In this document: one piece after another, positions 1-64,000 of the stretch | Numbering within the stretch: the stretch's first letter is position 1 | Layout: each line of letters opens with the position of its first letter | Source: Candidatus Limnocylindria bacterium | GTDB taxonomy: Bacteria > Chloroflexota > Limnocylindria > P2-11E | Length of the DNA stretch: 64,000 nt | Assembly: GCA_035651155.1 (NCBI GenBank) | Contig: DASRGG010000027.1 | Location: 36,182 to 100,181, forward strand | Direction: 5' to 3' | Made by a program: the position numbers and the translations under genes | The notes under the pieces: generated by a model | Seen by the model: the letters and a program-made list of their open reading frames with translations, nothing else | The model's database searches: none | What the model was told of the DNA's origin: nothing

Positions 1-1
1 C

Positions 2-499
2 GACCTCGTGATCGACGGCGCCGACAACTTCCCGACGCGCTACCTGCTGAACGACGCGTCGGTGAAGCACGACAAACCCGTGGTGCACGGGAGCATCTAC
101 CGCTTCGAGGGCCAGATCACGGTGTTCAAGCCGCACGCCGGCCCCTGCTACCGCTGCCTCTTCCCGACCCCGCCGCCACCCGAGCTCGCGCCGTCGTGCG
201 CGGAGGCGGGCGTGCTCGGCGTGCTCCCGGGCGTCATCGGGGCGCTGCAGGCGAACGAGGCGATCAAGCTGCTCCTCGGGATCGGTGAGCCGCTCGTCGG
301 ACGCTACCTGCTCTTCGACGCGCTCGAGACGGAATTCCGTGAGGTCAAGCTGCGGCGCGACCCGGAGTGCCCGGTGTGCGGCGACCACCCGACCATCACC
401 GAGTACATCGACTACGAAGGCTTCTGCGCCTCGCCATCGGAGTGGCAGGCGGAGCACGCGGCGAAGCAGGGCGCCACGGTGTCGACGGCGGCCGAGTAG
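2..499 (+). CDS. MoeB/ThiF-family E1-like adenylyltransferase, C-terminal part (5' end lies outside the window)
   Basis: The reading frame is open to the left edge. Translation ...GADNFPTRYLLNDASVKHDKPVVHGSIYRFEGQITVF... has paired Cys motifs CYRC and CPVC, as in the MoeB/ThiF zinc site. GC3 is high. Confidence 0.8.
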   Translation, partial: DLVIDGADNFPTRYLLNDASVKHDKPVVHGSIYRFEGQITVFKPHAGPCYRCLFPTPPPPELAPSCAEAGVLGVLPGVIGALQANEAIKLLLGIGEPLVGRYLLFDALETEFREVKLRRDPECPVCGDHPTITEYIDYEGFCASPSEWQAEHAAKQGATVSTAAE

Positions 500-537
500 C
501 CGGCTCCTCCGCTCACTCCACCCGTATCCTCATCGCC

Positions 538-1680
538 ATGCCGCGGATTGCCGCACTCCTCGTCGCGCTCTTCCTCATCTCATGCGGCGCCGGCGCGACT
601 ATCCCTTCGACATCGGCGGGCTCGGGCGCGACGGCGGCGAAGCCGGCGATCAACGAGCAGACGCGCGGCGCGATCCAGGCGCTGCTGCGGAAGCAGCACG
701 ACACGATGGCCTCACGCGATCAGACCGCCTTCACGGCCACGGTCGACCCGGACCGCCTCGCGCTGAAGCGCTGCGCCAACGAGTCGTACGACATCGCCGC
801 GCGCCAGGGCGTGGGCGCGGTGCCGCAGGTCGGCAAGATCGAGCCCTATCTCGACACGTACGTCCGCGCCTACGTCCAGGAGGGCGCGACCGGTCAGCGC
901 AGGCTCTTCTTCCGTCAGACCGCCGACGGCAAGTGGGTGCAGACCGAGCCGAAGGACGACGAGCTCGGCGGCGAGAAGAAGACCACCGCCGGAGACATCC
1001 AGATCGACTATTGGGGCATCGACCAGGACGTGATCGACGCGCTCGGCAAGGGCGCGCTCGAGGCGCAGAAGGTCGTGCTCGCGAACATGCTGTCGACGAA
1101 CCGGCGCGACCCGTTCGCGATCCGCTTCTACCCGACGCGCGGCGTGTCGGGGATACAGGGCTGCACCGTCGTCGGCTTCCACCTCACGAACGTCGCGAGC
1201 GACCCGTACGTGCGCTTCTTCCGGTACTGGTTCAACGCCGACGGCACCGTGTCCGCGCCGACCATCAGCTTCATGAGCCATGAATGGCTGCACTGGGCGC
1301 AGGACCAGTTCAGCCCCGGCATCACCGCCCGGCTCCCGTGGTGGCTGGTGGAAGGGTGGCCGGACTACGTGGGGCAGTCGCGCAGCGCGGACACCATCAA
1401 GTTCGTGGTGTGCCAGACGCAGACGCCCACGCTCAAGCAGCTGGAGGACGGCGCGGACCCGAACGGCCCGCCCGAGCTCTCGCCGCAGTACTACGCCTTC
1501 GCCAACTCCATGGTCGAGTACCTGTACGCCACGTACGGCGGCGCCGACGCGTACCGCAAGCTCGCGCTCGCGTTCAAGGACGACGCGCGCTCCGCGATCT
1601 CGTTCCCGAAGGCGCTGAACGTCACGCCCGAGCAGTTCTACGACGGCTGGAAGGCCGCGGCGAAGAAGAGGTACTGCTGA
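538..1680 (+). CDS. Secreted lipoprotein, gluzincin-like (Peptidase_MA_2-like) putative metallopeptidase
   Basis: The ATG at 538 gives MPRIAALLVALFLISCGAG, a signal peptide plus lipobox Cys. The motif HEWLH followed by LPWWLVEGWPDY matches the HExxH...EG pattern of MA-clan peptidases. Confidence 0.6.
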   Translation: MPRIAALLVALFLISCGAGATIPSTSAGSGATAAKPAINEQTRGAIQALLRKQHDTMASRDQTAFTATVDPDRLALKRCANESYDIAARQGVGAVPQVGKIEPYLDTYVRAYVQEGATGQRRLFFRQTADGKWVQTEPKDDELGGEKKTTAGDIQIDYWGIDQDVIDALGKGALEAQKVVLANMLSTNRRDPFAIRFYPTRGVSGIQGCTVVGFHLTNVASDPYVRFFRYWFNADGTVSAPTISFMSHEWLHWAQDQFSPGITARLPWWLVEGWPDYVGQSRSADTIKFVVCQTQTPTLKQLEDGADPNGPPELSPQYYAFANSMVEYLYATYGGADAYRKLALAFKDDARSAISFPKALNVTPEQFYDGWKAAAKKRYC

Positions 1681-2792
1681 CGGCGAAGCGGATCCTCCGC
1701 GCGGCGGCGGCCCTCGCGCTCCTCGTCGCCGCATGCGTCCCCACCACGACCACCGGCGGCTCGCAGACGCCCGGCGCGACCGCGGACATCCGGCGCGCCA
1801 AGCTCGACATCGCGTACAGCGCGTTCGTCGATCTCGACGTCCATCACGCGAGCAGCAGGGCCGCCCTCAGCGCGATGATCGACGCGCTCAAGAGCGAGGC
1901 GAAGGCGACCGGTGGCACGGATGACTTCCCCGCCCTCGACTTCCAGGACACCGACGAGCCCCAGCTCGCGGACTTCAAGAAGTTCGCGGACGCCGCGTCG
2001 GTCTGGGCCGCACGCAACCCGCAGCTCAGCCCCGATCGGATCGCCGACGTCGCGATCGCCGCGATGATCGGCGTCTCGCCCGACTGTCACACCGCGTACG
2101 TGAGCCGGACGCGCCAGGTGTTCCGCTCGCGGCCCGACACCTCCACCGGCGGCGCCGCGCGCGTCCCCGCGACCGGCACGCGGGTCTTCGGACCCGACGC
2201 GAACGGTCTGCAGGCGAAGATCCTGCCCGGCGGCATCGCCTACGTGACCTTCGGGCAGTGGACCATCAGCGGGACCTATCGCATCACCGACCAGCTCCGC
2301 CTCGCGCTCGACAAGGCCGTCGCCGCGGGCGCGAAGGCGTGGCTCTTCGATCTTCGCGGCAACCCCGGCGGCAACGGGGCCGACGCCGTCGCGAGCTGGT
2401 TCCTCGACGGCGAGCCGACGCTCAAGCAGACGGTGAAGACCGGGAACGCGGGGACGGCGTCGGCGAACAAGGATCTCCGGCTGCCGGCGGCCTACCAGCT
2501 GCCGATGGTCGTCGTGGTCAACGGGCGGAGCGCGTCGGCGACCGAGGTCTTCGCGCTGTCGCTCAAGGAGAACGGCCGCGCGACGATCGTGGGCGGCACG
2601 ACGGTCGGCTGTCTCGGCGCCGAGACGCCGACCGCCATGAGCGATGGATCCGAGCTCGACGTCGCGGTGCAGGAATACGTGGGGGCGCGGACGGGCGCGG
2701 CCTACAACAACAAGGGCATCCCTCCGGACGTGGCCGCCGACGACGCGAGCGCCGTCGACAGAGCGATCGAGATCCTGAGGTCGAAGATCTGA
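1677..2792 (+). CDS. S41-family peptidase lipoprotein (start uncertain)
   Basis: LFDLRGNPGGNG and VVVVNGRSASATEVFAL are S41 Ser-protease motifs. The N-terminus ..TAKRILRAAAALALLVAAC is lipoprotein-like. The only start adjacent to the signal peptide is CTG at 1677, which overlaps the upstream TGA. The canonical upstream starts would overlap the preceding gene by about 400 nt. Confidence 0.7.
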   Translation: MTAKRILRAAAALALLVAACVPTTTTGGSQTPGATADIRRAKLDIAYSAFVDLDVHHASSRAALSAMIDALKSEAKATGGTDDFPALDFQDTDEPQLADFKKFADAASVWAARNPQLSPDRIADVAIAAMIGVSPDCHTAYVSRTRQVFRSRPDTSTGGAARVPATGTRVFGPDANGLQAKILPGGIAYVTFGQWTISGTYRITDQLRLALDKAVAAGAKAWLFDLRGNPGGNGADAVASWFLDGEPTLKQTVKTGNAGTASANKDLRLPAAYQLPMVVVVNGRSASATEVFALSLKENGRATIVGGTTVGCLGAETPTAMSDGSELDVAVQEYVGARTGAAYNNKGIPPDVAADDASAVDRAIEILRSKI

Positions 2793-2962
2793 TCGCGCCG
2801 CGTCACATCTCTCGCGGCCGCGGGTGCGCCGCGCGTTCCAGGCGACGGCATGCCCGCTCGCCGCTACGCGCCCCACTCGTACTAGGACCCTCGTCGCGTG
2901 CGTACGGTCCCCGCACGATCTGTGACGACATGTGACGGTTTTGGTACCTCGGTAGGGTTGGC

Positions 2963-3616
2963 GTGACGCGAATGCCCCGATATGGTCCGTCTCACCACGA
3001 GCGCGGGATAGGGAGCAGCCACGTCGTGACAGTGATCAACTTCGGCAACGCCAAAGTCGACGCGATCGCACTGGACCAGATCCCCGTGCCGGACGTCATC
3101 GAGCGTGCCCGCCTCGGGGACCGCGGCGCCTTTGCCGAGCTGTACGACACCCACTGCGACGCCGTGTACCGATACGTCCTGTACCGGGTGCGCGAGCCTT
3201 CGGACGCCGAGGACCTCACGAGCGAGGTCTTCACGCGGGCGTTCGCGAACATCCACCGCTACCGCTGGCAGGGCAAGTCGTTCCTCGCGTGGCTGTACAC
3301 GATCGCCCGCAACGCGGTGACCGACCGTCGCCGTCGCGAGCGTCCGACCGTCGATCTCGACAACGCGTACGGCATCGCCGAAGACGGACCGACGGCGCAC
3401 GATCGCGCGGTCCGTGGCGAGCAGGTCGACGCCCTGCGCGGCGCGGTGAAGCACCTCACGACCGAGCAGCAGGAGGTCCTCCTGCTCCGTTTCGTCGAGA
3501 ACATGTCGAGCCGCCAGGTCGCGAAGGTGCTCGGCAAGAACGAGGGCGCGATCCGCGCGCTCCAGTTCCGCGCGCTGGGTCGCCTGCGCAAGCTGCTCAC
3601 CACCGAGGTCGCCTAG
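2963..3616 (+). CDS. ECF-type RNA polymerase sigma-70 family factor
   Basis: Region 2 reads AFAELYDTHCDAVYRYVLYRV...DLTSEVF. Region 4 reads LTTEQQEVLLLRFVENMSSRQVAKVLGKNEGAIRALQFRALGRLRKLL. The true start may be an internal GTG near 3025. Confidence 0.85.
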   Translation: MTRMPRYGPSHHERGIGSSHVVTVINFGNAKVDAIALDQIPVPDVIERARLGDRGAFAELYDTHCDAVYRYVLYRVREPSDAEDLTSEVFTRAFANIHRYRWQGKSFLAWLYTIARNAVTDRRRRERPTVDLDNAYGIAEDGPTAHDRAVRGEQVDALRGAVKHLTTEQQEVLLLRFVENMSSRQVAKVLGKNEGAIRALQFRALGRLRKLLTTEVA

Positions 3617-3655
3617 CACGGACCTTCGCGTCTTGCGGCCCGTAGACTGCGCAGC

Positions 3656-4981
3656 GTGTTGTCGATGCGGCGGCTGCCCCTCGTTTTCGCGTTCGCGGCG
3701 GTCGCGGTCGCCTGCTCGATCCTTCCGCCGGAGCTGCAGCACGAGCTGCTGCCCGCGCAGACGCGATACAACACGGCGCAAGAGGCCTTCCAGATCCTCA
3801 TCGACAAGCACGTCGACAAGCCCACCTCCACGACGCTCATCCCCGGCGCGCTCGACGGCGTCACGAACTACCTGAAGACCGCGAACATCGACGCGAACCC
3901 GGTCGTCGACCGGCCGGCACTCACCGGCAGCGAGTGGTCGGACTTCGCGAAGCTCTCCGCGTCGCTGGACGCCGTCCTCGCGCGCTATCCGGCGGCCAAG
4001 AAGGATCTGCTCGAGCGCGCGGCCGTGGACGGTATGGCGCGCTCGATGAACGAATGCCACACCTACTACCTGGACCCGGACCGGGCGCGGACCTTCAACC
4101 GTCCGCCCGCACCGGTGTCCGGCATCGGGGTGACGATCAATCAGCCCGACCCGAACTCGCCCATCGAGGTCATCGACGTCATCGCCGGCACGCCCGCGGA
4201 GAAGGCCGGCGTGCGCAAGGGCGACAAGATCATGAAGGTGAACGGCGAGGACGTCTCGAGGCTGACCACCTCAGAGGTGGCCGATCGCGTGCGCGGACCG
4301 GCGGGCACGTCGGTGACGATCGCGTTCGACCGTAACGGCAGCCCGGTGGAGCTCACCATCACGCGCGCGCAGTTCACCACGCCGCTCACCGAATCGGGCA
4401 TGAAGGGTGACGACATCGCGTACGTTCGGATCAAGCAGCTCATCTCGACCGTCGCGGACGACACGGCGAGCGCGCTCCGCACGATGTCCTCCGCGCGCGG
4501 CGTCATCCTCGACCTGCGCGACGACCCGGGTGGCGAGCTCACCGTGGCGGTGGACGTTGGCAGCCTCTTCGTGAAGAACGGTCCGCTCGTGTACCAGACC
4601 GGCCGCAGCGGGCAGAAGACGCCGATCGACGTGAACCCGCGGCGCTACCTCGGCGAGAAGGCGCCGCTCGTCGTGCTCGTCAACAAGAACAGCGCGTCCG
4701 GTGCCGAGATCATCGCGGCGGGCGTGCGTTCGAGCGGCGCCGGCATCGTGATGGGCACGCGGACGGCGGGCTGCGTGGGCAGCGGGCAGCCACACGACCT
4801 CCCGGATGGTGGCCTGATCCTCGTGACGCTCACGAAGATGCAGGACGCGAAGACCGGCGAGGACCTGAACGGGCCCGGCAAGGGCGTCCTACCGGACAAG
4901 ATCGTCGAGGACGACACCAAGACGCCGCAGGTGGACGAGGCCCTCCAGGCCGCGATCGACTACCTGCACGCGCACAGCTAG
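3656..4981 (+). CDS. C-terminal processing (S41) peptidase with PDZ domain, lipoprotein
   Basis: The N-terminus LPLVFAFAAVAVAC is a signal/lipobox. The PDZ-like stretch is GIGVTINQPDPNSPIEVIDVIAGTPAEKAGVRKGDKIMKVNGEDV. The S41 core is ILDLRDDPGGEL and LVVLVNKNSASGAEII. Confidence 0.85.
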   Translation: MLSMRRLPLVFAFAAVAVACSILPPELQHELLPAQTRYNTAQEAFQILIDKHVDKPTSTTLIPGALDGVTNYLKTANIDANPVVDRPALTGSEWSDFAKLSASLDAVLARYPAAKKDLLERAAVDGMARSMNECHTYYLDPDRARTFNRPPAPVSGIGVTINQPDPNSPIEVIDVIAGTPAEKAGVRKGDKIMKVNGEDVSRLTTSEVADRVRGPAGTSVTIAFDRNGSPVELTITRAQFTTPLTESGMKGDDIAYVRIKQLISTVADDTASALRTMSSARGVILDLRDDPGGELTVAVDVGSLFVKNGPLVYQTGRSGQKTPIDVNPRRYLGEKAPLVVLVNKNSASGAEIIAAGVRSSGAGIVMGTRTAGCVGSGQPHDLPDGGLILVTLTKMQDAKTGEDLNGPGKGVLPDKIVEDDTKTPQVDEALQAAIDYLHAHS

Positions 4982-4998
4982 GCCACGTTCTTCGGCTT

Positions 4999-5014
4999 CG
5001 GGCGGGTACGCCCG
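4999..5014. terminator. Short GC hairpin between convergent genes
   Basis: cgggcg-ggta-cgcccg forms a 6-bp stem with a 4-nt loop. It lies in the 38-nt gap between the stop at 4981 (+) and the stop at 5020 (-). There is no U-tract. Confidence 0.3.
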
Positions 5015-5019
5015 TCGCC

Positions 5020-5814
5020 CTAGCTCTGGACTCCCAGTGCGATGAGCCCGGCGACGAGGATCGCGACGCCGGCGTACTGATTGGGCGCGAGCCGCTCGCG
5101 GAGCACGAGCATCGCGAGGACCGCGGGGATGATCGGATACGCGCCGCTCCCGGTGAGCACGAAGGACGCGTACCCCGACGCGATGCCGAGGCCGAGGAGC
5201 ACGTTGGCGCCGGTGTCGAAGGCGCCCACGGTCGCGACGAGCGCGAGCGTCGACGGCGACGCGAGCGGCGCGAGCGTCACGCGGCGCGCGACCACGAACA
5301 CCGCGAGGAGCGCGATGCCGCACAGGCGGAGCACGACGACGAGCGCGAGCGCGTCGGTCGCGCGCGCACCCATCGAGAAGACCAGGCTCCAGAGCGCGAA
5401 GCCGATCGTCGCGACGACGCCGATGCGGACGCCCTCGACCGGCCGGCCGAGCGTGCGGCGCAGCTCGCGCACGTCGGTCGACGCGATCACCACACCGGCG
5501 AACGTCGCCGCGATCGCGATGGTCTGGCCCGCGGTGAGGCGCTCGCCGAGGAACACGACGACGAGCAGGATCGCGAGCGCGGCGTAGCTCGCGACGACGG
5601 GGCTGACCACCGCGATCGGACCCACCGCGAACGCGCGGTACAGCAGACCGAGCGACACGGTGCCGAGGATCGCGAGCACGAGCGCGTACGGGACCTGCTC
5701 CCAGGCGAGCACCGGCCAGCGTCCGAGGACGACGAGCGCCGCCGCGTAGAGCGCGAGGCCGATCGTCTGCATGCCGATGGACGTGCGGACGACGCCGGTG
5801 CGGCGCGTGGTCAT
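5020..5814 (-). CDS. EamA/DMT-family transporter (N-terminus probably extends to about 5886)
   Basis: The protein is multi-TM with duplicated EamA-like halves. The 24 in-frame codons upstream of the ATG encode VVIEALLFGVGAAVAYGFGDYAAA, a typical EamA TM1, but contain no ATG/GTG/TTG (CTG at 5871..5869). Confidence 0.75.
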   Translation of the reverse strand: MTTRRTGVVRTSIGMQTIGLALYAAALVVLGRWPVLAWEQVPYALVLAILGTVSLGLLYRAFAVGPIAVVSPVVASYAALAILLVVVFLGERLTAGQTIAIAATFAGVVIASTDVRELRRTLGRPVEGVRIGVVATIGFALWSLVFSMGARATDALALVVVLRLCGIALLAVFVVARRVTLAPLASPSTLALVATVGAFDTGANVLLGLGIASGYASFVLTGSGAYPIIPAVLAMLVLRERLAPNQYAGVAILVAGLIALGVQS

Positions 5815-5914
5815 CGCCGCCGCGTAGTCACCGAAGCCGTACGCGACGGCCGCGCCGACGCCGAAGAGCAGCGCTTCGATGACTACCGCAGGGGCTGGGC
5901 CCCCGCCACCTCTC

Positions 5915-7096
5915 TCAGACGATGAGCTCGCGTGGCGCGCGCGTCAGGTTGCGCGATCCGCGCTCGGTGATGACGAGCATGTCCTCGAGCCGCACGCCGC
6001 CGATCTCCGGGTCGTACACGCCCGGCTCGACCGTGACGACGTCGCCCGCCGCGAGCGGCTTCGTCCCGCCGCGGCCCACGCTCGGGGCCTCGTGGATCTC
6101 GAGGCCCACGCCGTGGCCGGTGCCGTGGATGAAGCCACGCGGCGGCGCGCCGTCCTTCGGTGTGGAGCGCTGCTGGCCCGGACGGAGCGTGTCGTATCCG
6201 GCGGCCCAGATGATGTCCTCGACGAGCTCGTGGACCTCACGGCCGGTGACGCCGGGCCGCAGGGCCCTGATGCCCTCGTCCTGCGCGCGCCTGGTGACCT
6301 CGTACATCTTCAGGATCTCGTCGGCGGGCGCGCCCTTCGAGACCGTGCGCGTCATGTCCGCGTAATACCGCGTGGTCTTGTGCTGCGGGAAGATGTCCAT
6401 GACGATCGGCTCGTTCGCGTGGAGCGGGCCCGTCCCGATCATGTGCGGATCGGCCGCCTGCGGCCCCGGCGCGACGATCGCGCCCTCCGAGACGCAGCCG
6501 AGCTCGAGCAGGCGGCCCTCGACGATCGCGCGCAGCCGCTCCGCGGTGAACACCTCGCCGTCGAGCTCGAGCGTCCTGTCCTTCCGCACGCTCGCGCGGC
6601 GGATCGCGTCGACGCCCAGGGCCCACGCGTCCTCGGTCGCGCGCTGCGTCTGCTCGAGCGCGTCGACCTCGTCCGGCCGCTTCGCGCGCCTGCGCTCGGC
6701 GAGGTCGTTCGCGACGACGAGCTCGATGCCCAGCGCGCCCAGACGCTCGGCCATGCCGAGCGGGAAGTACGGCGCGACCGCGACGCGCTTCGTGCCGCGG
6801 GACTCGAGGAAGCGCGCGATGACGTTGGCGTCGAGCTCCTCGCGCCCGATGCCCTTTCCGGAGAGCTCCTTCGCGCCGAACGCGTCGATGTTGAAGACGC
6901 TCGTCGCGCGCGACTGCTTGCGAACGCGCCCCTCCTCCAGCGAGCTCGCGACGATGACGATCTCGCTCCCGTCCTCGAGCGCGATGATCGGATCGGGCGA
7001 GAGGAAGCGCGTGAGGTGATAGACGTCGGGGAACTTGTACCCGTCGGCGTAGAAGAGGAGGGGAAGGCGGCCGGTAGGGCTCTCGCGTCCTGCCAT
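5915..7096 (-). CDS. M24B-family Xaa-Pro aminopeptidase/dipeptidase
   Basis: The C-terminal pita-bread motifs are FIHGTGHGVGLEIHEAPSV and VVTVEPGVY...GGVRLEDMLVIT. Confidence 0.85.
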   Translation of the reverse strand: MAGRESPTGRLPLLFYADGYKFPDVYHLTRFLSPDPIIALEDGSEIVIVASSLEEGRVRKQSRATSVFNIDAFGAKELSGKGIGREELDANVIARFLESRGTKRVAVAPYFPLGMAERLGALGIELVVANDLAERRRAKRPDEVDALEQTQRATEDAWALGVDAIRRASVRKDRTLELDGEVFTAERLRAIVEGRLLELGCVSEGAIVAPGPQAADPHMIGTGPLHANEPIVMDIFPQHKTTRYYADMTRTVSKGAPADEILKMYEVTRRAQDEGIRALRPGVTGREVHELVEDIIWAAGYDTLRPGQQRSTPKDGAPPRGFIHGTGHGVGLEIHEAPSVGRGGTKPLAAGDVVTVEPGVYDPEIGGVRLEDMLVITERGSRNLTRAPRELIV

Positions 7097-7158
7097 CCAG
7101 CCAAATTTAGGCTGATCGCCCGGTCATCGCACGGTGCCGCGGCGTGGTACCGGGCGCG

Positions 7159-9123
7159 CTACCAGATCGCCGGCCGCAGCTCCGGAGCGCGCGCCATCGC
7201 GCCGCCGTCGCATCCGAACGCGGCGAAGAACTCGGGGAGGTTCGCGAGCGGCGCGACCACGCGATAGCGCGGCGGCGAGTGCGGGTCGACGCTGAGGCGC
7301 ACCCGCAGCAGCTCGTCGCGCATGAGGTTGCGCCACGCCTGCGCGTATCCGAGGAAGAAGCGCTGCCGCGCGGTGAAGCCGTCGATCGGCGCGGGCTCGC
7401 CGTGCGCCGCCAGGTATCGCTCGAACGCCGCGTACGCGACCTTCAGGCCGCCGAGGTCCGCGATGTTCTCGCCGAGGCACAGCTTGCCGTTGATGCGCAT
7501 GCCGGGGAGCGGCTCGTACTCCTCGTACTGCCGGACGACGAGCTCGGTGCGCGCGTCGTAGGCCTCACGGTCCGCGGGCTGCCACCAGTCGCGCAGGTTG
7601 CCGGAGGCGTCGAACTGGCTTCCCGAGTCGTCGAAGCCGTGCGTCATCTCGTGCCCGATCACCATGCCGATGGCGCCGTAGTTCACCGCGGCATCGCCCT
7701 CGGCGAAGAAGAACGGCGGCTGCAGGATGCCCGCGGGGAAGACGATCTCGTTGCGCGGCGGGTTGTAGTACGCGTTCACGGTCGGCGGGCTCATGAGCCA
7801 CTCGCCGCGGTCGACGGGCTTCCCGAGCTTCGCGATGTCGTACGCGAAGGTGAATCGGATCGCGCGCATGACGTTGTCGACGTACGGGCCACGGTCGATC
7901 CGCAGCGCGCCGAAGTCGCGCCACGCGTCCGGATACCCCATCTTCACGCCGAACGCGTCGAGCTTCACGCGCGCCGCGCGGCGCGTCTCCTCGCTCATCC
8001 ACTCGAGCGTCGCGATGCGCTCGGCGAGCACCGCGCGCAGATCGGCGACGAGATCGAGGATCCGCTGCTTCGCCTGCGGCGGGAACGCGCGATCGACGTA
8101 GAGACGACCGAGGGGATGCGGAAGCTGCGCGTCGACCACGCCGAGCACGCGCTTCCAGCGCGGCTTCTCCTCGGGCTGGCCGACGAGCGCCGTGCCGAAG
8201 AAGTCGAAGGAGGCGCGCTCGAACGCGCGCGGCAGGTACGGCGCGAGGGAGCGCACGAGGTGCCAGCGGAGGTACGTGCGCCACGTCTCGAGCGGACGTC
8301 CACGGATGAGCCCGTCGAGCGCGGTGAGGAAGGCGGGCTGCCGCACGTTGAACTCGTGGGCGTCCGCTGCGTCGATCTCGGCGAGGAACGCGCCCCAATC
8401 GAACGCCGGCGTCCGCGCGTCGAGCTGGGCGCGCGTGAACGGGTTGTTCACCTTGTAGGGGTCGCGCTGCTCGGCGCGCGGCATCGAGGCTTCCGCGAGC
8501 GCGTGCTCGAGGCCGTAGATCGTCGCGGCGTCGGCGCTCGCGCGCTCGGGCGTCGCGCCCAGAAGGCCGAGCATCGTCGCGACGTGGGCGCGATAGCGCT
8601 CCTGGAGCTCGACCGACTTCGCGTCGGTGCGGAGGTAGCTGTCGCGATCGGGGAGACCGAGACCGCCCTGCCCGATGTGGATGAGATGGCGTTCGCTGTC
8701 GAACGCGTCGGGCTGGACGGCCATGCTGAAGGGCGCGCCCACGCGCAGCGTTTGGAGCATCCCGACGACGCGCGGGAGCTCGGCGACCGTCGTCAGGGCG
8801 TCGATGCGCGCGAGGAGGGGCGCGACGCCGGCCAGTCCCGCGGAGGCGATCGCCGCTTCGTCCATGCCGCTCGCGTAGAGGTCGCCGACCATGCGCACGT
8901 TCGGATCGCTCGACTCGCCGCGCGCGGCCTCTTCGAGGATCTCGTGCAGCGTGTTCTGGTTCCGCTCGTTCAGCTCGGCGAAGCCGCCCCACGCGGGCTG
9001 ATCGTCGGGGATCTTCGTCTTCGCCAGCCAGCCGCCGTTCGCGTACGTGTAGAAGTCGTCGCACGGACGGACGCTCGCATCCATGAACTCGCGCTGGATC
9101 GTTCGCTCGGTGACGCTGTCCAC
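7159..9123 (-). CDS. pepO: M13-family zinc endopeptidase (neprilysin/PepO-like), cytoplasmic form
   Basis: VIGHEMTHGFD (HExxH), GENIADLGG, and a C-terminal ...PEFFAAFGC...W. The N-terminus FMDASVRPCDDFYTYANGGWL is typical of M13. I chose the GTG at 9123, which is preceded by GGGGAGGG. The longer track ORF runs through non-coding-looking Arg-rich sequence. Confidence 0.85.
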   Translation of the reverse strand: MDSVTERTIQREFMDASVRPCDDFYTYANGGWLAKTKIPDDQPAWGGFAELNERNQNTLHEILEEAARGESSDPNVRMVGDLYASGMDEAAIASAGLAGVAPLLARIDALTTVAELPRVVGMLQTLRVGAPFSMAVQPDAFDSERHLIHIGQGGLGLPDRDSYLRTDAKSVELQERYRAHVATMLGLLGATPERASADAATIYGLEHALAEASMPRAEQRDPYKVNNPFTRAQLDARTPAFDWGAFLAEIDAADAHEFNVRQPAFLTALDGLIRGRPLETWRTYLRWHLVRSLAPYLPRAFERASFDFFGTALVGQPEEKPRWKRVLGVVDAQLPHPLGRLYVDRAFPPQAKQRILDLVADLRAVLAERIATLEWMSEETRRAARVKLDAFGVKMGYPDAWRDFGALRIDRGPYVDNVMRAIRFTFAYDIAKLGKPVDRGEWLMSPPTVNAYYNPPRNEIVFPAGILQPPFFFAEGDAAVNYGAIGMVIGHEMTHGFDDSGSQFDASGNLRDWWQPADREAYDARTELVVRQYEEYEPLPGMRINGKLCLGENIADLGGLKVAYAAFERYLAAHGEPAPIDGFTARQRFFLGYAQAWRNLMRDELLRVRLSVDPHSPPRYRVVAPLANLPEFFAAFGCDGGAMARAPELRPAIW

Positions 9124-9148
9124 TTCGCCCTCCCCTGCTGGCGCTGGA

Positions 9149-9413
9149 TTATCGCCCCCTCCTCCTGGCGGACGGTGGCCATCGCGCGTAGCGCGCTCGC
9201 CGGGCGGATCGTGACCAACGTGACTCCGCGCGTCGACCGAACGTCGACCTCGGCCGGCTCGGTCTCCCCGATCGGCGAGGTGGGCGTGAAGCGGAGCGTC
9301 GCGGCCCGCGCGCCCGCGAGGAGGACCGCGCCGCCGAGCATGAGCAGGTCGCCCAGAAGACGCTCGCCGGTGAAGGTGAAACCGGCGGCCGCCGCGATGA
9401 CGATCGTCGGCAC
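9149..9413 (-). CDS. Small membrane protein, apparently frameshifted at a C5/G5 run
   Basis: A high-GC3 frame starting at GTG 9413 encodes VPTIVIAAAAGFTFTGERLLGDLLMLGGAVLLAGA...ATVRQEEG. It has no stop until 8970. The TAA at 9151..9149 becomes in-frame if the 9155-9159 homopolymer is one base shorter. Confidence 0.3.
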
Positions 9414-9448
9414 GATTCCATCGGAGCGCGACGACGAGCGGGCGCGGC

Positions 9449-10624
9449 CTAGGCGACGCGCACGCCCGCCTGATACACGGCCCACACGCGCCACATCGCG
9501 CGCGCGTCGGAGAGCGGATCGCCGTGGACGAGCACGAGGTCGGCCGGCATGCCCTCGCCGAGGTGGCCGGCGTGCGGGACGCCGTAGAGCGCGCCACCGT
9601 TGCGCGTCGCGGCGGCGAGCGCTTCGAACGGCTCGAGCCCGGCGGCGACGAGGAGCTCCACCTCCCACGCGAGATGTCCCGCGCGCACGGAGCCGCCCCC
9701 GAAGTCCGAGCCGGCGGCGATGCGCACGCCCGCCCGCTTCGCCGCGGCGACGGACGCGTAGGTGCCCTCCTTGCGCTTCGCGATGCGCGCGCGAGCCTCG
9801 TCGGTCGTGAAGCGATCGATGGTCGTGGTTCGCGCGAAGGTCTCCCACGAGGTGAAGACCGAGAGCGTGGAGACCAGGGTGACGCCGTTCTGCTTCATGA
9901 TCCGCGCGATCTCGTCGTCGAGCTCCATGCCGTGCTCGATCGAGTCGACGCCGGCCTCGGCCGCGACGCGCGCGCCGTCGAAGTACCCGGAGTGCGCCGC
10001 GACCTTCGCTCCTCGCGCGTGGACCGCCTCCACGGCGACCTTGAGATCGTGCACAGAGAACGGCGATCCGCGGTCCCCCTGCGGGGCGTCCATGTACACC
10101 TTGACGAGGTCGGTGCCGAGGTCGAGCTGCGCGAGGGCGGCGTCCTTCAGCCGCGGACCGTCCACGGTGACCCAGAGCGACGGGTAGCCCGTCTTCCCGA
10201 TCCAGGTCCCCGCGACCCGCATGTACGGCGCGCCGAGCCGACCCTTGTGCTCCCCGCGCACGCCGAGCGAGATCGGCACCCCGTCGGCCGATGGCGCGCC
10301 GACGTCGCGCGCCCAGAGGATGCCGGCCCGCGCGAGCCGCTTCGCGTTCTCGCGCGCGACCTGCCGCAGCACCGCGGGCGGGTCGCCGCCGCGCTGGATC
10401 CAGTGACTGCCGCCCGGCATCGTGAGGTGGCTGTGACAGTCGACCATCGCCGGCACGATCGTCGCGCCGCCGGCGTCGACGACCTCCGCGCCGGTCGTGT
10501 CGGCCGAGTCGTTCGGCCGGATCCACGCGATGTGCCCATCCTCGATCGCGAGGCTGACACCGCGCCGGAGTGACGATGACGTGCCGTCGGCCAGCGCGGC
10601 GTCGTGGAGGACGATGCGCGACAC
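9449..10624 (-). CDS. Metal-dependent amidohydrolase (imidazolonepropionase / Xaa-Pro dipeptidase-like)
   Basis: VDCHSHLTMPGG, AAHSGYFDGARVAAEAGVDSIEHG and IAAGSDFGGG are amidohydrolase metal-ligand motifs. The GTG start at 10624 gives VSRIVLHDAALADG. Confidence 0.8.
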   Translation of the reverse strand: MSRIVLHDAALADGTSSSLRRGVSLAIEDGHIAWIRPNDSADTTGAEVVDAGGATIVPAMVDCHSHLTMPGGSHWIQRGGDPPAVLRQVARENAKRLARAGILWARDVGAPSADGVPISLGVRGEHKGRLGAPYMRVAGTWIGKTGYPSLWVTVDGPRLKDAALAQLDLGTDLVKVYMDAPQGDRGSPFSVHDLKVAVEAVHARGAKVAAHSGYFDGARVAAEAGVDSIEHGMELDDEIARIMKQNGVTLVSTLSVFTSWETFARTTTIDRFTTDEARARIAKRKEGTYASVAAAKRAGVRIAAGSDFGGGSVRAGHLAWEVELLVAAGLEPFEALAAATRNGGALYGVPHAGHLGEGMPADLVLVHGDPLSDARAMWRVWAVYQAGVRVA

Positions 10625-10630
10625 GCGCCG

Positions 10631-11259
10631 ATGGTATGTGAACGCTCGATCACGCTCTCGCGTCCCGCTGCGTTGAACGCGCTCGATCTGCGGCTCGTCC
10701 GCGAGCTCGGCGTCGCCGTCGCAGCGGTCGCGGACGATCCGGAGGTCCGCTGCGTGGTCCTGACCGGCACGGGCAAGGCGTTCTGCGCGGGCGGCGACAT
10801 CGCCGAGTTCAGCGCGAACGCGGCGCGCATCGGCGAGCACGTGCGCGAGCTGTCGTCGCTCATGCACGCCGCGCAGTCGCGCCTCGTGTCGATGGGGCGA
10901 CCCGTGATCGCCGCGGTCAACGGCGCCGCGGCCGGCGGTGGCTTCACGTATCTGGTCCCCCGCCTCGCCGGCCTGCGGCGGGCGCAGGAGCTGTACTTCA
11001 CCGATCGCTCGCTCACGGCGCGCGAGGCGCTCGAGTGGGGACTTGTGACGCGCGTCGTCCCGGACGCGGATCTGGGGCGCGAGACCGGCGAGCTCGCCGC
11101 GCGGCTCGCGGCGGGGCCGACGCGCGCCTTCGCCCTCGCGAAGCGGCTCTTCGCTCGTTCCACCGGCGCGTTCGAGGAGCAGCTCGAGCGCGAATCGCTC
11201 GCGAGAAGCGCCGTCCGGAGCTCCGCGGCCGCTCGCTCAGCGGCACGCGACGCGCGTGA
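10631..11259 (+). pseudogene. Degenerate enoyl-CoA hydratase/isomerase (crotonase) family gene
   Basis: ITLSRPAALNALD...VLTGTGKAFCAGGDI...PVIAAVNGAAAGGG is crotonase-like. About 30 residues after GGG, where the catalytic Glu residues normally sit, are absent. The usual C-terminal EKRRPELRG lies in a different frame ending at TGA 11259. Confidence 0.45.
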
Positions 11260-11785
11260 GCTCGGGAGAGGCGAGACCGGTCCCGCCGTCGAAGATGCGC
11301 ATCACGCCCGACTCCGGCCCCACGCTGTAGAAGATGGAGAAGCCATTCGGCCAGAAGGGGTCCGGTGTGACGAACTGGTACCGAGCCGCGAAGCGATCGC
11401 AGCCGTTCACCGTGTCGACGTACCTGATGGACAGGCTCGAGAGCGGCCCCGCGTTGGCCCAGCGGCCCGCGCTGGCTTCCATGTCGCCGTTGGCGCGGTA
11501 GACCGCGGCGAAGCAATCCAGGACCGCGGCCACGTCGGAGCTGGTCGTCAGCGAGAAGTAGCGGTCGAGGAGCTGACGCGGCGTGGCCTGGGCGCTCGTG
11601 CATCCGCCGGACCGCGGTGTGCGCGCAGGCGCGCGCGAAGCGGACGGCGCCGTCGGCGGGAGCGCCGCCGACGCGGTGGCCGCGGCCGGGGTCGGGACGC
11701 TCGCCGCAGGCGCGCACGCGCCGAGCAGCGAGGCCGCAAGGGCGATCGCGGCTACACGGTCCAATCCATGACGACCTTGCCGCAC
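11237..11785 (-). CDS. Hypothetical lipoprotein
   Basis: ..[17 protein letters not shown] is a signal peptide plus lipobox, followed by a Pro/Ala-rich linker and a roughly 110-aa domain. GC3 is high. The start is either ATG 11785 or TTG 11767, and both overlap the 3' end of tdh. Confidence 0.55.
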
Positions 11786-12780
11786 TGGCCGGAGCGAACG
11801 ACGTCGAAGGCCTGCGCGAAGTCGCTCGCGGCGAAGCGGTGCGTGATCACCGGCGTGATGTCGAGCCCGCTCTGCAGCATCGAGCCCATGCGGTACCAGG
11901 TCTCGAACATCTCGCGGCCGTAGATGCCCTTGAGCGTGAGGCCGCGGAAGATCACCTGGTCCCAGTCGAGCGCGATCTGCTGGTTCGGGATGCCCAGGAG
12001 GGCGACGCGGCCACCGTGGTTCATGAATGTCAGCATCGAGCGAAGCGCCTCCGGGCTGCCGGACATCTCGAGCCCGATGTCGAAGCCCTCGAGCATCCTC
12101 AGCTCCGTCATCACCGCGTCGAGGGTCGTGTCGCGATAGTCGACCGCGAGCGTCGCGCCCATGCGCCGGGCGAGGTTCAGACGGTAGTGGTTGCTGTCGG
12201 TGACGACGACGTAGCGCGCGCCGACGAAACGGCTCACCGTCGCCGACATCACGCCGATCGGACCCGCGCCGGTGATGAGCACGTCCTCACCGGCGAGCTC
12301 GAAGGACAGCGCGCTGTGCACGGCGTTGCCGAGCGGGTCGAGGCACGAGCCGATCTCGTCGGGCATTCCTGCGGGCAATACGTACGCGTTCGACGCGGGG
12401 ACGCAGACGAAGTCGGCGAACGCCCCAGGGCGCTGGACGCCGATCCCCTCGGTATTGCGGCAGAGATGCCGCCGCCCCGCGCGGCAATTGCGGCAGTGCC
12501 CGCAGGTGACGTGACCCTCCACCGCGACCCGCTGGCCGACGGCGAACCCGGCGACCTCGCTCCCGACCTCGACGATCTGTCCCATGAACTCGTGTCCGAT
12601 GACGAGCGGCACCCTGATGGTCCGCCGCGCCCACGCGTCCCACTCGACGATGTGCAGATCGGTGCCGCAGATCGAGGTGTACTGGACGCGGATGAGGACG
12701 TCGTTCGGCCCGATGCCGGGCTTCGGGACGTCCTCCAGCCAGATGCCGGGCTCGGCCCGGCTCTTCACCAGCGCTCTCAC
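11752..12780 (-). CDS. tdh: L-threonine 3-dehydrogenase
   Basis: [51 protein letters not shown]...VIGHEFMG is a zinc-ADH fold with the Tdh-type N-terminus. The gene is adjacent to kbl. Confidence 0.9.
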
Positions 12781-12789
12781 GCGGTCGGC

Positions 12790-13995
12790 CTACGCTCCCG
12801 ACGTCGCGGGGAGGACGCCGAGCTCGCGCCCGACCTTCGTGAAGGCCGCGATCGCGCGGTCGACGTGCTCCGTCTCGTGCGCGGCCGACAGCTGGACGCG
12901 GATGCGCGCCGCGCCGCGCGGCACGACCGGATACGAGAAGGCGATGACGTAGATGCCCTCGGCGAGCAGGCGATCGGCCATCTCCGAAGCGAGCTTCGCG
13001 TCGCCGAGCATGACCGGCACGATCGGGTGCTCGCCGGGGACGAGCCGGAAGCCGGCCTTCGTCATCCCCGCGCGGAAACGCGACGCGTTCGCGAAGAGCC
13101 GTTCGCGCAGCTCCTTCGTCGACTCCAGGAGATCGAGGACCGCGACGGACGTCGCCGCGATCACCGGCGCGAGCGTGTTCGAGAACAGGTACGGCCGGCT
13201 GCGCTGACGGAGCAGCTCGACGATCTCCTTGCGTCCGCTGGTGTATCCACCCGACGCGCCGCCCAGCGCCTTGCCCAGCGTCCCCGTGAGGACGTCGATG
13301 CGGCCCATCACGCCCTTCGCCTCGTGCGAGCCGCGGCCGTTCGGTCCCATGAACCCCACCGCGTGCGAGTCGTCCACGAACACCATCGCGCCGTGGCGGT
13401 CCGCGAGATCGCAGATGGCCGCGAGGTCCGCGACGATGCCGTCCATCGAGAACACGCCGTCGGTGGCGATGAGCTTGAAGCGCGCATCCTTCGCCGCGAC
13501 GAGCTGCGCCTCGAGGTCGGCCATGTCGTTGTTCGCGTACCGGAAGCGCTTCGCCTTCGAGAGGCGGATGCCGTCGATGATGCTCGCGTGGTTGAGCGCA
13601 TCGCTGATGACGGCGTCCTCCTCGCCGAGGATCGTCTCGAAGAGCCCGCCGTTCGCGTCGAAGCACGAGCCGTACAGGATGGTGTCCTCGGTGCCGAGGA
13701 ACCGCGTGAGGCGAGCCTCGAGCTCCTTGTGGATGTCCTGGGTCCCGCAGATGAACCGCACCGACGACATGCCGTAGCCCCGGCGATCGAGCGCGGCGTG
13801 CGCCGCCGCGACGACGGCGGGATGATCGGACAACCCCAGGTAGTTGTTCGCGCAGAAGTTGATGACCTCGTCGCCCGGACGCACGCGGATGGTGGCGCCC
13901 TGCGGCGACGTGATGACGCGCTCCTTCTTGTACAGACCGGCTTCGCGGATCTCGCCGACCTGCGCCGCGAGGCTGTCGAGGAAGCGTCGATCCAT
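12790..13995 (-). CDS. kbl: 2-amino-3-ketobutyrate CoA ligase (glycine C-acetyltransferase)
   Basis: The ATG at 13995 gives [33 protein letters not shown]...[15 protein letters not shown]...[12 protein letters not shown]...GTLGKALGG, a PLP alpha-oxoamine synthase. Confidence 0.9.
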
Positions 13996-14078
13996 GCCGG
14001 GAGCATCATGGCGCGGCGGCCCGCGGCGTGCACGCGGGGCCGGACTGTGGGATCGGATCGAGGCGGCCGTCGCCGCGC

Positions 14079-14363
14079 TCACCGCGCGGCCCTGGCGTCC
14101 TCCGCCTGACGGAACGCCGCGGCGCACGCGTCGCGTACCGCGATCGGCGAGCTGTCCGCGACCTCGACCATGCGCATGAGCGCGTCGAACAGCGGATCGG
14201 ACCCGATCCGCGGCAGCTCGCCGCCGCCCTCGCGCCAATGCTCGCGCGCGTCGTTGACGATCCGCACGACCTCATCCTGGAAATCGTCGGTCCGGAACTC
14301 GTTGAGCAGCGCGATCCGTTCGGCGACCTGCGAGAGGACCTGCGCGCGCTGCTCCGTCTTCAT
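14079..14363 (-). CDS. Hypothetical small protein (94 aa)
   Basis: [43 protein letters not shown]... has high GC3. Its ATG overlaps the upstream stop (ATGA at 14363..14360). Confidence 0.5.
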
Positions 14364-15508
14364 CGCGTCACGGCCGTGGTGTACCGCTCGTACAGATGCC
14401 GCAGCGTGTCGAGCGGCGCGTCGTAGAAGCGCGCCGGATCCGCGTCGATCCATTCGGACGCCGCACGCGGCGGCTTGCGCAGGACGCCGCGGTAGCGACC
14501 GAGGTGCCGCGCGGCGGGCTTCGCGGCCCCGTCCGCTCGCCAGAGCCCGAAGAAGCGCTCGTGCGGCGCGACGTCGAGCGGCGGCCGGTCCCAGATCTCG
14601 CTCGCGTAGTCGGCGTAGCACCAGAGCATCGCGCCCGCCGCGCCCACCTCGTACAGCGCGTCCAGCGACTCGGCGACGAACGCCTCCGCCACGCCCTCCT
14701 CCTCGCTGGTGCGCGTCGGCATGCCGAGCTCTTCGAAGAGGACGTCCTTCCCGCCGAGCCAGCGCGTGACCTCGGCGAGGAACGCGGGGAGCGCCGCGTC
14801 CGTGCGGCTGCGCGCCCACGCCGCATAGAGCGGGTACCCGTGCATGCAGAGGAAGTCCGACACCTCCGCCGCTTCGGCCGGCCCGAGACGCCGGTCCTGC
14901 TCGAGATCCTCCATGTGCAATCCGACAGTCACGCGGCATGCCGGGTCCGCCGCACGTACGGCGTCGTTGATCTTCGCCAGCCAAGCGCGCGCTCGTTCGC
15001 GTGTGGGCGGCACGCAGACGTTGGAGCTCTCGTTGCCCAGATCCCACGCCCACAGCGCGGGATGGCCGCGGAGCGCGGTCGCGGCCTCGCGCGCGAGCAG
15101 CATCTGCGCGCGCACGACCGCGTCGTCGGCGAACCAGTTTCGCGCGGCGACGCTCGCGTAGCCGCCGCCGCACACGATCGGGAAGCGGCCGGGCTCGCCC
15201 GCCGTGGTCGCCCAGCGAGGGAGCCAGTTCGCGCCGCTCATGTGGCCGGTGAAGAGCGTCGGCACGAGCGCGAGACCGCGTCCGGCCGCCGCATCGGCCA
15301 CCTCGACGAGCGCCGCGAGCGCCGCGCGGTCGACGCGGTCGGGCTCCGGCTGGAAATCCTCCCAGAGGAGGAACACGCGCACCGAGTCCGCGCCCGCCGC
15401 GCGGATGCGCTCGAAGTCGGCGAGGGTCTCCTCGCGCGAGAAGCGCTGCCACCAGCGCATCGCCGTCCTCGCCGGCCAGTAGTTCACGCCGACGCGGAAC
15501 GCGTTCAC
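14360..15508 (-). CDS. Clan GH-A (GH5-like) glycoside hydrolase, no signal peptide
   Basis: VNYWPA...DSVRVFLLWEDFQPEPD...WAWDLGNESS supplies the NE acid/base, and VLFEELGMP the candidate nucleophile Glu. The GTG start overlaps the upstream stop (GTGA at 15508..15505). Confidence 0.75.
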   Translation of the reverse strand: MNAFRVGVNYWPARTAMRWWQRFSREETLADFERIRAAGADSVRVFLLWEDFQPEPDRVDRAALAALVEVADAAAGRGLALVPTLFTGHMSGANWLPRWATTAGEPGRFPIVCGGGYASVAARNWFADDAVVRAQMLLAREAATALRGHPALWAWDLGNESSNVCVPPTRERARAWLAKINDAVRAADPACRVTVGLHMEDLEQDRRLGPAEAAEVSDFLCMHGYPLYAAWARSRTDAALPAFLAEVTRWLGGKDVLFEELGMPTRTSEEEGVAEAFVAESLDALYEVGAAGAMLWCYADYASEIWDRPPLDVAPHERFFGLWRADGAAKPAARHLGRYRGVLRKPPRAASEWIDADPARFYDAPLDTLRHLYERYTTAVTR

Positions 15509-16548
15509 CGCCGCACCTCCCTCGGCTCGCTCGTGAGGACCTGCTCGTACACGGCGAGGTAGTCGTCGACCATCCGGTCGCGGCTGAAGCGCTCCGCGCA
15601 GCGCGCCCGGATGGCGCGGCGGTCGAGCGCGGCCACGCGGCCCACCGCGGCGACGGCGCCGTCGACGTCGTCGACGACGAAGCCGGTGCGGCCATCTTCG
15701 ACGACCTCGGGGACGGAGCCACGGCGGCGCGCGATCACGGGCGTCCCGCAGGCCATGGCCTCGACCATGGCGAGTCCGAAGGGCTCGGCGAAGTTCACCA
15801 GATGGACGAGCGCGAGCGCGTTCCCGAGGAGCTGGTCGCGCTCCTTCGGACCCGCCGAGCCGACGTAGCGCACGCGCACGTCGTCGACGTGCGGCGCGAT
15901 CTCCCGCGCGAAGTAGTCCTCGTCGTGGATGATCCCGGCGAGCACGAGCGGCAGCCCGGTCCGTCGCGCGACCTCGATCGCCTCCGCGACGCCCTTGTCC
16001 GGATGCATCCGCCCGAAGAACACCAGATACGCGCCCGCGCGGTCGCGCGGCGTGAACTCGCCGAGGTCGATGCCGTGATGGACGGTGCGCAGGTACGTGA
16101 GCCCGGGATGGCGATCCGCGTCGCTGATCGACACGTAGTGCACGCGCCCGTCGTATCGCTCGTACACGGGAAGGATCCGCTCGGATGAGAAGCCGTGGAT
16201 CGTCGTGACGACGGGAATGTCCCACCCGCCGGTGTACGTGAGCGGCAGGAAATCGTAGTGGTTGTGCAGGAGGTCGAGCCCGAGCTCGCGCGAACGCTCG
16301 AACGCGTTGGCGATGTGCAGGCTCTCCCAGACCTTCGCGTCGAGCGAGCGGTCCTCGGCCAGCGGGCGCGGACACACGCTGTCGAGCCGCGCCGCGGTCA
16401 CCGAGTCGGCCGTCGCGAATAGCGTCACGTCCACCCCGCGCTCGACCAGCCCCTCGGCGAGGAGCGAGACGACCCGCTCCCACGGTCCGTAGTGCCGAGG
16501 TGGAACCCGCCACGAGATCGGGGCGAGCATGCCGACCCGCGGTGTCAT
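15505..16548 (-). CDS. GT4-family glycosyltransferase
   Basis: The ATG at 16548 gives MTPRVGMLAPISWRVPP. The C-terminus reads FAEPFGLAMVEAMACGTPVIARRRGSVPEVVEDGRTGF, the E-x7-E GT-B motif. Confidence 0.85.
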   Translation of the reverse strand: MTPRVGMLAPISWRVPPRHYGPWERVVSLLAEGLVERGVDVTLFATADSVTAARLDSVCPRPLAEDRSLDAKVWESLHIANAFERSRELGLDLLHNHYDFLPLTYTGGWDIPVVTTIHGFSSERILPVYERYDGRVHYVSISDADRHPGLTYLRTVHHGIDLGEFTPRDRAGAYLVFFGRMHPDKGVAEAIEVARRTGLPLVLAGIIHDEDYFAREIAPHVDDVRVRYVGSAGPKERDQLLGNALALVHLVNFAEPFGLAMVEAMACGTPVIARRRGSVPEVVEDGRTGFVVDDVDGAVAAVGRVAALDRRAIRARCAERFSRDRMVDDYLAVYEQVLTSEPREVRR

Positions 16549-16727
16549 GTGCGCGAGCCGCTGCCTCGCTCGACCTCGCCGAGCGCGTCGCCGACCTTCT
16601 CGGCGGCGTCCCGCGGCTCGTACGAGATCTCGGAAGACACGCGCGCCTCGCCCGTCCCGACGGGCTCGAACATCTCCCACGTCGGCGCGCCAGCGGAGCG
16701 TCTGAGGATCGCGCCGATCCAGTGCAT
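16545..16727 (-). CDS. Possible small ORF (60 aa) coupled to the glycosyltransferase
   Basis: GC3 is high, and the stop overlaps the GT4 ATG (ATGA). I recognise no homology. Confidence 0.3.
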   Translation of the reverse strand: MHWIGAILRRSAGAPTWEMFEPVGTGEARVSSEISYEPRDAAEKVGDALGEVERGSGSRT

Positions 16728-16790
16728 GCCGCCCTCACTGCATGCCGGACGCCAACCCCGGGAATGCTCGCCCGCGAGGCGGCCGAGCGT

Positions 16791-17315
16791 CTAGGCGCCC
16801 TCCTCGTCGGTCGGGAACGCGCCGATGAGCGCACCCGAGACGCGCGCCTGAGAGACGAGGTCGAGCCAGACGTGTTCGATCGTCGGCCCGTCCGAGATGG
16901 ATTCCTCTCCCCGCGCGCGCCGGAGCACGACCACGGCGCACGCGCGGAGCGTCGGCGCCGAGACGTACGCGCCGTCGGTGCAGCGCGCCACGCTCGCCGC
17001 GTGCGGCCAGCGCCGATGCGCGTCGACGTACGCGGCGATGTCGTCGGGAGGCGTCCCGTGCAGCGTCGATCCGTCCTCGACCAGGACGACCGCGACGTCG
17101 TACGGCGTCATCGTGGCGAGGGTCACGCCTCGGCCGGCGATGTAGGCCACGTCGTTCAGCCGGAAGGTGATGCGGTCCTCCGGGCCGAGCGCGCCGGCAC
17201 GCGCGAGGATCCGTGTCGCGATCGTCAGCTCGGTGGCGGGTTGCTCGCGCACGAGCACGGCACAAGCGTGCCACGGAACCGTCCGGAGGCCCACTTCGCC
17301 GAGGCCGTCGCGCAC
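16791..17315 (-). CDS. Class II aldolase/adducin-domain-like protein (divergent, start uncertain)
   Basis: ELTIATRILARAGALGPEDRITFRL...YIAGRGVTLATMTPYDVAVVLVEDG resembles the class II aldolase N-terminal fold. The usual His metal ligands are not evident. Confidence 0.4.
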   Translation of the reverse strand: MRDGLGEVGLRTVPWHACAVLVREQPATELTIATRILARAGALGPEDRITFRLNDVAYIAGRGVTLATMTPYDVAVVLVEDGSTLHGTPPDDIAAYVDAHRRWPHAASVARCTDGAYVSAPTLRACAVVVLRRARGEESISDGPTIEHVWLDLVSQARVSGALIGAFPTDEEGA

Positions 17316-17347
17316 CGCCGTCGCACAGGCGGCGCGAGAATCGAGCG

Positions 17348-18427
17348 GTGGCGCGCGTCCTCGTGATCGGCGGAACCGTCTTCATCGGGCCGTCCGTCGT
17401 CCGGCAGCTCGCGCAGGCCGGACACGAGGTCGCGGTGTTCCACCGGGGCGAGCACGAGACCACGCTGCCCGAGGGCGTGCGGCACGTCCACGGCGACCGC
17501 GCGCTCATCGGCGAGCGGCGCGATCACATCGCCGAGCTCCGCCCCGACGTCGTCGTGGACATGCGGGCGATGACGGAGGCCGACGCACGCGCGGTCGCCG
17601 ACACGGCCCGCGGGATCGCGGGCCGGCTCGTCGTCGTGAGCAGCATGGACGTGTACCGCGCGTACGGCAGGCTGCACGGGACCGAGCCCGGTCCCGCGCT
17701 CCAGCCGCCGTTCGACGAGGATTCGCCGCTGCGCGAGAAGCTCTATCCGTACCGCGAGACGCCTACCGCGCAGCCGCGAGGCGAGGCAGCAGGACGGTCG
17801 GCCGCGCCGGAGTGGCTGACCTCCTACGACAAGATCCTCGTGGAGCGCGTCGCGCTCTCCGACCCCGAGCTCCGCGGGAGCGTGGTGCGCTTTCCGATGG
17901 TGCACGGGGAGCGCGACGGCCAGCGCCGGTTCTATCCGCTCTGGAAGCGAATGGCGGACCACCGCCTCGCGATCCTCATGAGCGAGAAGTCGGCGACATT
18001 CCGGTCGTCGCGGACGCACGTCGACAACGCCGCGTACGCGGTCGCGCTCGTCGCGACCGACGATCGCGCCGCGGGACGCGTGTACAACGTCGGCGAGCCC
18101 GACGCGCTCGCGTGGAGCGAATGGGCGCTGCTCATCGCGAAGCGGATGAGCTGGGGCGGCCAGCTCGTGATCCGCCCGTCCGACGAGATGCCCCCACACC
18201 TGCGCGACTCGCGGCCCGACGTCTGGGATCATCACCTCGTCGCCGACACCTCGCGGATCCGCCGCGAGCTCGGCTATCGCGAGGTGGTCTCGCGCGAGGA
18301 GGGCCTGCGGCGCGCGCTCGCCTGGTACGCCCAGGAGCGGCCGCCCGACCCCAAAGCGGCCGGAAGCCTCGACTACGAGGCCGAGGACAGGGCGCTTGTC
18401 ACGATCCGCGGGGCGGCGGTGCATTGA
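17348..18427 (+). CDS. NAD-dependent epimerase/dehydratase (extended SDR)
   Basis: The GTG at 17348 gives VARVLVIGGTVFIGPSVVRQLAQAGHEVAVFHRG, a Rossmann GxxGxxG motif. Confidence 0.8.
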   Translation: MARVLVIGGTVFIGPSVVRQLAQAGHEVAVFHRGEHETTLPEGVRHVHGDRALIGERRDHIAELRPDVVVDMRAMTEADARAVADTARGIAGRLVVVSSMDVYRAYGRLHGTEPGPALQPPFDEDSPLREKLYPYRETPTAQPRGEAAGRSAAPEWLTSYDKILVERVALSDPELRGSVVRFPMVHGERDGQRRFYPLWKRMADHRLAILMSEKSATFRSSRTHVDNAAYAVALVATDDRAAGRVYNVGEPDALAWSEWALLIAKRMSWGGQLVIRPSDEMPPHLRDSRPDVWDHHLVADTSRIRRELGYREVVSREEGLRRALAWYAQERPPDPKAAGSLDYEAEDRALVTIRGAAVH

Positions 18428-18435
18428 AGGAAGAG

Positions 18436-18963
18436 ATGGGCGCTGTCGAGGCCGTCCGGGTCGCGGGTGCCGCCCCGGCCATCCCACCCGCGCTCGAGGC
18501 GCTCTTTCGAAGGGAGTACCCGCGCGTGGTCGCGATCGCGCGGCGCATCGTCCGCGACGCCGACGAAGCCGAGGACGTCGCCCAGGACGTGTTCGTGTCC
18601 TTCTACAGGAGGCACCCCGCGGACGCCGGCTACGCGTCAGCCTGGCTGCACGCCGCGGCGGTCCACACGGCCCTGAACACGATCCGGTCGCGGCAGCGCC
18701 GCGGCAGGCGCGAGCTCGCGCACGCGCGCGAGCACGACGTCGCCGTCGACCCGGCGCGGCACGCCGAGCGGACGGAGACGCGCGCGGAGGTGCGCGCCGC
18801 CCTCGCCCGGCTCGACGAGCGCAGCGCGTCGCTCCTCGCGCTCCGATACAGCGGGCTCTCCTACGACGAGATCGCCGCGGCGCTCGGCCTGCGGCGCTCG
18901 AGCATCGGCACGTTCCTGAGCCGGGCAGAAGCCGCGTTCCGCAGGGAGGTCACCAGGTCATGA
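18436..18963 (+). CDS. ECF-type sigma factor
   Basis: The ATG at 18436 follows gaaggaagag. Region 2 reads EDVAQDVFVSFYRR and region 4 reads LLALRYSGLSYDEIAAALGLRRSSIGTFLSRAEAAFRRE. Confidence 0.85.
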   Translation: MGAVEAVRVAGAAPAIPPALEALFRREYPRVVAIARRIVRDADEAEDVAQDVFVSFYRRHPADAGYASAWLHAAAVHTALNTIRSRQRRGRRELAHAREHDVAVDPARHAERTETRAEVRAALARLDERSASLLALRYSGLSYDEIAAALGLRRSSIGTFLSRAEAAFRREVTRS

Positions 18964-19964
18964 GCGACGACATCGACGAGCTCCTCGGCGTCCGCGAGAT
19001 CGAGGTCGACACGGAGCGCGCGCTCGCGCGCCTCCGCGCGCGTGTCGAACGCGACCGCATCCGGCCGGTGACGCGCGCGGCCGCGCGCCGCGACGGGCCG
19101 CTCGTGTCGCTGTGGGTGAAGGGTCTCGCGGCGGCCGCGTCCGTCGCGCTCATCGCGACGCTCCTCACCGTCTCGGGCGTGGCCGAGACCATCCTCACGA
19201 TCTTCGAGCCGAAGCAGGTCGTGGCCGTGCCGATCACGACGACGGACATCCAGCGCGCCGTGGCCGGTCTCGGCTCCTACGGCACGCTCGAGTTCTCGAC
19301 GCCGCCGAAGCCGTACGACGTGCCCGACGTCGCCACCGCGGCGAAGGACAGCGGGATCGTCGTGCTCGTCCCCGGCCAGCTGCCGTCCGGCGTGAGCATC
19401 GCGACCGCCCGCTACGGCGTGATGCCGCGCACGACCGCGACGTTCACCTTCAGCGCCGAGAAGACCCGCGCCTCCGCGTCACGGCTCGGCCGCACGCCGC
19501 CGCCGATGCCCGCGAACATCGACGGCGCCAAGCTCTTCATCACCGGCGGCCCGGCGGTCGTCCAGTACTTCGACGACGGCACCGCGCCAAAGGGCGACAC
19601 CGGCGATCCGTTCGCGACGCTGCCCAAGCTCGTCGTGGCGCAGGGCAAGGGCCCCATCGTGCGATCCGACGGCGTCACGGTGGAGCAGCTCCAGCAGTAC
19701 CTCCTGGCGCAGCCCGGCGTCACGCCGCAGCTCGCCGCGCAGATCCGCGCGATCAAGGACCCCTCGAGCACGCTGCCCATCCCGATCCCGGTGGACATGG
19801 CGACGTCGAAGAACGTGACGGTGCAGGGCGCGCCTGGCGTGTTCGTCGGCGACTCGACCGGACTCGGGAGCGCGGTCATCTGGCAGAAGGACGGCATCGT
19901 ATTCGGCGTCGCGGGTACGCTCACCGAATCGCAGATCCTGGCGGTGGCGAACTCGCTCCATTGA
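18960..19964 (+). CDS. Single-pass membrane anti-sigma-factor candidate with extracytoplasmic (DUF4367-like) domain
   Basis: An ATGA overlap joins it to the sigma gene. It has a short N-terminal cytoplasmic segment, the TM helix LWVKGLAAAASVALIATLLTV, and a roughly 260-aa external domain. Confidence 0.6.
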   Translation: MSDDIDELLGVREIEVDTERALARLRARVERDRIRPVTRAAARRDGPLVSLWVKGLAAAASVALIATLLTVSGVAETILTIFEPKQVVAVPITTTDIQRAVAGLGSYGTLEFSTPPKPYDVPDVATAAKDSGIVVLVPGQLPSGVSIATARYGVMPRTTATFTFSAEKTRASASRLGRTPPPMPANIDGAKLFITGGPAVVQYFDDGTAPKGDTGDPFATLPKLVVAQGKGPIVRSDGVTVEQLQQYLLAQPGVTPQLAAQIRAIKDPSSTLPIPIPVDMATSKNVTVQGAPGVFVGDSTGLGSAVIWQKDGIVFGVAGTLTESQILAVANSLH

Positions 19965-20872
19965 GCGGCGCCGACGCGCCCGCGATCCGGACGCGCGGTC
20001 TCGCCAAGCGGTACGGCGAGGTGGAGGCCCTCGCCGGCCTCAGCATGACCATCCCGCGCGGCGCGGTGTTCGGGTTCCTCGGTCCGAACGGCGCCGGCAA
20101 GACGACCGCCGTGAAGCTCCTTCTCGGGCTCGCGCGGCCGAGCGGCGGCCGCGCCGAGATCCTCGGCCTTCCGGCGGGGTCGCCCGAGTCACGCCGCCGC
20201 GTCGGCTACCTGCCCGAGCTCTTCCGCTACCAGAGCTGGCTCACGGCGCGGGAGGTCCTCGCGCTGCATTGCGAGCTCGGCGGGATCGATCGCACGGCGT
20301 GGTCGCGCGAGATCGAGGACGCCCTCGCGGTCGTCGGCCTCTCCGATCGCGGCTCGACGCGCGTCGGCGGCTTCTCGAAGGGCATGCAGCAGCGGCTCGG
20401 CCTGGGCGTCGCGCTGCTCGGCGATCCCGAGCTCGTGCTCCTGGACGAGCCCACGAGCGCCCTCGACCCCGTCGGGCGCCACGACGTACGCGAGATCATC
20501 CGCGCGCTGCGCGAGCGCGGCGTGACGGTGTTCCTCAACTCGCACCTGCTCTCCGAGGTCGAGCAGGTCTGCGATCGCGTCGCGATCGTCGACCACGGTC
20601 GCGTCGTCGCGGACGGCACGCTCGCGGAGCTCCTGCGGACCGACACCGTCCGCGTCCGCGCGTCCGATCTGCCGCGCGACGCCCTGGCGTCGCTCGCCGC
20701 CTTCGGCCGCATCGACGCCGACGGCGACTGGCTCGTCGCTCGCGACCTCGACGTGGCCCGCGTGCCCGACCTCGTCGCGGCGATCGTCGGCCTCGGAGGT
20801 CGCGTGCACGCGGTCGAGCCGCGGCACGAGACCCTCGAGGACCGCTTCCTGCGCCAGCTGGGCGGCGCGTAG
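19961..20872 (+). CDS. ABC transporter ATP-binding protein (ABC-2 type)
   Basis: The TTG start overlaps the upstream stop (TTGA). It carries Walker A GPNGAGKTT, signature FSKGMQQRL and Walker B LVLLDEPTSALD. Confidence 0.9.
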   Translation: MSGADAPAIRTRGLAKRYGEVEALAGLSMTIPRGAVFGFLGPNGAGKTTAVKLLLGLARPSGGRAEILGLPAGSPESRRRVGYLPELFRYQSWLTAREVLALHCELGGIDRTAWSREIEDALAVVGLSDRGSTRVGGFSKGMQQRLGLGVALLGDPELVLLDEPTSALDPVGRHDVREIIRALRERGVTVFLNSHLLSEVEQVCDRVAIVDHGRVVADGTLAELLRTDTVRVRASDLPRDALASLAAFGRIDADGDWLVARDLDVARVPDLVAAIVGLGGRVHAVEPRHETLEDRFLRQLGGA

Positions 20873-21724
20873 ATGCTGGCGCTCGCCATCGCGCGTCTCA
20901 CGGTGCAGGAGCTGCTGCGACGCCGCCTGTTCCTCGTGCTCATCGGGCTCACGGTCCTGGTCATCGCGTTCACCTCGTGGGGCTTCGGTCAGATCACGAC
21001 GGCCGGCGGCCGGCCGCTCGCGCGGGTCGAGCAGGTCGCCGTCGTATCGCAGCTCCTGATCCTCGTCGCCTTCATGTTCAGCTTCACGCTCTCGTTCGCT
21101 GCCGTGTTCGCCGGAGCGCCGTCGCTGTCGGGCGACGTCGAATCGGGCACGGCGCTCGCGATCCTCGCGCGGCCGATCTCGCGCGCGGAGTTCGTCATCG
21201 GGAAATGGCTCGGCGTCGTCCTCACCATCGTCATCTACGCGGTGCCGACGACGGCGGTGCAGCTCTTCATGGTCGACCGCATCGTGCAGTACGTACCTCC
21301 GCACCCGCTGCAGTTCGTGGCGTTCATGGTCCTCGAAGGCATGGTCATCCTCACGCTCGCCCTCGCGCTCTCGACGCGGTTCGCGGGAATGGTCGGCGGT
21401 GTCGTGGCGCTCATCTTCTGGGGCGTCGGCTGGATCGGCGGGATCGTCGGCGGCATCGGTCTGGCGCTCGGCAACGAGACGGCGACGCACGTCGGCACCG
21501 CCACGCGCCTCCTGCTCCCCACCGACGGCATGTGGCGCGGCGCCGTGTGGAGCCTCGAGCCCGCGACCATCATCGCGGGCATCCGCGCTGCCGGCTCGGC
21601 GGCGGCCGGGAATCCCTTCTTCGCCGCCGAACCGCCGGAGCCGCTGTATCTGGCGTGGACGCTCGCCTGGATCGCCCTCGGTCTCGCCGTCGCGGTCTGG
21701 AGCTTCAGCCGCCGAGAGGTCTAG
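20873..21724 (+). CDS. ABC-2 type transporter permease
   Basis: The ATG immediately follows the ATPase stop (TAGATG). The protein has about 6 TM segments and high GC3. Confidence 0.75.
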   Translation: MLALAIARLTVQELLRRRLFLVLIGLTVLVIAFTSWGFGQITTAGGRPLARVEQVAVVSQLLILVAFMFSFTLSFAAVFAGAPSLSGDVESGTALAILARPISRAEFVIGKWLGVVLTIVIYAVPTTAVQLFMVDRIVQYVPPHPLQFVAFMVLEGMVILTLALALSTRFAGMVGGVVALIFWGVGWIGGIVGGIGLALGNETATHVGTATRLLLPTDGMWRGAVWSLEPATIIAGIRAAGSAAAGNPFFAAEPPEPLYLAWTLAWIALGLAVAVWSFSRREV

Positions 21725-21755
21725 CGCTCTCTCGCAGGCTCTGTACGATGCGCGC

Positions 21756-22337
21756 GTGGACGGCGACGCGGCCTTCCGGCGGCGGTCCGGACTGCAGGCG
21801 TTCCTCGTCGCGGGCTTCTCGCTCGCGTACGCGGCCGTGTTCCTCGGCTTCGTCCGCACGGACCCCACGAACGCGACAGCGGCGACGCTCGCGTGGGCGC
21901 TCGTCGCGGCGGGCGCGCTCTCCGCGACCATCGCGACGGCCGGCCTCGGCTCCTACATCGGCGGCCACGCGGGCGCGTTCCTCGTCGCGCTCGGCGTCGG
22001 CTACGCGCTGCTCTCGGCGACGCACGGCGCGTTCGCGGCCATCGCCGACGCGCAGGGCTTCGCCGATCTCGACCTGTCGCCGACCGACCCACGCGGCTTC
22101 GCGACCTTCGGTCTCGCCGGCCTCTGGATGCTCGTCGCGGGGCTGGAGCTGCGCGGCCGGGCCGACCTCAAGCGTATCTACCCGACCATCGCGATCGCCG
22201 GCGGCGCCGACCTCATCCTGCTGTTCGCCGCGACGGTCGTCGGGTACGAGCCCGGGGTCCTCCTGACCGGCGGCCTCGCGTCGGTGATCCTCGGGCCGGC
22301 GTTCTGGGCGATGACCGGCCGCCTGCTGCGCGGCTAG
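21756..22337 (+). CDS. Hypothetical polytopic membrane protein
   Basis: From GTG 21756 the translation is RSGLQAFLVAGFSLAYAAVFLGF..., with about 6 hydrophobic helices. It is co-directional with the ABC genes. Confidence 0.5.
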   Translation: MDGDAAFRRRSGLQAFLVAGFSLAYAAVFLGFVRTDPTNATAATLAWALVAAGALSATIATAGLGSYIGGHAGAFLVALGVGYALLSATHGAFAAIADAQGFADLDLSPTDPRGFATFGLAGLWMLVAGLELRGRADLKRIYPTIAIAGGADLILLFAATVVGYEPGVLLTGGLASVILGPAFWAMTGRLLRG

Positions 22338-22558
22338 CCCCCTTCCGTCGCTCCAGGTTCTCCGCGACGCGGGCCTTCACGACCTTTCGCACGAGTGCAG
22401 CGGCCGATCGAGCGGTAACCGTGCCGTCGACGCGCCGGACAGGTATCGCCCGAGCTCGCGCGCGTACAGCGCCTTGGCGCGTCCCAGAACCTACGGCCGA
22501 GGCGCACTCTTAGGCGACCTTCACATTCCCTTCATGCAGGGCGTGTGACAATCAGAAT

Positions 22559-23428
22559 ATGAACACGATCAAGACGGTCGGCTTGCTCGCCGTCCTCACC
22601 CTTCTCCTCATCTTCGGCGCGCGCCTGTTCTTCGGGCCGTCGGCGGTGCCGATCGCGCTCGTCATCGCCGCGGTCATGAACCTGGGCTCCTGGTGGTTCT
22701 CCGACAAGATCGCGCTGTCGTTCGCCGGCGCCCACCCGGTGAGCGAGGCCGAGGCGCCCGACCTCTACCGCGTCGCGGCGCGCGTCGCCCAGATCGCGAA
22801 CGTCCCCATGCCGCGCGTGTACGTCATCGACCAGCAGGCTCCGAACGCCTTCGCGACCGGACGCGACCCCCAACACGCGGTCGTCGCGGCGACGCGCGGG
22901 ATCATCGAGATCACGAGCGAGCGCGAGCTCACCGCCGTGCTCGCGCACGAGATCGGCCACGTGAAGAACCGCGACACGCTCGTCATGGCGGTCGTGGCGA
23001 CGATCGCGGGCGCGATCTCCTACCTCGCGCAGATGGCGCAGTGGTCGATGTGGATGGGCGGTGGCCGCCGCGACGATCGCGACTCCGGGCAGCTCGGCAC
23101 GATCGGCATGCTCCTCGGCATCATCCTGCTGCCGCTCGCGGCGATGCTCGTGCAGCTCGCGATCTCCCGCTCGCGCGAATACGGCGCCGACGACCAGGGT
23201 GCGTCTCTCACGCATGACCCGCTCGCCCTCGCGTCCGCGCTGCGCAAGCTCGAGAGCTACAGCAAGAAGATCCCGATGCAGGTGAATCCGGCGGTCGCGC
23301 CGCTCTTCATCGTGCAGCCGCTCCTCCCGGGCGGACTCAGCGGGCTCTTCTCCACGCACCCGCCCATCGAGCGGCGCATCGCGCGTCTCGAGCGCATGGC
23401 CGGCGCGGAGCTCCCGCAGCCCTTCTAG
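22559..23428 (+). CDS. htpX: M48-family membrane protease HtpX
   Basis: The protein begins MNTIKTVGLL... and contains VLAHEIGHVKNRD (HExxH), two N-terminal TMs and a C-terminal FSTHPPIERRI. Confidence 0.9.
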   Translation: MNTIKTVGLLAVLTLLLIFGARLFFGPSAVPIALVIAAVMNLGSWWFSDKIALSFAGAHPVSEAEAPDLYRVAARVAQIANVPMPRVYVIDQQAPNAFATGRDPQHAVVAATRGIIEITSERELTAVLAHEIGHVKNRDTLVMAVVATIAGAISYLAQMAQWSMWMGGGRRDDRDSGQLGTIGMLLGIILLPLAAMLVQLAISRSREYGADDQGASLTHDPLALASALRKLESYSKKIPMQVNPAVAPLFIVQPLLPGGLSGLFSTHPPIERRIARLERMAGAELPQPF

Positions 23429-23440
23429 GGCCGCGGCGGC

Positions 23441-23818
23441 CTACTCCGCGATCGTCGTCGTGCCGTCGGCGAGGATGGACCAGTGCGTCATGTCCTTGCC
23501 TGGCTTGGCACCGTGCCAGTGACGCGTGTTGGCGGGGATGAAGGCCACGTCGCCACGGCCGACCACGCGCTGCTCCTTCTCGTCGGCGACGATGCCCTCG
23601 CCCTCCGTGACGATGAGGATCTGGTCGCAGGTGTGCGTGTGCCACCTGTTCACCGCGCCGTTCCGGAAATGGATCTCGGACAGCCGTAGGTCGCGGCTCA
23701 CGTCCTCGCCGACCGCCGTCTGGGAGTCGACCTCGCCCTTGAAGATCGGATTCGGCGAGCGCTCCCGGCCCGCCGCGCCGATGTGCACTACGCGCATACG
23801 GTCGATTGTGCCGCACAC
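23441..23818 (-). CDS. Cupin-domain protein
   Basis: NRWHTHTCDQILIVTEGEG...GDVAFIPANTRHWHGA is the two-motif cupin signature. The start may instead be the internal ATG at 23797. Confidence 0.75.
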   Translation of the reverse strand: MCGTIDRMRVVHIGAAGRERSPNPIFKGEVDSQTAVGEDVSRDLRLSEIHFRNGAVNRWHTHTCDQILIVTEGEGIVADEKEQRVVGRGDVAFIPANTRHWHGAKPGKDMTHWSILADGTTTIAE

Positions 23819-23826
23819 TTGCGGCG

Positions 23827-24552
23827 ATGCCCGTCCTGGTCCTCCTCCACGCGTTCCCGCTGGACCGCTCGATGTGGGACCGCGAGGTCCGCGCCTACGC
23901 CGACGCCGCGTCGCCGGTCATCGCTCCGTCGTTCCCGGGGTTCGGCCGGAGTGAGGTCCCGCCGCGGCAGCCGACGCTCGACGACTACGCCGACGCCGTG
24001 ATCGGCGTCATGGACGCGGCGCGGGTGCGGAAGGCCGCCATCGCGGGCCTGTCGATGGGCGGCTACGTCGCGTTCGCGATCTGGCGGCGCCACCGCGACC
24101 GCGTCGCCGGGCTCGCGCTCATCGACACGAAGGCCGAGGCAGACACGCCCGAGGCGGCGCAGAACCGCATCCGCCTCGCCGAGACGATCCGCGAGCACGG
24201 CGTCGAGGCGCTCCTGAAGGCGCCGCCCCAGTGGCTGCGCGACGGCGCGCCGCAGTGGCCCGCCCTCAAGGAGCTCATCCGCGCGCAGAACAAGGAGGCC
24301 GTGGCGCAGGCGAGCGTGGCGATGGCGCGTCGTCCCGACTCGACGCCGGACCTTCCGACGATCGACGTACCGACCGCGATCCTCGTGGGAGAGGCCGACG
24401 CCATCACGCCGCTCGCGCACGCGCGCGCGATGAGCGAGGCCATCCCGCACGCGGCGCTCTCGGTCATCCCCGACGCCGGTCACCTCTCGAACCTCGAAGC
24501 GCCCGAGGCCTTCGATCGAGCGATGCGCGCGTGGCTCAAGCGCCTGGCCTGA
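23827..24552 (+). CDS. Alpha/beta-fold hydrolase
   Basis: MPVLVLLHAFPLDRSMW is followed by the nucleophile elbow AGLSMGGYVA and a C-terminal IPDAGHLSNLE. Confidence 0.8.
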   Translation: MPVLVLLHAFPLDRSMWDREVRAYADAASPVIAPSFPGFGRSEVPPRQPTLDDYADAVIGVMDAARVRKAAIAGLSMGGYVAFAIWRRHRDRVAGLALIDTKAEADTPEAAQNRIRLAETIREHGVEALLKAPPQWLRDGAPQWPALKELIRAQNKEAVAQASVAMARRPDSTPDLPTIDVPTAILVGEADAITPLAHARAMSEAIPHAALSVIPDAGHLSNLEAPEAFDRAMRAWLKRLA

Positions 24553-24594
24553 TCTCCGCCGGGACGCGAGGAGTGCCTGCTCGTACGCCGCGGC

Positions 24595-25050
24595 TCAGAA
24601 GGGGCCGGCGAGCTCCGGTGGCGCGAAGATGCGCGACGGCGCTTGCCACCACTGATCCACGGCCTCGCCGCGGCATTGCTCGAGGAGCGCCGCGATGGTG
24701 TCGGGCGGCTGACCGCCGGCCGCGGCCACGACGACGACCTTGCCGGCGCGGAGCGCGCGTCCGTAGCGCCGGCGGATCTCCTTCGGCAGCCAGGATCCCG
24801 GGATCAGGCGACCGAGGACCTTCGCGATCGTCGCGCGCAGCCCGCGCCATCCTTTGAACGGGAGCCAGGCGCGGTCGCCGGCGATGAGCGCCGCGCGCTC
24901 GCGATCCGTCGCGAGGACGGTGATGTCCTGCTCGCGCACGCCGGATTCGCGCAGGAGCGTGACCGCCTGGACCGCGGCGTCGTCGTCCGCGAACGCGGCG
25001 CCCGTGACCATGCCGCCCGCGACGGCCTCGAGATACGAGGTGGTAGCCAT
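24595..25050 (-). CDS. Hypothetical protein
   Basis: A 151-aa ORF with high GC3 and non-Arg-biased composition. I recognise no confident family. Confidence 0.5.
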   Translation of the reverse strand: MATTSYLEAVAGGMVTGAAFADDDAAVQAVTLLRESGVREQDITVLATDRERAALIAGDRAWLPFKGWRGLRATIAKVLGRLIPGSWLPKEIRRRYGRALRAGKVVVVAAAGGQPPDTIAALLEQCRGEAVDQWWQAPSRIFAPPELAGPF

Positions 25051-25078
25051 CAGCGGCGAATGCTAGAGAAAAGGCCGG

Positions 25079-26338
25079 TCACACGCGCCACGCGAGGACC
25101 GGGATGCGCATCTCCTCAGGACTCAGGCCCCCGTGCGAGCCGCGATGACGGAAGTCCTGGCCGTCGACGCGCATGATCCGCGCGGCGCGGTCGCCGCCGA
25201 GCAGCGCGCACACCTCGCCGATGCGCGCCCGCGCGAGCGCGCCGTCGCCACGACCGCCGAAGAACCCGGCCGCGATGAGCTCGTCGCGGTCGAGCGGATC
25301 GAACACGCCCGGCCAGCGCTCCTCCAGATGCTGGCGCACCAGCGCGGGGTGATCGGTGTGCAGGAACACCAGGCGCGGCTCCCCGGCGATCGGATTGCGC
25401 AGCAGCGCACGCAGCTCCTCGTCGCCGAGGAGGTCGATCGACTTGTCCGGGTCGGTGAAGGCGTGGCCGTGGTCGGCGGTGAGGATCACGAGCGTGTCGC
25501 CGGGCTCGCGGTCGCCGACGGCGCGCGCGAGGTTGAGGTCGAAGCTCGCCGCCTCCGCGGCGGCTTCGCCGCTCATCGGACCGTAGAGGTGCGAGCTCGT
25601 GTCGATGCCGGCCCAGTACGCGTAGACGTACGAAGGCGCGGTGCCGTGCGGCCGGCTGGCGATGAGCTCGCGCAGGCGCACGCCCATCGTCGTCGGGAGG
25701 ACGTAGCCGACGTACGCCGCTTCGCGCGCGTGCATCCGCGTCATCGCCTCGTTGCGGAACATCTCCGGCTCGACGACGTAGGGCACCACGCCGCGCTCGC
25801 GCAGCCGGCCGTGGATCGACGGCGCGTGGATGAACCGCCGGGGATCGATCTTCGGATCGTCGAAGAACGAGCCGCGTCGCGTGATGGCCGGCCCCCACCG
25901 CAGCATCGCGGTCACCTGCTTGAACTCGTCGAGCCAGACGAAGTAGGCGATGTTCCCGTGCTCCTGCGGCGTGCGCGCGGTGTGCATCGTCGTGATGGCC
26001 GCCGCGGTCGTCGACGGGAACACCGTCGTCGCCTCGAAGAGCTGCGCGTGATCGCCGCGCTCGGCCCGCTCGACGATGCGCTTCAGGAACGGCGTCGCGC
26101 CGCTCGCGCAGAACCGCTCCAGCTGCCACCATCCGAGGCCGTCGGCGAGCACGACGACCACCTGGCGCGCTCCGTCGAGGAGCGCCGGATCGAGATCGGC
26201 GAGCGGCGGTGGGTCGTCCGCGGTCCGTGCCCCGAACGCGTCGAGCACCGTCGCGGGGAGATTCACGAGACCGCGTCCGTCGTAGCTCGGCGGCACCGCG
26301 CCGTGCGCGCGTAGGCGATCGGTGAGCGCGTCCGGCAT
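25079..26338 (-). CDS. Alkaline-phosphatase-superfamily enzyme (nucleotide pyrophosphatase/phosphodiesterase-like)
   Basis: From ATG 26338 the motifs are VVVVLADGLGWWQL, FPSTTAAAITT (Thr nucleophile context) and LTADHGH. Confidence 0.8.
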   Translation of the reverse strand: MPDALTDRLRAHGAVPPSYDGRGLVNLPATVLDAFGARTADDPPPLADLDPALLDGARQVVVVLADGLGWWQLERFCASGATPFLKRIVERAERGDHAQLFEATTVFPSTTAAAITTMHTARTPQEHGNIAYFVWLDEFKQVTAMLRWGPAITRRGSFFDDPKIDPRRFIHAPSIHGRLRERGVVPYVVEPEMFRNEAMTRMHAREAAYVGYVLPTTMGVRLRELIASRPHGTAPSYVYAYWAGIDTSSHLYGPMSGEAAAEAASFDLNLARAVGDREPGDTLVILTADHGHAFTDPDKSIDLLGDEELRALLRNPIAGEPRLVFLHTDHPALVRQHLEERWPGVFDPLDRDELIAAGFFGGRGDGALARARIGEVCALLGGDRAARIMRVDGQDFRHRGSHGGLSPEEMRIPVLAWRV

Positions 26339-26360
26339 CGCTGGACGATACTGCGAGCCG

Positions 26361-27539
26361 ATGCGGACCGTCCTCGAGGTCGATGGGCTCTTCGACGGCG
26401 CGACCACGGTGCACGACGCCGCGATCGTCATCGAGGGCGGCGAGATCGCGTGGGCCGGCAAACGCTCGCGCGTCCCGAGGACGCCCAAGGGCGAGCGGTC
26501 GCGCGCGGTGACGGCACCGGCGTCCTTCGCGATGCCCGGCATGATCAACTGCCACGCGCATCTCACCTTCGATGGGTCCCCGAACTTCGACGCGGAGGCG
26601 CATCAGCCGGACGCGCTCGGGACGATCAAGGCGTTCAAGAACGCGCGCGCGTCGCTGCGCGCCGGCGTGACGGCGGTGCGCGACCTGGGCGCGAACGGCA
26701 CGATGGTCCTCGAGCTCGCGCGCGCGATCGAGCGCGGCGTCGTCGAAGGGCCGCGCATCCTCGCCGCGGTCCGCGGCATCACGACCACGGGCGGGCACGG
26801 GACCGAGGTCGGCCGCGTCGCGGACGGCGCCGACGACGTTCGCCGCGCCACGCGCGAGCAGATCGCGGCGGGATGCGGCGTGATCAAGCTCTTCTCGACC
26901 GGCGGCGTGCTCGGCGCGGGCGCGGGGCCGGACCTCGCGCAGTTCACGCTCGAGGAGACGCGCGCGGCCGTCGAGGAGGCGCACAAGGCCGGCCTCAAGA
27001 TCACCACGCACGCGCACGGCGCCGAGGGCATGCGCATCGCGGTGGAGGCGGGCGTCGACTCGATCGAGCACTGCACGCTCCTCGACACCCGGACCATCCG
27101 TCTCGTCAAGGAGCGGGACGTCGCGCTCGTGCCGACGTTCAACGCGCTACGGTCCATCCTCGACAACGCGGAGCAGCTGCCGGCCCAGGTGCGCGATCGC
27201 GCCCGGAGCGTCGCCGCCACACATCAGGAGGGCGTGCGCGCCGCGTACAAGGCAGGCGTGCGCATCGCCGCGGGCACCGACGCGGGCACGCCCTTCAACC
27301 GTCACGAGTCGTTCGCGCTCGAGCTGCGCTACCTCGGCGAGATCGGCATGACGCGCGACGAGGCGCTCGCCGCGGCGACCAGCCGCGCGGCCGACGTCGT
27401 CGGCCTCCCCAAGGCGGGCCGGATCGCCGCGGGCATGTGGGCCGACCTCGTGTTCGTCGATGGCGACCCCACGCGCGACCTCGACGTCACGCTCGCACCG
27501 AAGGCGGTGTGGATCCGAGGAGCGCAGGTCGCGGGCTAG
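26361..27539 (+). CDS. Metal-dependent amidohydrolase
   Basis: The ATG at 26361 gives MRTVLEVDGLFDG. Further motifs are GMINCHAHLTFDG, TTHAHGAEGMRIAVEAGVDSIEHC and AAGTDAG. Confidence 0.85.
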   Translation: MRTVLEVDGLFDGATTVHDAAIVIEGGEIAWAGKRSRVPRTPKGERSRAVTAPASFAMPGMINCHAHLTFDGSPNFDAEAHQPDALGTIKAFKNARASLRAGVTAVRDLGANGTMVLELARAIERGVVEGPRILAAVRGITTTGGHGTEVGRVADGADDVRRATREQIAAGCGVIKLFSTGGVLGAGAGPDLAQFTLEETRAAVEEAHKAGLKITTHAHGAEGMRIAVEAGVDSIEHCTLLDTRTIRLVKERDVALVPTFNALRSILDNAEQLPAQVRDRARSVAATHQEGVRAAYKAGVRIAAGTDAGTPFNRHESFALELRYLGEIGMTRDEALAAATSRAADVVGLPKAGRIAAGMWADLVFVDGDPTRDLDVTLAPKAVWIRGAQVAG

Positions 27540-27565
27540 AGGGCGCGAGCGAGCGGCGGCGCCCG

Positions 27566-29215
27566 TTACCGGGATGTCGCGGAGGTGTGGCCGCTCGTCG
27601 TGAGCTCGCGGCGGAGCGAGTCCTCGTCCGTCAGCGGCGCGGTGCAGGACGTGCCCACGCACACGTACGCGGCGACGCGGTCCGCGGGGAAGCCGCGCTG
27701 CGTCAGGAGCGCGGTGTCGCGCCGGGGATCCAGCGCGACGGTGACGATGTCCGGATCGTCGCTCGCACGCGCCGCGCGGATCAGCGGGCGCGCCCGCTCC
27801 TCGGGGCCGACGACCACGACCGAGATGGGCTCGCGGAGAGCGCGCGCGACCGCGTTGGCGTACGACGACGCGAACGGCCCCCATTGCCGGAAGTCGCCGA
27901 CGAACGAGCGGAGCGCCGCGACGGCGACGTCGCGCCATTCGTCGTCGCCGCTCGCGATCGCGAGCCGCAGCAGCGCGTCCGCCGCGGCGGCGTTCTCCTC
28001 CAGCGGACGCTCGCGGCGCGCGAGCCGTCCGGGCGCGTCGCGCGCGGGCGTGTCGAAGAAGCCGCCGCGCTCCCGATCCTCGAGGTCCTGGCGCATCCGC
28101 CGCGCCACGCGAAGCGCCGCCTCCAGGTCGCCGACCTCCAGCAGCAGGCCGAGGTAGGTCGCGGCGTCCTCGAGGAGGCCGGGCAGCTTCGGGCCCGAGC
28201 CGTCATCGAAGCGGCAGAGCGCGCCGGTGGCGTCGCGGAGGCGCCTGTCGATGGCGCGCGCCGCCCGTACGCCGCGGTCGCGCAGCGCGTCGTCGCCGAG
28301 CGCGTCGCCGGCGCGGACGTACGCGGCCGCGGCGAGCGCGTTCCACGACGTGTAGAGCGTGCGGTCGACGAAGGGCGCGTCGTGGCGCGCGCGACCGGCG
28401 GCGTCCAGCGCGTAGTAGTGCTCGTCGGCGTCCTGCGACCCGCTCCACAGGCCGGTCTCGGGCTGGAAGAGCACCGCGTCCATCCAGCGGACGACGTGAA
28501 GCACGACGCGATCGAGCCCCGCGTCGGAGAAGGCGCGATGCGCGTCGGCGTAGATCGCGAGCAGCTCGGCGTTGTCCTCGAGCATCTTCTCGTAGTGCGG
28601 CACGTTCCAGTCACGCTGCGTGGCGTAGCGGAAGAAGCCGCCCTCGACCGCGTCGTACATCCCGTGCGACGACATCTCGCGGAGCGTCGTCCGCAGCATC
28701 GTCTCGATGTCCGGCGATCGCTCGCGACGGTACTCGTCGAGGAGGAAGCGCAGCAGCTTTGGCTGCGGGAACTTCGGCTCGCGCCCGAAGCCGCCGTACT
28801 GCGCATCGTACTGCCCGCTGGTGAGCGCGCGCACGACGTCGACGATCTCGTGCGTGAGCTCGCCGGGCTTCGCGGCGCGCGCCGCGTCCTCCCGCCGCAC
28901 GACCTCCGCGACGCGCTGCGCGATCTCGTCGCGCTTGTCGCGCCAGATGTCGGCGACCGCGGTGAGGGTCTGGAGCATCGGCTCCGGCGCGATGTAGGTG
29001 CCGCCATGCACGATCTCGCCGTCCGGCGTGAGGAACACCGTACTGGGCCAGCCGCCCATGTTGTAGCGGCGGTTCACGTCGGGCCGCTCGTCGTTGTCGA
29101 CACGGATCGCGACGAAGCGCTCGTTGACCGCCGCGATGATCTCGGGCGCGCTGTAGCTCGTCTCGTCCATAACGTGGCACCAGTGGCACCACACCGCGCT
29201 GATCGCGAGCAGCAC
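27566..29215 (-). CDS. Thioredoxin-domain (DUF255/YyaL-like) protein with six-hairpin C-terminal domain
   Basis: LLAISAVWCHWCHVMDETSY is the family signature, and the C-terminus reads AYVCVGTSCTAPL. The homologous N-terminal residues (IQWREWGDEAFADARRRDVP) lie upstream of the first canonical start (see findings). Confidence 0.85.
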   Translation of the reverse strand: MLLAISAVWCHWCHVMDETSYSAPEIIAAVNERFVAIRVDNDERPDVNRRYNMGGWPSTVFLTPDGEIVHGGTYIAPEPMLQTLTAVADIWRDKRDEIAQRVAEVVRREDAARAAKPGELTHEIVDVVRALTSGQYDAQYGGFGREPKFPQPKLLRFLLDEYRRERSPDIETMLRTTLREMSSHGMYDAVEGGFFRYATQRDWNVPHYEKMLEDNAELLAIYADAHRAFSDAGLDRVVLHVVRWMDAVLFQPETGLWSGSQDADEHYYALDAAGRARHDAPFVDRTLYTSWNALAAAAYVRAGDALGDDALRDRGVRAARAIDRRLRDATGALCRFDDGSGPKLPGLLEDAATYLGLLLEVGDLEAALRVARRMRQDLEDRERGGFFDTPARDAPGRLARRERPLEENAAAADALLRLAIASGDDEWRDVAVAALRSFVGDFRQWGPFASSYANAVARALREPISVVVVGPEERARPLIRAARASDDPDIVTVALDPRRDTALLTQRGFPADRVAAYVCVGTSCTAPLTDEDSLRRELTTSGHTSATSR

Positions 29216-29438
29216 CGGGACGTCCCGGCGGCGGGCATCCGCGAACGCCTCGTCACCCCACTCGCGCCATTGGATCTCGCCCGCGCGGTTCGGACGCGGC
29301 GAGAAGCGAAAACGGGCTATCTGCCTGCTCCCTCGGCGGTCGAAAGGCGGCCGTTCGGCACGGGTCGGATGGGGAGAACGGGCACAAGATCGAGTCTACG
29401 TGCGTTAGACTGGTGTCAGACCACTTGGAGGTGCGCAC

Positions 29439-29843
29439 GTGGCGATCGAGCAGCAGGAGACCGGGACGCAGGCGGAGCAGCCCGTCGTCTCGATGACGTC
29501 GCGCGCCGCCGACAAGCTCAAGGAGATCATCACCAAGCAGGGCCGGGACGACCTCGCGCTCCGCGTGTACGTCACGCCCGGCGGCTGCAGCGGCTTCTCG
29601 TACGGGATGACCTTCGCGGAGGGCCGCGAGGAGGATGACACGCTCGTCGAGCACGAGGGCGTCCGCATCGTCGTCGACCCGATGAGCGCCATGTACCTCA
29701 AGGGATCCGAGATCGACTTCGTGGACGCGCTCATGGGCGGCGGCTTCGCGCTTCGTAACCCGAACGCCGTGTCGAGTTGCGGCTGCGGCCAGTCGTTCCG
29801 CACGGCGGAGCAGGCCGGCACCGCAAAGGCCTGCGCGCACTAA
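29439..29843 (+). CDS. HesB/IscA-family iron-sulfur cluster insertion protein
   Basis: GGAGG lies 8 nt upstream of GTG 29439. The motifs are LRVYVTPGGCSGFSYGM and NPNAVSSCGCGQSF, with a 14-aa C-terminal tail containing one more Cys. Confidence 0.85.
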   Translation: MAIEQQETGTQAEQPVVSMTSRAADKLKEIITKQGRDDLALRVYVTPGGCSGFSYGMTFAEGREEDDTLVEHEGVRIVVDPMSAMYLKGSEIDFVDALMGGGFALRNPNAVSSCGCGQSFRTAEQAGTAKACAH

Positions 29844-30364
29844 GCACCACGCGCGCGCTCGTCGTCGTGGACATGATCCACGACTTCGCCGATCCGGCCG
29901 GCGCTCTGTACTGCGGGCCGTCCATGGAGCGGATCATCCCCGTCGTCGCGTCGGAGATCGCGCGCGCACGCGCGTCGCGCGAGCCCGTCATCTACCTCAC
30001 CGACGCGCACGTCGTCGGCGACGCGGAGTTCGCGATGTTCCCGCCGCACGCCATCGTCGGGACGAAGGGCGCCGAGATCATCCCCCAGCTCGCGCCGGCC
30101 GCCGGCGACACGGTGATCCCGAAGCGCCGCTACTCCGGGTTCTTCGGCACGGATCTCGACATCACGCTGCGCGAGCGCGGCGCGAACACGATCCGGCTCG
30201 TCGGCGACTGCACGAACATCTGCGTCCTCTACACCGCCGCGGACGCGCGCAATCTCGGCTATGCGGTCGAGGTCGTGCGCGACGGCGTGACCTCGTTCGA
30301 CGAGGAGGCGCACCGCGACGCGCTCCGCGAGCTGGAGAGGACCCTCGGCGCGACGCTCGTGTAG
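29777..30364 (+). CDS. Isochorismatase-family cysteine hydrolase (nicotinamidase-like); start uncertain
   Basis: RALVVVDMIHDF, VIYLTDAH, PKRRYSGFFGTDLD and LVGDCTNICVLYTA (catalytic Cys context). The candidate starts are TTG 29777 (67-nt overlap with the IscA gene) and CTG 29831. Confidence 0.8.
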   Translation: MRLRPVVPHGGAGRHRKGLRALSTTRALVVVDMIHDFADPAGALYCGPSMERIIPVVASEIARARASREPVIYLTDAHVVGDAEFAMFPPHAIVGTKGAEIIPQLAPAAGDTVIPKRRYSGFFGTDLDITLRERGANTIRLVGDCTNICVLYTAADARNLGYAVEVVRDGVTSFDEEAHRDALRELERTLGATLV

Positions 30365-30397
30365 CGCGCGGGCTCGAGCTCCTCGTCCGAGGCGACG

Positions 30398-31141
30398 TCA
30401 GGCGGGCGCCGGCTCCAGCTGGAGTCCGGTCGAGAAGGCGCAGTTCTTGGCATAGACGCTGATGACCGTGGTCGCCTCGAAGATCTGCTCGTTCGTCATC
30501 CCGAGGTTCCGCAGCGTCTCGGCGCGGTAGGCCATCGAGAGCCTGCCGTCGTTCACGACGCTCGCGGCGTACGCGACGAGCTCCTTGTTGAGCCGCGAGA
30601 CCTCGCCCTCGTGGACGGTGGCGATCTCGCGGTCCAGAACGATCTTCGCGTACAGCGGGTCACCGGCCATGTAGCTGAAGTAGCGCGGCACGCTGCCGAG
30701 CTTCGCTCGGACCTCGACGAGGATCGGGGTCGACGGATCTTGCGCGCGGACCGGCGCCACGTCGTTGAACGCCGCGATCGCGCGCTCGAAGGTGTTGATG
30801 CTCGTGACGTGGGCGATCGTCGCGACCAGCTCGACGATCTGACCGTCGTCGATGCCGTACTCGCGCCGCAGGCCTCGAGTGTGGGCGTAGAGCTCGTACG
30901 GCGCGGCCTTCGTCGCGGCGACGGCGAGCGCGATCATGCGCTTCTGCAGGTTGAGGAGGGTGCGCGTCGCCATGACGTGCGCGAGCTCCTGGTGGTTCCC
31001 CATGAGGATGGAGGGCCGCAGACCCAGCGCGCGCGTCGAGGGTGTCATCGCCGGCGCCTTCGAGATCTCCCGGATCATCGCGTCGATCTTCCTGACCATG
31101 TCGCCGTGCTCGCTCGCGTCTGGCAGCCGGATGGTCGGCAT
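30398..31141 (-). CDS. Carboxymuconolactone decarboxylase (AhpD-like) family protein, two-domain
   Basis: The protein is 247 aa, helical, with duplicated CMD-like halves. GGAGGA lies upstream of ATG 31141. Confidence 0.65.
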   Translation of the reverse strand: MPTIRLPDASEHGDMVRKIDAMIREISKAPAMTPSTRALGLRPSILMGNHQELAHVMATRTLLNLQKRMIALAVAATKAAPYELYAHTRGLRREYGIDDGQIVELVATIAHVTSINTFERAIAAFNDVAPVRAQDPSTPILVEVRAKLGSVPRYFSYMAGDPLYAKIVLDREIATVHEGEVSRLNKELVAYAASVVNDGRLSMAYRAETLRNLGMTNEQIFEATTVISVYAKNCAFSTGLQLEPAPA

Positions 31142-31358
31142 CGTCGTCCTCCTCTTCCTCGGCGCGAAGTCTAGGCGTCCGCTCGTCGCCCGAGCGAGGG
31201 AGGACCAACGTTCATGCTCGTTCTCTCATGCGAGGGACGACGGCATACGGATGTGAGCGGATGCTCGAAGCGAGATTGAGCCATGGCAACGCGCGGGTGT
31301 CTCGCACGAGGAATGGGTCGCGGCCCGGCTCCAGCCGAGAACGGATTAGCGCTCAGGC

Positions 31359-33185
31359 TCACGCATCCGTGTAGCCCTCCGCGCCGGGGTGGCCGGCACC
31401 CGTGCGAAGCACGAGCCACAGGTAGTTCGCGAACGGACGGATGCGCGCCAGGTCGGCGTCCGAGAAACGGTGGGCGCCGATGAGGACGAGCGCGCCGCGG
31501 ACGTCCAGGCCGGCGACGGACACGGGCATGAGGGCCGCGGAGCGCGCGCCCGGCACGGGACGATCGGCCGCCGCCAGCTCGTCGACGGTACGCGCCGTCG
31601 CGGTGCGCATCGTGTCGCGCGCCAGGTCCGCGAGCCGATCGGTCGACGCGTTCGAAAGGCCGCGCGACGCCGCGACGAATCGCGCGTCGCCCGCGGCGTT
31701 CGAATAGAGCAGCGCGACCTCCGCGGGCACGATGCGAAGGAGCGACTCCAGGAAGACCCGGGCGAGCTCCCCGCGCTCGAGCCCCGCGAGGGCGCGCGCG
31801 GCGTCGAGGATCGCCTCGACTCGGGCACGGCGCGGGTCGAGCCGGTAGCGCAGCTCGCGCAGCGCGCCGACGCCGAAGCCGAGCAGCAGCAGGAGCACGA
31901 TCCCCGCGGCCCGGCCGCCCACCTCGAGCACCGGCTCGCCGACCGCGTGCCCGCTGACCGTCCAGAGCACGCCCGTCAGCACGAGCGTGATCGCGGCCGC
32001 GATGAGACCGGCGCCCGATCCGGCGAGCGCGCCCACCGCGACCACCGGGACGACGGAGAACGCTCCGGCCGCCGCGCCGAATCCGGGCTCGAGCGCGAAG
32101 AAGAGCACCACGTACGCCGCGAGCGACGCCGCGATGACCGCGGCGGCCCGACGGAAGCCGCGCTCCCGCACCAGCGGTGGCACGTAGGCCGAACCCTCCG
32201 CTGAAGGCGGCGTCGCCTGCCGCGGACGCAGCGCGTCGAGGATCTCTACCATCGGCGCGTCCTTGGTGATGAACGTGTGCGCGCCCGCGGCGATGGCGCG
32301 CTCGCGCACCGCACCGTCCAGGCTGAACATCACGATCTTCGTGGACGGCAGCTCCGAGCGAAGCTGCGGGATCAGGTCGAGGCCGGATCGTCCCGGCATC
32401 TCGTTGTCGAGAACGACGACGTCCGGATGATGCCGCCGCGCGACCCGCAGGCCCTCGTCGACATCGGCCGCCTCGCCGACGACGTACAGGGCGGCATCGC
32501 TTTGGATGAGCGCTTTGAGCCCCTCGCGCACCGCGACGTGATCGTCGATGACGAGGACCCGCGTGCGACCGGCCTCGGCGTGGACGGCACGCGCATGCGC
32601 CTGCTCGAGGAGCGCGCGATCGAGTGCCGGCGCTGAGACGAGGCCGCGAGCCAGGAGGACGTCGCCAAGACGCTTCGGCGTGCCCTTCCCGATGAGCTCG
32701 CGCTGCTCATCCAGCGCGCGCTCGAGCGTGGTCGGCTCCACGACGCCGGCGTCGAGCAGGTAGACGCCGAGCGCGGGTGTCGACGCGTGCGCGGGGATCA
32801 GGTCGCGCACCAGGCGCATCAGGTCGAGCGGACCGAACGGCTTGGTGACGAAGGCGTCCGCGCCCGACGCGATCGCGCGCTCGCGCTCCGCGGGGTCGTC
32901 GTGCGCGGTGAGGATGACGATCGGCACGGATGCCGTCGCGGGGTCGGCCTTGAGCTCCGCGCAGACCGCGAGGCCGTCGGGTCCGCTGTCGCCGAAGGTG
33001 ATGTCGAGGAGCACGAGATCGGGGCGCGTGTCGCGCACACGATCGCGCGCGGCCTCGGCGGTGTCGGCCTCGCTGACGATCCAGCCCTGGCTCGTGATCG
33101 TGATGCGCACGAGCGCGCGTAGCGACGCTGAATCGTCCGCGACGAGCACCCGAACGGGATGCGGTCGCTCCGTCCCCACCTGCAC
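31359..33185 (-). CDS. Multidomain signalling protein: REC - MshEN/T2SSE_N-like - REC - about 4 TM - GAF-like, with no recognisable output domain
   Basis: REC1 is VRVLVADD...LVLLDITF...ILTAH...FVTKPF. The tandem motifs are ALGVYLLDAGVVEPTTLERALDEQ and RLGDVLLARGLVSAPALDRALLEQ. REC2 is VLVIDDH...VVVLDNEMP...VMFSL...FITKD. A hydrophobic block and a GAF-like C-terminus follow. The candidate GTG starts are 33185, 33179 and 33149. Confidence 0.75.
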   Translation of the reverse strand: MQVGTERPHPVRVLVADDSASLRALVRITITSQGWIVSEADTAEAARDRVRDTRPDLVLLDITFGDSGPDGLAVCAELKADPATASVPIVILTAHDDPAERERAIASGADAFVTKPFGPLDLMRLVRDLIPAHASTPALGVYLLDAGVVEPTTLERALDEQRELIGKGTPKRLGDVLLARGLVSAPALDRALLEQAHARAVHAEAGRTRVLVIDDHVAVREGLKALIQSDAALYVVGEAADVDEGLRVARRHHPDVVVLDNEMPGRSGLDLIPQLRSELPSTKIVMFSLDGAVRERAIAAGAHTFITKDAPMVEILDALRPRQATPPSAEGSAYVPPLVRERGFRRAAAVIAASLAAYVVLFFALEPGFGAAAGAFSVVPVVAVGALAGSGAGLIAAAITLVLTGVLWTVSGHAVGEPVLEVGGRAAGIVLLLLLGFGVGALRELRYRLDPRRARVEAILDAARALAGLERGELARVFLESLLRIVPAEVALLYSNAAGDARFVAASRGLSNASTDRLADLARDTMRTATARTVDELAAADRPVPGARSAALMPVSVAGLDVRGALVLIGAHRFSDADLARIRPFANYLWLVLRTGAGHPGAEGYTDA

Positions 33186-33255
33186 TGTTAACTCAGTTTG
33201 AACGCCCGGCGCACCCACGGGGTGTCGGCGGCGTGTAGGACGCGGCCGCCGCGGA

Positions 33256-33281
33256 ACGCGTATCATCACCCGTACGCGTAT
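33256..33281. promoter_or_regulatory. Direct repeat of ACGCGTAT (each copy contains the palindrome ACGCGT) in the divergent control region
   Basis: The copies are at 33256-33263 and 33274-33281. The second abuts and overlaps the iclR-like ATG (33280). TATCAT at 33261-33266 is -10-like. Confidence 0.3.
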
Positions 33282-33957
33282 GACCGACAGTACGGGAGCC
33301 CTCCGGCCCGTTCCCGCGATCGACAAGGCCGCGCGCGTGCTGCGCGCGCTCGCCGAGGGCGGCCGGCCCCAGGGCATCAGCGAGCTCGCACGCGCGCTCA
33401 ACGTGTCGAAGGGGACCCTGCGCGACGTCCTCCTGACGCTCGACGCCTACGGCTTCGTCGTGCGCGATCCGGATACGCGGTTCCGTCTCGGGCCCGAGCT
33501 GCGGACGCTCGCGGACGCGAGCACCCCGGACCTGCGGACGCTGGCGCAGCCGTACCTCGTCTCGCTCATGGAGTCGTTCGGCGAGACCGCGATCCTCGGC
33601 GTGGTGCACGACGGAAAGCTCGAGATCGCGGCGCGCGCGGAGCCGGCGACCGATCTGCACATGACCGCGCCTCTCGGGCGCCGCCTTCCGCTGGAGGAGG
33701 GCGCGCACGGCAAGGTGATCACGAAGGGCGTGGCCGTCGGCTACGACGACGAGGAGCTGTTCGCGGGCGTCCGCGCGGCGGCCGCTCCGATCGTCGATTC
33801 CCGCGGCCGGAAAGTGGCGTTCGTCATGGTCGTCGGCTTCAAGCAGCGGGTCGATCTGCGCACGCTCCGCAGGATCGGCGAGCGCTGCGCGAGCGCGGCG
33901 GACGCCATCTCGCGGCGCATCGGCGCGAAGGGCTCAGACGAGAACGTCAGCGCATGA
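33280..33957 (+). CDS. IclR-family transcriptional regulator
   Basis: The N-terminal wHTH is AIDKAARVLRALAEGGRPQGISELARALNVSKGTLRDVLLTL, followed by an IclR effector domain. The stop overlaps the next ATG (ATGA). Confidence 0.85.
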   Translation: MTDSTGALRPVPAIDKAARVLRALAEGGRPQGISELARALNVSKGTLRDVLLTLDAYGFVVRDPDTRFRLGPELRTLADASTPDLRTLAQPYLVSLMESFGETAILGVVHDGKLEIAARAEPATDLHMTAPLGRRLPLEEGAHGKVITKGVAVGYDDEELFAGVRAAAAPIVDSRGRKVAFVMVVGFKQRVDLRTLRRIGERCASAADAISRRIGAKGSDENVSA

Positions 33958-34421
33958 CGAAGCAGCTGCTCACCCTGCGCGTGAATGGCGAGGTGCAGCG
34001 GGTCGCGGCAGAGCCGCATCACACGCTGCTGGAGGTGCTGCGCGAGGAGCTCGATCTCACCGGGACGAAACACGGCTGCGAGCTGGGCGAGTGCGGCGCG
34101 TGCACCGTGCTCGTCGACGGCGTACCGATGCTCTCCTGCCTCACGCTCCCGCTCGAGGTCGAGGACGCCGAGATCACCACGGTCGAGGGCCTGGCGAACG
34201 GTCCCGAGCTGCACCCGCTCCAGCGCGCTTTCGCGGAGGAGGGCGCCGCGCAGTGCGGCTACTGCACGCCCGGCATGCTCATGAGCGCGAAGGCGCTGCT
34301 CGACACGACGCCGCGACCGACGCGCGAGCAGATCGCGAGCGCGATCAGCGGGAACCTCTGCCGCTGCACCGGCTACACCGCGATCTACGAGGCGGTGGAG
34401 AAGGCGGCGCGCGATGTCTGA
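33954..34421 (+). CDS. Xanthine-dehydrogenase-family small subunit, 2x[2Fe-2S] (locus A)
   Basis: GTKHGCELGECGACTVLVDG...SCLT and QCGYCTPGMLMS...GNLCRCTGY. Confidence 0.9.
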   Translation: MTKQLLTLRVNGEVQRVAAEPHHTLLEVLREELDLTGTKHGCELGECGACTVLVDGVPMLSCLTLPLEVEDAEITTVEGLANGPELHPLQRAFAEEGAAQCGYCTPGMLMSAKALLDTTPRPTREQIASAISGNLCRCTGYTAIYEAVEKAARDV

Positions 34422-36819
34422 GCTCGCCATCCTCGGGCGGCGCCTGCCGAAGGTGAACGCTTGGGCGCACCTCACCGGCGGCGCGCGCTACGCCGACGAC
34501 ATCCAGCTGCCGCGCATGCTGTACGGACGGCTGCTGCGCTCCACGCGGCCGCACGCGCGCCTCACGCGCATCGACACCTCGCGCGCGCTCGCGCATCCCG
34601 GCGTGGTCGCCGTGGTCACCGGCGCGGACATGCCCGAGAAGATGGGCATCATGCCGTCGACGCAGGACGAGACCGCGCTCGCGGTGGGCAAGGTCCGCTA
34701 CGTCGGCGAGCCCGTCGCGGCGGTCGCCGCGCTCGACGAGGACACCGCGTTCGAGGCGCTCTCGCTCATCGACGTCGAGTACGAGGACCTCGAGCCGATC
34801 TTCACCATCGAAGAGGCGCTCGAGCGCGAGGACGTGAAGATCCACGACGAGGCCAAGCGCGCGAACGTGTTCAAGGAGGTGCACCTTTCGTTCGGCGATC
34901 TCGAGGCGGGCTTCGCGGCCGCGGATCACGTGCGGGAGGACTGGTTCTTCTTCGAGGGGAACACGCACGCGCCGATCGAGTCGCACGCCTGCGTGGCCTC
35001 GTACGACGCCGACGGGAAGCTGACGCTCTGGTCGAGCACGCAGGTGCCGCACTACCTGCACCGAGAGATGGAGAAGGTGCTGGGCCTGCCGCGCTCGCGC
35101 ATCCGGGTGATCGCCACGCCCAGCGGCGGCGCGTTCGGCGGCAAGAGCGATCCCTTCGGCCACGAGTTCTCCGCCGCGCTCCTCTCCATGCGGACGAAGC
35201 GGCCGGTGAAGATCACGCTCGACCGGGAGGAGGTCTTCTACGCGCACCGCGGCCGTCACCCCGTGAAGATGCGCATCAAGACCGGCGTCAAGAAGGACGG
35301 CGAGATCACCGCGGTCGAGTTCAGCTCGTACCTCGACGGCGGGGCGTACGCGTCGTACGGCATCGCCACCACCTACTACACCGGCGCGCTCCTCACGGTC
35401 ACGTACCGCGTGCCCGCCTACAAGTTCGACGGTATCCGCGTGTACACGAACAAGCCGCCCTGCGGGCCGAAGCGCGGCCACGGCACGACGCAGCCACGCT
35501 TCGCCTTCGAGTGCCAGCTCGACAAGATCGCCGCGGACCTCGGCTTCGATCCGATCGCGTACCGCCTGCGCATCCTGCAGCCCCCGCAGAGCCGCACCGT
35601 CAACGAGCTCCGCGTGACGACGATGGGCCTCGGGGAATGTCTTGCCGCGGTGCGCGACGCGACCGGCTGGGAGCGCAAGAAGGGACAGCTGCCGAAGGGC
35701 AAGGGCATCGGCGTGGCGGGAAGCGCGTACATCTCCGGCGCCGGCCTGCCGATCTACTGGAACGAGATGCCGCATTCCGGCGCGGAGATCCGCATCGACC
35801 GCGGCGGCGGCGTCACCGTGATGTGCGGCACGAGCGAGATCGGACAGGGCTCGGACAACATGCTCGCGGCGGTCACGGCGGAGACGCTCGGCATCTTCCC
35901 CGAGGACGTGCACGTCGTGTCCGGCGACACGAGCCTCGCGCCGGTCGACCTCGGCTCCTATTCGAGCCGGGTCACGATGATGGCGGGCAACGCGACGAAG
36001 AACGCGGGCCAGAAGCTGCGCGCGATGCTCTTCGAGGTCGCCTCCGAGAAGCTCGGCGTGCCGAAGGAGCGTCTCTCCGCGGCCTTCCGTCGCGTGTACG
36101 ACCTGCAGGATCCGGAGAAGCACCTGTCCTTCGTCGAGGCCGCCAATCTCGCCGAGGCGAGGTACGGGACGCTCGTGGCGGCGGGCTCGTACCGCCCGCC
36201 GGCCGGTATCGGCGGCGGCTACAAGGGAGCCGGCGTGGGCCCGACGCCCGCGTACTCCTATCAGGCCGCCGTCGCCGAGGTCACGGTGGACCTCGAGACG
36301 GGGCAGCTCACCGTCGACAAGATCACGAGCGCGCACGACTGCGGCCGCGCGCTCAACCCGACGAACGTGGAGGGCCAGATCGAAGGGTCCGCGTACATGG
36401 GCTACGGCGAGATCGCCGTCGAGGAGCAGGTCTTCCGCGGCGGCCTGCACAAGAAGCCGAGCCTGCTCGACTACAAGCTGCCGACGAGCCTCGACACGCC
36501 CGCGCTCGAAGCGATCCTCGTCGAGACGATCGACAGCGAAGGACCCTTCGGCGCGAAGGAGGCGGGCGAAGGCCCGCTCAATCCGGTGATCCCGGCGATC
36601 GCGAACGCGGTGTACGACGCGATCGGCGTGCGCTTCGACGAGACGCCGATCACCGCCGAGAAGATCCTCGACGCGCTGGGGAAGCGCGACAACCGCGGCG
36701 TGCCGAAGGACCGCATCGGCCCGACGGGCCTCACGAGCGGCAAGGGCGATCCGAAGCGCGCCGTGCGCCGGCTCACGGCGTCCACCGAGGAGCGCGAGCG
36801 CAGGCGGAGCGCGACCTGA
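34414..36819 (+). CDS. Xanthine-dehydrogenase-family molybdopterin-binding large subunit (locus A)
   Basis: An 801-aa protein with N-terminus GRRLPKVNAWAHLTGGARYADD and a C-terminus GAKEAGEGPLNPVIPAIANAV typical of the family. It overlaps the small subunit gene by 8 nt. Confidence 0.9.
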   Translation: MSELAILGRRLPKVNAWAHLTGGARYADDIQLPRMLYGRLLRSTRPHARLTRIDTSRALAHPGVVAVVTGADMPEKMGIMPSTQDETALAVGKVRYVGEPVAAVAALDEDTAFEALSLIDVEYEDLEPIFTIEEALEREDVKIHDEAKRANVFKEVHLSFGDLEAGFAAADHVREDWFFFEGNTHAPIESHACVASYDADGKLTLWSSTQVPHYLHREMEKVLGLPRSRIRVIATPSGGAFGGKSDPFGHEFSAALLSMRTKRPVKITLDREEVFYAHRGRHPVKMRIKTGVKKDGEITAVEFSSYLDGGAYASYGIATTYYTGALLTVTYRVPAYKFDGIRVYTNKPPCGPKRGHGTTQPRFAFECQLDKIAADLGFDPIAYRLRILQPPQSRTVNELRVTTMGLGECLAAVRDATGWERKKGQLPKGKGIGVAGSAYISGAGLPIYWNEMPHSGAEIRIDRGGGVTVMCGTSEIGQGSDNMLAAVTAETLGIFPEDVHVVSGDTSLAPVDLGSYSSRVTMMAGNATKNAGQKLRAMLFEVASEKLGVPKERLSAAFRRVYDLQDPEKHLSFVEAANLAEARYGTLVAAGSYRPPAGIGGGYKGAGVGPTPAYSYQAAVAEVTVDLETGQLTVDKITSAHDCGRALNPTNVEGQIEGSAYMGYGEIAVEEQVFRGGLHKKPSLLDYKLPTSLDTPALEAILVETIDSEGPFGAKEAGEGPLNPVIPAIANAVYDAIGVRFDETPITAEKILDALGKRDNRGVPKDRIGPTGLTSGKGDPKRAVRRLTASTEERERRRSAT

Positions 36820-37823
36820 TGCTTCGCCTGCCGCGCTTCCGCTACGTCTCGCCCCCGACGCTCGAGGAGGCCATCCGTCTGCGCACCGAGCACGCCGACT
36901 CCTCGATGTACGTCGCCGGAGGGACCGACGTGTACCCGAAGATGAAGCGGCGCCAATTCCAGCCCGAGGTCGTCATCTCGCTCGGACGTGTCGTGAGTGA
37001 CGGCTTCGCGGACGGCACGGGCACCTCGTTCGCCGAACAGGGTCCCCTCCCCCCGGGGCTCCGCATCGGCGCGAACGCGTCGCTCACCGCGGTGAGCGAG
37101 CACCCGAAGGTGCGCGAGGGATACGCCGCGCTCGCGCAGGCGGCGTCGCTCATCTCGACGCCGCAGCTTCGCAACATGGGGACGATCGGCGGCAACATCT
37201 GCCTCGACACGCGCTGCAACTGGTACGACCAGTCGCTCTTCTGGCGCACCGCCGAAGGCTTCTGCATGAAGACGAACGCCGAGGTCGTCTGTCGCGTCGC
37301 CCCGTCGAGCCCGCGCTGCCTCGCGGTCGCGAGCGCCGACACCGTTCCCGCGCTCATCGCGCTCGGCGCGTCGGTGCACGTGGCCGGACCGAGCGGGGAG
37401 CGCGTCGTGGAGCTGGCCGAGTGCTACCGCGATGACGGCATCCGCTACCTGACGCTCGCACCCGGTGAGGTCGTCACCGAGGTGCGGCTGCCGCCGAGGG
37501 ACGGGTGGAAGAGCACCTATCTGAAGCTCCGCGACCGCGGCTCGTTCGACTTCCCGATCGCCGGTCTCGCCGCCGCGGTCCGGTGGGACGGCGCGAAGGT
37601 CGCCGAGGCGCGGGTCGCCATCACGGCGCTCGCCTCGCGTCCGGTCGCGGTCGACGCGAGCGCGCTCGTGGGCACCGCCCTCGAGGACGACGCGATCGCC
37701 GTGGTCGCGGACGCGGTACACAAGGCGGCGCGTCCGATGGACAACACCTCGGGAACGATCAGCCAGCGGAAGCGCGCGTCCCGCGTGTTCGCCGAGCGCG
37801 CCCTTCGTTCGCTGCGCACATGA
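36819..37823 (+). CDS. FAD-binding medium subunit with 4-Cys insertion (locus A)
   Basis: YVAGGTDVYPKMK...QLRNMGTIGGNICLDTRCNWYDQSLFWRTAEGFCMKTNAEVVCRVAPSSPRCLAVASAD. The start overlaps the upstream stop by 1 nt (TGATG). Confidence 0.9.
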   Translation: MLRLPRFRYVSPPTLEEAIRLRTEHADSSMYVAGGTDVYPKMKRRQFQPEVVISLGRVVSDGFADGTGTSFAEQGPLPPGLRIGANASLTAVSEHPKVREGYAALAQAASLISTPQLRNMGTIGGNICLDTRCNWYDQSLFWRTAEGFCMKTNAEVVCRVAPSSPRCLAVASADTVPALIALGASVHVAGPSGERVVELAECYRDDGIRYLTLAPGEVVTEVRLPPRDGWKSTYLKLRDRGSFDFPIAGLAAAVRWDGAKVAEARVAITALASRPVAVDASALVGTALEDDAIAVVADAVHKAARPMDNTSGTISQRKRASRVFAERALRSLRT

Positions 37824-38476
37824 GCCTGAGTCGAGCGACGAGCGGCTCACCCGCGAGGAGCGAGTCCGGAAGCGAGCCGCCCTTCCGAGCCGTCGCGGTC
37901 GTCACGGCCGCGGGTTCGGCGGAGCGCTTCGGCGGCCGGAAGCTGCTCGCCAGGGTGGACGGCGAGCCGCTCCTCGATCGGACGATCCGCGCGCTCCTCG
38001 ACGGCGGAGCGAGCGAGGTGGTCGTCGTCGTGGGGGCGGATTCCCGGTGGGAGCTCGAGCGCGACGTGAACGCGATGAACGACGCCCGCGTGCGCTCGGT
38101 CGAGAATCGGGATCCGTCCCGCGGCATGTTCTCGTCGATCCAGGAAGGCGTCGCGACCGCGAGCGGCGACGCGCTGCTCGTGATGCCCGGCGACATGCCC
38201 TTCGTCCGAGGGGACACGGTACGGGCGGTCATCGCGAAGTACCGGGAGCGCCCGGCCATCGTGTCGCCCCGGTATCGAGGCAAGCGCGGGCACCCGGTCG
38301 CGCTGCCGCCCGTTCTCAGGGACGAGATCGTGGCCACGCCCACGAGCGCCACGTTGCACGACGTCATCAAGCGCCATGTGGACATGCGGGTGGATCTGGA
38401 CGTCGACGACGCGGGCGTTGTTCGCGATGTGGACACCCCGGCTGACCTCGTTGACGGCGGCAAATCGGGAGGCTAA
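37820..38476 (+). CDS. mocA: MobA-like NTP transferase (molybdenum cofactor cytidylyltransferase-like)
   Basis: ATGA overlap with the upstream gene. AVVTAAGSAERFGGRKLLARVDGEPLL...LLVMPGDMPFV. Confidence 0.75.
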   Translation: MSLSRATSGSPARSESGSEPPFRAVAVVTAAGSAERFGGRKLLARVDGEPLLDRTIRALLDGGASEVVVVVGADSRWELERDVNAMNDARVRSVENRDPSRGMFSSIQEGVATASGDALLVMPGDMPFVRGDTVRAVIAKYRERPAIVSPRYRGKRGHPVALPPVLRDEIVATPTSATLHDVIKRHVDMRVDLDVDDAGVVRDVDTPADLVDGGKSGG

Positions 38477-38526
38477 CGTCCGCCCGGGGACCTACAGCCA
38501 AACGCTGCAAAGGTGGGACGACACCC

Positions 38527-39312
38527 GTGAGCGAAGGCACCGGCGAACAGGCGGCACCCGACACTCCGGAGGTCTCCCGCCGGAGCTTGCTCAAGGCGGG
38601 CGTTCCCATCGTCGCCTTCATCGCGCTCGAGGCCATCGGCGGCATCGGCGCGACGAACGGCCCGGCGCCGGGGAAGGTCAAGAACGCCGAGGGCGTGGTC
38701 TTTCCCGATCCGACGCTCTGCATCGGCTGCCTGACATGCGAGGTGATCTGCTCGCAGGAGCACGAGCGGCACGGCCTCTCGAACGTGCCGCGGATCCGCA
38801 TCTTCAACGACCCGACGACGAAGGTGGACCCGGTGATCCAGGCGGCCTACCCCGACCGCGGCCGGTTCCACCAGGAGCCGTGCCTCCAGTGCCCGACCGC
38901 CGAATGCCTCTACGTCTGCCCGGTCGACGCGCTCAAGGTCGAGCCGCGGACCGGCGCGCGGTACATCGACGAGGATCGCTGCGTCACGTGCGGGCGCTGC
39001 AACGAGGCGTGCATCTTCCCGACGAGCGATCTCGCGGAGGCGACCAACCGCGGTGATTCCCCGCCGCAGACGTCGCGCATCACGTACGACCCGGTCCGCG
39101 ACACGTTCGCGAAGTGCGACCTCTGCTTCTGGCGGGACGGCGGTCCGGCGTGCGTCGAGCGCTGCCCGATCAACATCCGCATCCGTCAGGGGATCATCAA
39201 GACCGACGCCGGCCGCATGTGCCTCTCGCTGCCGGCGTCCGACAAGCCGACCTGGGACAAGCTCCGCGCGTTCCAGACGTTCGACGGCAGCCCCGCGGCG
39301 GGCAAGGCCTAG
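38527..39312 (+). CDS. Tat-signal 4x[4Fe-4S] ferredoxin-type subunit (DmsB/FdnH/NrfC-like)
   Basis: The twin-arginine motif is SRRSLLKAG. The four Cys groups are CIGCLTCEVIC, CLQCPTAECLYVCP, CVTCGRCNEAC and CDLCFWRDGGPACVERCP. Confidence 0.85.
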   Translation: MSEGTGEQAAPDTPEVSRRSLLKAGVPIVAFIALEAIGGIGATNGPAPGKVKNAEGVVFPDPTLCIGCLTCEVICSQEHERHGLSNVPRIRIFNDPTTKVDPVIQAAYPDRGRFHQEPCLQCPTAECLYVCPVDALKVEPRTGARYIDEDRCVTCGRCNEACIFPTSDLAEATNRGDSPPQTSRITYDPVRDTFAKCDLCFWRDGGPACVERCPINIRIRQGIIKTDAGRMCLSLPASDKPTWDKLRAFQTFDGSPAAGKA

Positions 39313-40224
39313 ATGAACGGTCGTATCGGTCTCGCGATCGCGGTCGTCCTCACCGGCGTCTCCGCGTTCCTCATCCAGGTCATCGCGTCGCAGGCCGGGA
39401 CCGCGCAGCCGTGGGGCAACGAGCTGAGCGACGACTTCGTCTTCGTGCGCGCGCTCCCCATCGTGCTCGGCCTCGGCGTCGCGTACGGGCTCGTCGGCGG
39501 ATGGGCCCGCTCGACGGGCCGGCCGGCCCGCCGCGGCGATGGCGCGATCCGGCGCTTCTCCGGCACCACGATCGCCCTGCACGCGCTGCTCGCGGTGGGT
39601 TTTCTCCTCGCGCTGCCCACCGGACTCTGGCAGTACCTCGGCGGCATCCTCGACGCTCCGGGCCCGCTGCCGGTCTACCTCTACTACCGCATCCACTACG
39701 TCGGGGCCGCGATCATCCTCGTGGCGGTCACGGGCTTCGTCACGTACTGGTGGATGACGGGGGATCGCTCGCTCCTCATCCCGCGGGGGGACTGGGGTCG
39801 CCATCTGCGCGGCTTCGCGCTCGAGATCCCGCGCCCGCTCGGCACGCGTCTCGCACGCATCCTGAAGCTCGACCTCCGCCGGCCCGCCGGATCGTCGGGC
39901 GCGTTCACCTTCTACGAGAAGGTGTTCTCCTTCCCCACCTGGGGATTCGCGATCGGTCTCATCACCATCACGGGGCTCGTGAAGCTGCTGCGCTACGCGG
40001 TCCCCATCCCGGGCACGATCATCTTCGTCGACTCGACCCTTCACGTGACCGCGATGGTCATCCTCGTCATCCGCACGCTCGACCATCTGCGGTACACGCT
40101 CGGGCGCTGGCCGCTCGTGGTCGCGATCGCCACGGGCTGGCTTCCGCCACGCCGCGGTCACGCCGCGGGCGCGGCCGCTGATGTCGCCGAGGCCGAGCGC
40201 TCGGCGACGGGGGCCGGATCGTGA
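39313..40224 (+). CDS. Integral membrane cytochrome b-like subunit (FdnI / b561-like)
   Basis: The start immediately follows the upstream stop (TAGATG). The protein has about 5 TMs with His residues inside helices (TIALHALL, YYRIHYVG, STLHVTAMV..LDHL). Confidence 0.6.
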   Translation: MNGRIGLAIAVVLTGVSAFLIQVIASQAGTAQPWGNELSDDFVFVRALPIVLGLGVAYGLVGGWARSTGRPARRGDGAIRRFSGTTIALHALLAVGFLLALPTGLWQYLGGILDAPGPLPVYLYYRIHYVGAAIILVAVTGFVTYWWMTGDRSLLIPRGDWGRHLRGFALEIPRPLGTRLARILKLDLRRPAGSSGAFTFYEKVFSFPTWGFAIGLITITGLVKLLRYAVPIPGTIIFVDSTLHVTAMVILVIRTLDHLRYTLGRWPLVVAIATGWLPPRRGHAAGAAADVAEAERSATGAGS

Positions 40225-40448
40225 AGCGGCTCGTGGCCGTGCTGGGCCTGCTCTGGGCCGCCGCGAACCTCGTCGTAACGTACTGGATGGTGACCGGGGC
40301 CTTCATGGCGACCACGGCCCGGAAAGAGGGCCTGGTGGCCCAGGTATCGCTCCTGCTTGGTGGTCTCCTCGTTGGAGCGTTCGCCGTCGGCCTCGGCCGG
40401 CTCTGCCTGCGGATCCTCGCCGCGCCCGACGAGGCGTCCGGCGCGTGA
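40221..40448 (+). CDS. Small two-TM membrane protein (75 aa)
   Basis: GTGA overlap with the cytochrome b gene. MKRLVAVLGLLWAAANLVVTYWMV...LLLGGLLVGAFAVGLG. Confidence 0.45.
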   Translation: MKRLVAVLGLLWAAANLVVTYWMVTGAFMATTARKEGLVAQVSLLLGGLLVGAFAVGLGRLCLRILAAPDEASGA

Positions 40449-40458
40449 GGTGACGCCG

Positions 40459-41586
40459 ATGCGCGCGTTCCGCGTCGTCTCGCTGTTCCTTCTCATCGGC
40501 TCGCTGAGCGTCAACGTCACCGCGGCCTCCTCTCCGATCCGCCAGCTCACCGCGACGGAGGGCTCGAACCTCCGGCCGACCTGGAGCCCGGACGGCAAGC
40601 GCATCGCGTATCAGAGCAATCGCGACGGCAGCTACCACATCTACGTGATGGACGCGGACGGCTCGAACACCAAGCAGATCACGAGCGGCGCGGACACCGA
40701 CGACCGTCACCCCGCGTGGAGTCCCGACGGCCGCGCCATCGCGGTCGATTCCGGCGACGCGACGCACCGCGAGATCTGGATCATCGACGTGGCGTCGCAG
40801 CGGCGCACGCAGGTGACGAAGACCGGCGCGATCGCGAGCTTCCCGAGCTGGAGCCCCGACGGAAAGCGCCTGGCCTTCTACGTCTATCGCGCGAGCGGCG
40901 CCACGTCGGGTGAGTTCAGCGGGACGATGGACGTGTGGACCGCCGCGCGCGACGGCAGCGGCCTGGTCCAGATGACGCGGGGCCTCGCCTCGGAGAAGAA
41001 CAGCCAGTGCACGTTCGCGTGCCACTCCGTCCGCTGGTCGCCGGACAGCACGCGCATCGCGTTCTCGGATGGCGACCTGTCCCGCGTCCTCGTGATGTCC
41101 GCGGTGGCGACCGGCGGCGCGGCGCCCGAGGCGATCACGCCCGACGGCGAGCGCAGCCACTTCCCGGTGTTCCTCTCCAGCGGCCAGCTGCTGTACGTGA
41201 CGGAGCACCTTTCCCTCGATCAGAGCTGGACGGATCTCTGGCGCCAGGACCCGACCTCCACCGCGCAGCGCGATCAGATCGCGCAGGGCATCCTCGCGCA
41301 GGGTCCCTTCGAGTTCTCGGCCGACGGATCGGAGCTGCTCTTCGCCTCACCGCGCAGCGGCAATTTCGAGATCTACGCGGTCACGCTGGATGACGCGGGC
41401 AAGGCCGCGCTCGCGACGAACCCGAACGCGGTGGCCGCGGTGAGGGCGCCGGCGAACACGTCCGCGGCGCTCAAGATCCCCGGCATGTCGCCCGAGGCGT
41501 ACATCCTGCTCGCGATCGCGCTCTTCGCCCTCGTCGGCGAGATCTCGCTGCGCGTCGTGCGCCGCAGGCGCCGGCTGCGCGGCTAG
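40459..41586 (+). CDS. TolB-like beta-propeller (PD40 repeats) with signal peptide and C-terminal TM/Arg-rich tail
   Basis: The signal peptide is MRAFRVVSLFLLIGSLSVNVTA. Repeats of the form PTWSPDGKRIAYQS, PAWSPDGRAIA and PSWSPDGKRLAF follow. The tail is SPEAYILLAIALFALVGEISLRVVRRRRRLRG. Confidence 0.8.
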   Translation: MRAFRVVSLFLLIGSLSVNVTAASSPIRQLTATEGSNLRPTWSPDGKRIAYQSNRDGSYHIYVMDADGSNTKQITSGADTDDRHPAWSPDGRAIAVDSGDATHREIWIIDVASQRRTQVTKTGAIASFPSWSPDGKRLAFYVYRASGATSGEFSGTMDVWTAARDGSGLVQMTRGLASEKNSQCTFACHSVRWSPDSTRIAFSDGDLSRVLVMSAVATGGAAPEAITPDGERSHFPVFLSSGQLLYVTEHLSLDQSWTDLWRQDPTSTAQRDQIAQGILAQGPFEFSADGSELLFASPRSGNFEIYAVTLDDAGKAALATNPNAVAAVRAPANTSAALKIPGMSPEAYILLAIALFALVGEISLRVVRRRRRLRG

Positions 41587-41903
41587 CCCTGCTCGGGCGT
41601 CCCCGGCTCGCGACCTCCGCGTAGCAGATCGCGCCGCGTCAGCGGCGCGCGGCGCTCCTGCTCCTTGCGCTCCTGCTCGGCGAGCCACGCCGCGCGCTTG
41701 GGCGAGCTCGCGGCGGGGTCGCCCTGCGGCGCGCTGGGCTCGGCCGCGGGCGGCGGCGCCATCGCCGCGAGGTCGGCGCGCAGCGACGCGAGCTCGTCGA
41801 GGATGAGGCCGAGCTCGGTCGCGTGAAGCTCCTTGAACGCGCGGATCTGCTGCTCGAGCCGCGCGACGCGCGTCTCGAGCGTCTTGCGTGTCGATTCCTC
41901 CAT
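41583..41903 (-). CDS. Hypothetical coiled-coil protein
   Basis: MEESTRKTLETRVARLEQQIRAFKELHATELGLILDELASLRADL is followed by a Pro/Ala-rich tail. The start overlaps the upstream stop by 1 nt (TGATG). Confidence 0.5.
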   Translation of the reverse strand: MEESTRKTLETRVARLEQQIRAFKELHATELGLILDELASLRADLAAMAPPPAAEPSAPQGDPAASSPKRAAWLAEQERKEQERRAPLTRRDLLRGGREPGTPEQG

Positions 41904-42283
41904 CAGAGGATCTCCATTCCGCGGTGCGTGACGATCCTCGGCGCGTTCGGATCGGCGCGCTCAGCGCCGACCGGGTCGCCGCGCTCGATCTCGCGCAGCA
42001 GCTGCTCCGCGGCGGCGCCGGCGGTCTGGCGTGTGGTCACGACGAGCAGCGCGTCGCCCTCGAGCCGCTCCGCGCGCTCCCGGAGCGCCGGGGACACGAC
42101 GAGGACGTCGTAGCTCTCGGGGAGTGATTCGATCGGCTCCAGGCGCACGCGGATCGCCCAGCCGGCCTTCTTCACCGCGTGCTCGAAGCGCCGGAAGACC
42201 TGGAGGTCGTCCGCGGGGAGCTCGTCGCGGGAAAAGGCGCACACGATCGTCCGCACGACGCGGACCGGCCGCTCCGGCGTCAC
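41903..42283 (-). CDS. Hypothetical protein (126 aa)
   Basis: GC3 is high and the gene is coupled to the downstream coiled-coil gene. I make no confident family assignment. Confidence 0.5.
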   Translation of the reverse strand: MTPERPVRVVRTIVCAFSRDELPADDLQVFRRFEHAVKKAGWAIRVRLEPIESLPESYDVLVVSPALRERAERLEGDALLVVTTRQTAGAAAEQLLREIERGDPVGAERADPNAPRIVTHRGMEIL

Positions 42284-42324
42284 CGTTGACCGCCCATGGG
42301 CGCAACACTACCGTCCGAGCAGCC

Positions 42325-43161
42325 ATGGACGACACGGACGCGCGCGAGCTCGCGACACGGGCGGCTTTCCGGGCCGGACGGCTCGCGATCGCGCGCCTGG
42401 GCGACCCCGGATACCTCTCCTGGCGCGGACATCGCGACGTCGTGGCCGGCGCCGCGATCGAGGTCCAGGACGCGATCCTCGCCGCGCTGAAGCAGGAGTG
42501 CCCGAGCGACGCGTTCCTCACCGAGGAGGGCCCCGAGGACGAGCCGCTCGCGGTCGACGCGGAACGCCTCTGGATCATCGACCCGATCTGCGGCAGCCTG
42601 AACTTCGTCCAGGGCATCCCCTTCTTCGCGATCTCGATCGCGCTCCGCGTCGCGGGCCAGCTGCGCGTGGGCGTCGTCTACGACCCCATCCGCGACGAGA
42701 CGTTCGCGGCGCAGCTCGGCGAGCCGGCGACGCTCAACAACAGGCCCATCACCGTGGTGAACACGTCGCTGGGGCCGGAGTTCTGGGAGCAGGCCTGGGT
42801 CGGCACGGACCTTCCGCACGAGGGGCCGGAGCTGAGCGAGGCGCTCACGGTCTTCGAGCTCATCTCGAAGGAGGTCCTCCACCACGTCGTGCTGGGGTCG
42901 CCCGCGCTCGCTCTGTGCTACGTCGGCGCGGGCCGCCTGCACGCCTACTGGAACCTCCAGGCGAAGCCCTGGGACGTCGCGGCCGCGGGCGTCGTGCTGC
43001 GCCAGGCCGGCGGCCTCATCACCGACGCCGAGGGCGGCACCTGGCTGCACTCCCCCGGCGGCTACGTGGCCGCCAATCCCGCGAGCCACCAGTGGGCACT
43101 CCGGATCATCAAGATGGTCCGCGAGCCCTCCACGAAGCCCCGTAAGGCCCTCGAAGCCTAA
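42325..43161 (+). CDS. Inositol monophosphatase family protein
   Basis: FLTEEG, WIIDPICGSLNFVQGIPFFAISIA and KPWDVAAAGVVLRQAGG are IMPase motifs. Confidence 0.85.
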   Translation: MDDTDARELATRAAFRAGRLAIARLGDPGYLSWRGHRDVVAGAAIEVQDAILAALKQECPSDAFLTEEGPEDEPLAVDAERLWIIDPICGSLNFVQGIPFFAISIALRVAGQLRVGVVYDPIRDETFAAQLGEPATLNNRPITVVNTSLGPEFWEQAWVGTDLPHEGPELSEALTVFELISKEVLHHVVLGSPALALCYVGAGRLHAYWNLQAKPWDVAAAGVVLRQAGGLITDAEGGTWLHSPGGYVAANPASHQWALRIIKMVREPSTKPRKALEA

Positions 43162-43261
43162 GCCGGCCCGATCGCCGCGCTCCGTGAGCCGCCGGCGGCG
43201 TACGCGAGCGAGAGGAGTGCGCCCCGCTCTCCGGCCGCGGTCGCGGCTGCGGACGCGTGGA

Positions 43262-43287
43262 AAGGGGGCGGCTCTCGCCGCCCCCTT
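43262..43287. terminator. Strong hairpin between convergent genes (likely terminator of the minus-strand Mo-hydroxylase operon)
   Basis: aagggggcggc-tctc-gccgccccctt forms a perfect 11-bp stem with a 4-nt loop. On the minus strand it is followed by TTTCC. Confidence 0.6.
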
Positions 43288-43310
43288 CAGACCTCTGGAC
43301 GACGTGCGGG

Positions 43311-44318
43311 CTAGTTGGTGCCGCCGCTCATCGCGTCGATGAGGGTGCGCTCGATGAGGCCCTGGACCAGGTCGACCTTGTACGCGTTCAGGCTCATCGG
43401 ACGGGCGACGGTGCGGATCTGCGCCGCCGCGGCCTTCGCCGCGGCCTTGACGTCCTTGCCCTTGAGCGCGTCCTCGACGACCTTCGCGCGGTACGGGACG
43501 GGCGACACGCCGCCGAGGGCGATGCGGCCGTCCTTCCAGTTGCCACCGTCGAGCGTGAACGAGACCGCGACCGAGGTGAGCGCGAAGTCGTAGACCTGGC
43601 GGTCCTTGAGCTTCGTCCACGCCCACTTCGTCCCCGCCGCGGGCGACGGGATGGTGATGTGGGTCATGAACTCGCCCGGCTTCAGGATGTTCTCGCGGAG
43701 CACGTCCACGCGCGGGCCGGTGAAGTATTCGTCGAACGACACGGTCTTGTCGCCGTTGACGCCGGTGATCTTCGCCGAGGCGTTCATCGCCAGCAGCGCG
43801 GTCGCCGTGTCGGACGGGTGGACGATGTAGCAGAGCTCGCCGCCGATGATCGCGTGGTAGCGGTTGTCACCGGTGACCGCGTAGCAGAAGTCGCCACCCT
43901 TCTTGTAGCAGTTGAAGTCCTCGCCGCGGAAGAACCAGCAGCGCGGACGCTGGTTGATGTTCCCGCCGATCGTGCCGAAGTTCCGGATGAGCGGTGAGGC
44001 GACGCTCGCGGCCGCCTGCCCGAGCAGTCCGAACTTCTCCTGTACGGTCTTGTGGTTGATGACATCCGTCAGCGTCGTGGCCGCGCCGATGGTGAGCCCG
44101 CCGCCGTCCTCGCCGATGCCGACGAGCTCCTTGATCGTCGTGATGTCCACGAGCACGTCCGGGATCGCGAGGCCCTTGCCGTGGACCCAGTCCTTCATGA
44201 GGCCGCCGATGAGATCGCTCCCACCGGCGACCACCCTCGCCGACTTTGACGAGTTCGCCTTCAGGAGGTCTACGGCTTCTTTGATGGTCGTCGCGTCGTA
44301 GAGCTCGAATGCTCTCAT
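43311..44318 (-). CDS. FAD-binding medium subunit with 4-Cys insertion (locus B)
   Basis: VVAGGSDLIGGLMKD...IRNFGTIGGNINQRPRCWFFRGEDFNCYKKGGDFCYAVTGDNRYHAIIGGELCYIVHPSD. GAAGGAGGG lies upstream of the ATG. Confidence 0.9.
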   Translation of the reverse strand: MRAFELYDATTIKEAVDLLKANSSKSARVVAGGSDLIGGLMKDWVHGKGLAIPDVLVDITTIKELVGIGEDGGGLTIGAATTLTDVINHKTVQEKFGLLGQAAASVASPLIRNFGTIGGNINQRPRCWFFRGEDFNCYKKGGDFCYAVTGDNRYHAIIGGELCYIVHPSDTATALLAMNASAKITGVNGDKTVSFDEYFTGPRVDVLRENILKPGEFMTHITIPSPAAGTKWAWTKLKDRQVYDFALTSVAVSFTLDGGNWKDGRIALGGVSPVPYRAKVVEDALKGKDVKAAAKAAAAQIRTVARPMSLNAYKVDLVQGLIERTLIDAMSGGTN

Positions 44319-44333
44319 CTCATATCCCTCCTT

Positions 44334-46808
44334 CTAGCTGCCCTTCAGCGCGGCGAGGAGCTTGTCGCGGGTGAGCGGCATGTCCGTCACCCACGCGCCG
44401 ACCGCGTTGTAGACCGCGTTCACGATCGCCGGAGCGCCGGGAGCCATGGGCGGCTCGCCGATGCCGTGCGCGCCGAAGACGCCGTACTCCTTGGGCTTCT
44501 CGATGAGGAGGACGTCCGCGAGCGGCGCGTCCTTGATCGAGAGCGGGCGGTAGTCGAGGAGGTTCGGGTTGAGCGGCAGGCCCGTGGCCTTGTCGACCAA
44601 CAGCTCCTCGGTGAAGACGGCGCCGGTCGCCATGACCACGCCGCCTTCGATCTGCTGCTTGAGCGCGAATGGGTTGAGCGCGCGGCCGACGTCGTGTGCC
44701 GCGACGTACTTCGTGATCTTGACCGTTCCCGTCACGGTGTCGACCTCGACCTCGACCGCGTGCGCGGCCCAGGCCGTGCGCTGCCACTTCGGGTCCTGAA
44801 CGTACTCGGCGACGCCGACGATCGGACGGCCGCCGCGGAACGCCATGACGTCCGCGAGCTTGACCTTCTGCGCCGTGTTCGCCTTCGGGAACACCAGGCC
44901 GTCGACCATGTCGACGTCGGCCGCGGTGTAGCTGGTCTCCTGGCCCTTCTTCTTGTTGTCGTCGTTCAGCTTGCGGGCGCCCCACTCCAGGACCTTCTTC
45001 TTCGCGTCCTGGCCGGCCTCGAACTGGCCGCGGCCGCCGGTGTTCGTCTGCTGGCTACCGAACGTGCCGCTGGCGTCGGTGGTGAGCTCGGTGTCCACGT
45101 ACGGGGTCGTCGTGACCGACGTGAGCGGGACGCCGAGCGATTCGGCCGCGATCATCATCATGAGGGTCCGCTGGCCGTCGCCGATGTCGTTCGACGCCGA
45201 GACGACCTGGACGGTGCCGTCGCCGTTGATGATCACCTGACCGCTGGCGGGGTTGCCGCCCGCGCCGTGGCTGCAGGCGTGGGCCGCGAGGCCGACGCCG
45301 TGGTAGACGCCGGGACGGACCTGCTTCGCCTTCGGGGCGTGCCAGGTGGACTTCCAGTTGATGCCGTCCGCCGCGGCGGTGATGACGTCGCGGATGCCCG
45401 GGTTGCTGAAAGGCTGCTTGGTCTCCGGGTTGCCGGTCTCGTTCAGGTTCTTCAGGCGGAACTGCACCGGGTCCATGCCGATGGCGTACGCCGCCTTCTC
45501 CATCATCACCTCGAGGGCGAACGTGCCGTTCGGGTGGGAGACGCAGCGGTACGGGCCCGACTTGAAGCTGTTGGTGAAGACGTCGACGGCTTCGAGCTTC
45601 AGGTTCGGGATCTTGTACAGCATCTGCATGTTGAACCAGGAGCCGTTCGCCGCTCCGGCCCGTTGCGCGCCGACGTTGGCGATGACCTTGAACTGGCCGA
45701 AGGCGATGGAGCCGTCCTTGTTGACGCCCATCTTCATCTCGTTACGGAACTCGTTGCGGTGCGTGCGCGTGACGAAGTCCTCGTACCGCGTGTAGTTCAT
45801 CTTCACCGGACGTCCGGTCAGCTTCGACAGGATCGCGGCGTGGACCTCCATGAGGTCGATGCCGCTCCGGTAGCCGTAGCCGGAGCCGACGTAGCCCGGC
45901 TGGATCACGCGCACCTTGTTCTGCGGGATCTTGAGCGCCTGCGAGAGTCCGGCGCGCACGCCATGAGCCCACTGGCTGGTGTAGATCGCGTTCAGCTTGT
46001 CGTTGTCCCACCAGAAGAGCCCGTTCGTCATCTCGAGCGCGACGTGCTGCTCGACCGGCTTGTGCAGCGTCCCATCGACGGTCGCGTCCGCCTTGGTGTT
46101 GCTGGGGTCACCGCGAACGAGCGGGGGCGTGACCGCGATGGTGGTGCCGTCGAGGTTGCTCTGGAACTGCTTGGGCGTGGTCGACTTCATGCCCTCGAGC
46201 ATGTCGAGGACGGCCGGCAAGACCTCGTACTGCACGTCGATGAGCCGCATCGCCTCGTCGGCGATGTGCTCGCTTTCCGCCGCGATCGCGGCGATCGGCG
46301 CGCCGACCTCGAAGACCTCCTCGCTGAAGAGGAAGCGCGTCGGGTTCGCGGCGCCCAGGAAGACGTCCTTGTATTCCTCGGGGAGGGTGTCCTTGGTCAG
46401 GACCTTGTGGACCCCGGGGAACTTTTCGGCCTTCGAGATGTCGACCGACTTGATCTTCGCGTGCGGGTACTTGCTGCGCAGCGTGCGCATGAAGAGCATG
46501 CCCGCGACCTTGAGGTGCTCGCTGTACTGGCCCTGGCTCGTGACGATCCCGATGCCCTGCATGCGGGAGACGTCGGTGCCGATGACCCTGAACGGCGCCT
46601 GCACCGGGATCTCGGTGCTCGTGCTCGGAAGTCCCGCGCCGGGGAGCTTCCCACCGTGTGCGGCGAGGACGCTCGTGAGCATCTCGGGCTGTTCGGCCTG
46701 GAGCTGCTGCCACGTGGGGTCCTGCGCCAGATCGAGCCAATCGCCATCGGTCAGGGAGTCGGCGTACGACGGATCCTGGGCCGCGCGGACGGCATCTAGC
46801 TTCGCCAT
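44334..46808 (-). CDS. Molybdopterin-binding large subunit (locus B)
   Basis: An 824-aa protein with family-typical motifs and C-terminus GAHGIGEPPMAPGAPAIVNAV, plus a roughly 65-aa N-terminal extension. GGGAGGGAG lies upstream of the ATG. Confidence 0.9.
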   Translation of the reverse strand: MAKLDAVRAAQDPSYADSLTDGDWLDLAQDPTWQQLQAEQPEMLTSVLAAHGGKLPGAGLPSTSTEIPVQAPFRVIGTDVSRMQGIGIVTSQGQYSEHLKVAGMLFMRTLRSKYPHAKIKSVDISKAEKFPGVHKVLTKDTLPEEYKDVFLGAANPTRFLFSEEVFEVGAPIAAIAAESEHIADEAMRLIDVQYEVLPAVLDMLEGMKSTTPKQFQSNLDGTTIAVTPPLVRGDPSNTKADATVDGTLHKPVEQHVALEMTNGLFWWDNDKLNAIYTSQWAHGVRAGLSQALKIPQNKVRVIQPGYVGSGYGYRSGIDLMEVHAAILSKLTGRPVKMNYTRYEDFVTRTHRNEFRNEMKMGVNKDGSIAFGQFKVIANVGAQRAGAANGSWFNMQMLYKIPNLKLEAVDVFTNSFKSGPYRCVSHPNGTFALEVMMEKAAYAIGMDPVQFRLKNLNETGNPETKQPFSNPGIRDVITAAADGINWKSTWHAPKAKQVRPGVYHGVGLAAHACSHGAGGNPASGQVIINGDGTVQVVSASNDIGDGQRTLMMMIAAESLGVPLTSVTTTPYVDTELTTDASGTFGSQQTNTGGRGQFEAGQDAKKKVLEWGARKLNDDNKKKGQETSYTAADVDMVDGLVFPKANTAQKVKLADVMAFRGGRPIVGVAEYVQDPKWQRTAWAAHAVEVEVDTVTGTVKITKYVAAHDVGRALNPFALKQQIEGGVVMATGAVFTEELLVDKATGLPLNPNLLDYRPLSIKDAPLADVLLIEKPKEYGVFGAHGIGEPPMAPGAPAIVNAVYNAVGAWVTDMPLTRDKLLAALKGS

Positions 46809-46820
46809 CTTTCTCCCTCC

Positions 46821-47807
46821 CTACTTGACCGCGTGGCCGGCGCCGGACAGCAGATCGCGGACCTGCTGCTCGGTGAGCTTGGCCGGGTCCCAACGGATCG
46901 TGATCGTGCGCTCGTTGCCGGAGACGCCGAGGATGCCGTCCTTCTTCTTCATGGTCTCCGCGAAGGGATCGAACTCCTCGATCGTCGCGAACGGCGTGTT
47001 GAACGTGAATTCCTTCGACGTACCGGTGACCGCGGGTCCCGTCTGCGCCGCGGGCTTCGCGACCTCGACGACGACGGGCTTGGAGAGATAGGTCACCTTC
47101 TCGCCGGCCATCTCGGCAGCGGCCGTGTTCACCGCGCGGTAGATCTTCGAGTACTCACCGCAGCGGCAGATGTTGCCGGCGAGCCCTTCGGCGATCTGCG
47201 CCGTCGTGGGCTTGGGGGTCGCGGCCAGCAGCGCGACCGTCGACATGATGAATCCGCGCGTGCAGATGCCGCACTGGAATCCACCGTCGAGCCAGTACGC
47301 GCGCTGCACCGGGTGCAGACCCGCGACGCCGGGGCCCGTGGCGAGCCCGGCGACGGTCTGGATCTTCTGACCGCGGCCGAGTCGCGCCGAGATGATGGTG
47401 CAGCTGTTCATCGGCTTGCCGTCGACGAGCACGGCGCACGCGCCGCACTGCGCGCGGTCGCAACCGAGGTTGCTGTTGGAGAGCCCGAGCTGGAAGTTCA
47501 TCGTCTCCCAGAGGCTTTCGCGGTTGTCGACGATGAGATCGTGCTGCGCGCCGTCGATGTTCAGCGTGACGCGCCGCATCGTCGCGGGGATCGGGCCCGT
47601 GGCAGTCGTCTTCGTCGCGGATGTCTCCGGACTGACGACGTTCTTGACGACGACCGCGCCACCGAGGACGACACCGGCGGTCGCCGCACCGGCACCCGCG
47701 CCGATGAGGAAGTCGCGTCGCGTGACCGAGAAGCCGTTGCCCTTGCTGTGCGTCTGCCCTGTGTCAGCTACCGTGCCCGGATCTGGATTGCCTCCCGCTT
47801 CTCCCAT
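46821..47807 (-). CDS. Tat-signal 2x[2Fe-2S] small subunit with about 93-aa C-terminal extension (locus B)
   Basis: The ATG at 47807 is followed by the twin-arginine motif VTRRDFLIGAGAGA. The cluster motifs are CDRAQCGACAVLVDG, QCGICTRGFIMS and GNICRCGEY. The extension ends ...RTITIRWDPAKLTEQQVRDLLSGAGHAVK. Confidence 0.85.
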   Translation of the reverse strand: MGEAGGNPDPGTVADTGQTHSKGNGFSVTRRDFLIGAGAGAATAGVVLGGAVVVKNVVSPETSATKTTATGPIPATMRRVTLNIDGAQHDLIVDNRESLWETMNFQLGLSNSNLGCDRAQCGACAVLVDGKPMNSCTIISARLGRGQKIQTVAGLATGPGVAGLHPVQRAYWLDGGFQCGICTRGFIMSTVALLAATPKPTTAQIAEGLAGNICRCGEYSKIYRAVNTAAAEMAGEKVTYLSKPVVVEVAKPAAQTGPAVTGTSKEFTFNTPFATIEEFDPFAETMKKKDGILGVSGNERTITIRWDPAKLTEQQVRDLLSGAGHAVK

Positions 47808-47890
47808 AGAGGAACACCCCCATGCCCATCGCTCTGGTCGATGGCAACGACAGACTAGCAGCGGGGTAAAGGGAAGTGCCCTCGTGTGGT

Positions 47891-47903
47891 GTGGTCTGAC
47901 CAC
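47891..47903. promoter_or_regulatory. 13-bp palindrome GTGGTC-T-GACCAC in the divergent intergenic region
   Basis: It has perfect 6-bp arms and lies in the 262-nt gap between the Tat small subunit start (47807, -) and the XdhC-like start (48070, +). Confidence 0.25.
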
Positions 47904-48069
47904 CCCGGAAATGCTCGGGATCGGGGGGAACCGGCCGAGCGCCGGACTGGCCGGGACGCCGCCGGATGAAGCGGACCTGAGAGGGCGGTGCGGCCTGATC
48001 CGGTATCACGAGGAGAAACAGGTCTGCGATACACGGCGGTTTCGGGGCCTGATCGGCGGTCTATCCTCG

Positions 48070-49185
48070 ATGCGGATGCGTGAGATCTACGCGCGGATGG
48101 CCGAGCTCGAGCGCGAGGGGCGCCGTTTCGCGGTGTGCACGGTCGTCCGGACGGTGGGCAGCACCCCCCAGGTCGTCGGCGCGAAGCTCCTGGTCGACGA
48201 CCTCGGTCGCCTGACCGGCACGCTCGGCGGCGGATGCGTCGAGGGCGACGCCTTCGTCGAGGCGAAGCGGGTCCTCGCGACCGGCGACGCGTCGCTGCGC
48301 GAATACGAGCTCACCGAGGACCTCGCCTGGGACACCGGCCTCGTCTGCGGCGGCACGATGTGGATTGCCATCGAGCCCGGCGACCGCGCGCTGCGCCTCG
48401 CCGGCCGCGATCTCCTCGGCGACGTCCTCGCGGCGTCGTCGGGCGGCCGCCCGGTCGCGCTCGCGACGCTCCTGCGGAAGACCGACCGCGACTTCGCCCC
48501 CGAGGCGAAGCTGTTCGTCGAGACCGACGGCGCGGCGCACGGCTCGCTCGGCGACGCGGCGGTCGACGCGCGCGCGCTCTCGGCCGCGGAGGAGGCGCTC
48601 CGCCAGGGCACGGCACGGACGATCGCGCTCGACGAACGGCACGAGCTGCTCATCGAGCCCATCGTGGCCAAGCCGCGCCTGGTCATCGCCGGCGGCGGTC
48701 ACGTCGGCCTCGCGATCGCGAAGATGGCGACGCTCCTCGAGTACGAGGTGACCGTGATCGACGATCGCGAGGAGTACGCCGCGCGCGAACGGTTCGGACC
48801 GGGCGTCGACGTCGTCCGGATGGATATGGTCGAGGCGCTCCGCTCGCTGCCGATGGGCTGGAACAGCTTCCTCGTGATCGCGACGCGCGGCCACAAGCTC
48901 GACTCGCACTGCCTCCGCGAGGCCGTGAAGCGCGACGTCCGCTACGTCGGTTTGCTCGGCAGCAAGCGCAAGACGGTGCTCATCGCGAAGATGCTGCGCG
49001 ACGAGGGCGTCCCCGAAGAGCGCATCCGGCGGGTGCACGCGCCGATCGGCCTCGACCTCGGCGGACGCACGCCGGCGGAGATCGCGCTCAGCGTGCTCTC
49101 CGAGATGAGCCTCGAGCGGTACGGCGGCTCGGGTCAGCCGCTCCGGCTTCGCGACGAGATCTACGAGCGTGCCGCGCGGCGGTAG
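48070..49185 (+). CDS. XdhC/CoxI-family molybdoenzyme maturation factor
   Basis: FAVCTVVRTVGSTPQVVGAKLLV...GTLGGGCVEGD...CGGTMWIAIEP...LVIAGGGHVGLAIAKMA...HAPIGLDLGGRTPAEIALSVLSE. Confidence 0.85.
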   Translation: MRMREIYARMAELEREGRRFAVCTVVRTVGSTPQVVGAKLLVDDLGRLTGTLGGGCVEGDAFVEAKRVLATGDASLREYELTEDLAWDTGLVCGGTMWIAIEPGDRALRLAGRDLLGDVLAASSGGRPVALATLLRKTDRDFAPEAKLFVETDGAAHGSLGDAAVDARALSAAEEALRQGTARTIALDERHELLIEPIVAKPRLVIAGGGHVGLAIAKMATLLEYEVTVIDDREEYAARERFGPGVDVVRMDMVEALRSLPMGWNSFLVIATRGHKLDSHCLREAVKRDVRYVGLLGSKRKTVLIAKMLRDEGVPEERIRRVHAPIGLDLGGRTPAEIALSVLSEMSLERYGGSGQPLRLRDEIYERAARR

Positions 49186-49357
49186 GCGGATCCCGCCGCG
49201 AGGAGCGAAGAGGAGCGGCCACGGCCTGCGAGCGTGACGAATCGCGCTTCGCTACGCGCCGGAGAACACACCCCTTACTCGTACGCCCTGTGTGGCAGCG
49301 AGTCGTCTTCCTCGCTACGCATGCGGCGAGCAGACACGCGCCGCGATCGCGGCGACG

Positions 49358-50353
49358 CTAGGCGCGGCCGAGCCCGTTCAGGATGGCGCGCGCGTTGCCG
49401 CTGAAGATCGCGTCCTTGTCCGCCCGCGCGATGTCGAGCGCCTCGATGCTCGAGACGCTCCGCTCGATCGAGCCGAGCAGGTGCGGGTAGTCGCTCCCCA
49501 TCACCAGATGGTCCGCGCCGACCTGCGCGATCGCGAGCCGGAGCGACGGCGCGCTGAACGAGACGGTGTCGTAGTAGAGGCGCTTCAGGTAGACGCTCGG
49601 GAGCTCGTCGATGTTCACCCGGCACTCGGCGAAATCGCGCCAGCCGTTGTCGAGACGCTCGAAGAGGTAAGGCACCGCGCCGCCGAGGTGGCCGAGGATC
49701 CACCGGACGCGCGGCAGCTCTTTGAAGACGCCGGCGTAGCAGAGGCGGGCGACCGCGAGCGTCGTGTCGAACGGGAAGCCGACGATCGGTCCGAGCACGT
49801 ACTCGGAGAACGCCTCGGCGTTCGCGGGGATCATCGGGTGCACGAACACGCAGGCGCCACGGCGATCGCATTCCTCGAAGAACGGCCGGTACCGCGCGTC
49901 GGTCAGCGCGCGTCCGTTGATGTTCGAGAGCACCACGACGCCGGAGAGACGGAGCTCGCCCAGCGCCCGGTCGAGCTCGCGAAGCGCGGCGCCGGGATCG
50001 TCCATGGGGATCGAGGCGAACCCCTTGAAGCGCGCCGGGTGTGCCGCGATGAGCTCCGCGTACGCGTCGTTCGCGAGCCGCGCGACCTCGGATTGGCGAT
50101 CCGGTGGCGCGAAGTACACGTTCGGCGTCGAGAGCGAAAGCACCTCGACGTCGCTCCCGACGCGGTCCATGTCCTCGAGGCGCTTCGCCGGATCGGTCAT
50201 CGGCGGCGTGACGCCGAAGAAGCGCGAGCCGCGGAACCGGATGATGGTCTGGCCCGTCGGGCTCGTCCCGAACGAGAAGTCGCCGCCGACCTCTTCGATC
50301 AGGCGGAGGTACGACCGCGGGCAGTAGTGCGTGTGGAGATCCCAGCGCGGCAT
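49358..50353 (-). CDS. Amidohydrolase_2 family (ACMSD / gamma-resorcylate decarboxylase-like)
   Basis: WDLHTHYCP, FVHP, GHLGGAVPY and LVMGSDYPH are metal-ligand motifs of this family. Confidence 0.85.
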   Translation of the reverse strand: MPRWDLHTHYCPRSYLRLIEEVGGDFSFGTSPTGQTIIRFRGSRFFGVTPPMTDPAKRLEDMDRVGSDVEVLSLSTPNVYFAPPDRQSEVARLANDAYAELIAAHPARFKGFASIPMDDPGAALRELDRALGELRLSGVVVLSNINGRALTDARYRPFFEECDRRGACVFVHPMIPANAEAFSEYVLGPIVGFPFDTTLAVARLCYAGVFKELPRVRWILGHLGGAVPYLFERLDNGWRDFAECRVNIDELPSVYLKRLYYDTVSFSAPSLRLAIAQVGADHLVMGSDYPHLLGSIERSVSSIEALDIARADKDAIFSGNARAILNGLGRA

Positions 50354-50370
50354 CCCGCGCCGAGCCTAGA

Positions 50371-50613
50371 TCAGGGGCGCGTGAGCGGCTTCGGGGGGAG
50401 CGTGAGGCCCTCCTTGCCGTAGCAGAACGTCCCCGTGCTGAAGCCCGACGCGGCGGACGCCGCGGGCGTCACCGCGTAGCAGAGACCCTGCTGCCCGGCG
50501 ATCGTGCGCGACGAGGCGAAGCTCGCGCCGTACGCCTCGGGGTGGTCGAGCAGCGAAGCAGGAGAAGGAGCCCTCGCGCTTCCGTTCCATCGCGGAGCTC
50601 TCGCGGGTCTCAC
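50371..50613 (-). CDS. Possible small ORF upstream of the amidohydrolase_2 gene
   Basis: GC3 is very high over ...LLDHPEAYGASFASSRTIAGQQGLCYAVTPAASAASGFSTGTFCYGKEGLTLPPKPLTRP. The start is unclear (GTG 50613 is possible) and I recognise no homology. Confidence 0.25.
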   Translation of the reverse strand: MRPARAPRWNGSARAPSPASLLDHPEAYGASFASSRTIAGQQGLCYAVTPAASAASGFSTGTFCYGKEGLTLPPKPLTRP

Positions 50614-50646
50614 AGGGCCGCGTGCGTCACGTTCTATACAGGACGA

Positions 50647-51114
50647 ATGAGGACCGGAGATGTCGCGACGTTCGGCGAGCTCCTCGAGCGGCACGAACGC
50701 GAGATCTTCGCGTACGCGCTCCGCCTGGTGGGCGACCGCGACGAGGCCGACGACATCTACCAGGAGACGTTCCTCGCGGCGTTCCGCGCCTGGCCGCCGC
50801 CGCGCCGTGGCCAGGAGCGCGCCTGGCTGTACCGGATCGCGACGAACAAGGTGGTCGATCGCGCGCGCAGGCGGAAGCGCCTCGTGCGCATGGGCGATGT
50901 GCGCCTCGCCGCGCCGGAACGCGACGGCGCGTCGATGGCCGATCTCACCGCCGCGGTGAAGGTCCTGCCGAGCGGCCAGCGAGCCGCGTTCGTGCTCCGG
51001 AAGCTGCAGGGGCTCGAGTACGCCGACGTCGCGCGGGCGCTCGAGTGCAGCGAGGATGCGGCGCGAGCCCGCGTGGCCGAGGCGATGAGAAAGGTGAAGG
51101 AGGCGATGCGATGA
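50647..51114 (+). CDS. ECF-type sigma factor (short, 155 aa)
   Basis: Region 2 reads EADDIYQETFLAAFRAW...AWLYRIATNKVVD and region 4 reads FVLRKLQGLEYADVARALECSEDAARARVAEAMRKV. Confidence 0.85.
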   Translation: MRTGDVATFGELLERHEREIFAYALRLVGDRDEADDIYQETFLAAFRAWPPPRRGQERAWLYRIATNKVVDRARRRKRLVRMGDVRLAAPERDGASMADLTAAVKVLPSGQRAAFVLRKLQGLEYADVARALECSEDAARARVAEAMRKVKEAMR

Positions 51115-51740
51115 GCGGCAGGCGCGCAGCGACCCTGGACGCGGATCGGCTGCTCGCGGACGCGCGTGAGCGTCTCGTCTCGCGGGCGCGGCGCGAAGGG
51201 CTGGAGACTGTCGGCTATCGCGTCATGGACTCGCCGCTCGGGCCGCTCTGGATCGCCGTCGGGCCACGCGGCGTGCTCGCGATCCACTACGGCGCCGAGC
51301 CGTCCGCGCCCGAGCTCGCGCGCATCGTGCGCACGTACGGGCCCGGGGTGCTGCCGGACGCGCGCCGCGCCGACCCGGTCGCGCGCGAGATCGACGAGTA
51401 CTTCGCCGGCAAGCGCCGCTCGTTCGACGTCCCCGTCGACCTCGCCCCGCTGACCGACTTCCAGCGCCGCATCCTGCGCGCGACCGCCGCGGTCGCGTAC
51501 GGCGACGTCGCGACCTACGCGCGCGTCGCCGCGAAGGCCGGGAACGAGAAGGCCTCGCGCGCGGCGGGACAGGCGCTCGGCGCGAACCCGATCCCGATCG
51601 TCGTGCCGTGCCATCGCGTCGTCGCGACCGACGGCACGCTGGGCGGCTACGCCGGTGGCCTCGACGCGAAGCGGCGCCTGCTCGCCCTCGAAGGTGGCAC
51701 GGTGCCGCCGGGCGGCTGGCCGAAGAAGCGCCGGGCGTAG
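51111..51740 (+). CDS. ogt: Methylated-DNA--protein-cysteine methyltransferase
   Basis: ATGA overlap with the sigma gene. The C-terminal domain reads TYARVAAKAGNEKASRAAGQALGANPIPIVVPCHRVV, containing the PCHRV active site. Confidence 0.9.
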   Translation: MSGRRAATLDADRLLADARERLVSRARREGLETVGYRVMDSPLGPLWIAVGPRGVLAIHYGAEPSAPELARIVRTYGPGVLPDARRADPVAREIDEYFAGKRRSFDVPVDLAPLTDFQRRILRATAAVAYGDVATYARVAAKAGNEKASRAAGQALGANPIPIVVPCHRVVATDGTLGGYAGGLDAKRRLLALEGGTVPPGGWPKKRRA

Positions 51741-51755
51741 TCCTCCTCGTTACCC

Positions 51756-51782
51756 TGTCGAATGCAGGGGAGGCCGTTCGTC
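51756..51782 (+). promoter_or_regulatory. Candidate ECF42-type promoter (TGTCGA - 17 nt - CGTC)
   Basis: TGTCGA lies at 51756-51761 and CGTC at 51779-51782, about 140 nt upstream of the first YCII gene. The consensus is recalled from memory, not computed. Confidence 0.35.
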
Positions 51783-51924
51783 GTAGCCATTGACGCAGAA
51801 CCGAGCGAGGGAAGGGCTTCGCCCCGACCGAGCGAGTCCTCTGGCGAGTGCAGCGAGGCCGCGAGGCGACGCCGCAAAGCGGCGGAGACGAGCGGCGAAG
51901 AACAGAACGGCCAAGGAGAGCGAG

Positions 51925-52263
51925 ATGGCGAAGTACGCGTTCCTCTTCATCGACGACGGCGTGGACTACCAGGGCAACCGCACGCCCGAGCAGCAGGCGG
52001 TCTACGCCGACATCTTCAAGTGGTTCGAGACGAACGGCTCGAAGATCGCCGGCGGCGGGGCCGAGCTCCAACCGACACGCGCCGCGACCACGATCCGGAA
52101 GAGCGGCGACAAGGTGACGGTCCTCGACGGCCCGTTCATCGAGGCGAAGGAGTCGGTCGGCGGCGTCACCGTCTTCGAGCTGCCCGATCGCGCGGCCGCC
52201 GTCGCGCTCGCGAAGACCTGGCCCGGACACGGCGTCGAAGTCCGGCCGATCGTCGAGATGTAG
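51925..52263 (+). CDS. YCII-related (DGPF) domain protein
   Basis: AAGGAGAG lies upstream of the ATG. MAKYAFLFIDDG...LDGPFIEAKESVGGVTVFELPDRAAAVALAKTWP. Confidence 0.85.
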   Translation: MAKYAFLFIDDGVDYQGNRTPEQQAVYADIFKWFETNGSKIAGGGAELQPTRAATTIRKSGDKVTVLDGPFIEAKESVGGVTVFELPDRAAAVALAKTWPGHGVEVRPIVEM

Positions 52264-52275
52264 GAGGAGACGGAG

Positions 52276-52617
52276 ATGCCGCGCTACATGCTGATGTTCG
52301 TCGGCGACGAGACCCGGCGCGAGCGCAGCTCGAGGGAAGAGCGCGAACGCACATACGCCGCGGTGGGCGCATGGTGGGACGAGCTCTCGAAGAAGGGCGT
52401 GGTCAAGGGCGGAGAGCAGCTCGGGCCGAGCGCGACCGCGACGACGGTGAGGCGCGTGAACGGAGAGATGAAGGTCTTCGACGGGCCGTTCATCGAATCG
52501 AAGGAACAGGTCGGCGGATACGCGCTCATCGAGGCGCCCGATCTCGACGAGGCGATCCGTCTCGCGAAGTCGTGGCCGGCGGGCGACGTCGAAGTGCGCC
52601 CGGTCGTGGAGCGCTAG
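52276..52617 (+). CDS. YCII-related (DGPF) domain protein, paralog
   Basis: MPRYMLMFVGDE...FDGPFIESKEQVGGYALIEAPDLDEAIRLAKSWP. Confidence 0.85.
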   Translation: MPRYMLMFVGDETRRERSSREERERTYAAVGAWWDELSKKGVVKGGEQLGPSATATTVRRVNGEMKVFDGPFIESKEQVGGYALIEAPDLDEAIRLAKSWPAGDVEVRPVVER

Positions 52618-52644
52618 ACAACGATCACGATCACGAGCGACGCG

Positions 52645-53832
52645 GTGACCGCCGTCTTCCGAGAGGAAGCGGGCCGGCTCACCGCGGCCCTCGTGCGCAG
52701 CCTCGGCGATTTCGACCTCGCGGAGGAGTGCGTGCAGGACGCGCTCGTCGCGGCGCTCGAGCACTGGCCGCGCGAGGGCGTGCCCGAGCGGCCAGGCGCG
52801 TGGCTCATGACCACGGCGCGGCGGAAGGGGATCGATCGTCTCCGACGCGAGCGGCGCTACCAGGAGAAGATCGCGCGGCTGGAGGAGCCACCGGTGACGA
52901 CGCCGAGCGCGATGCCCGACGAGCGCCTCGAGCTCATCTTCACCTGCTGCCACCCGGCGCTCTCGCGTGAGGCGCAGGTCGCCCTCACCCTCCGGTCCGT
53001 CGCGGGCCTCACCACGCCGGAGATCGCGCGGGCGTTCCTCGTCTCCGAGGCGACCGTCGCGCAGCGCCTCGTGCGCGCGAAACGGAAGATCGTCGACGCG
53101 AAGATCCCCTTCCGCGTCCCCGAGCGCGCGGAGCTCGCCGAGCGCCTCGAGGAAGTCCTCGCCGTCCTCTACCTCATGTTCAACGAGGGGTACCTCTCGA
53201 CCGGCCGCCGCGGCGCCACCGACCGCGACCTCGCGGCCGAAGCGGAGTGGCTCGCGTCGCTGGTCGTGGCGCTGCTGCCCGAGGAGCCCGAGGCGCTCGG
53301 CCTGCTCGCGCTGATGCGCTTCCATCTCGCGCGCGCCGCCGCGCGCTTCGATCGCGACGGCCGCATCGTGCTGCTCAAGGATCAGGAGCGATGGCGGTGG
53401 GACCGCGAGAAGATCGATGACGCGCGGCGCGTCGTCGCGCGCTTCCTCGCGCTCCGGCAGCCCGGTCCGTACCAGCTTCAGGCGCTCATCGCGCTCGCGC
53501 ACGCGGACGCGCCGTCCTGGGAAGGGACGCGCTGGCCCGACATCGTGCGCGCGTACGACGCGCTGCTCTCCTTCGGCGACTCGCCCGTCGTCCGTCTCAA
53601 TCGGGCCATCGCCCTCGCTCACGTCGCCGGTGCGCAGTCGGCGCTGCGCGAGGTCGATGGGCTCGCGGACGATCTCGACGCGTACCACCTGTTCCACGCC
53701 ACGCGCGCGGAGCTCCTGCGCCAGCTGGGTCGCGTCGCGGACGCGCGCGATGCCGACCGGCGCGCGCTCGCGCTCACCGAGAACCCGGCCGAGCGCGATC
53801 TGCTCGCGCGCCGGCTGGCGGCGGCCGGATAG
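52645..53832 (+). CDS. ECF sigma factor with long C-terminal helical (TPR-like) extension, ECF42-like
   Basis: A sigma2/sigma4 core ([17 protein letters not shown]...[17 protein letters not shown]...[36 protein letters not shown]) is followed by about 220 extra residues. The two DGPF genes lie immediately upstream. Confidence 0.85.
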
Positions 53833-53834
53833 CG

Positions 53835-54131
53835 GTGGATCGGTCGCCGCGGCCACGGGTGAAGGTGCTCCTGCACGGGGCCTGGCGCGGCTTCGCCGGC
53901 GGCGCGAAGGAGGTGTCGCTCGAGGCCACGACCGTGCGCGAGGCGATGGACGGGATCGCCGCGGCGCATCCGACGCTGAAGGAGCGGCTTCGCGACGAAC
54001 ACGGCACACTGCGCGCGCACCTCGCGCTCTTCGTGAACGACGAGGACGCGCGCCTTCTCGGATGGGAGGACGCGACCCTCGGCGACGGCGACGTCGTGCA
54101 CGTGATCCCCGCGCTCTCGGGCGGGAACTAA
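53835..54131 (+). CDS. MoaD/ThiS-family beta-grasp protein ending ...SGG-N
   Basis: VKVLLHGAW...LFVNDEDARLLGWEDATLGDGDVVHVIPALSGGN. The gene starts 3 nt after the sigma stop. Confidence 0.75.
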   Translation: MDRSPRPRVKVLLHGAWRGFAGGAKEVSLEATTVREAMDGIAAAHPTLKERLRDEHGTLRAHLALFVNDEDARLLGWEDATLGDGDVVHVIPALSGGN

Positions 54132-54142
54132 GGGAGGAAGCG

Positions 54143-55204
54143 ATGGCCAAGTCGGTGGTGCTCCTCGTCGGGACGAAGAAGGGTCTCTACACGATGCGGA
54201 GCGGCGATCGGAAGAAATGGACCGTCGGCGAGCCGTACGGCGCGCCCGCGCCGGTCCACCACGCCGCCTTCGACCCGCGCGACGGGTCGATGTACGCCGC
54301 GATCAACTCCACCTGGGGCGGCTCGCGGATCGAGTACAGCCGCGATCTCGGAAAGACCTGGACGGTGAGCAAGAATCCCGCGTTCCCGCCGGGCTCGGAC
54401 CGCACCTTCTACCAGACCTGGCACATCGAGCCCGGCCACGCGAAGACTCCGAACGTCGTGTGGGCGGGCGTCGAGCCCGCGGCGCTCTTCAAGAGCGAGG
54501 ATCGCGGCGAGACCTGGTCGCTCAACACCGCGCTCGACGGCCATCCGTCGCGCAAGCAATGGGTCCCCGGATTCGGCGGCATGGGCCTGCACTCGATCGC
54601 GATCGACGCGGCCGACCCGAGCTTCATGCAGGTCGGCATCAGCGTCGGCGGCGTGTACACCACACGCGACGGCGGCGCGTCGTGGGAGCGCGACAACACG
54701 CGAAGGGGCGGGGCGCAGGACCGGCCCGACGTTTTCTCCTGCATCCACAAGCTGCTCGCGCATCCTGTGGCCCCCGGGGTGCGCTTCATGCGCGTGCACG
54801 AAGAGGTGTACTGGCGCGATCCCGGCGAGACCGCGTGGACGTTCCGCACGACGGGGCTGCCCTCCAACTTCGGCTTCGCGGCGGCGATCCATCCCCGTGA
54901 CCCGAAGACCGCCTGGTGCATCCCGCTCCACGGGATGAAGCGGACGGCCACCGACGGCATCGCCGTGTACAAGACGACCGACCGCGGCGCGTCGTGGACA
55001 CGCAACGACGCGGGCCTGCCGAAGGGCGCTCCGCTGGAGTCGCTGCGCGAGGGGATGCACACCGATCGTTTCGACGACGTGGGCGTGTACTTCGGCACGG
55101 CCAACGGCGACGTGTACGCGAGCCTCGACGAGGGCAAGACCTGGGACCGCATCGCCCAGTACTTGCCCTACGTCACATCGGTGCACGCCGCGACGATCGA
55201 CTGA
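54143..55204 (+). CDS. BNR/Asp-box repeat beta-propeller protein (sialidase-fold/Ycf48-like), no signal peptide
   Basis: AGGGAGGAAG lies upstream of the ATG. The repeats SRDLGKTW, SEDRGETW, TRDGGASW, TTDRGASW and SLDEGKTW fit the Asp-box SxDxGxTW. Confidence 0.8.
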   Translation: MAKSVVLLVGTKKGLYTMRSGDRKKWTVGEPYGAPAPVHHAAFDPRDGSMYAAINSTWGGSRIEYSRDLGKTWTVSKNPAFPPGSDRTFYQTWHIEPGHAKTPNVVWAGVEPAALFKSEDRGETWSLNTALDGHPSRKQWVPGFGGMGLHSIAIDAADPSFMQVGISVGGVYTTRDGGASWERDNTRRGGAQDRPDVFSCIHKLLAHPVAPGVRFMRVHEEVYWRDPGETAWTFRTTGLPSNFGFAAAIHPRDPKTAWCIPLHGMKRTATDGIAVYKTTDRGASWTRNDAGLPKGAPLESLREGMHTDRFDDVGVYFGTANGDVYASLDEGKTWDRIAQYLPYVTSVHAATID

Positions 55205-55225
55205 TACCGGCGGTACCGCCCTACC

Positions 55226-55270
55226 CGGCGTGCCGGGGCCGGGCACGCCGACGCCGGCCCGCGGGCCGGC
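55226..55270. terminator. Two tandem GC-rich hairpins between convergent genes
   Basis: cggcgtgcc-ggggccg-ggcacgccg (55226-55250) is followed by the palindrome gccggcccgcgggccggc (55253-55270). There is no U-tract. Confidence 0.35.
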
Positions 55271-55300
55271 GTGGCGAGAGGAGGGAGGGGCCGGGTCCGG

Positions 55301-55654
55301 TCAGCGGCGCATGCCGTCGAGGATCGCGAAGCGCTGCGCCGCGCTGAGAACGCCGCGGTCGACGAGCGCCTGGAGGATGCCGCCGAGGCGCTCGATCGAG
55401 TAGCCGTCCCAGTCGGCGAGCCGCACCGCGACCACGACCGCGTCGCGCTGCGGCGGCGTCATCGCGCCGCGGTCGGCCATCGCGTCCAGGACGTCGCGGA
55501 GCGCGTCGATCGCGACGCTCACCTTTCGCTCCGTCGGCGGCGTGACCTCCGGCGCGGTCGCGGGGCCAGCGGCGAGCGCGGGCGCCGCGGCGAGCGCCAT
55601 GCCGAGCACGGCGGCGGCGAGCGAGGTCGCGATGAGCTTCATGAAGGCGGGCAT
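55301..55654 (-). CDS. Small secreted hypothetical protein
   Basis: MPAFMKLIATSLAAAVLGMALAAAPALAAGP is a signal peptide, followed by a roughly 85-aa helical domain. Confidence 0.5.
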   Translation of the reverse strand: MPAFMKLIATSLAAAVLGMALAAAPALAAGPATAPEVTPPTERKVSVAIDALRDVLDAMADRGAMTPPQRDAVVVAVRLADWDGYSIERLGGILQALVDRGVLSAAQRFAILDGMRR

Positions 55655-55775
55655 CGTCACAACCGTGGCGACCCCGTATCGAGCCGCGGGGTCGGGCACG
55701 CGCGCTACGCCGAGCGTTCGTACCTGTGCACGGTGGCGCCCGGACGCATCGTCGCGAGGAGGAGACCGCGCGACG

Positions 55776-56573
55776 TCATCGTCCGGCGCGCGACTCCGGA
55801 GACCACGCGAGCACCTCGAGCGAGCACAGCTCGCGGAAGCCGAGCTTCGCGCAGATGGGCGCGGACGTATCGCGATCGGCCTGGATGACGGCGGCCTCGC
55901 GACCGTCGGCGCGCGCGTCGTCGAGACGCCGCTTCACGAGGGCGCTGTAGATGCCCTTGCCGCGCACCTCCGGCAGCGTCGCGGCGCCGCCGAGGAGCAC
56001 GATCGGCGACGACGGTAGATAGACGAGGTAGCTCCACGCCACCGGCGCGTCCGTGTCGAGGTAGGCGAAGTAGCCGCGACTCTGGACGGGGCCGGCGGCG
56101 AGCAGCCGCGCGAACATCTCGGCCACGTCGTCGGGCATCCCGTACGCGCGCCCCATCATGTCCGAGTGCGCGGCGGCCTCGTCGGGCGTGATCTCGCGGA
56201 TGCGCGCGGCGGGATTGGGCTCGATCGGGATGTCGAGGTCGGTGAGCGCCATACCCGCCAGATGCGCGATCGTGTGCATCCCGGTGCGCTCGAGCCTGCG
56301 CTTCATGTCGCCGGGCGTCGTTCCCGGACCGACGACCCAGCCGAAGGCCTTGTGCTCGCGCGCGTAGCGCTGGCTGATCCGCTGGATGGTCGCGTCGGCG
56401 GTCTCCTCGTCGAGCCGCGCCATACCGACGAGATTGGCGAGCGGGTGCGAGAGCGCGGTCATCCGTCCCTGGACGCCGGGGACCGCGAGATCCGTCGTCA
56501 GCCCCGGCACGGCCGGATAGACGTGCAGGCTCGACTCGATCGCGTAGACGAGATCGCGCTCCAGGACCGTCAT
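55776..56573 (-). CDS. GNAT-family N-acetyltransferase
   Basis: The C-terminal half reads LLGGAATLPEVRGKGIYSALVKRRLDDARADG...KLGFRE, an acetyl-CoA binding motif. Confidence 0.75.
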   Translation of the reverse strand: MTVLERDLVYAIESSLHVYPAVPGLTTDLAVPGVQGRMTALSHPLANLVGMARLDEETADATIQRISQRYAREHKAFGWVVGPGTTPGDMKRRLERTGMHTIAHLAGMALTDLDIPIEPNPAARIREITPDEAAAHSDMMGRAYGMPDDVAEMFARLLAAGPVQSRGYFAYLDTDAPVAWSYLVYLPSSPIVLLGGAATLPEVRGKGIYSALVKRRLDDARADGREAAVIQADRDTSAPICAKLGFRELCSLEVLAWSPESRAGR

Positions 56574-56644
56574 TCGGTCGATTCTGCTCCGGACGCTTCG
56601 TCGCTACCGTGGGCCTTCACGACGAGGCTCCCGGGAGGGGCCCG

Positions 56645-56737
56645 ATGCGCTACACGCTCACGTTCTCCGCGGTGGAGGACGAGTGGCCGGCGCCGCCGGC
56701 CGCCGAGCGCGATGCGGCCGTCGCGGAGTACTACGCG
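56645..56737 (+). pseudogene. Remnant of a YCII/DGPF-like gene (N-terminal about 31 codons only)
   Basis: MRYTLTFSAVEDEWPAPPAAERDAAVAEYYA resembles YCII N-termini such as the intact copies at 51925 and 52276. The frame then runs antisense into the convergent FAD-subunit gene. Confidence 0.3.
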
Positions 56738-57699
56738 ACGAGCTCGCGGAGCGCGCGGCGGACCAGCTCGCGCGCGAGCGTGATCTTGTAGCCGTTGTCG
56801 CGCAGCGGCGTCGCGTCGCGGAGCAGCGTGTCCGCGGCGGCGAGACAGGCGTTGTCGTCGAGGGCGGTGCCGTCGAGCTGCTTCTCCGCGGCGGTCACGC
56901 GCCACGGCACCGGCGCGACGCCGCCGAGCACGAGACGCACGTCGCTCGCCTTGCCGTCGCGGACGCGTGCGGTCGCCGCGACCGAGACGAGCGCGAAGCT
57001 CCACGCCTTCCGCTCCATCGCCTTGAGGTACGTGCCGCGGCGCTCGAGCGCCTTCTCGGGCACGCGCACCGCGGTGATGAGCTCGCCCGACCGCAGCGCG
57101 TGCTCGCGCCGCACGCTGCCGCGCGGGGTGACGAAGAGGTCGGCGAGCTTGCTGCGCCGGCGACCGAGGCTCGACGCGATCTCGATCTCCGCGTCGCAGG
57201 CGATGAGCGCGGGCGCGAGGTCGGACGGCGACACCATCCAGCACTCGTGCGTGCCGACGACCGCGTGGTAGCGGTTCTCGCCGTCGATGGCGAAGCAGCG
57301 GTCGCCGCCCTTGAGCCAGCACGGCACGCCCTCGTCGCGGAAGTACCAGCAGCGGTTCCGCTGCAGCAGGTTGCCGCCGACCGTGCCCATGTTGCGGAGC
57401 TGTGGGGTCGCGGCGTCGCGCAGCGACCGCGCGACGACGGGGAGGAGCTTCGCGAAGGCGGGCGACCGCTCGAGGTCGCTGAGCGCCGTGAGCGCGCCGA
57501 TGCGCACGCCCTTCCCCTTCGCGTGGTCCCAGCCCCGCAGGCCATCGATGCCGGTGAGGTCGACGAGCCTGTCGGGACGCGCGAGGCCGTGACGTATCAG
57601 CATGACGAGATCCGTGCCCCCCGCGAGCGCGACGGTGCCGTCGCGCAGCAACCGCAGCGCTTCCCTGAGCGCGCGCGGCTTCGTGTAGGAGAGGCTCAC
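56731..57699 (-). CDS. FAD-binding medium subunit with 4-Cys insertion (locus C)
   Basis: The GTG start overlaps the upstream stop (GTGA). ALAGGTDLVMLIR...QLRNMGTVGGNLLQRNRCWYFRDEGVPCWLKGGDRCFAIDGENRYHAVVGTHECWMVSPSD. Confidence 0.9.
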   Translation of the reverse strand: MSLSYTKPRALREALRLLRDGTVALAGGTDLVMLIRHGLARPDRLVDLTGIDGLRGWDHAKGKGVRIGALTALSDLERSPAFAKLLPVVARSLRDAATPQLRNMGTVGGNLLQRNRCWYFRDEGVPCWLKGGDRCFAIDGENRYHAVVGTHECWMVSPSDLAPALIACDAEIEIASSLGRRRSKLADLFVTPRGSVRREHALRSGELITAVRVPEKALERRGTYLKAMERKAWSFALVSVAATARVRDGKASDVRLVLGGVAPVPWRVTAAEKQLDGTALDDNACLAAADTLLRDATPLRDNGYKITLARELVRRALRELVA

Positions 57700-59990
57700 G
57701 AACCCGCCTCCGCCAGCGCGAGCGCTTCGAGCACCCGTGCGCGCGTCATCGGTGCGTGGCGGACCCGCGCGCCGGTCGCGTTCGCGACGGCGTTCGCCAC
57801 CGCGGCGGCGGTCGGGATGATCGGCGGCTCGCCAAGGCCCTTCGCTCCGAGGTTGTTCGCCTTGCGATCCGGACGGTCGACGAAGCGCACGACGATCTCG
57901 GGGACGTCGGCGACCGTCGGGATCTTGTACCACTCGAGGTTCGCGTTCATGACGCGGCCGAGCCCGCGGTCGACGATGCGCTCCTCCGACAGCGCGAAGC
58001 CCAGCGCCTGGACCACGCCACCCTCGACCTGCGACGCCGCCGTGAGCGGATTCACGATGCGACCGATGTCGTGCACGGCGACGATCTTCAGGACGAAGAT
58101 CTCGCCGGTGCGCACGTCCACCTCGACGTCGGCGAAGTGCGCGCCGAAGGTCTTGATCGACGTGTCCTCCGGGTTCGGGAAGCGCGAGCCTTTGCCGATG
58201 ACGGTGTTGTTCTCGAGCTTCTTCGAGATGTCGGCGATGGGGGTGCGGGCGCCCCTGCTCACCACGTGGCCGCGTTCGATCCGCAGCTCGCTCCGCGGCG
58301 TCTCGAGCACGCCGGCCGCGGCGGCGAGGAACTGCTCGCGCGCGTCCTTCGCCGCGAGACGCACGGCGGGACCGACCGACGCGAGCGTGAGCGACCCCGC
58401 GCTGATCGGTCCGTACGGTCCCTCGGTGTCGCCGATGCGCACGGAGACGTGCCCGACGTCGATGCCGAGCTCGTCGGCGCAGATCTGCGCGAGCACGGTG
58501 CGCGTCCCCGTGCCGATGTCCTGCGTCCCCGCGCGCAGCACGACCGTGCCGTCGGCGTTGAAGTGGACCGTCGCGTACGCGGGCGGGCCGCCGCCGCCGC
58601 CCCAGATCTGCGAGGCCATCCCGAGCCCGCGGCGGCGGTGCGGGGTCGACCCGCGCGTGCCGCCCGCCTTCCGGCGCGACCAGCCGATCTCGCGCGCGCC
58701 GATCGTGTAGCAGTCGAGGATCCGATTCAGCGTGTAGGGCTTGCCGGTGCGCGGATCCGTTGGCTTCCCGGCGTGCGTGCGCCGTAGCGCGAGCGGATCG
58801 ACGCCCATCTTGTCGGCAAGCTCGTCGATCGCGCTCTCGATGGCGAACGTGCCCTCGACGTATCCCGGTGCGCGGAACGCCGAGAGCGAGCCGGCGTTCG
58901 TCACGACCCGATACGACCTCGTGTTGAGATTCGGGAAGTCGTAGAGCGTGTTCGTGGGCCCGGTCGGATTCGCGACCCACTTGCCCTGGCCCGAGTTCGA
59001 CCACGAGACGTGCTCGACCGCGGTGATCCGGCCGTCCGCGCCCGCGAGCTTCACCGTCTGCAGCGTCGCCGAGCGGTTGCCGGCCGCGAGGTTCTCCTCG
59101 CGCCGCGTCAGGACGCACCGCACCGGCCGGCCCGTGCGCATCGCGAGCAGGGCGGCGACGATCGAGTACTTCCCCACGCCGCCCTTCGACCCGAAGCCGC
59201 CGCCCATGTAGTCGCAGATCACGCGGATCTTCGTGAGCGGCAGGCGGAGCGCGGCGCGGAGCCCCTCGCGCACGCCGAACACGTGCTGCGTCGACTCCCA
59301 GACCGTCAGGACTTCGCCGTCCCACTGTGCGACGGCGCCATGCGTCTCGAGCGAGTTGTGCAGCTGCGTCGACGTGCGGTACGTCGCCTCGATGACGGCG
59401 TCCGCGTGCTTGAACGCCTTCCGGACGTCGCCGCGCGACAGCTTGCCCGCCTCGATCACGTTCCCATCGGCCTCGAGCTTCGGCGCGTTCTCGGCCATCG
59501 CCTCCTCGAGATCGACGACGTGCGGCAGGACCTCGTAGTCGACGGCGATGAGCGCGATCGCGGCGTGGGCGAGGCCGGCGGTGTCGGCGGCCACCGCCGC
59601 GACCTCGTCGCCGACGAAGCGGACCTCCTCGCGGAAGATCGTCTCCTCGCCGCGGAACGCCGCCTTCGGCGCGTTGAAGCGGTGGATGACGTCGTGCACG
59701 CCCGGTAGCGCGAGCGCCTTCTTCGCGTCGACGGCGCGCACGCGGGCACGCGCGTATGGCGAGCGAAGGATGACCGCGTGGAGCATCCCGGGGAGCGCGA
59801 TGTCGTGCGTGAAGGTGGCGCGGCCGGTGACGCGCTGCGTGCCGTCGATGCGCGGACGTGCGTGCCCGATCTCCGGGAGCTCGGTGCCTGACGGCGCGGC
59901 GCGGAGGTCGTTGCCCTCGACGAGCGCGAGGCTCTCGTAGATCTCGCCCTCGAACTCGTCGCGGCTCTTGACGACTCGGATCCGACCCAT
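57696..59990 (-). CDS. Molybdopterin-binding large subunit (locus C)
   Basis: A 764-aa protein with PRIDGTQRVTGRATFTHD and a C-terminus GAKGLGEPPIIPTAAAVANAV. Confidence 0.9.
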   Translation of the reverse strand: MGRIRVVKSRDEFEGEIYESLALVEGNDLRAAPSGTELPEIGHARPRIDGTQRVTGRATFTHDIALPGMLHAVILRSPYARARVRAVDAKKALALPGVHDVIHRFNAPKAAFRGEETIFREEVRFVGDEVAAVAADTAGLAHAAIALIAVDYEVLPHVVDLEEAMAENAPKLEADGNVIEAGKLSRGDVRKAFKHADAVIEATYRTSTQLHNSLETHGAVAQWDGEVLTVWESTQHVFGVREGLRAALRLPLTKIRVICDYMGGGFGSKGGVGKYSIVAALLAMRTGRPVRCVLTRREENLAAGNRSATLQTVKLAGADGRITAVEHVSWSNSGQGKWVANPTGPTNTLYDFPNLNTRSYRVVTNAGSLSAFRAPGYVEGTFAIESAIDELADKMGVDPLALRRTHAGKPTDPRTGKPYTLNRILDCYTIGAREIGWSRRKAGGTRGSTPHRRRGLGMASQIWGGGGGPPAYATVHFNADGTVVLRAGTQDIGTGTRTVLAQICADELGIDVGHVSVRIGDTEGPYGPISAGSLTLASVGPAVRLAAKDAREQFLAAAAGVLETPRSELRIERGHVVSRGARTPIADISKKLENNTVIGKGSRFPNPEDTSIKTFGAHFADVEVDVRTGEIFVLKIVAVHDIGRIVNPLTAASQVEGGVVQALGFALSEERIVDRGLGRVMNANLEWYKIPTVADVPEIVVRFVDRPDRKANNLGAKGLGEPPIIPTAAAVANAVANATGARVRHAPMTRARVLEALALAEAGS

Positions 59991-59991
59991 C

Positions 59992-60492
59992 CTAGGCCTT
60001 CGCCTCCTTCGCGGCCGCGACGCCGGCCTTGACGATGTTCGTGTACGCGCCGCAGCGGCAGAGGTTGCCGGTCACCGCTCGCTTCACGTCGTCGGCGCTC
60101 GGCGACGCGTTCGCGCGCAGCAGCGCGACGATCGACATGACCTGGCCGGGCGTGCAGAAGCCGCACTGATAGGCATCGTGTTCGATGAACGCCTGCTGCA
60201 CCGGATGCAGCGTGCCGTTCGACGAGATGCCTTCGATCGTCTCGACGGCGCGGCCTTCACAGGCGACCGCGAGGGTGATGCACGAGTACACCGGCCGGCC
60301 ATCGACGAGCACGGTGCAGGCGCCGCAGTCGCCCTCGTTGCAGACCTTCTTCGTGCCGGTGAGACCGAGGGAGTCGCGCAGGGTGTCGAGGAGCGAGCGG
60401 AGCGGACCGACGCGGACCGACACCTTCCGGCCATTCACGTCGAGCGCGACGTCGATGGCATCCGGTCCGCGGAACAGGGGCATGCGTTCCAT
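59992..60492 (-). CDS. 2x[2Fe-2S] small subunit (locus C)
   Basis: GTKKVCNEGDCGACTVLVDG...SCIT, QCGFCTPGQVMS and GNLCRCGAY. The start is ATG 60492 or 60483. Confidence 0.85.
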   Translation of the reverse strand: MERMPLFRGPDAIDVALDVNGRKVSVRVGPLRSLLDTLRDSLGLTGTKKVCNEGDCGACTVLVDGRPVYSCITLAVACEGRAVETIEGISSNGTLHPVQQAFIEHDAYQCGFCTPGQVMSIVALLRANASPSADDVKRAVTGNLCRCGAYTNIVKAGVAAAKEAKA

Positions 60493-60564
60493 CGTATCGA
60501 GCGGGCGCGCCGGGCGTCCGTCCGCGGAAGGCCCGGCACCCCCGGCCGCGTTGTGGGCGATGGG

Positions 60565-60608
60565 ACGCTCGGCAGCGGGACCGGCGCCGGTGCCACGCTC
60601 GGCAGCGG
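60565..60608. repeat. Two-copy 30-nt-period tandem repeat (core ACGCTCGGCAGCGG)
   Basis: The core lies at 60565-60578 and again at 60595-60608, upstream of the locus C small subunit gene. Confidence 0.5.
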
Positions 60609-60889
60609 CACCGTCCGGAGCGATCCGGCCCCCGTTCTCCCGGGCCGACGCGCGGTCGTCCGTCCGCGGCGTTCGGAGATGGGCCGAGCGAGGGCGGCGG
60701 ACCGAAGCGGGTCTGCTGCGCGATGCCGGCGCCGACGAGCACGGCGCCCCCGACGACCAGAGCGAGAAGGACGACCACGGACATCGAGAAGGCAGCGCGA
60801 CCGTCATGAGATCGCCTGAGCGTGCGTCGTTACTCGACCGTTGCGGAACCGTATGCTCGGGAACGACACCCGTGGGGAGGTCCCTTCAC

Positions 60890-61771
60890 ATGGCCATCGA
60901 GAAGATCGGCGTCGTGGGCTTCGGCCAGATGGGCTCGGGCATCGCGCAGGTATGCGCCATGGCCGGCTTCGACGTGCTCGCGCGCGAGATCGACCAGAAG
61001 TTCATCGACAACGGCCTCGAGCGCGTCGACGCATCTCTCGCGCGGGTCGTGAAGGCGGGCCGGATGAGCGAGGCCGATGCGAAGGCCGCGCGCGGCCGCA
61101 TCCGCGGGACGACCGCACTCGCCGACTTCGGCGACCGAGACCTCGTCATCGAGGCCGTCATCGAGGTGATGGACGCGAAGAAGGAGGTGTGGACCGAGCT
61201 CGACCGCGTCTGCGGGCCGAACACGCTCTTCGCCTCGAACACCTCGAGCCTCACGATCATCGAGATGGCGGCGGCGACGAAGCGGCCCGACCGCTTCGCG
61301 GGGATGCACTTCTTCAACCCGCCCGTCGTCATGCAGCTCGTCGAGATCGTGCGCGCGCTCACCACGAGCGACGCGACGGTCGAGGCGCTCCGCGCATTCG
61401 TCACGAAGCTTGGAAAGGAGCCCGTCGTCTGCAAGGACACGCCGGGCTTCATCGTGAATCGCCTGATGGTGCCGATCATGCTCGAGGCCGTGCGCGCGCT
61501 CGAGGCGGGCGTCGCCACCGTCGAGGACATCGACAAGGCCGTGAAGCTCGGCCTGCGGCATCCGATGGGTCCGTTCGAGCTCATCGACTACACCGGGATC
61601 GACATCAACTACCACGTCGCGAACGTGTTCTTCGACGAGCTCAAGGATCCGAAGTGGGCGCCGCCCGCCCTCCTGAAGCGGATGTTCCTCGCGGGCCATC
61701 TCGGCGTGAAGACCGGGCGCGGATTCTACGAGTACGACGAGAGCGGGAAGAAGGTACGAGCGGCGCGGTAG
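60890..61771 (+). CDS. hbd: 3-hydroxyacyl/3-hydroxybutyryl-CoA dehydrogenase
   Basis: GGGGAGG lies upstream of the ATG. IGVVGFGQMGSGIAQV...FASNTSSL...GMHFFNPPVVMQLVEIV...DTPGFIVNR. Confidence 0.9.
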   Translation: MAIEKIGVVGFGQMGSGIAQVCAMAGFDVLAREIDQKFIDNGLERVDASLARVVKAGRMSEADAKAARGRIRGTTALADFGDRDLVIEAVIEVMDAKKEVWTELDRVCGPNTLFASNTSSLTIIEMAAATKRPDRFAGMHFFNPPVVMQLVEIVRALTTSDATVEALRAFVTKLGKEPVVCKDTPGFIVNRLMVPIMLEAVRALEAGVATVEDIDKAVKLGLRHPMGPFELIDYTGIDINYHVANVFFDELKDPKWAPPALLKRMFLAGHLGVKTGRGFYEYDESGKKVRAAR

Positions 61772-61785
61772 ACCCGCCGCGGCTG

Positions 61786-62289
61786 GTGCGCGCCGACACC
61801 GCGAAGTCCGCGGCGTGGGGCGCGATCTCCGGCATCGCGAACGTCGCCGCCCTCGCGTTCGCGCCGGCTTCGTATCCGGGCTGGTCCTTCACGCTCGTCG
61901 CCGTCGGGTACGGATTGCTGCTGCCCCTGCTCGCGGTGCTCCAGGTCCGTCATCGCCCGGTGCGCGACAGCGGCAGCATCCTCGGCACCGCCGCCGGCCT
62001 GGCGACGGTGACGGTCGGCATCGCGGCCTCCGCGAACGCCGACCTCGCCGTGCCCGCGCTCTTCGTGCACGGCATGTGGTGGTGGACGATCGGGAAGATC
62101 TGGGCCGAGACCGGCATCCTGCCGCGCTCGCTCGGCATCGCGACGATGGTCCTCGCGGTCATCGCGCTCGGGGTGGCGGTCGTCTCCGCTCCCCTGGCGA
62201 TGGCGACGGCGACGATCTGGGTGTCCGAGCGGGCGGCCCTCGGCGTGTGGACGCTCGGGCTGTCGTTCGCGCTCTGGCGGGCGCGCTGA
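61786..62289 (+). CDS. Hypothetical membrane protein
   Basis: From GTG 61786 there are about 5 hydrophobic helices (WSFTLVAVGYGLLLPLLAV..., MWWWTIGKIWAETGILP...) and GC3 is high. Confidence 0.5.
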   Translation: MRADTAKSAAWGAISGIANVAALAFAPASYPGWSFTLVAVGYGLLLPLLAVLQVRHRPVRDSGSILGTAAGLATVTVGIAASANADLAVPALFVHGMWWWTIGKIWAETGILPRSLGIATMVLAVIALGVAVVSAPLAMATATIWVSERAALGVWTLGLSFALWRAR

Positions 62290-62384
62290 GCGAGCGCGGC
62301 ACGGCGCCGACGCGACGAACGGGATGCGGCGTTCCTCGCGGCACGGCACGGACCGCGGCCTAGCGCGGCGCTAGCATCGGACCC

Positions 62385-63413
62385 GTGGCCGTCACCGCGA
62401 AGGCCCGTCACGAGGAGCTCGGTCTCCCCCTCGACGACGTGAGGGGCATGTTCCGCTACATGCTCATGACGCGCATGGTCAGCGAGCGGATCCTGCAGCT
62501 GAATCGCATGGGTCGCACGCCGTTCGGCGCGGGGACCGACGGTCACGAGGCGGCGCAGATCGGCGCCGCGTGGAACATCCGGCGCGGCAGGGACTGGACG
62601 GTCCCCTACTACCGCGACATGGGAGTCGCGTTCGTGCTCGGCGTCACGCCGCTCGAGGAGTTCCGCATGGTGTTCGCGAAGGCGACGGACGAGCACTCCG
62701 CGGGCCGGCAGATCCTCAACCAGTTCTCGAAGCCGCGCGATCGCATCCTCACGCGCTCGGTCTGCGTCGGGACGGAGTTCCCGCACGCCGTCGGACTCGC
62801 GCTCGCCATCCGCAATCGGAAGGAGCCGAACATCGTGTTCGCCTTCGGGGGCGACGCGGCAACGAGCCCTGGCGACTTCCATGAGGCCGCGAACTTCGCG
62901 TCCGTCCACAAGCTGCCGGTGGTGTTCGTCATCGAGAACAACCTGCTCGCGATCTCGACGCGCATCGAATGGCAGATGGCGGTGCGCAACGTCGCCGACA
63001 AGGCGTCCGCGTACGCGATGCCCGGTTTCATCGCGGACGGCATGGACGTCCTCGACGCGTACGCGAAGACGAAGGAGGCGGCCGACGTCACGCGCGCCGG
63101 GGGCGGGCCCACGCTGGTGGAGCTCAAGTGCTACCGCTACCAGCCGCACACCTCCGACGACGACGACACGCGCTACCGCACCAGGGACGAGGTGCGCGAG
63201 TGGATGGCCAAGGATCCGGTGGACCGCGCGCGCCGCTATCTCATCGAGAACGGCGTGAGCGAGGACGACCTCGCCGGGATGCGGAAGTCGCTCGACGCCG
63301 AGATCGAGGCGGCCATCGCGCAGGCCGAGCGTGAGCCCGATCCCGCACCCGAGGACGCGCTGCGTCACGTCTACGCGGAGGATCGCCCGATCCCGGACGG
63401 CACGCGGGCCTGA
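62385..63413 (+). CDS. Thiamine-diphosphate-dependent 2-oxoacid dehydrogenase E1 component, alpha subunit
   Basis: YRDMG, the TPP motif FGGDAATSPGDFHEAANFASVHKLPVVFVIENN, and CYRYQPHTSDDD. Confidence 0.85.
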   Translation: MAVTAKARHEELGLPLDDVRGMFRYMLMTRMVSERILQLNRMGRTPFGAGTDGHEAAQIGAAWNIRRGRDWTVPYYRDMGVAFVLGVTPLEEFRMVFAKATDEHSAGRQILNQFSKPRDRILTRSVCVGTEFPHAVGLALAIRNRKEPNIVFAFGGDAATSPGDFHEAANFASVHKLPVVFVIENNLLAISTRIEWQMAVRNVADKASAYAMPGFIADGMDVLDAYAKTKEAADVTRAGGGPTLVELKCYRYQPHTSDDDDTRYRTRDEVREWMAKDPVDRARRYLIENGVSEDDLAGMRKSLDAEIEAAIAQAEREPDPAPEDALRHVYAEDRPIPDGTRA

Positions 63414-63417
63414 CCCC

Positions 63418-64000
63418 GTGCGCGCCGCGCTCGCCGCGCTCGCCCTCCTCCTCGCGGCGTGCTCGCCCGCGCCGCCGGTCACTCGGGCCACGCCCGTGCC
63501 GACGCGCGAGCCCGACACGCTCGCGGTGTCGGTCCTTCTCGATCTCTCCGGACCGCGCTCGCCGAGCGGACAGCCGCAGCGGAACGCCATGCGGTTGTGG
63601 CTGGACCAGGCGCAGTCGCCCGCGTCCGCGGGCGCCGTGAAGCTGCGCGTGAAATTCGTCGACGTCGCCGGCAGCGACGCGCGGCTCCTCCTCGAGCTCC
63701 GGCACGCCGCCGTCGACGATCGCGCGGACGCGGTGATCATCGGCGTCCCCGTGACGCTCGATGAGACGTTCGCGCGCGCGATCCAGGTGGCCGATATCCC
63801 GGTGCTGCTCACGCTGCCCGCGCCGGAGCCCGCGGCCACGGTCGGCGGGCGCTGGACGTTCGTCCTCGCGCCGACCCCCGACGCGATCGCGCGGGCGCTC
63901 GTGAGCGACATCGCCGGCCGCGGCCTGCTCGCGCCGACGCTGCTCGCGAGCGACGAGACGGCGGCCGCGGTGAGCGAGCGCGCCGGGTTCACCGCCGAGC
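63418..64000 (+). CDS. Lipoprotein, type-1 periplasmic-binding-protein-like (ABC substrate-binding, Leu/Ile/Val-binding family-like), 3' end outside the window
   Basis: I translated this by hand from GTG 63418, as it is not in the ORF track: MRAALAALALLLAACSP...LAVSVLLDLSGPRSPSGQPQRNAMRLWLDQ...VKFVDVAGSD...AVIIGVP. The frame is open to the right edge and GC3 is high. Confidence 0.55.
   Translation, partial: MRAALAALALLLAACSPAPPVTRATPVPTREPDTLAVSVLLDLSGPRSPSGQPQRNAMRLWLDQAQSPASAGAVKLRVKFVDVAGSDARLLLELRHAAVDDRADAVIIGVPVTLDETFARAIQVADIPVLLTLPAPEPAATVGGRWTFVLAPTPDAIARALVSDIAGRGLLAPTLLASDETAAAVSERAGFTAE

Follow-up and report, generated by a model that had tools for sequence, protein, structure and literature searches.

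A candidate membrane electron-transfer module for Tat-exported PaoABC-type molybdenum hydroxylases in Chloroflexota

Introduction

Molybdoenzymes of the XO family are usually seen as soluble proteins that use NAD+, O2, ferredoxin or cytochrome c. In the window analyzed here, a 64-kb stretch of DNA from a Candidatus Limnocylindria bacterium, the genes for one such enzyme stand in a single plus-strand chain (33280-41586) with genes for a Tat-signal 4x[4Fe-4S] protein and a cytochrome b. A preliminary description took this chain as an XDH-family enzyme wired to a DmsB/FdnI-like quinone module, which raised a topology problem, namely how a catalytic trio of cytoplasmic appearance could be paired with an exported FeS protein. 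The question raised by the locus is thus which enzyme the FeS/cytochrome b module serves.

Results

Translation of all gene boundaries in the co-directional chain gave nine genes, each boundary translating cleanly, and not the ten counted previously. Their order is IclR, small (S), large (L) and FAD-binding medium (M) subunit, MocA, FeS protein, cytochrome b, a 75-aa protein and a PD40 propeller. Every overlap and gap listed before was found again in the sequence: an ATGA at 33954 joining the IclR stop to the small-subunit start, an 8-nt overlap at 34414-34421 (small/large subunit), TGATG at 36817-36821 (large/FAD subunit), ATGA at 37820 (FAD subunit/MocA), TAG-ATG at 39310-39315 (FeS/cytochrome b) and GTGA at 40221 (cytochrome b/75-aa protein), with gaps of 50 nt (38477-38526) and 10 nt (40449-40458). 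Pfam and NCBIfam profile matches also bore out the earlier domain calls across the chain. Pfam analysis of all long ORFs found no Molybdopterin (PF00384-type) protein encoded in the 64-kb window, in agreement with the reported absence of a bis-MGD protein. Two more XO-family loci that had escaped the preliminary description are present in the window, and one of them is Tat-exported and lies on the opposite strand 1.7 kb past the chain end at 41586. We conclude that the chain brings together two functional units that adjoin each other. IclR, a cytoplasmic 4-hydroxybenzoyl-CoA-reductase (HCR)-like S/L/M trio and MocA make up unit A (33280-38476). Unit B (38527-41586) comprises the Tat-signal 4x[4Fe-4S] protein, an FdnI-like cytochrome b, the 75-aa protein, which is a membrane protein, and a TolB-like propeller with a membrane anchor.

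Unit A opens with an IclR-family regulator (33280..33957, +; HTH_IclR plus IclR_C), which precedes the HCR-like trio in relatives without exception. The small 2x[2Fe-2S] subunit (33954..34421, +; Fer2 and Fer2_2) has the N-terminus MTKQLL without an extension and scores 179.7 bits against the HCR gamma model TIGR03193, short of its cut-off of 257.8 and with several other XO-family NCBIfam models within a few bits. The Moco-binding large subunit (34414..36819, +; Ald_Xan_dh_C plus MoCoBD_1 and MoCoBD_2) is matched best by the 4-hydroxybenzoyl-CoA reductase alpha model TIGR03194 (884 bits vs 535 for the next family), below the equivalog cut-off of 994.55, and by PDB entry 1RM6_A (632 bits vs 269 for the next match). 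For the FAD medium subunit (36819..37823, +; FAD_binding_5 plus CO_deh_flav_C) HCR is again the best-scoring family, at 295.7 bits under the TIGR03195 cut-off of 404.55. This subunit carries an HcrB-type [4Fe-4S] insertion: its alignment to 1RM6_B is unbroken through the loop, and Cys133, 149, 158 and 167 match HcrB C122, C138, C146 and C155. Given the best family for the large and FAD subunits and the [4Fe-4S] loop, the trio at 33954-37823 is predicted to be a 4-hydroxybenzoyl-CoA-reductase-type enzyme and not the generic XDH it had been taken for. Inspection of the N-termini confirmed that S, L and M have neither a Tat nor a Sec signal. The last gene of unit A encodes a MocA-like molybdenum cofactor cytidylyltransferase (37820..38476, +), an identity upheld by NTP_transf_3 and TIGR03310 (E 2.4e-37). 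The trio has a response regulator, a CMD-family protein and the IclR regulator as neighbors, and no anaerobic aromatic or benzoyl-CoA context (CoA ligase, benzoyl-CoA reductase, ferredoxin) was found among the window ORFs inspected or scanned.

The first gene of unit B encodes the ferredoxin-like FeS protein (38527..39312, +), which has 585 homologues and profile matches to HycB, an AOR FeS subunit and FdnH. Its four Cys groups of the CxxCxxCxxxC type contain 16 invariant Cys (65/68/71/75, 119/122/127/131, 152/155/158/162 and 197/200/209/213). They are preceded by a conserved h-region and an SRRxLL motif, here SRRSLLK, with an invariant RR, such that both the Tat signal and the four clusters noted earlier hold. 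We predict that the protein is exported and probably signal-anchored on the outside of the membrane.

The cytochrome b (39313..40224, +) is a six-TM protein with positive-inside loops and with conserved His90, His128, His244 and His258; two of these share a helix at a spacing of 14 residues, as they do in FdnI. Its match to Pfam PF01292, a family recorded for its relatives, is weak (21.9 bits, below the 30.1 cut-off), and sequence searches give no link from this narrow family (71 representatives) to FdnI. In a Foldseek search with the AlphaFold model (pLDDT 87.7), FdnI (1KQF_C) was the top and only meaningful PDB match, with a probability of 1.00 and a TM of 0.63. The weak PF01292 match, the four His and the structural match agree with the original call of a multi-His cytochrome b, and the protein probably is di-haem, with haem binding predicted from the residues and the model. 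The two-TM 75-aa protein (40221..40448, +) is conserved 3' of cytochrome b and is fused to the cytochrome b C-terminus in two relatives (P0124 and P0126), and it is likely a cytochrome b subunit.

The final gene of unit B encodes a TolB-like beta-propeller with a Sec signal and a C-terminal membrane anchor (40459..41586, +). The propeller call is supported by PD40 repeats, and the top structural matches of the AlphaFold model are to TolB and cover the propeller part. We rejected a true TolB of the Tol-Pal system: the protein scores 120.6 against the 343.15 bits of TIGR02800 with only the propeller aligned, the N-terminal TolA-binding alpha/beta domain is not matched, a C-terminal TM anchor is present instead, and no tol or pal genes were seen among the neighbors. 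A loop of sequence QCTFACH (CX3CH) is invariant in about 60 orthologues. We regard the propeller as an obligatory partner of the module, serving either as a scaffold or, via the CX3CH loop, as a haem carrier.

Convergent with unit B and outside the chain, the Tat-exported XO-family locus consists of a second trio on the minus strand (43311-47807). Its small 2x[2Fe-2S] subunit (46821..47807, -) carries a twin-arginine signal, TRRDFLIGAGAGAATAGVVLGGAVVV, with the Tat motif TRRDFLIGAG. The h-region is long, and the subunit further has a Thr/Pro linker and is extended by ~95 aa at its C-terminus; its best NCBIfam match is PaoA including the signal region, aligned from model residue 8. The FAD subunit (43311..44318, -) has a PaoB-type four-Cys insertion. 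Its Cys127, 137, 145 and 163 are aligned to the four Cys in the best PDB matches, 5Y6Q_B and PaoB 5G5G_B, and in orthologues that adjoin an FeS gene this segment contains 4-5 Cys. The Moco large subunit (44334..46808, -) gives XO-family matches that are all far below equivalog cut-offs. Its best PDB match is HcrA, a weak one of only 225 bits, its score to PaoC is 185 bits, and it falls in a clade of 27 sequences that adjoin FeS genes. Orthology to PaoA and PaoC was rejected on scores of 138.5 vs 322 bits and 289.2 vs 1180 bits, respectively. The trio is of PaoABC-type architecture and not an orthologue. Divergent from it, and in the same position in relatives, is a gene for an XdhC/CoxI-family Moco insertion chaperone (48070..49185, +; XdhC_CoxI plus XdhC_C). 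Two further minus-strand genes are conserved neighbors of unit B and encode proteins without a Pfam match: a coiled-coil-like protein of 106 aa (41583..41903), which accompanies the module in the majority of Limnocylindria-type loci and in some distant loci, and a 126-aa protein (41903..42283) conserved in loci including L032-L037, L041, L050, L053, L054 and L074.

To see which of the two trios goes with unit B, we surveyed GTDB genomes around the FeS gene, counting as full-flank those loci with ~8 kb or more on both sides (n = 22). Metagenome bins are the source of many of the surveyed loci, and a few carry the label of another phylum. Each of the 22 full-flank loci had, no more than 10 kb from the FeS gene, a Tat-signal, non-HCR Mo-hydroxylase trio with a four-Cys FAD subunit, and the small subunit bore the Tat motif in each (22/22). 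The HCR-like trio was present in only 4 of these loci, leaving 18 in which the FeS/cytochrome b genes occur without it. A reverse survey centered on the HCR-like large subunit and split at 78% identity found the FeS gene nearby in 14 loci and missing in 8 at ≥78% identity; below this value it was nearby in none and missing in 14. The FeS/cytochrome b pair therefore does not track the HCR-like clade, an outcome that the preliminary description had named in advance as speaking against it. What stands of the earlier proposal is a genomic tie between an XO/XDH-family trio and an FdnH/FdnI-like module, and what finds no support is its wiring to the trio at 33954-37823. The topology problem is likewise an artefact of pairing the wrong genes, because the conserved partner of the module is the Tat-exported trio at 43311-47807 (-).

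The junction between MocA and the FeS gene also bears on whether the nine genes form one IclR-controlled operon, with the Tat FeS protein and cytochrome b serving the unit A trio. Such wiring might work through hitch-hiking export, for instance, or through an FeS protein that is not exported. Co-directional, tight packing with translational overlaps speaks for this arrangement, as do the need of HCR-type enzymes for an FeS electron donor acting via the [4Fe-4S] loop that is present here and the FeS gene downstream in 14/22 close orthologues. Generic scans of the gap at 38477-38526 detected neither a terminator nor a sigma-70 consensus promoter, which also fits one operon, and did not flag a conserved promoter-like motif, TTGACG-N17-TAACGT, at 38451..38479 (+). 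This motif overlaps the MocA stop TAA (38474-38476) and is matched once in the 64-kb window vs 0.01 expected. In the form TTGACG-N17-TA(A/C)C(T/G)T, 19 related loci have one copy each, placed just 5' of the FeS gene; the spacers vary and some copies lie in intergenic DNA. We consider it a putative promoter of unit B, recognized by its conservation rather than by a mapped start site. The MocA/FeS distance in relatives ranges from 11 nt to 2.2 kb. In Limnocylindria MocA goes with unit A, and five loci (L021, L024, L028, L038 and L042, with the full 10 kb of upstream sequence only in L024, L028 and L042) lack both the HCR-like trio and MocA 5' of the FeS gene. The junction thus looks like a variable seam between the units, and its conserved motif counts against one coupled unit across 38477-38526. 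Read-through co-transcription may occur in this window, where a mere 50 nt separate unit A from the FeS gene on the same strand. Wiring of the unit A trio is nevertheless very improbable, as 18/22 full-flank loci have the module but lack that trio, a Tat-signal trio accompanies the module in every one of the 22, none of the 14 distant trio relatives has the FeS/cytochrome b pair, and S, L and M all lack a signal while the neighboring trio has one.

Five Chloroflexota lineages or more show the association of the module with exported trios. The gene order is S-L-M-(propeller)-FeS-(propeller)-cytochrome b, all on the same strand, in Anaerolineae, Dehalococcoidia, Ardenticatenaceae and Caldilineaceae, and in many loci the FeS gene is directly 3' of the FAD-subunit gene. 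The large subunits beside the module are divided among six or more clades that share no more than 45% identity, and on these sequence grounds the module appears to behave as a generic acceptor for exported trios. It might instead be an independent extracytoplasmic redox module for other or several enzymes, its adjacency being due to inherited synteny or to maturation genes used in common (MocA, XdhC). The support for an electron wire is all genomic, one locus (L015) has units A and B and no exported trio within 10 kb downstream, and unit A and a third type of XO-family locus are found in the gene island as well. We give this reading little credence, as the association persists across classes (FeS proteins at 47-55% identity) despite repeatedly rearranged order and strand, the large subunits are so diverse, the FeS gene so often directly follows the FAD-subunit gene, and no other candidate catalytic partner was found conserved near unit B in the surveyed loci. 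Close unit A orthologues are usually in the same island, as judged by an FeS gene, XdhC or exported small subunit nearby, and because they mostly stay there some functional link, through a shared pathway or shared maturation, is possible.

From gene content, motifs, fold, synteny and co-occurrence we propose, with a probability of roughly 0.7, that unit B is the membrane electron-transfer arm of the exported PaoABC-type enzyme at 43311-47807 (-) and leads to quinone. The physical contacts and the substrate are predicted from what is known of the families: the trio would be tethered by its small subunit, whose Tat signal-anchor would stay uncleaved, and would act on the outer side of the cytoplasmic membrane to oxidize an aldehyde or a heteroaromatic compound. 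Electrons would pass from Moco through 2x[2Fe-2S] and FAD to the [4Fe-4S] of the FAD subunit, and from there to the four [4Fe-4S] of the Tat-anchored ferredoxin-like protein. They would then cross the membrane in cytochrome b from an outer haem (His128/His244) to an inner haem (His90/His258) and reduce quinone at the cytoplasmic side, which would constitute a redox loop in the style of formate dehydrogenase N. The topology is coherent, with Tat signals on the FeS protein and exported small subunit, a Sec signal plus anchor on the propeller, and the loops and His residues of cytochrome b.

The direction of flow and the coupling to quinone are drawn by analogy from FdnGHI and PaoABC. With the same partners, electrons could run from quinol through cytochrome b, FeS protein and FAD-subunit [4Fe-4S] to Moco, making the exported trio a respiratory reductase, e.g. 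a reductive dehydroxylase, like the inverted flow of 4-hydroxybenzoyl-CoA reductase. The exported FAD subunit indeed has the same extra-cluster loop as HcrB, the large subunit finds its best if weak PDB match in HcrA (225 bits), and FdnI-type modules are reversible in principle. However, the redox centers of Mo-hydroxylases have potentials far below that of menaquinol, such that a quinol-driven reaction would be uphill, HCR needs a low-potential ferredoxin, and PaoABC and the Methylobacillus enzyme, the best FAD-subunit matches, are oxidative. Reversed flow is therefore improbable in our judgment.

Discussion

This case shows that co-directional packing can mislead, in that a tight nine-gene chain joins two unrelated units. 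Oxidation by the exported trio, with unit B as its arm, points to what would be an undescribed way of wiring XO-family enzymes to the membrane quinone pool, and we found no published description of an XO-family trio combined with an FeS/cytochrome b module, as the preliminary description had also maintained. It suggests that abundant soil and subsurface Chloroflexota may conserve energy by extracellular oxidation of aldehydes or heteroaromatics. A bolder extension, which we think rather unlikely, is a hitherto unrecognized Chloroflexota class of respiratory, outward-facing Mo-hydroxylase complexes in which diverse Tat-exported XO-family trios plug via the FAD-subunit [4Fe-4S] into a dedicated module of signal-anchored tetra-cluster ferredoxin, FdnI-like di-haem cytochrome b, mini subunit and anchored propeller, the last being a new propeller cytochrome whose CX3CH loop would bind haem c and join electron transfer.

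Among known systems, all three subunits of the unit A trio find their best match in HcrABC of Thauera aromatica (PDB 1RM6/1SB3), and all four Cys of its beta-subunit [4Fe-4S] loop are kept. Unit A differs in scoring under all three NCBIfam equivalog cut-offs, in having no benzoyl-CoA pathway genes seen in the window, and in its host, a high-GC soil Chloroflexota lineage.

The exported trio resembles PaoABC of E. coli (PDB 5G5G/5G5H) and the periplasmic aldehyde oxidase of Methylobacillus (5Y6Q) as a heterotrimeric XO-family enzyme whose 2x[2Fe-2S] subunit bears a Tat signal and whose FAD subunit contains a four-Cys ([4Fe-4S]) insertion. An XdhC-type chaperone gene next to the trio and a MocA-like gene within the island are further shared features. 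It differs from PaoABC in a large subunit only distantly related to PaoC (185 bits) and a small subunit that looks signal-anchored and has an extra C-terminal domain. PaoABC is not known to have a membrane FeS/cytochrome b partner, and an FeS and cytochrome b module beside PaoABC-type trios would be a concrete answer for the role of the extra [4Fe-4S] cluster. The terminal acceptor of PaoABC has been reported as unidentified (PMC3958847).

Unit B is predicted to share with FdnGHI (PDB 1KQF) and related bis-MGD enzymes a four-cluster ferredoxin-type subunit on the outward-facing side of the membrane and a di-haem cytochrome b in which one helix bears two His at a spacing of 14 residues. In contrast to FdnGHI, its conserved neighbor is an XO-family Moco/FAD trio and not a bis-MGD subunit, its FeS protein bears its own N-terminal Tat signal-anchor, its six-helix cytochrome b belongs to a narrow family without a sequence link to FdnI, and a 75-aa protein and a propeller are added.

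The membrane-bound, MCD-dependent aldehyde dehydrogenase of acetic acid bacteria (a molybdoprotein-cytochrome c complex, PDB 8GY3) is also an outward-facing XO-family enzyme, and feeds electrons into the respiratory quinone pool (PMC9171043). Its large subunit is very distant from that of the exported trio (72.8 bits), and its link to ubiquinone is a cytochrome c subunit, whereas here this link would be a poly-[4Fe-4S] protein together with a di-haem cytochrome b.

Results

In order to establish which enzyme the FeS protein and cytochrome b encoded at 33280-41586 (+) adjoin, we analyzed the genes of this region, their neighbors and related loci in other genomes. The region lies in a window of ~71% G+C and contains nine co-directional ORFs, not ten as counted in the preliminary description, with the expected codon-position GC pattern. 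The gene junctions are all as previously described: ATGA at 33954, an 8-nt overlap at 34414-34421, TGATG at 36817-36821, ATGA at 37820, TAG-ATG at 39310-39315 and GTGA at 40221, with gaps of 50 nt (38477-38526) and 10 nt (40449-40458). Searches of Pfam and NCBIfam uphold the assignment of an IclR regulator, [2Fe-2S] small, Moco large and FAD medium subunits, a MocA-like cytidylyltransferase, a poly-[4Fe-4S] protein and PD40 repeats, and no bis-MGD protein is encoded within the 64-kb window.

The first five genes (33280-38476) encode IclR, the trio of small, large and medium subunits, and MocA. The trio had been read as an XDH-type enzyme; it does belong to the xanthine oxidase (XO) family but not to generic XDH, since its large and FAD subunits match 4-hydroxybenzoyl-CoA reductase (HCR) far better. 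Specifically, the large subunit scores 884 bits against HCR alpha (next family 535) and 632 bits against PDB 1RM6_A (next entry 269), while the FAD subunit scores 296 bits against HCR beta (next family 136). The FAD subunit alignment runs through the HcrB insertion with all four [4Fe-4S] ligand Cys kept (Cys133/149/158/167, corresponding to HcrB 122/138/146/155). As the trio scores do not reach the HCR equivalog cut-offs and no benzoyl-CoA pathway genes were seen in the window, we refer to it as HCR-like only. None of its three subunits has a signal peptide, in agreement with the preliminary description.

The remaining four genes form a membrane module. Alignment of the FeS protein (38527-39312) reveals four groups of Cys, all 16 of them invariant, together with an RR pair that is likewise invariant and a hydrophobic N-terminal segment. 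Conservation of this segment suggests that the Tat signal stays uncleaved as an anchor. By profile, the protein matches HycB, the FeS subunit of tungsten AOR and FdnH. The cytochrome b (39313-40224) belongs to a narrow family, of which a search of 1.84 billion proteins gave 71 representatives, and its His90, His128, His244 and His258 are conserved. Its AlphaFold model (pLDDT 87.7) has six TM helices and only one meaningful PDB match, FdnI (1KQF_C, probability 1.00). His244 and His258 are located 14 residues apart on one helix, and two haem ligands in helix 4 of FdnI are also 14 residues apart. Arg-rich loops at residues 66-83 and 150-199 orient the protein so that the cytoplasmic face is close to His90 and His258 and the outer face to His128 and His244, a modeled geometry that fits two membrane-spanning haems. 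The 75-aa protein (40221-40448) is fused to cytochrome b in two family members, P0124 and P0126, where a C-terminal two-helix extension of the cytochrome resembles the separate protein of the window.

In the propeller protein (40459-41586) we find a Sec signal and, at the C-terminus, a TM helix followed by an Arg-rich tail; the likeness to TolB is limited to the TolB propeller. Across about 60 orthologues of 35-77% identity, residues 183-189 form an invariant CX3CH loop, (N/Q)CTFACH; this loop is not resolved in the AlphaFold model, of which it is the least confident part (pLDDT <50). Since a CXXXCH motif in MmcA is able to bind haem c covalently (PMC11024163), we hypothesize that the loop may be a variant haem c site or have another cofactor role.

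Two small genes of no family match (41583-42283 (-); 106 and 126 aa) are kept beside the module across classes. The smaller product (106 aa) has a coiled-coil-like character and a C-terminal RR motif (...TRRDLLRGG), and the 3' end of its gene overlaps that of the propeller gene by 4 nt. An inositol-monophosphatase-family gene (42334-43161 (+)) follows, and its position is conserved in Limnocylindria-type relatives.

The window contains two further XO-family loci that had been overlooked. The first, 1.7 kb past the nine-gene chain and convergent with it, is an exported trio at 43311-47807 (-) comprised of FAD (43311-44318), large (44334-46808) and small (46821-47807) subunits. The small subunit N-terminus (MGEAG...TRRDFLIGAGAGAATAGVVLGGAVVV) carries a twin-arginine motif, a long hydrophobic stretch and a Thr/Pro linker, and PaoA is its best NCBIfam match. 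The FAD subunit is best matched by the periplasmic aldehyde oxidases 5Y6Q_B and PaoB (5G5G_B), with the four Cys of the insertion aligned. An XdhC chaperone gene (48070-49185) is divergent from the trio.

An extra domain without a Pfam match makes up the last ~95 aa of the exported small subunit (46821-47100). A similar domain is a separate ORF in Anaerolineae-type loci (L049:7085-7273, L051:6445-6624, L054:360-545, L060:3867-4046, L061:9648-9899 and L062:8486-8683, coordinates being those of the FeS-centered loci); the L054 copy is preceded by a lipoprotein-like signal and most others by a Pro/Thr/Ala-rich linker. Base composition in the exported-trio region (44001-48000) also departs from its surroundings, with a G+C of 0.665-0.670 versus about 0.71 and an AT skew that is strongly negative (-0.13 to -0.22).

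The other overlooked locus (57696-60495 (-)) encodes large and small subunits without a signal peptide, and no clear FAD-subunit ORF was found downstream of it (56600-57690). Relatives of its large subunit (74% mean identity) are located ~5 kb upstream of the FeS gene in two of the related loci, L024 and L040.

To survey which enzyme the module adjoins, we scanned the FeS alignment against GTDB species genomes and mapped all window proteins onto the 72 loci recovered, which derive from Limnocylindria, Anaerolineae, Dehalococcoidia, Ardenticatenaceae, Caldilineaceae and a few bins labeled otherwise. Cytochrome b follows the FeS gene in every locus with at least about 1 kb of downstream sequence. 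A non-HCR Mo-hydroxylase trio, with a Tat motif on the small subunit and a four-Cys insertion in the FAD subunit, is present in all 22 loci whose two flanks each reach about 8 kb or more. The preliminary description had wired the FeS protein and cytochrome b to the HCR-like trio, yet that trio occurs in only 4 of these 22 loci. In more distant classes a single strand carries the genes in the order S-L-M-(propeller)-FeS-(propeller)-cytochrome b. At least six large-subunit clades, at identities of 45% or lower, are found adjoining the module; the HCR-like large-subunit clade is tight (86% mean identity).

A single 10.4-Mb Ardenticatenaceae contig (loci L055 and L057) carries several tandem copies of an exported S-L-M trio with FeS, propeller and cytochrome b genes within about 45 kb. 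Because the large subunits of these copies are divergent, the contig suggests a paralogous battery of such enzymes.

In the reverse scan, the HCR-like large subunit was searched against metagenome contigs. Close orthologues (≥78% identity) have the FeS gene downstream in 14 loci; it is absent from 8 others, where MocA is followed by XdhC or unrelated genes. In one contig the exported trio separates the HCR-like trio from the module. For the 14 relatives of less than 78% identity, all of which had 2.5 kb or more in which to find it, the FeS gene was absent. The co-occurrence expected from pairing with the HCR-like trio is thus lacking. MocA follows cytochrome b in some Anaerolineae loci, and we considered whether it is an ancestral part of the membrane module; this was rejected for the present lineage because MocA and the HCR-like trio are present or absent together.

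The seam between MocA and the FeS gene also bears on this pairing. The distance between the two genes ranges from 11 nt to 2.2 kb among relatives, and cross-locus comparison shows that they share TTGAC(G/C)-N17-TA(A/C)C(T/G)T upstream of the FeS gene despite divergent spacers, with the motif in intergenic DNA in several loci. In the window it lies at 38451-38479, overlapping the MocA stop codon, and is the only match in 64 kb (0.01 expected); the exact pattern is found at the equivalent place, once each, in 19 related loci. A generic scan of 33000-43400 gave no sigma-70 consensus, having passed over this motif because its -10 element is TAACGT, and only two terminator-like sites, both at chance level and inside the cytochrome b gene. 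We predict that the motif is a promoter, which would place a separate start at the gap across which the chain had been considered continuous. Read-through from the upstream genes into the FeS gene is possible.

Discussion

Taken together, the nine-gene chain is a composite, and the exported PaoABC-type trio is the most likely partner of its FeS/cytochrome b/mini-protein/propeller unit. This assignment removes the topology problem of a trio without signal peptides facing an exported FeS partner. What survives of the preliminary description is its general idea, an XO-family enzyme on a CISM-like module. Its pairing with the HCR-like trio is not supported: of the two results that it had named as refuting, the survey shows a lack of co-occurrence and the conserved motif predicts a promoter at the gap. 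By analogy with PaoABC and formate dehydrogenase-N, from which we infer electron direction and quinone coupling, the exported trio would oxidize its substrate outside the membrane, and electrons would pass through the FAD-subunit [4Fe-4S] to the four clusters of the FeS protein and then, by way of two b haems, to quinone on the inner side of the membrane.

We found no description of an XO-family enzyme with an FeS/cytochrome b module in the largely open-access literature searched. A published account lists the terminal acceptor of PaoABC as unidentified (PMC3958847). The XO-family enzyme known to face outward with a link to quinone, an aldehyde dehydrogenase from acetic acid bacteria, uses a cytochrome c subunit (PMC9171043), in contrast to the FeS protein and cytochrome b described here.
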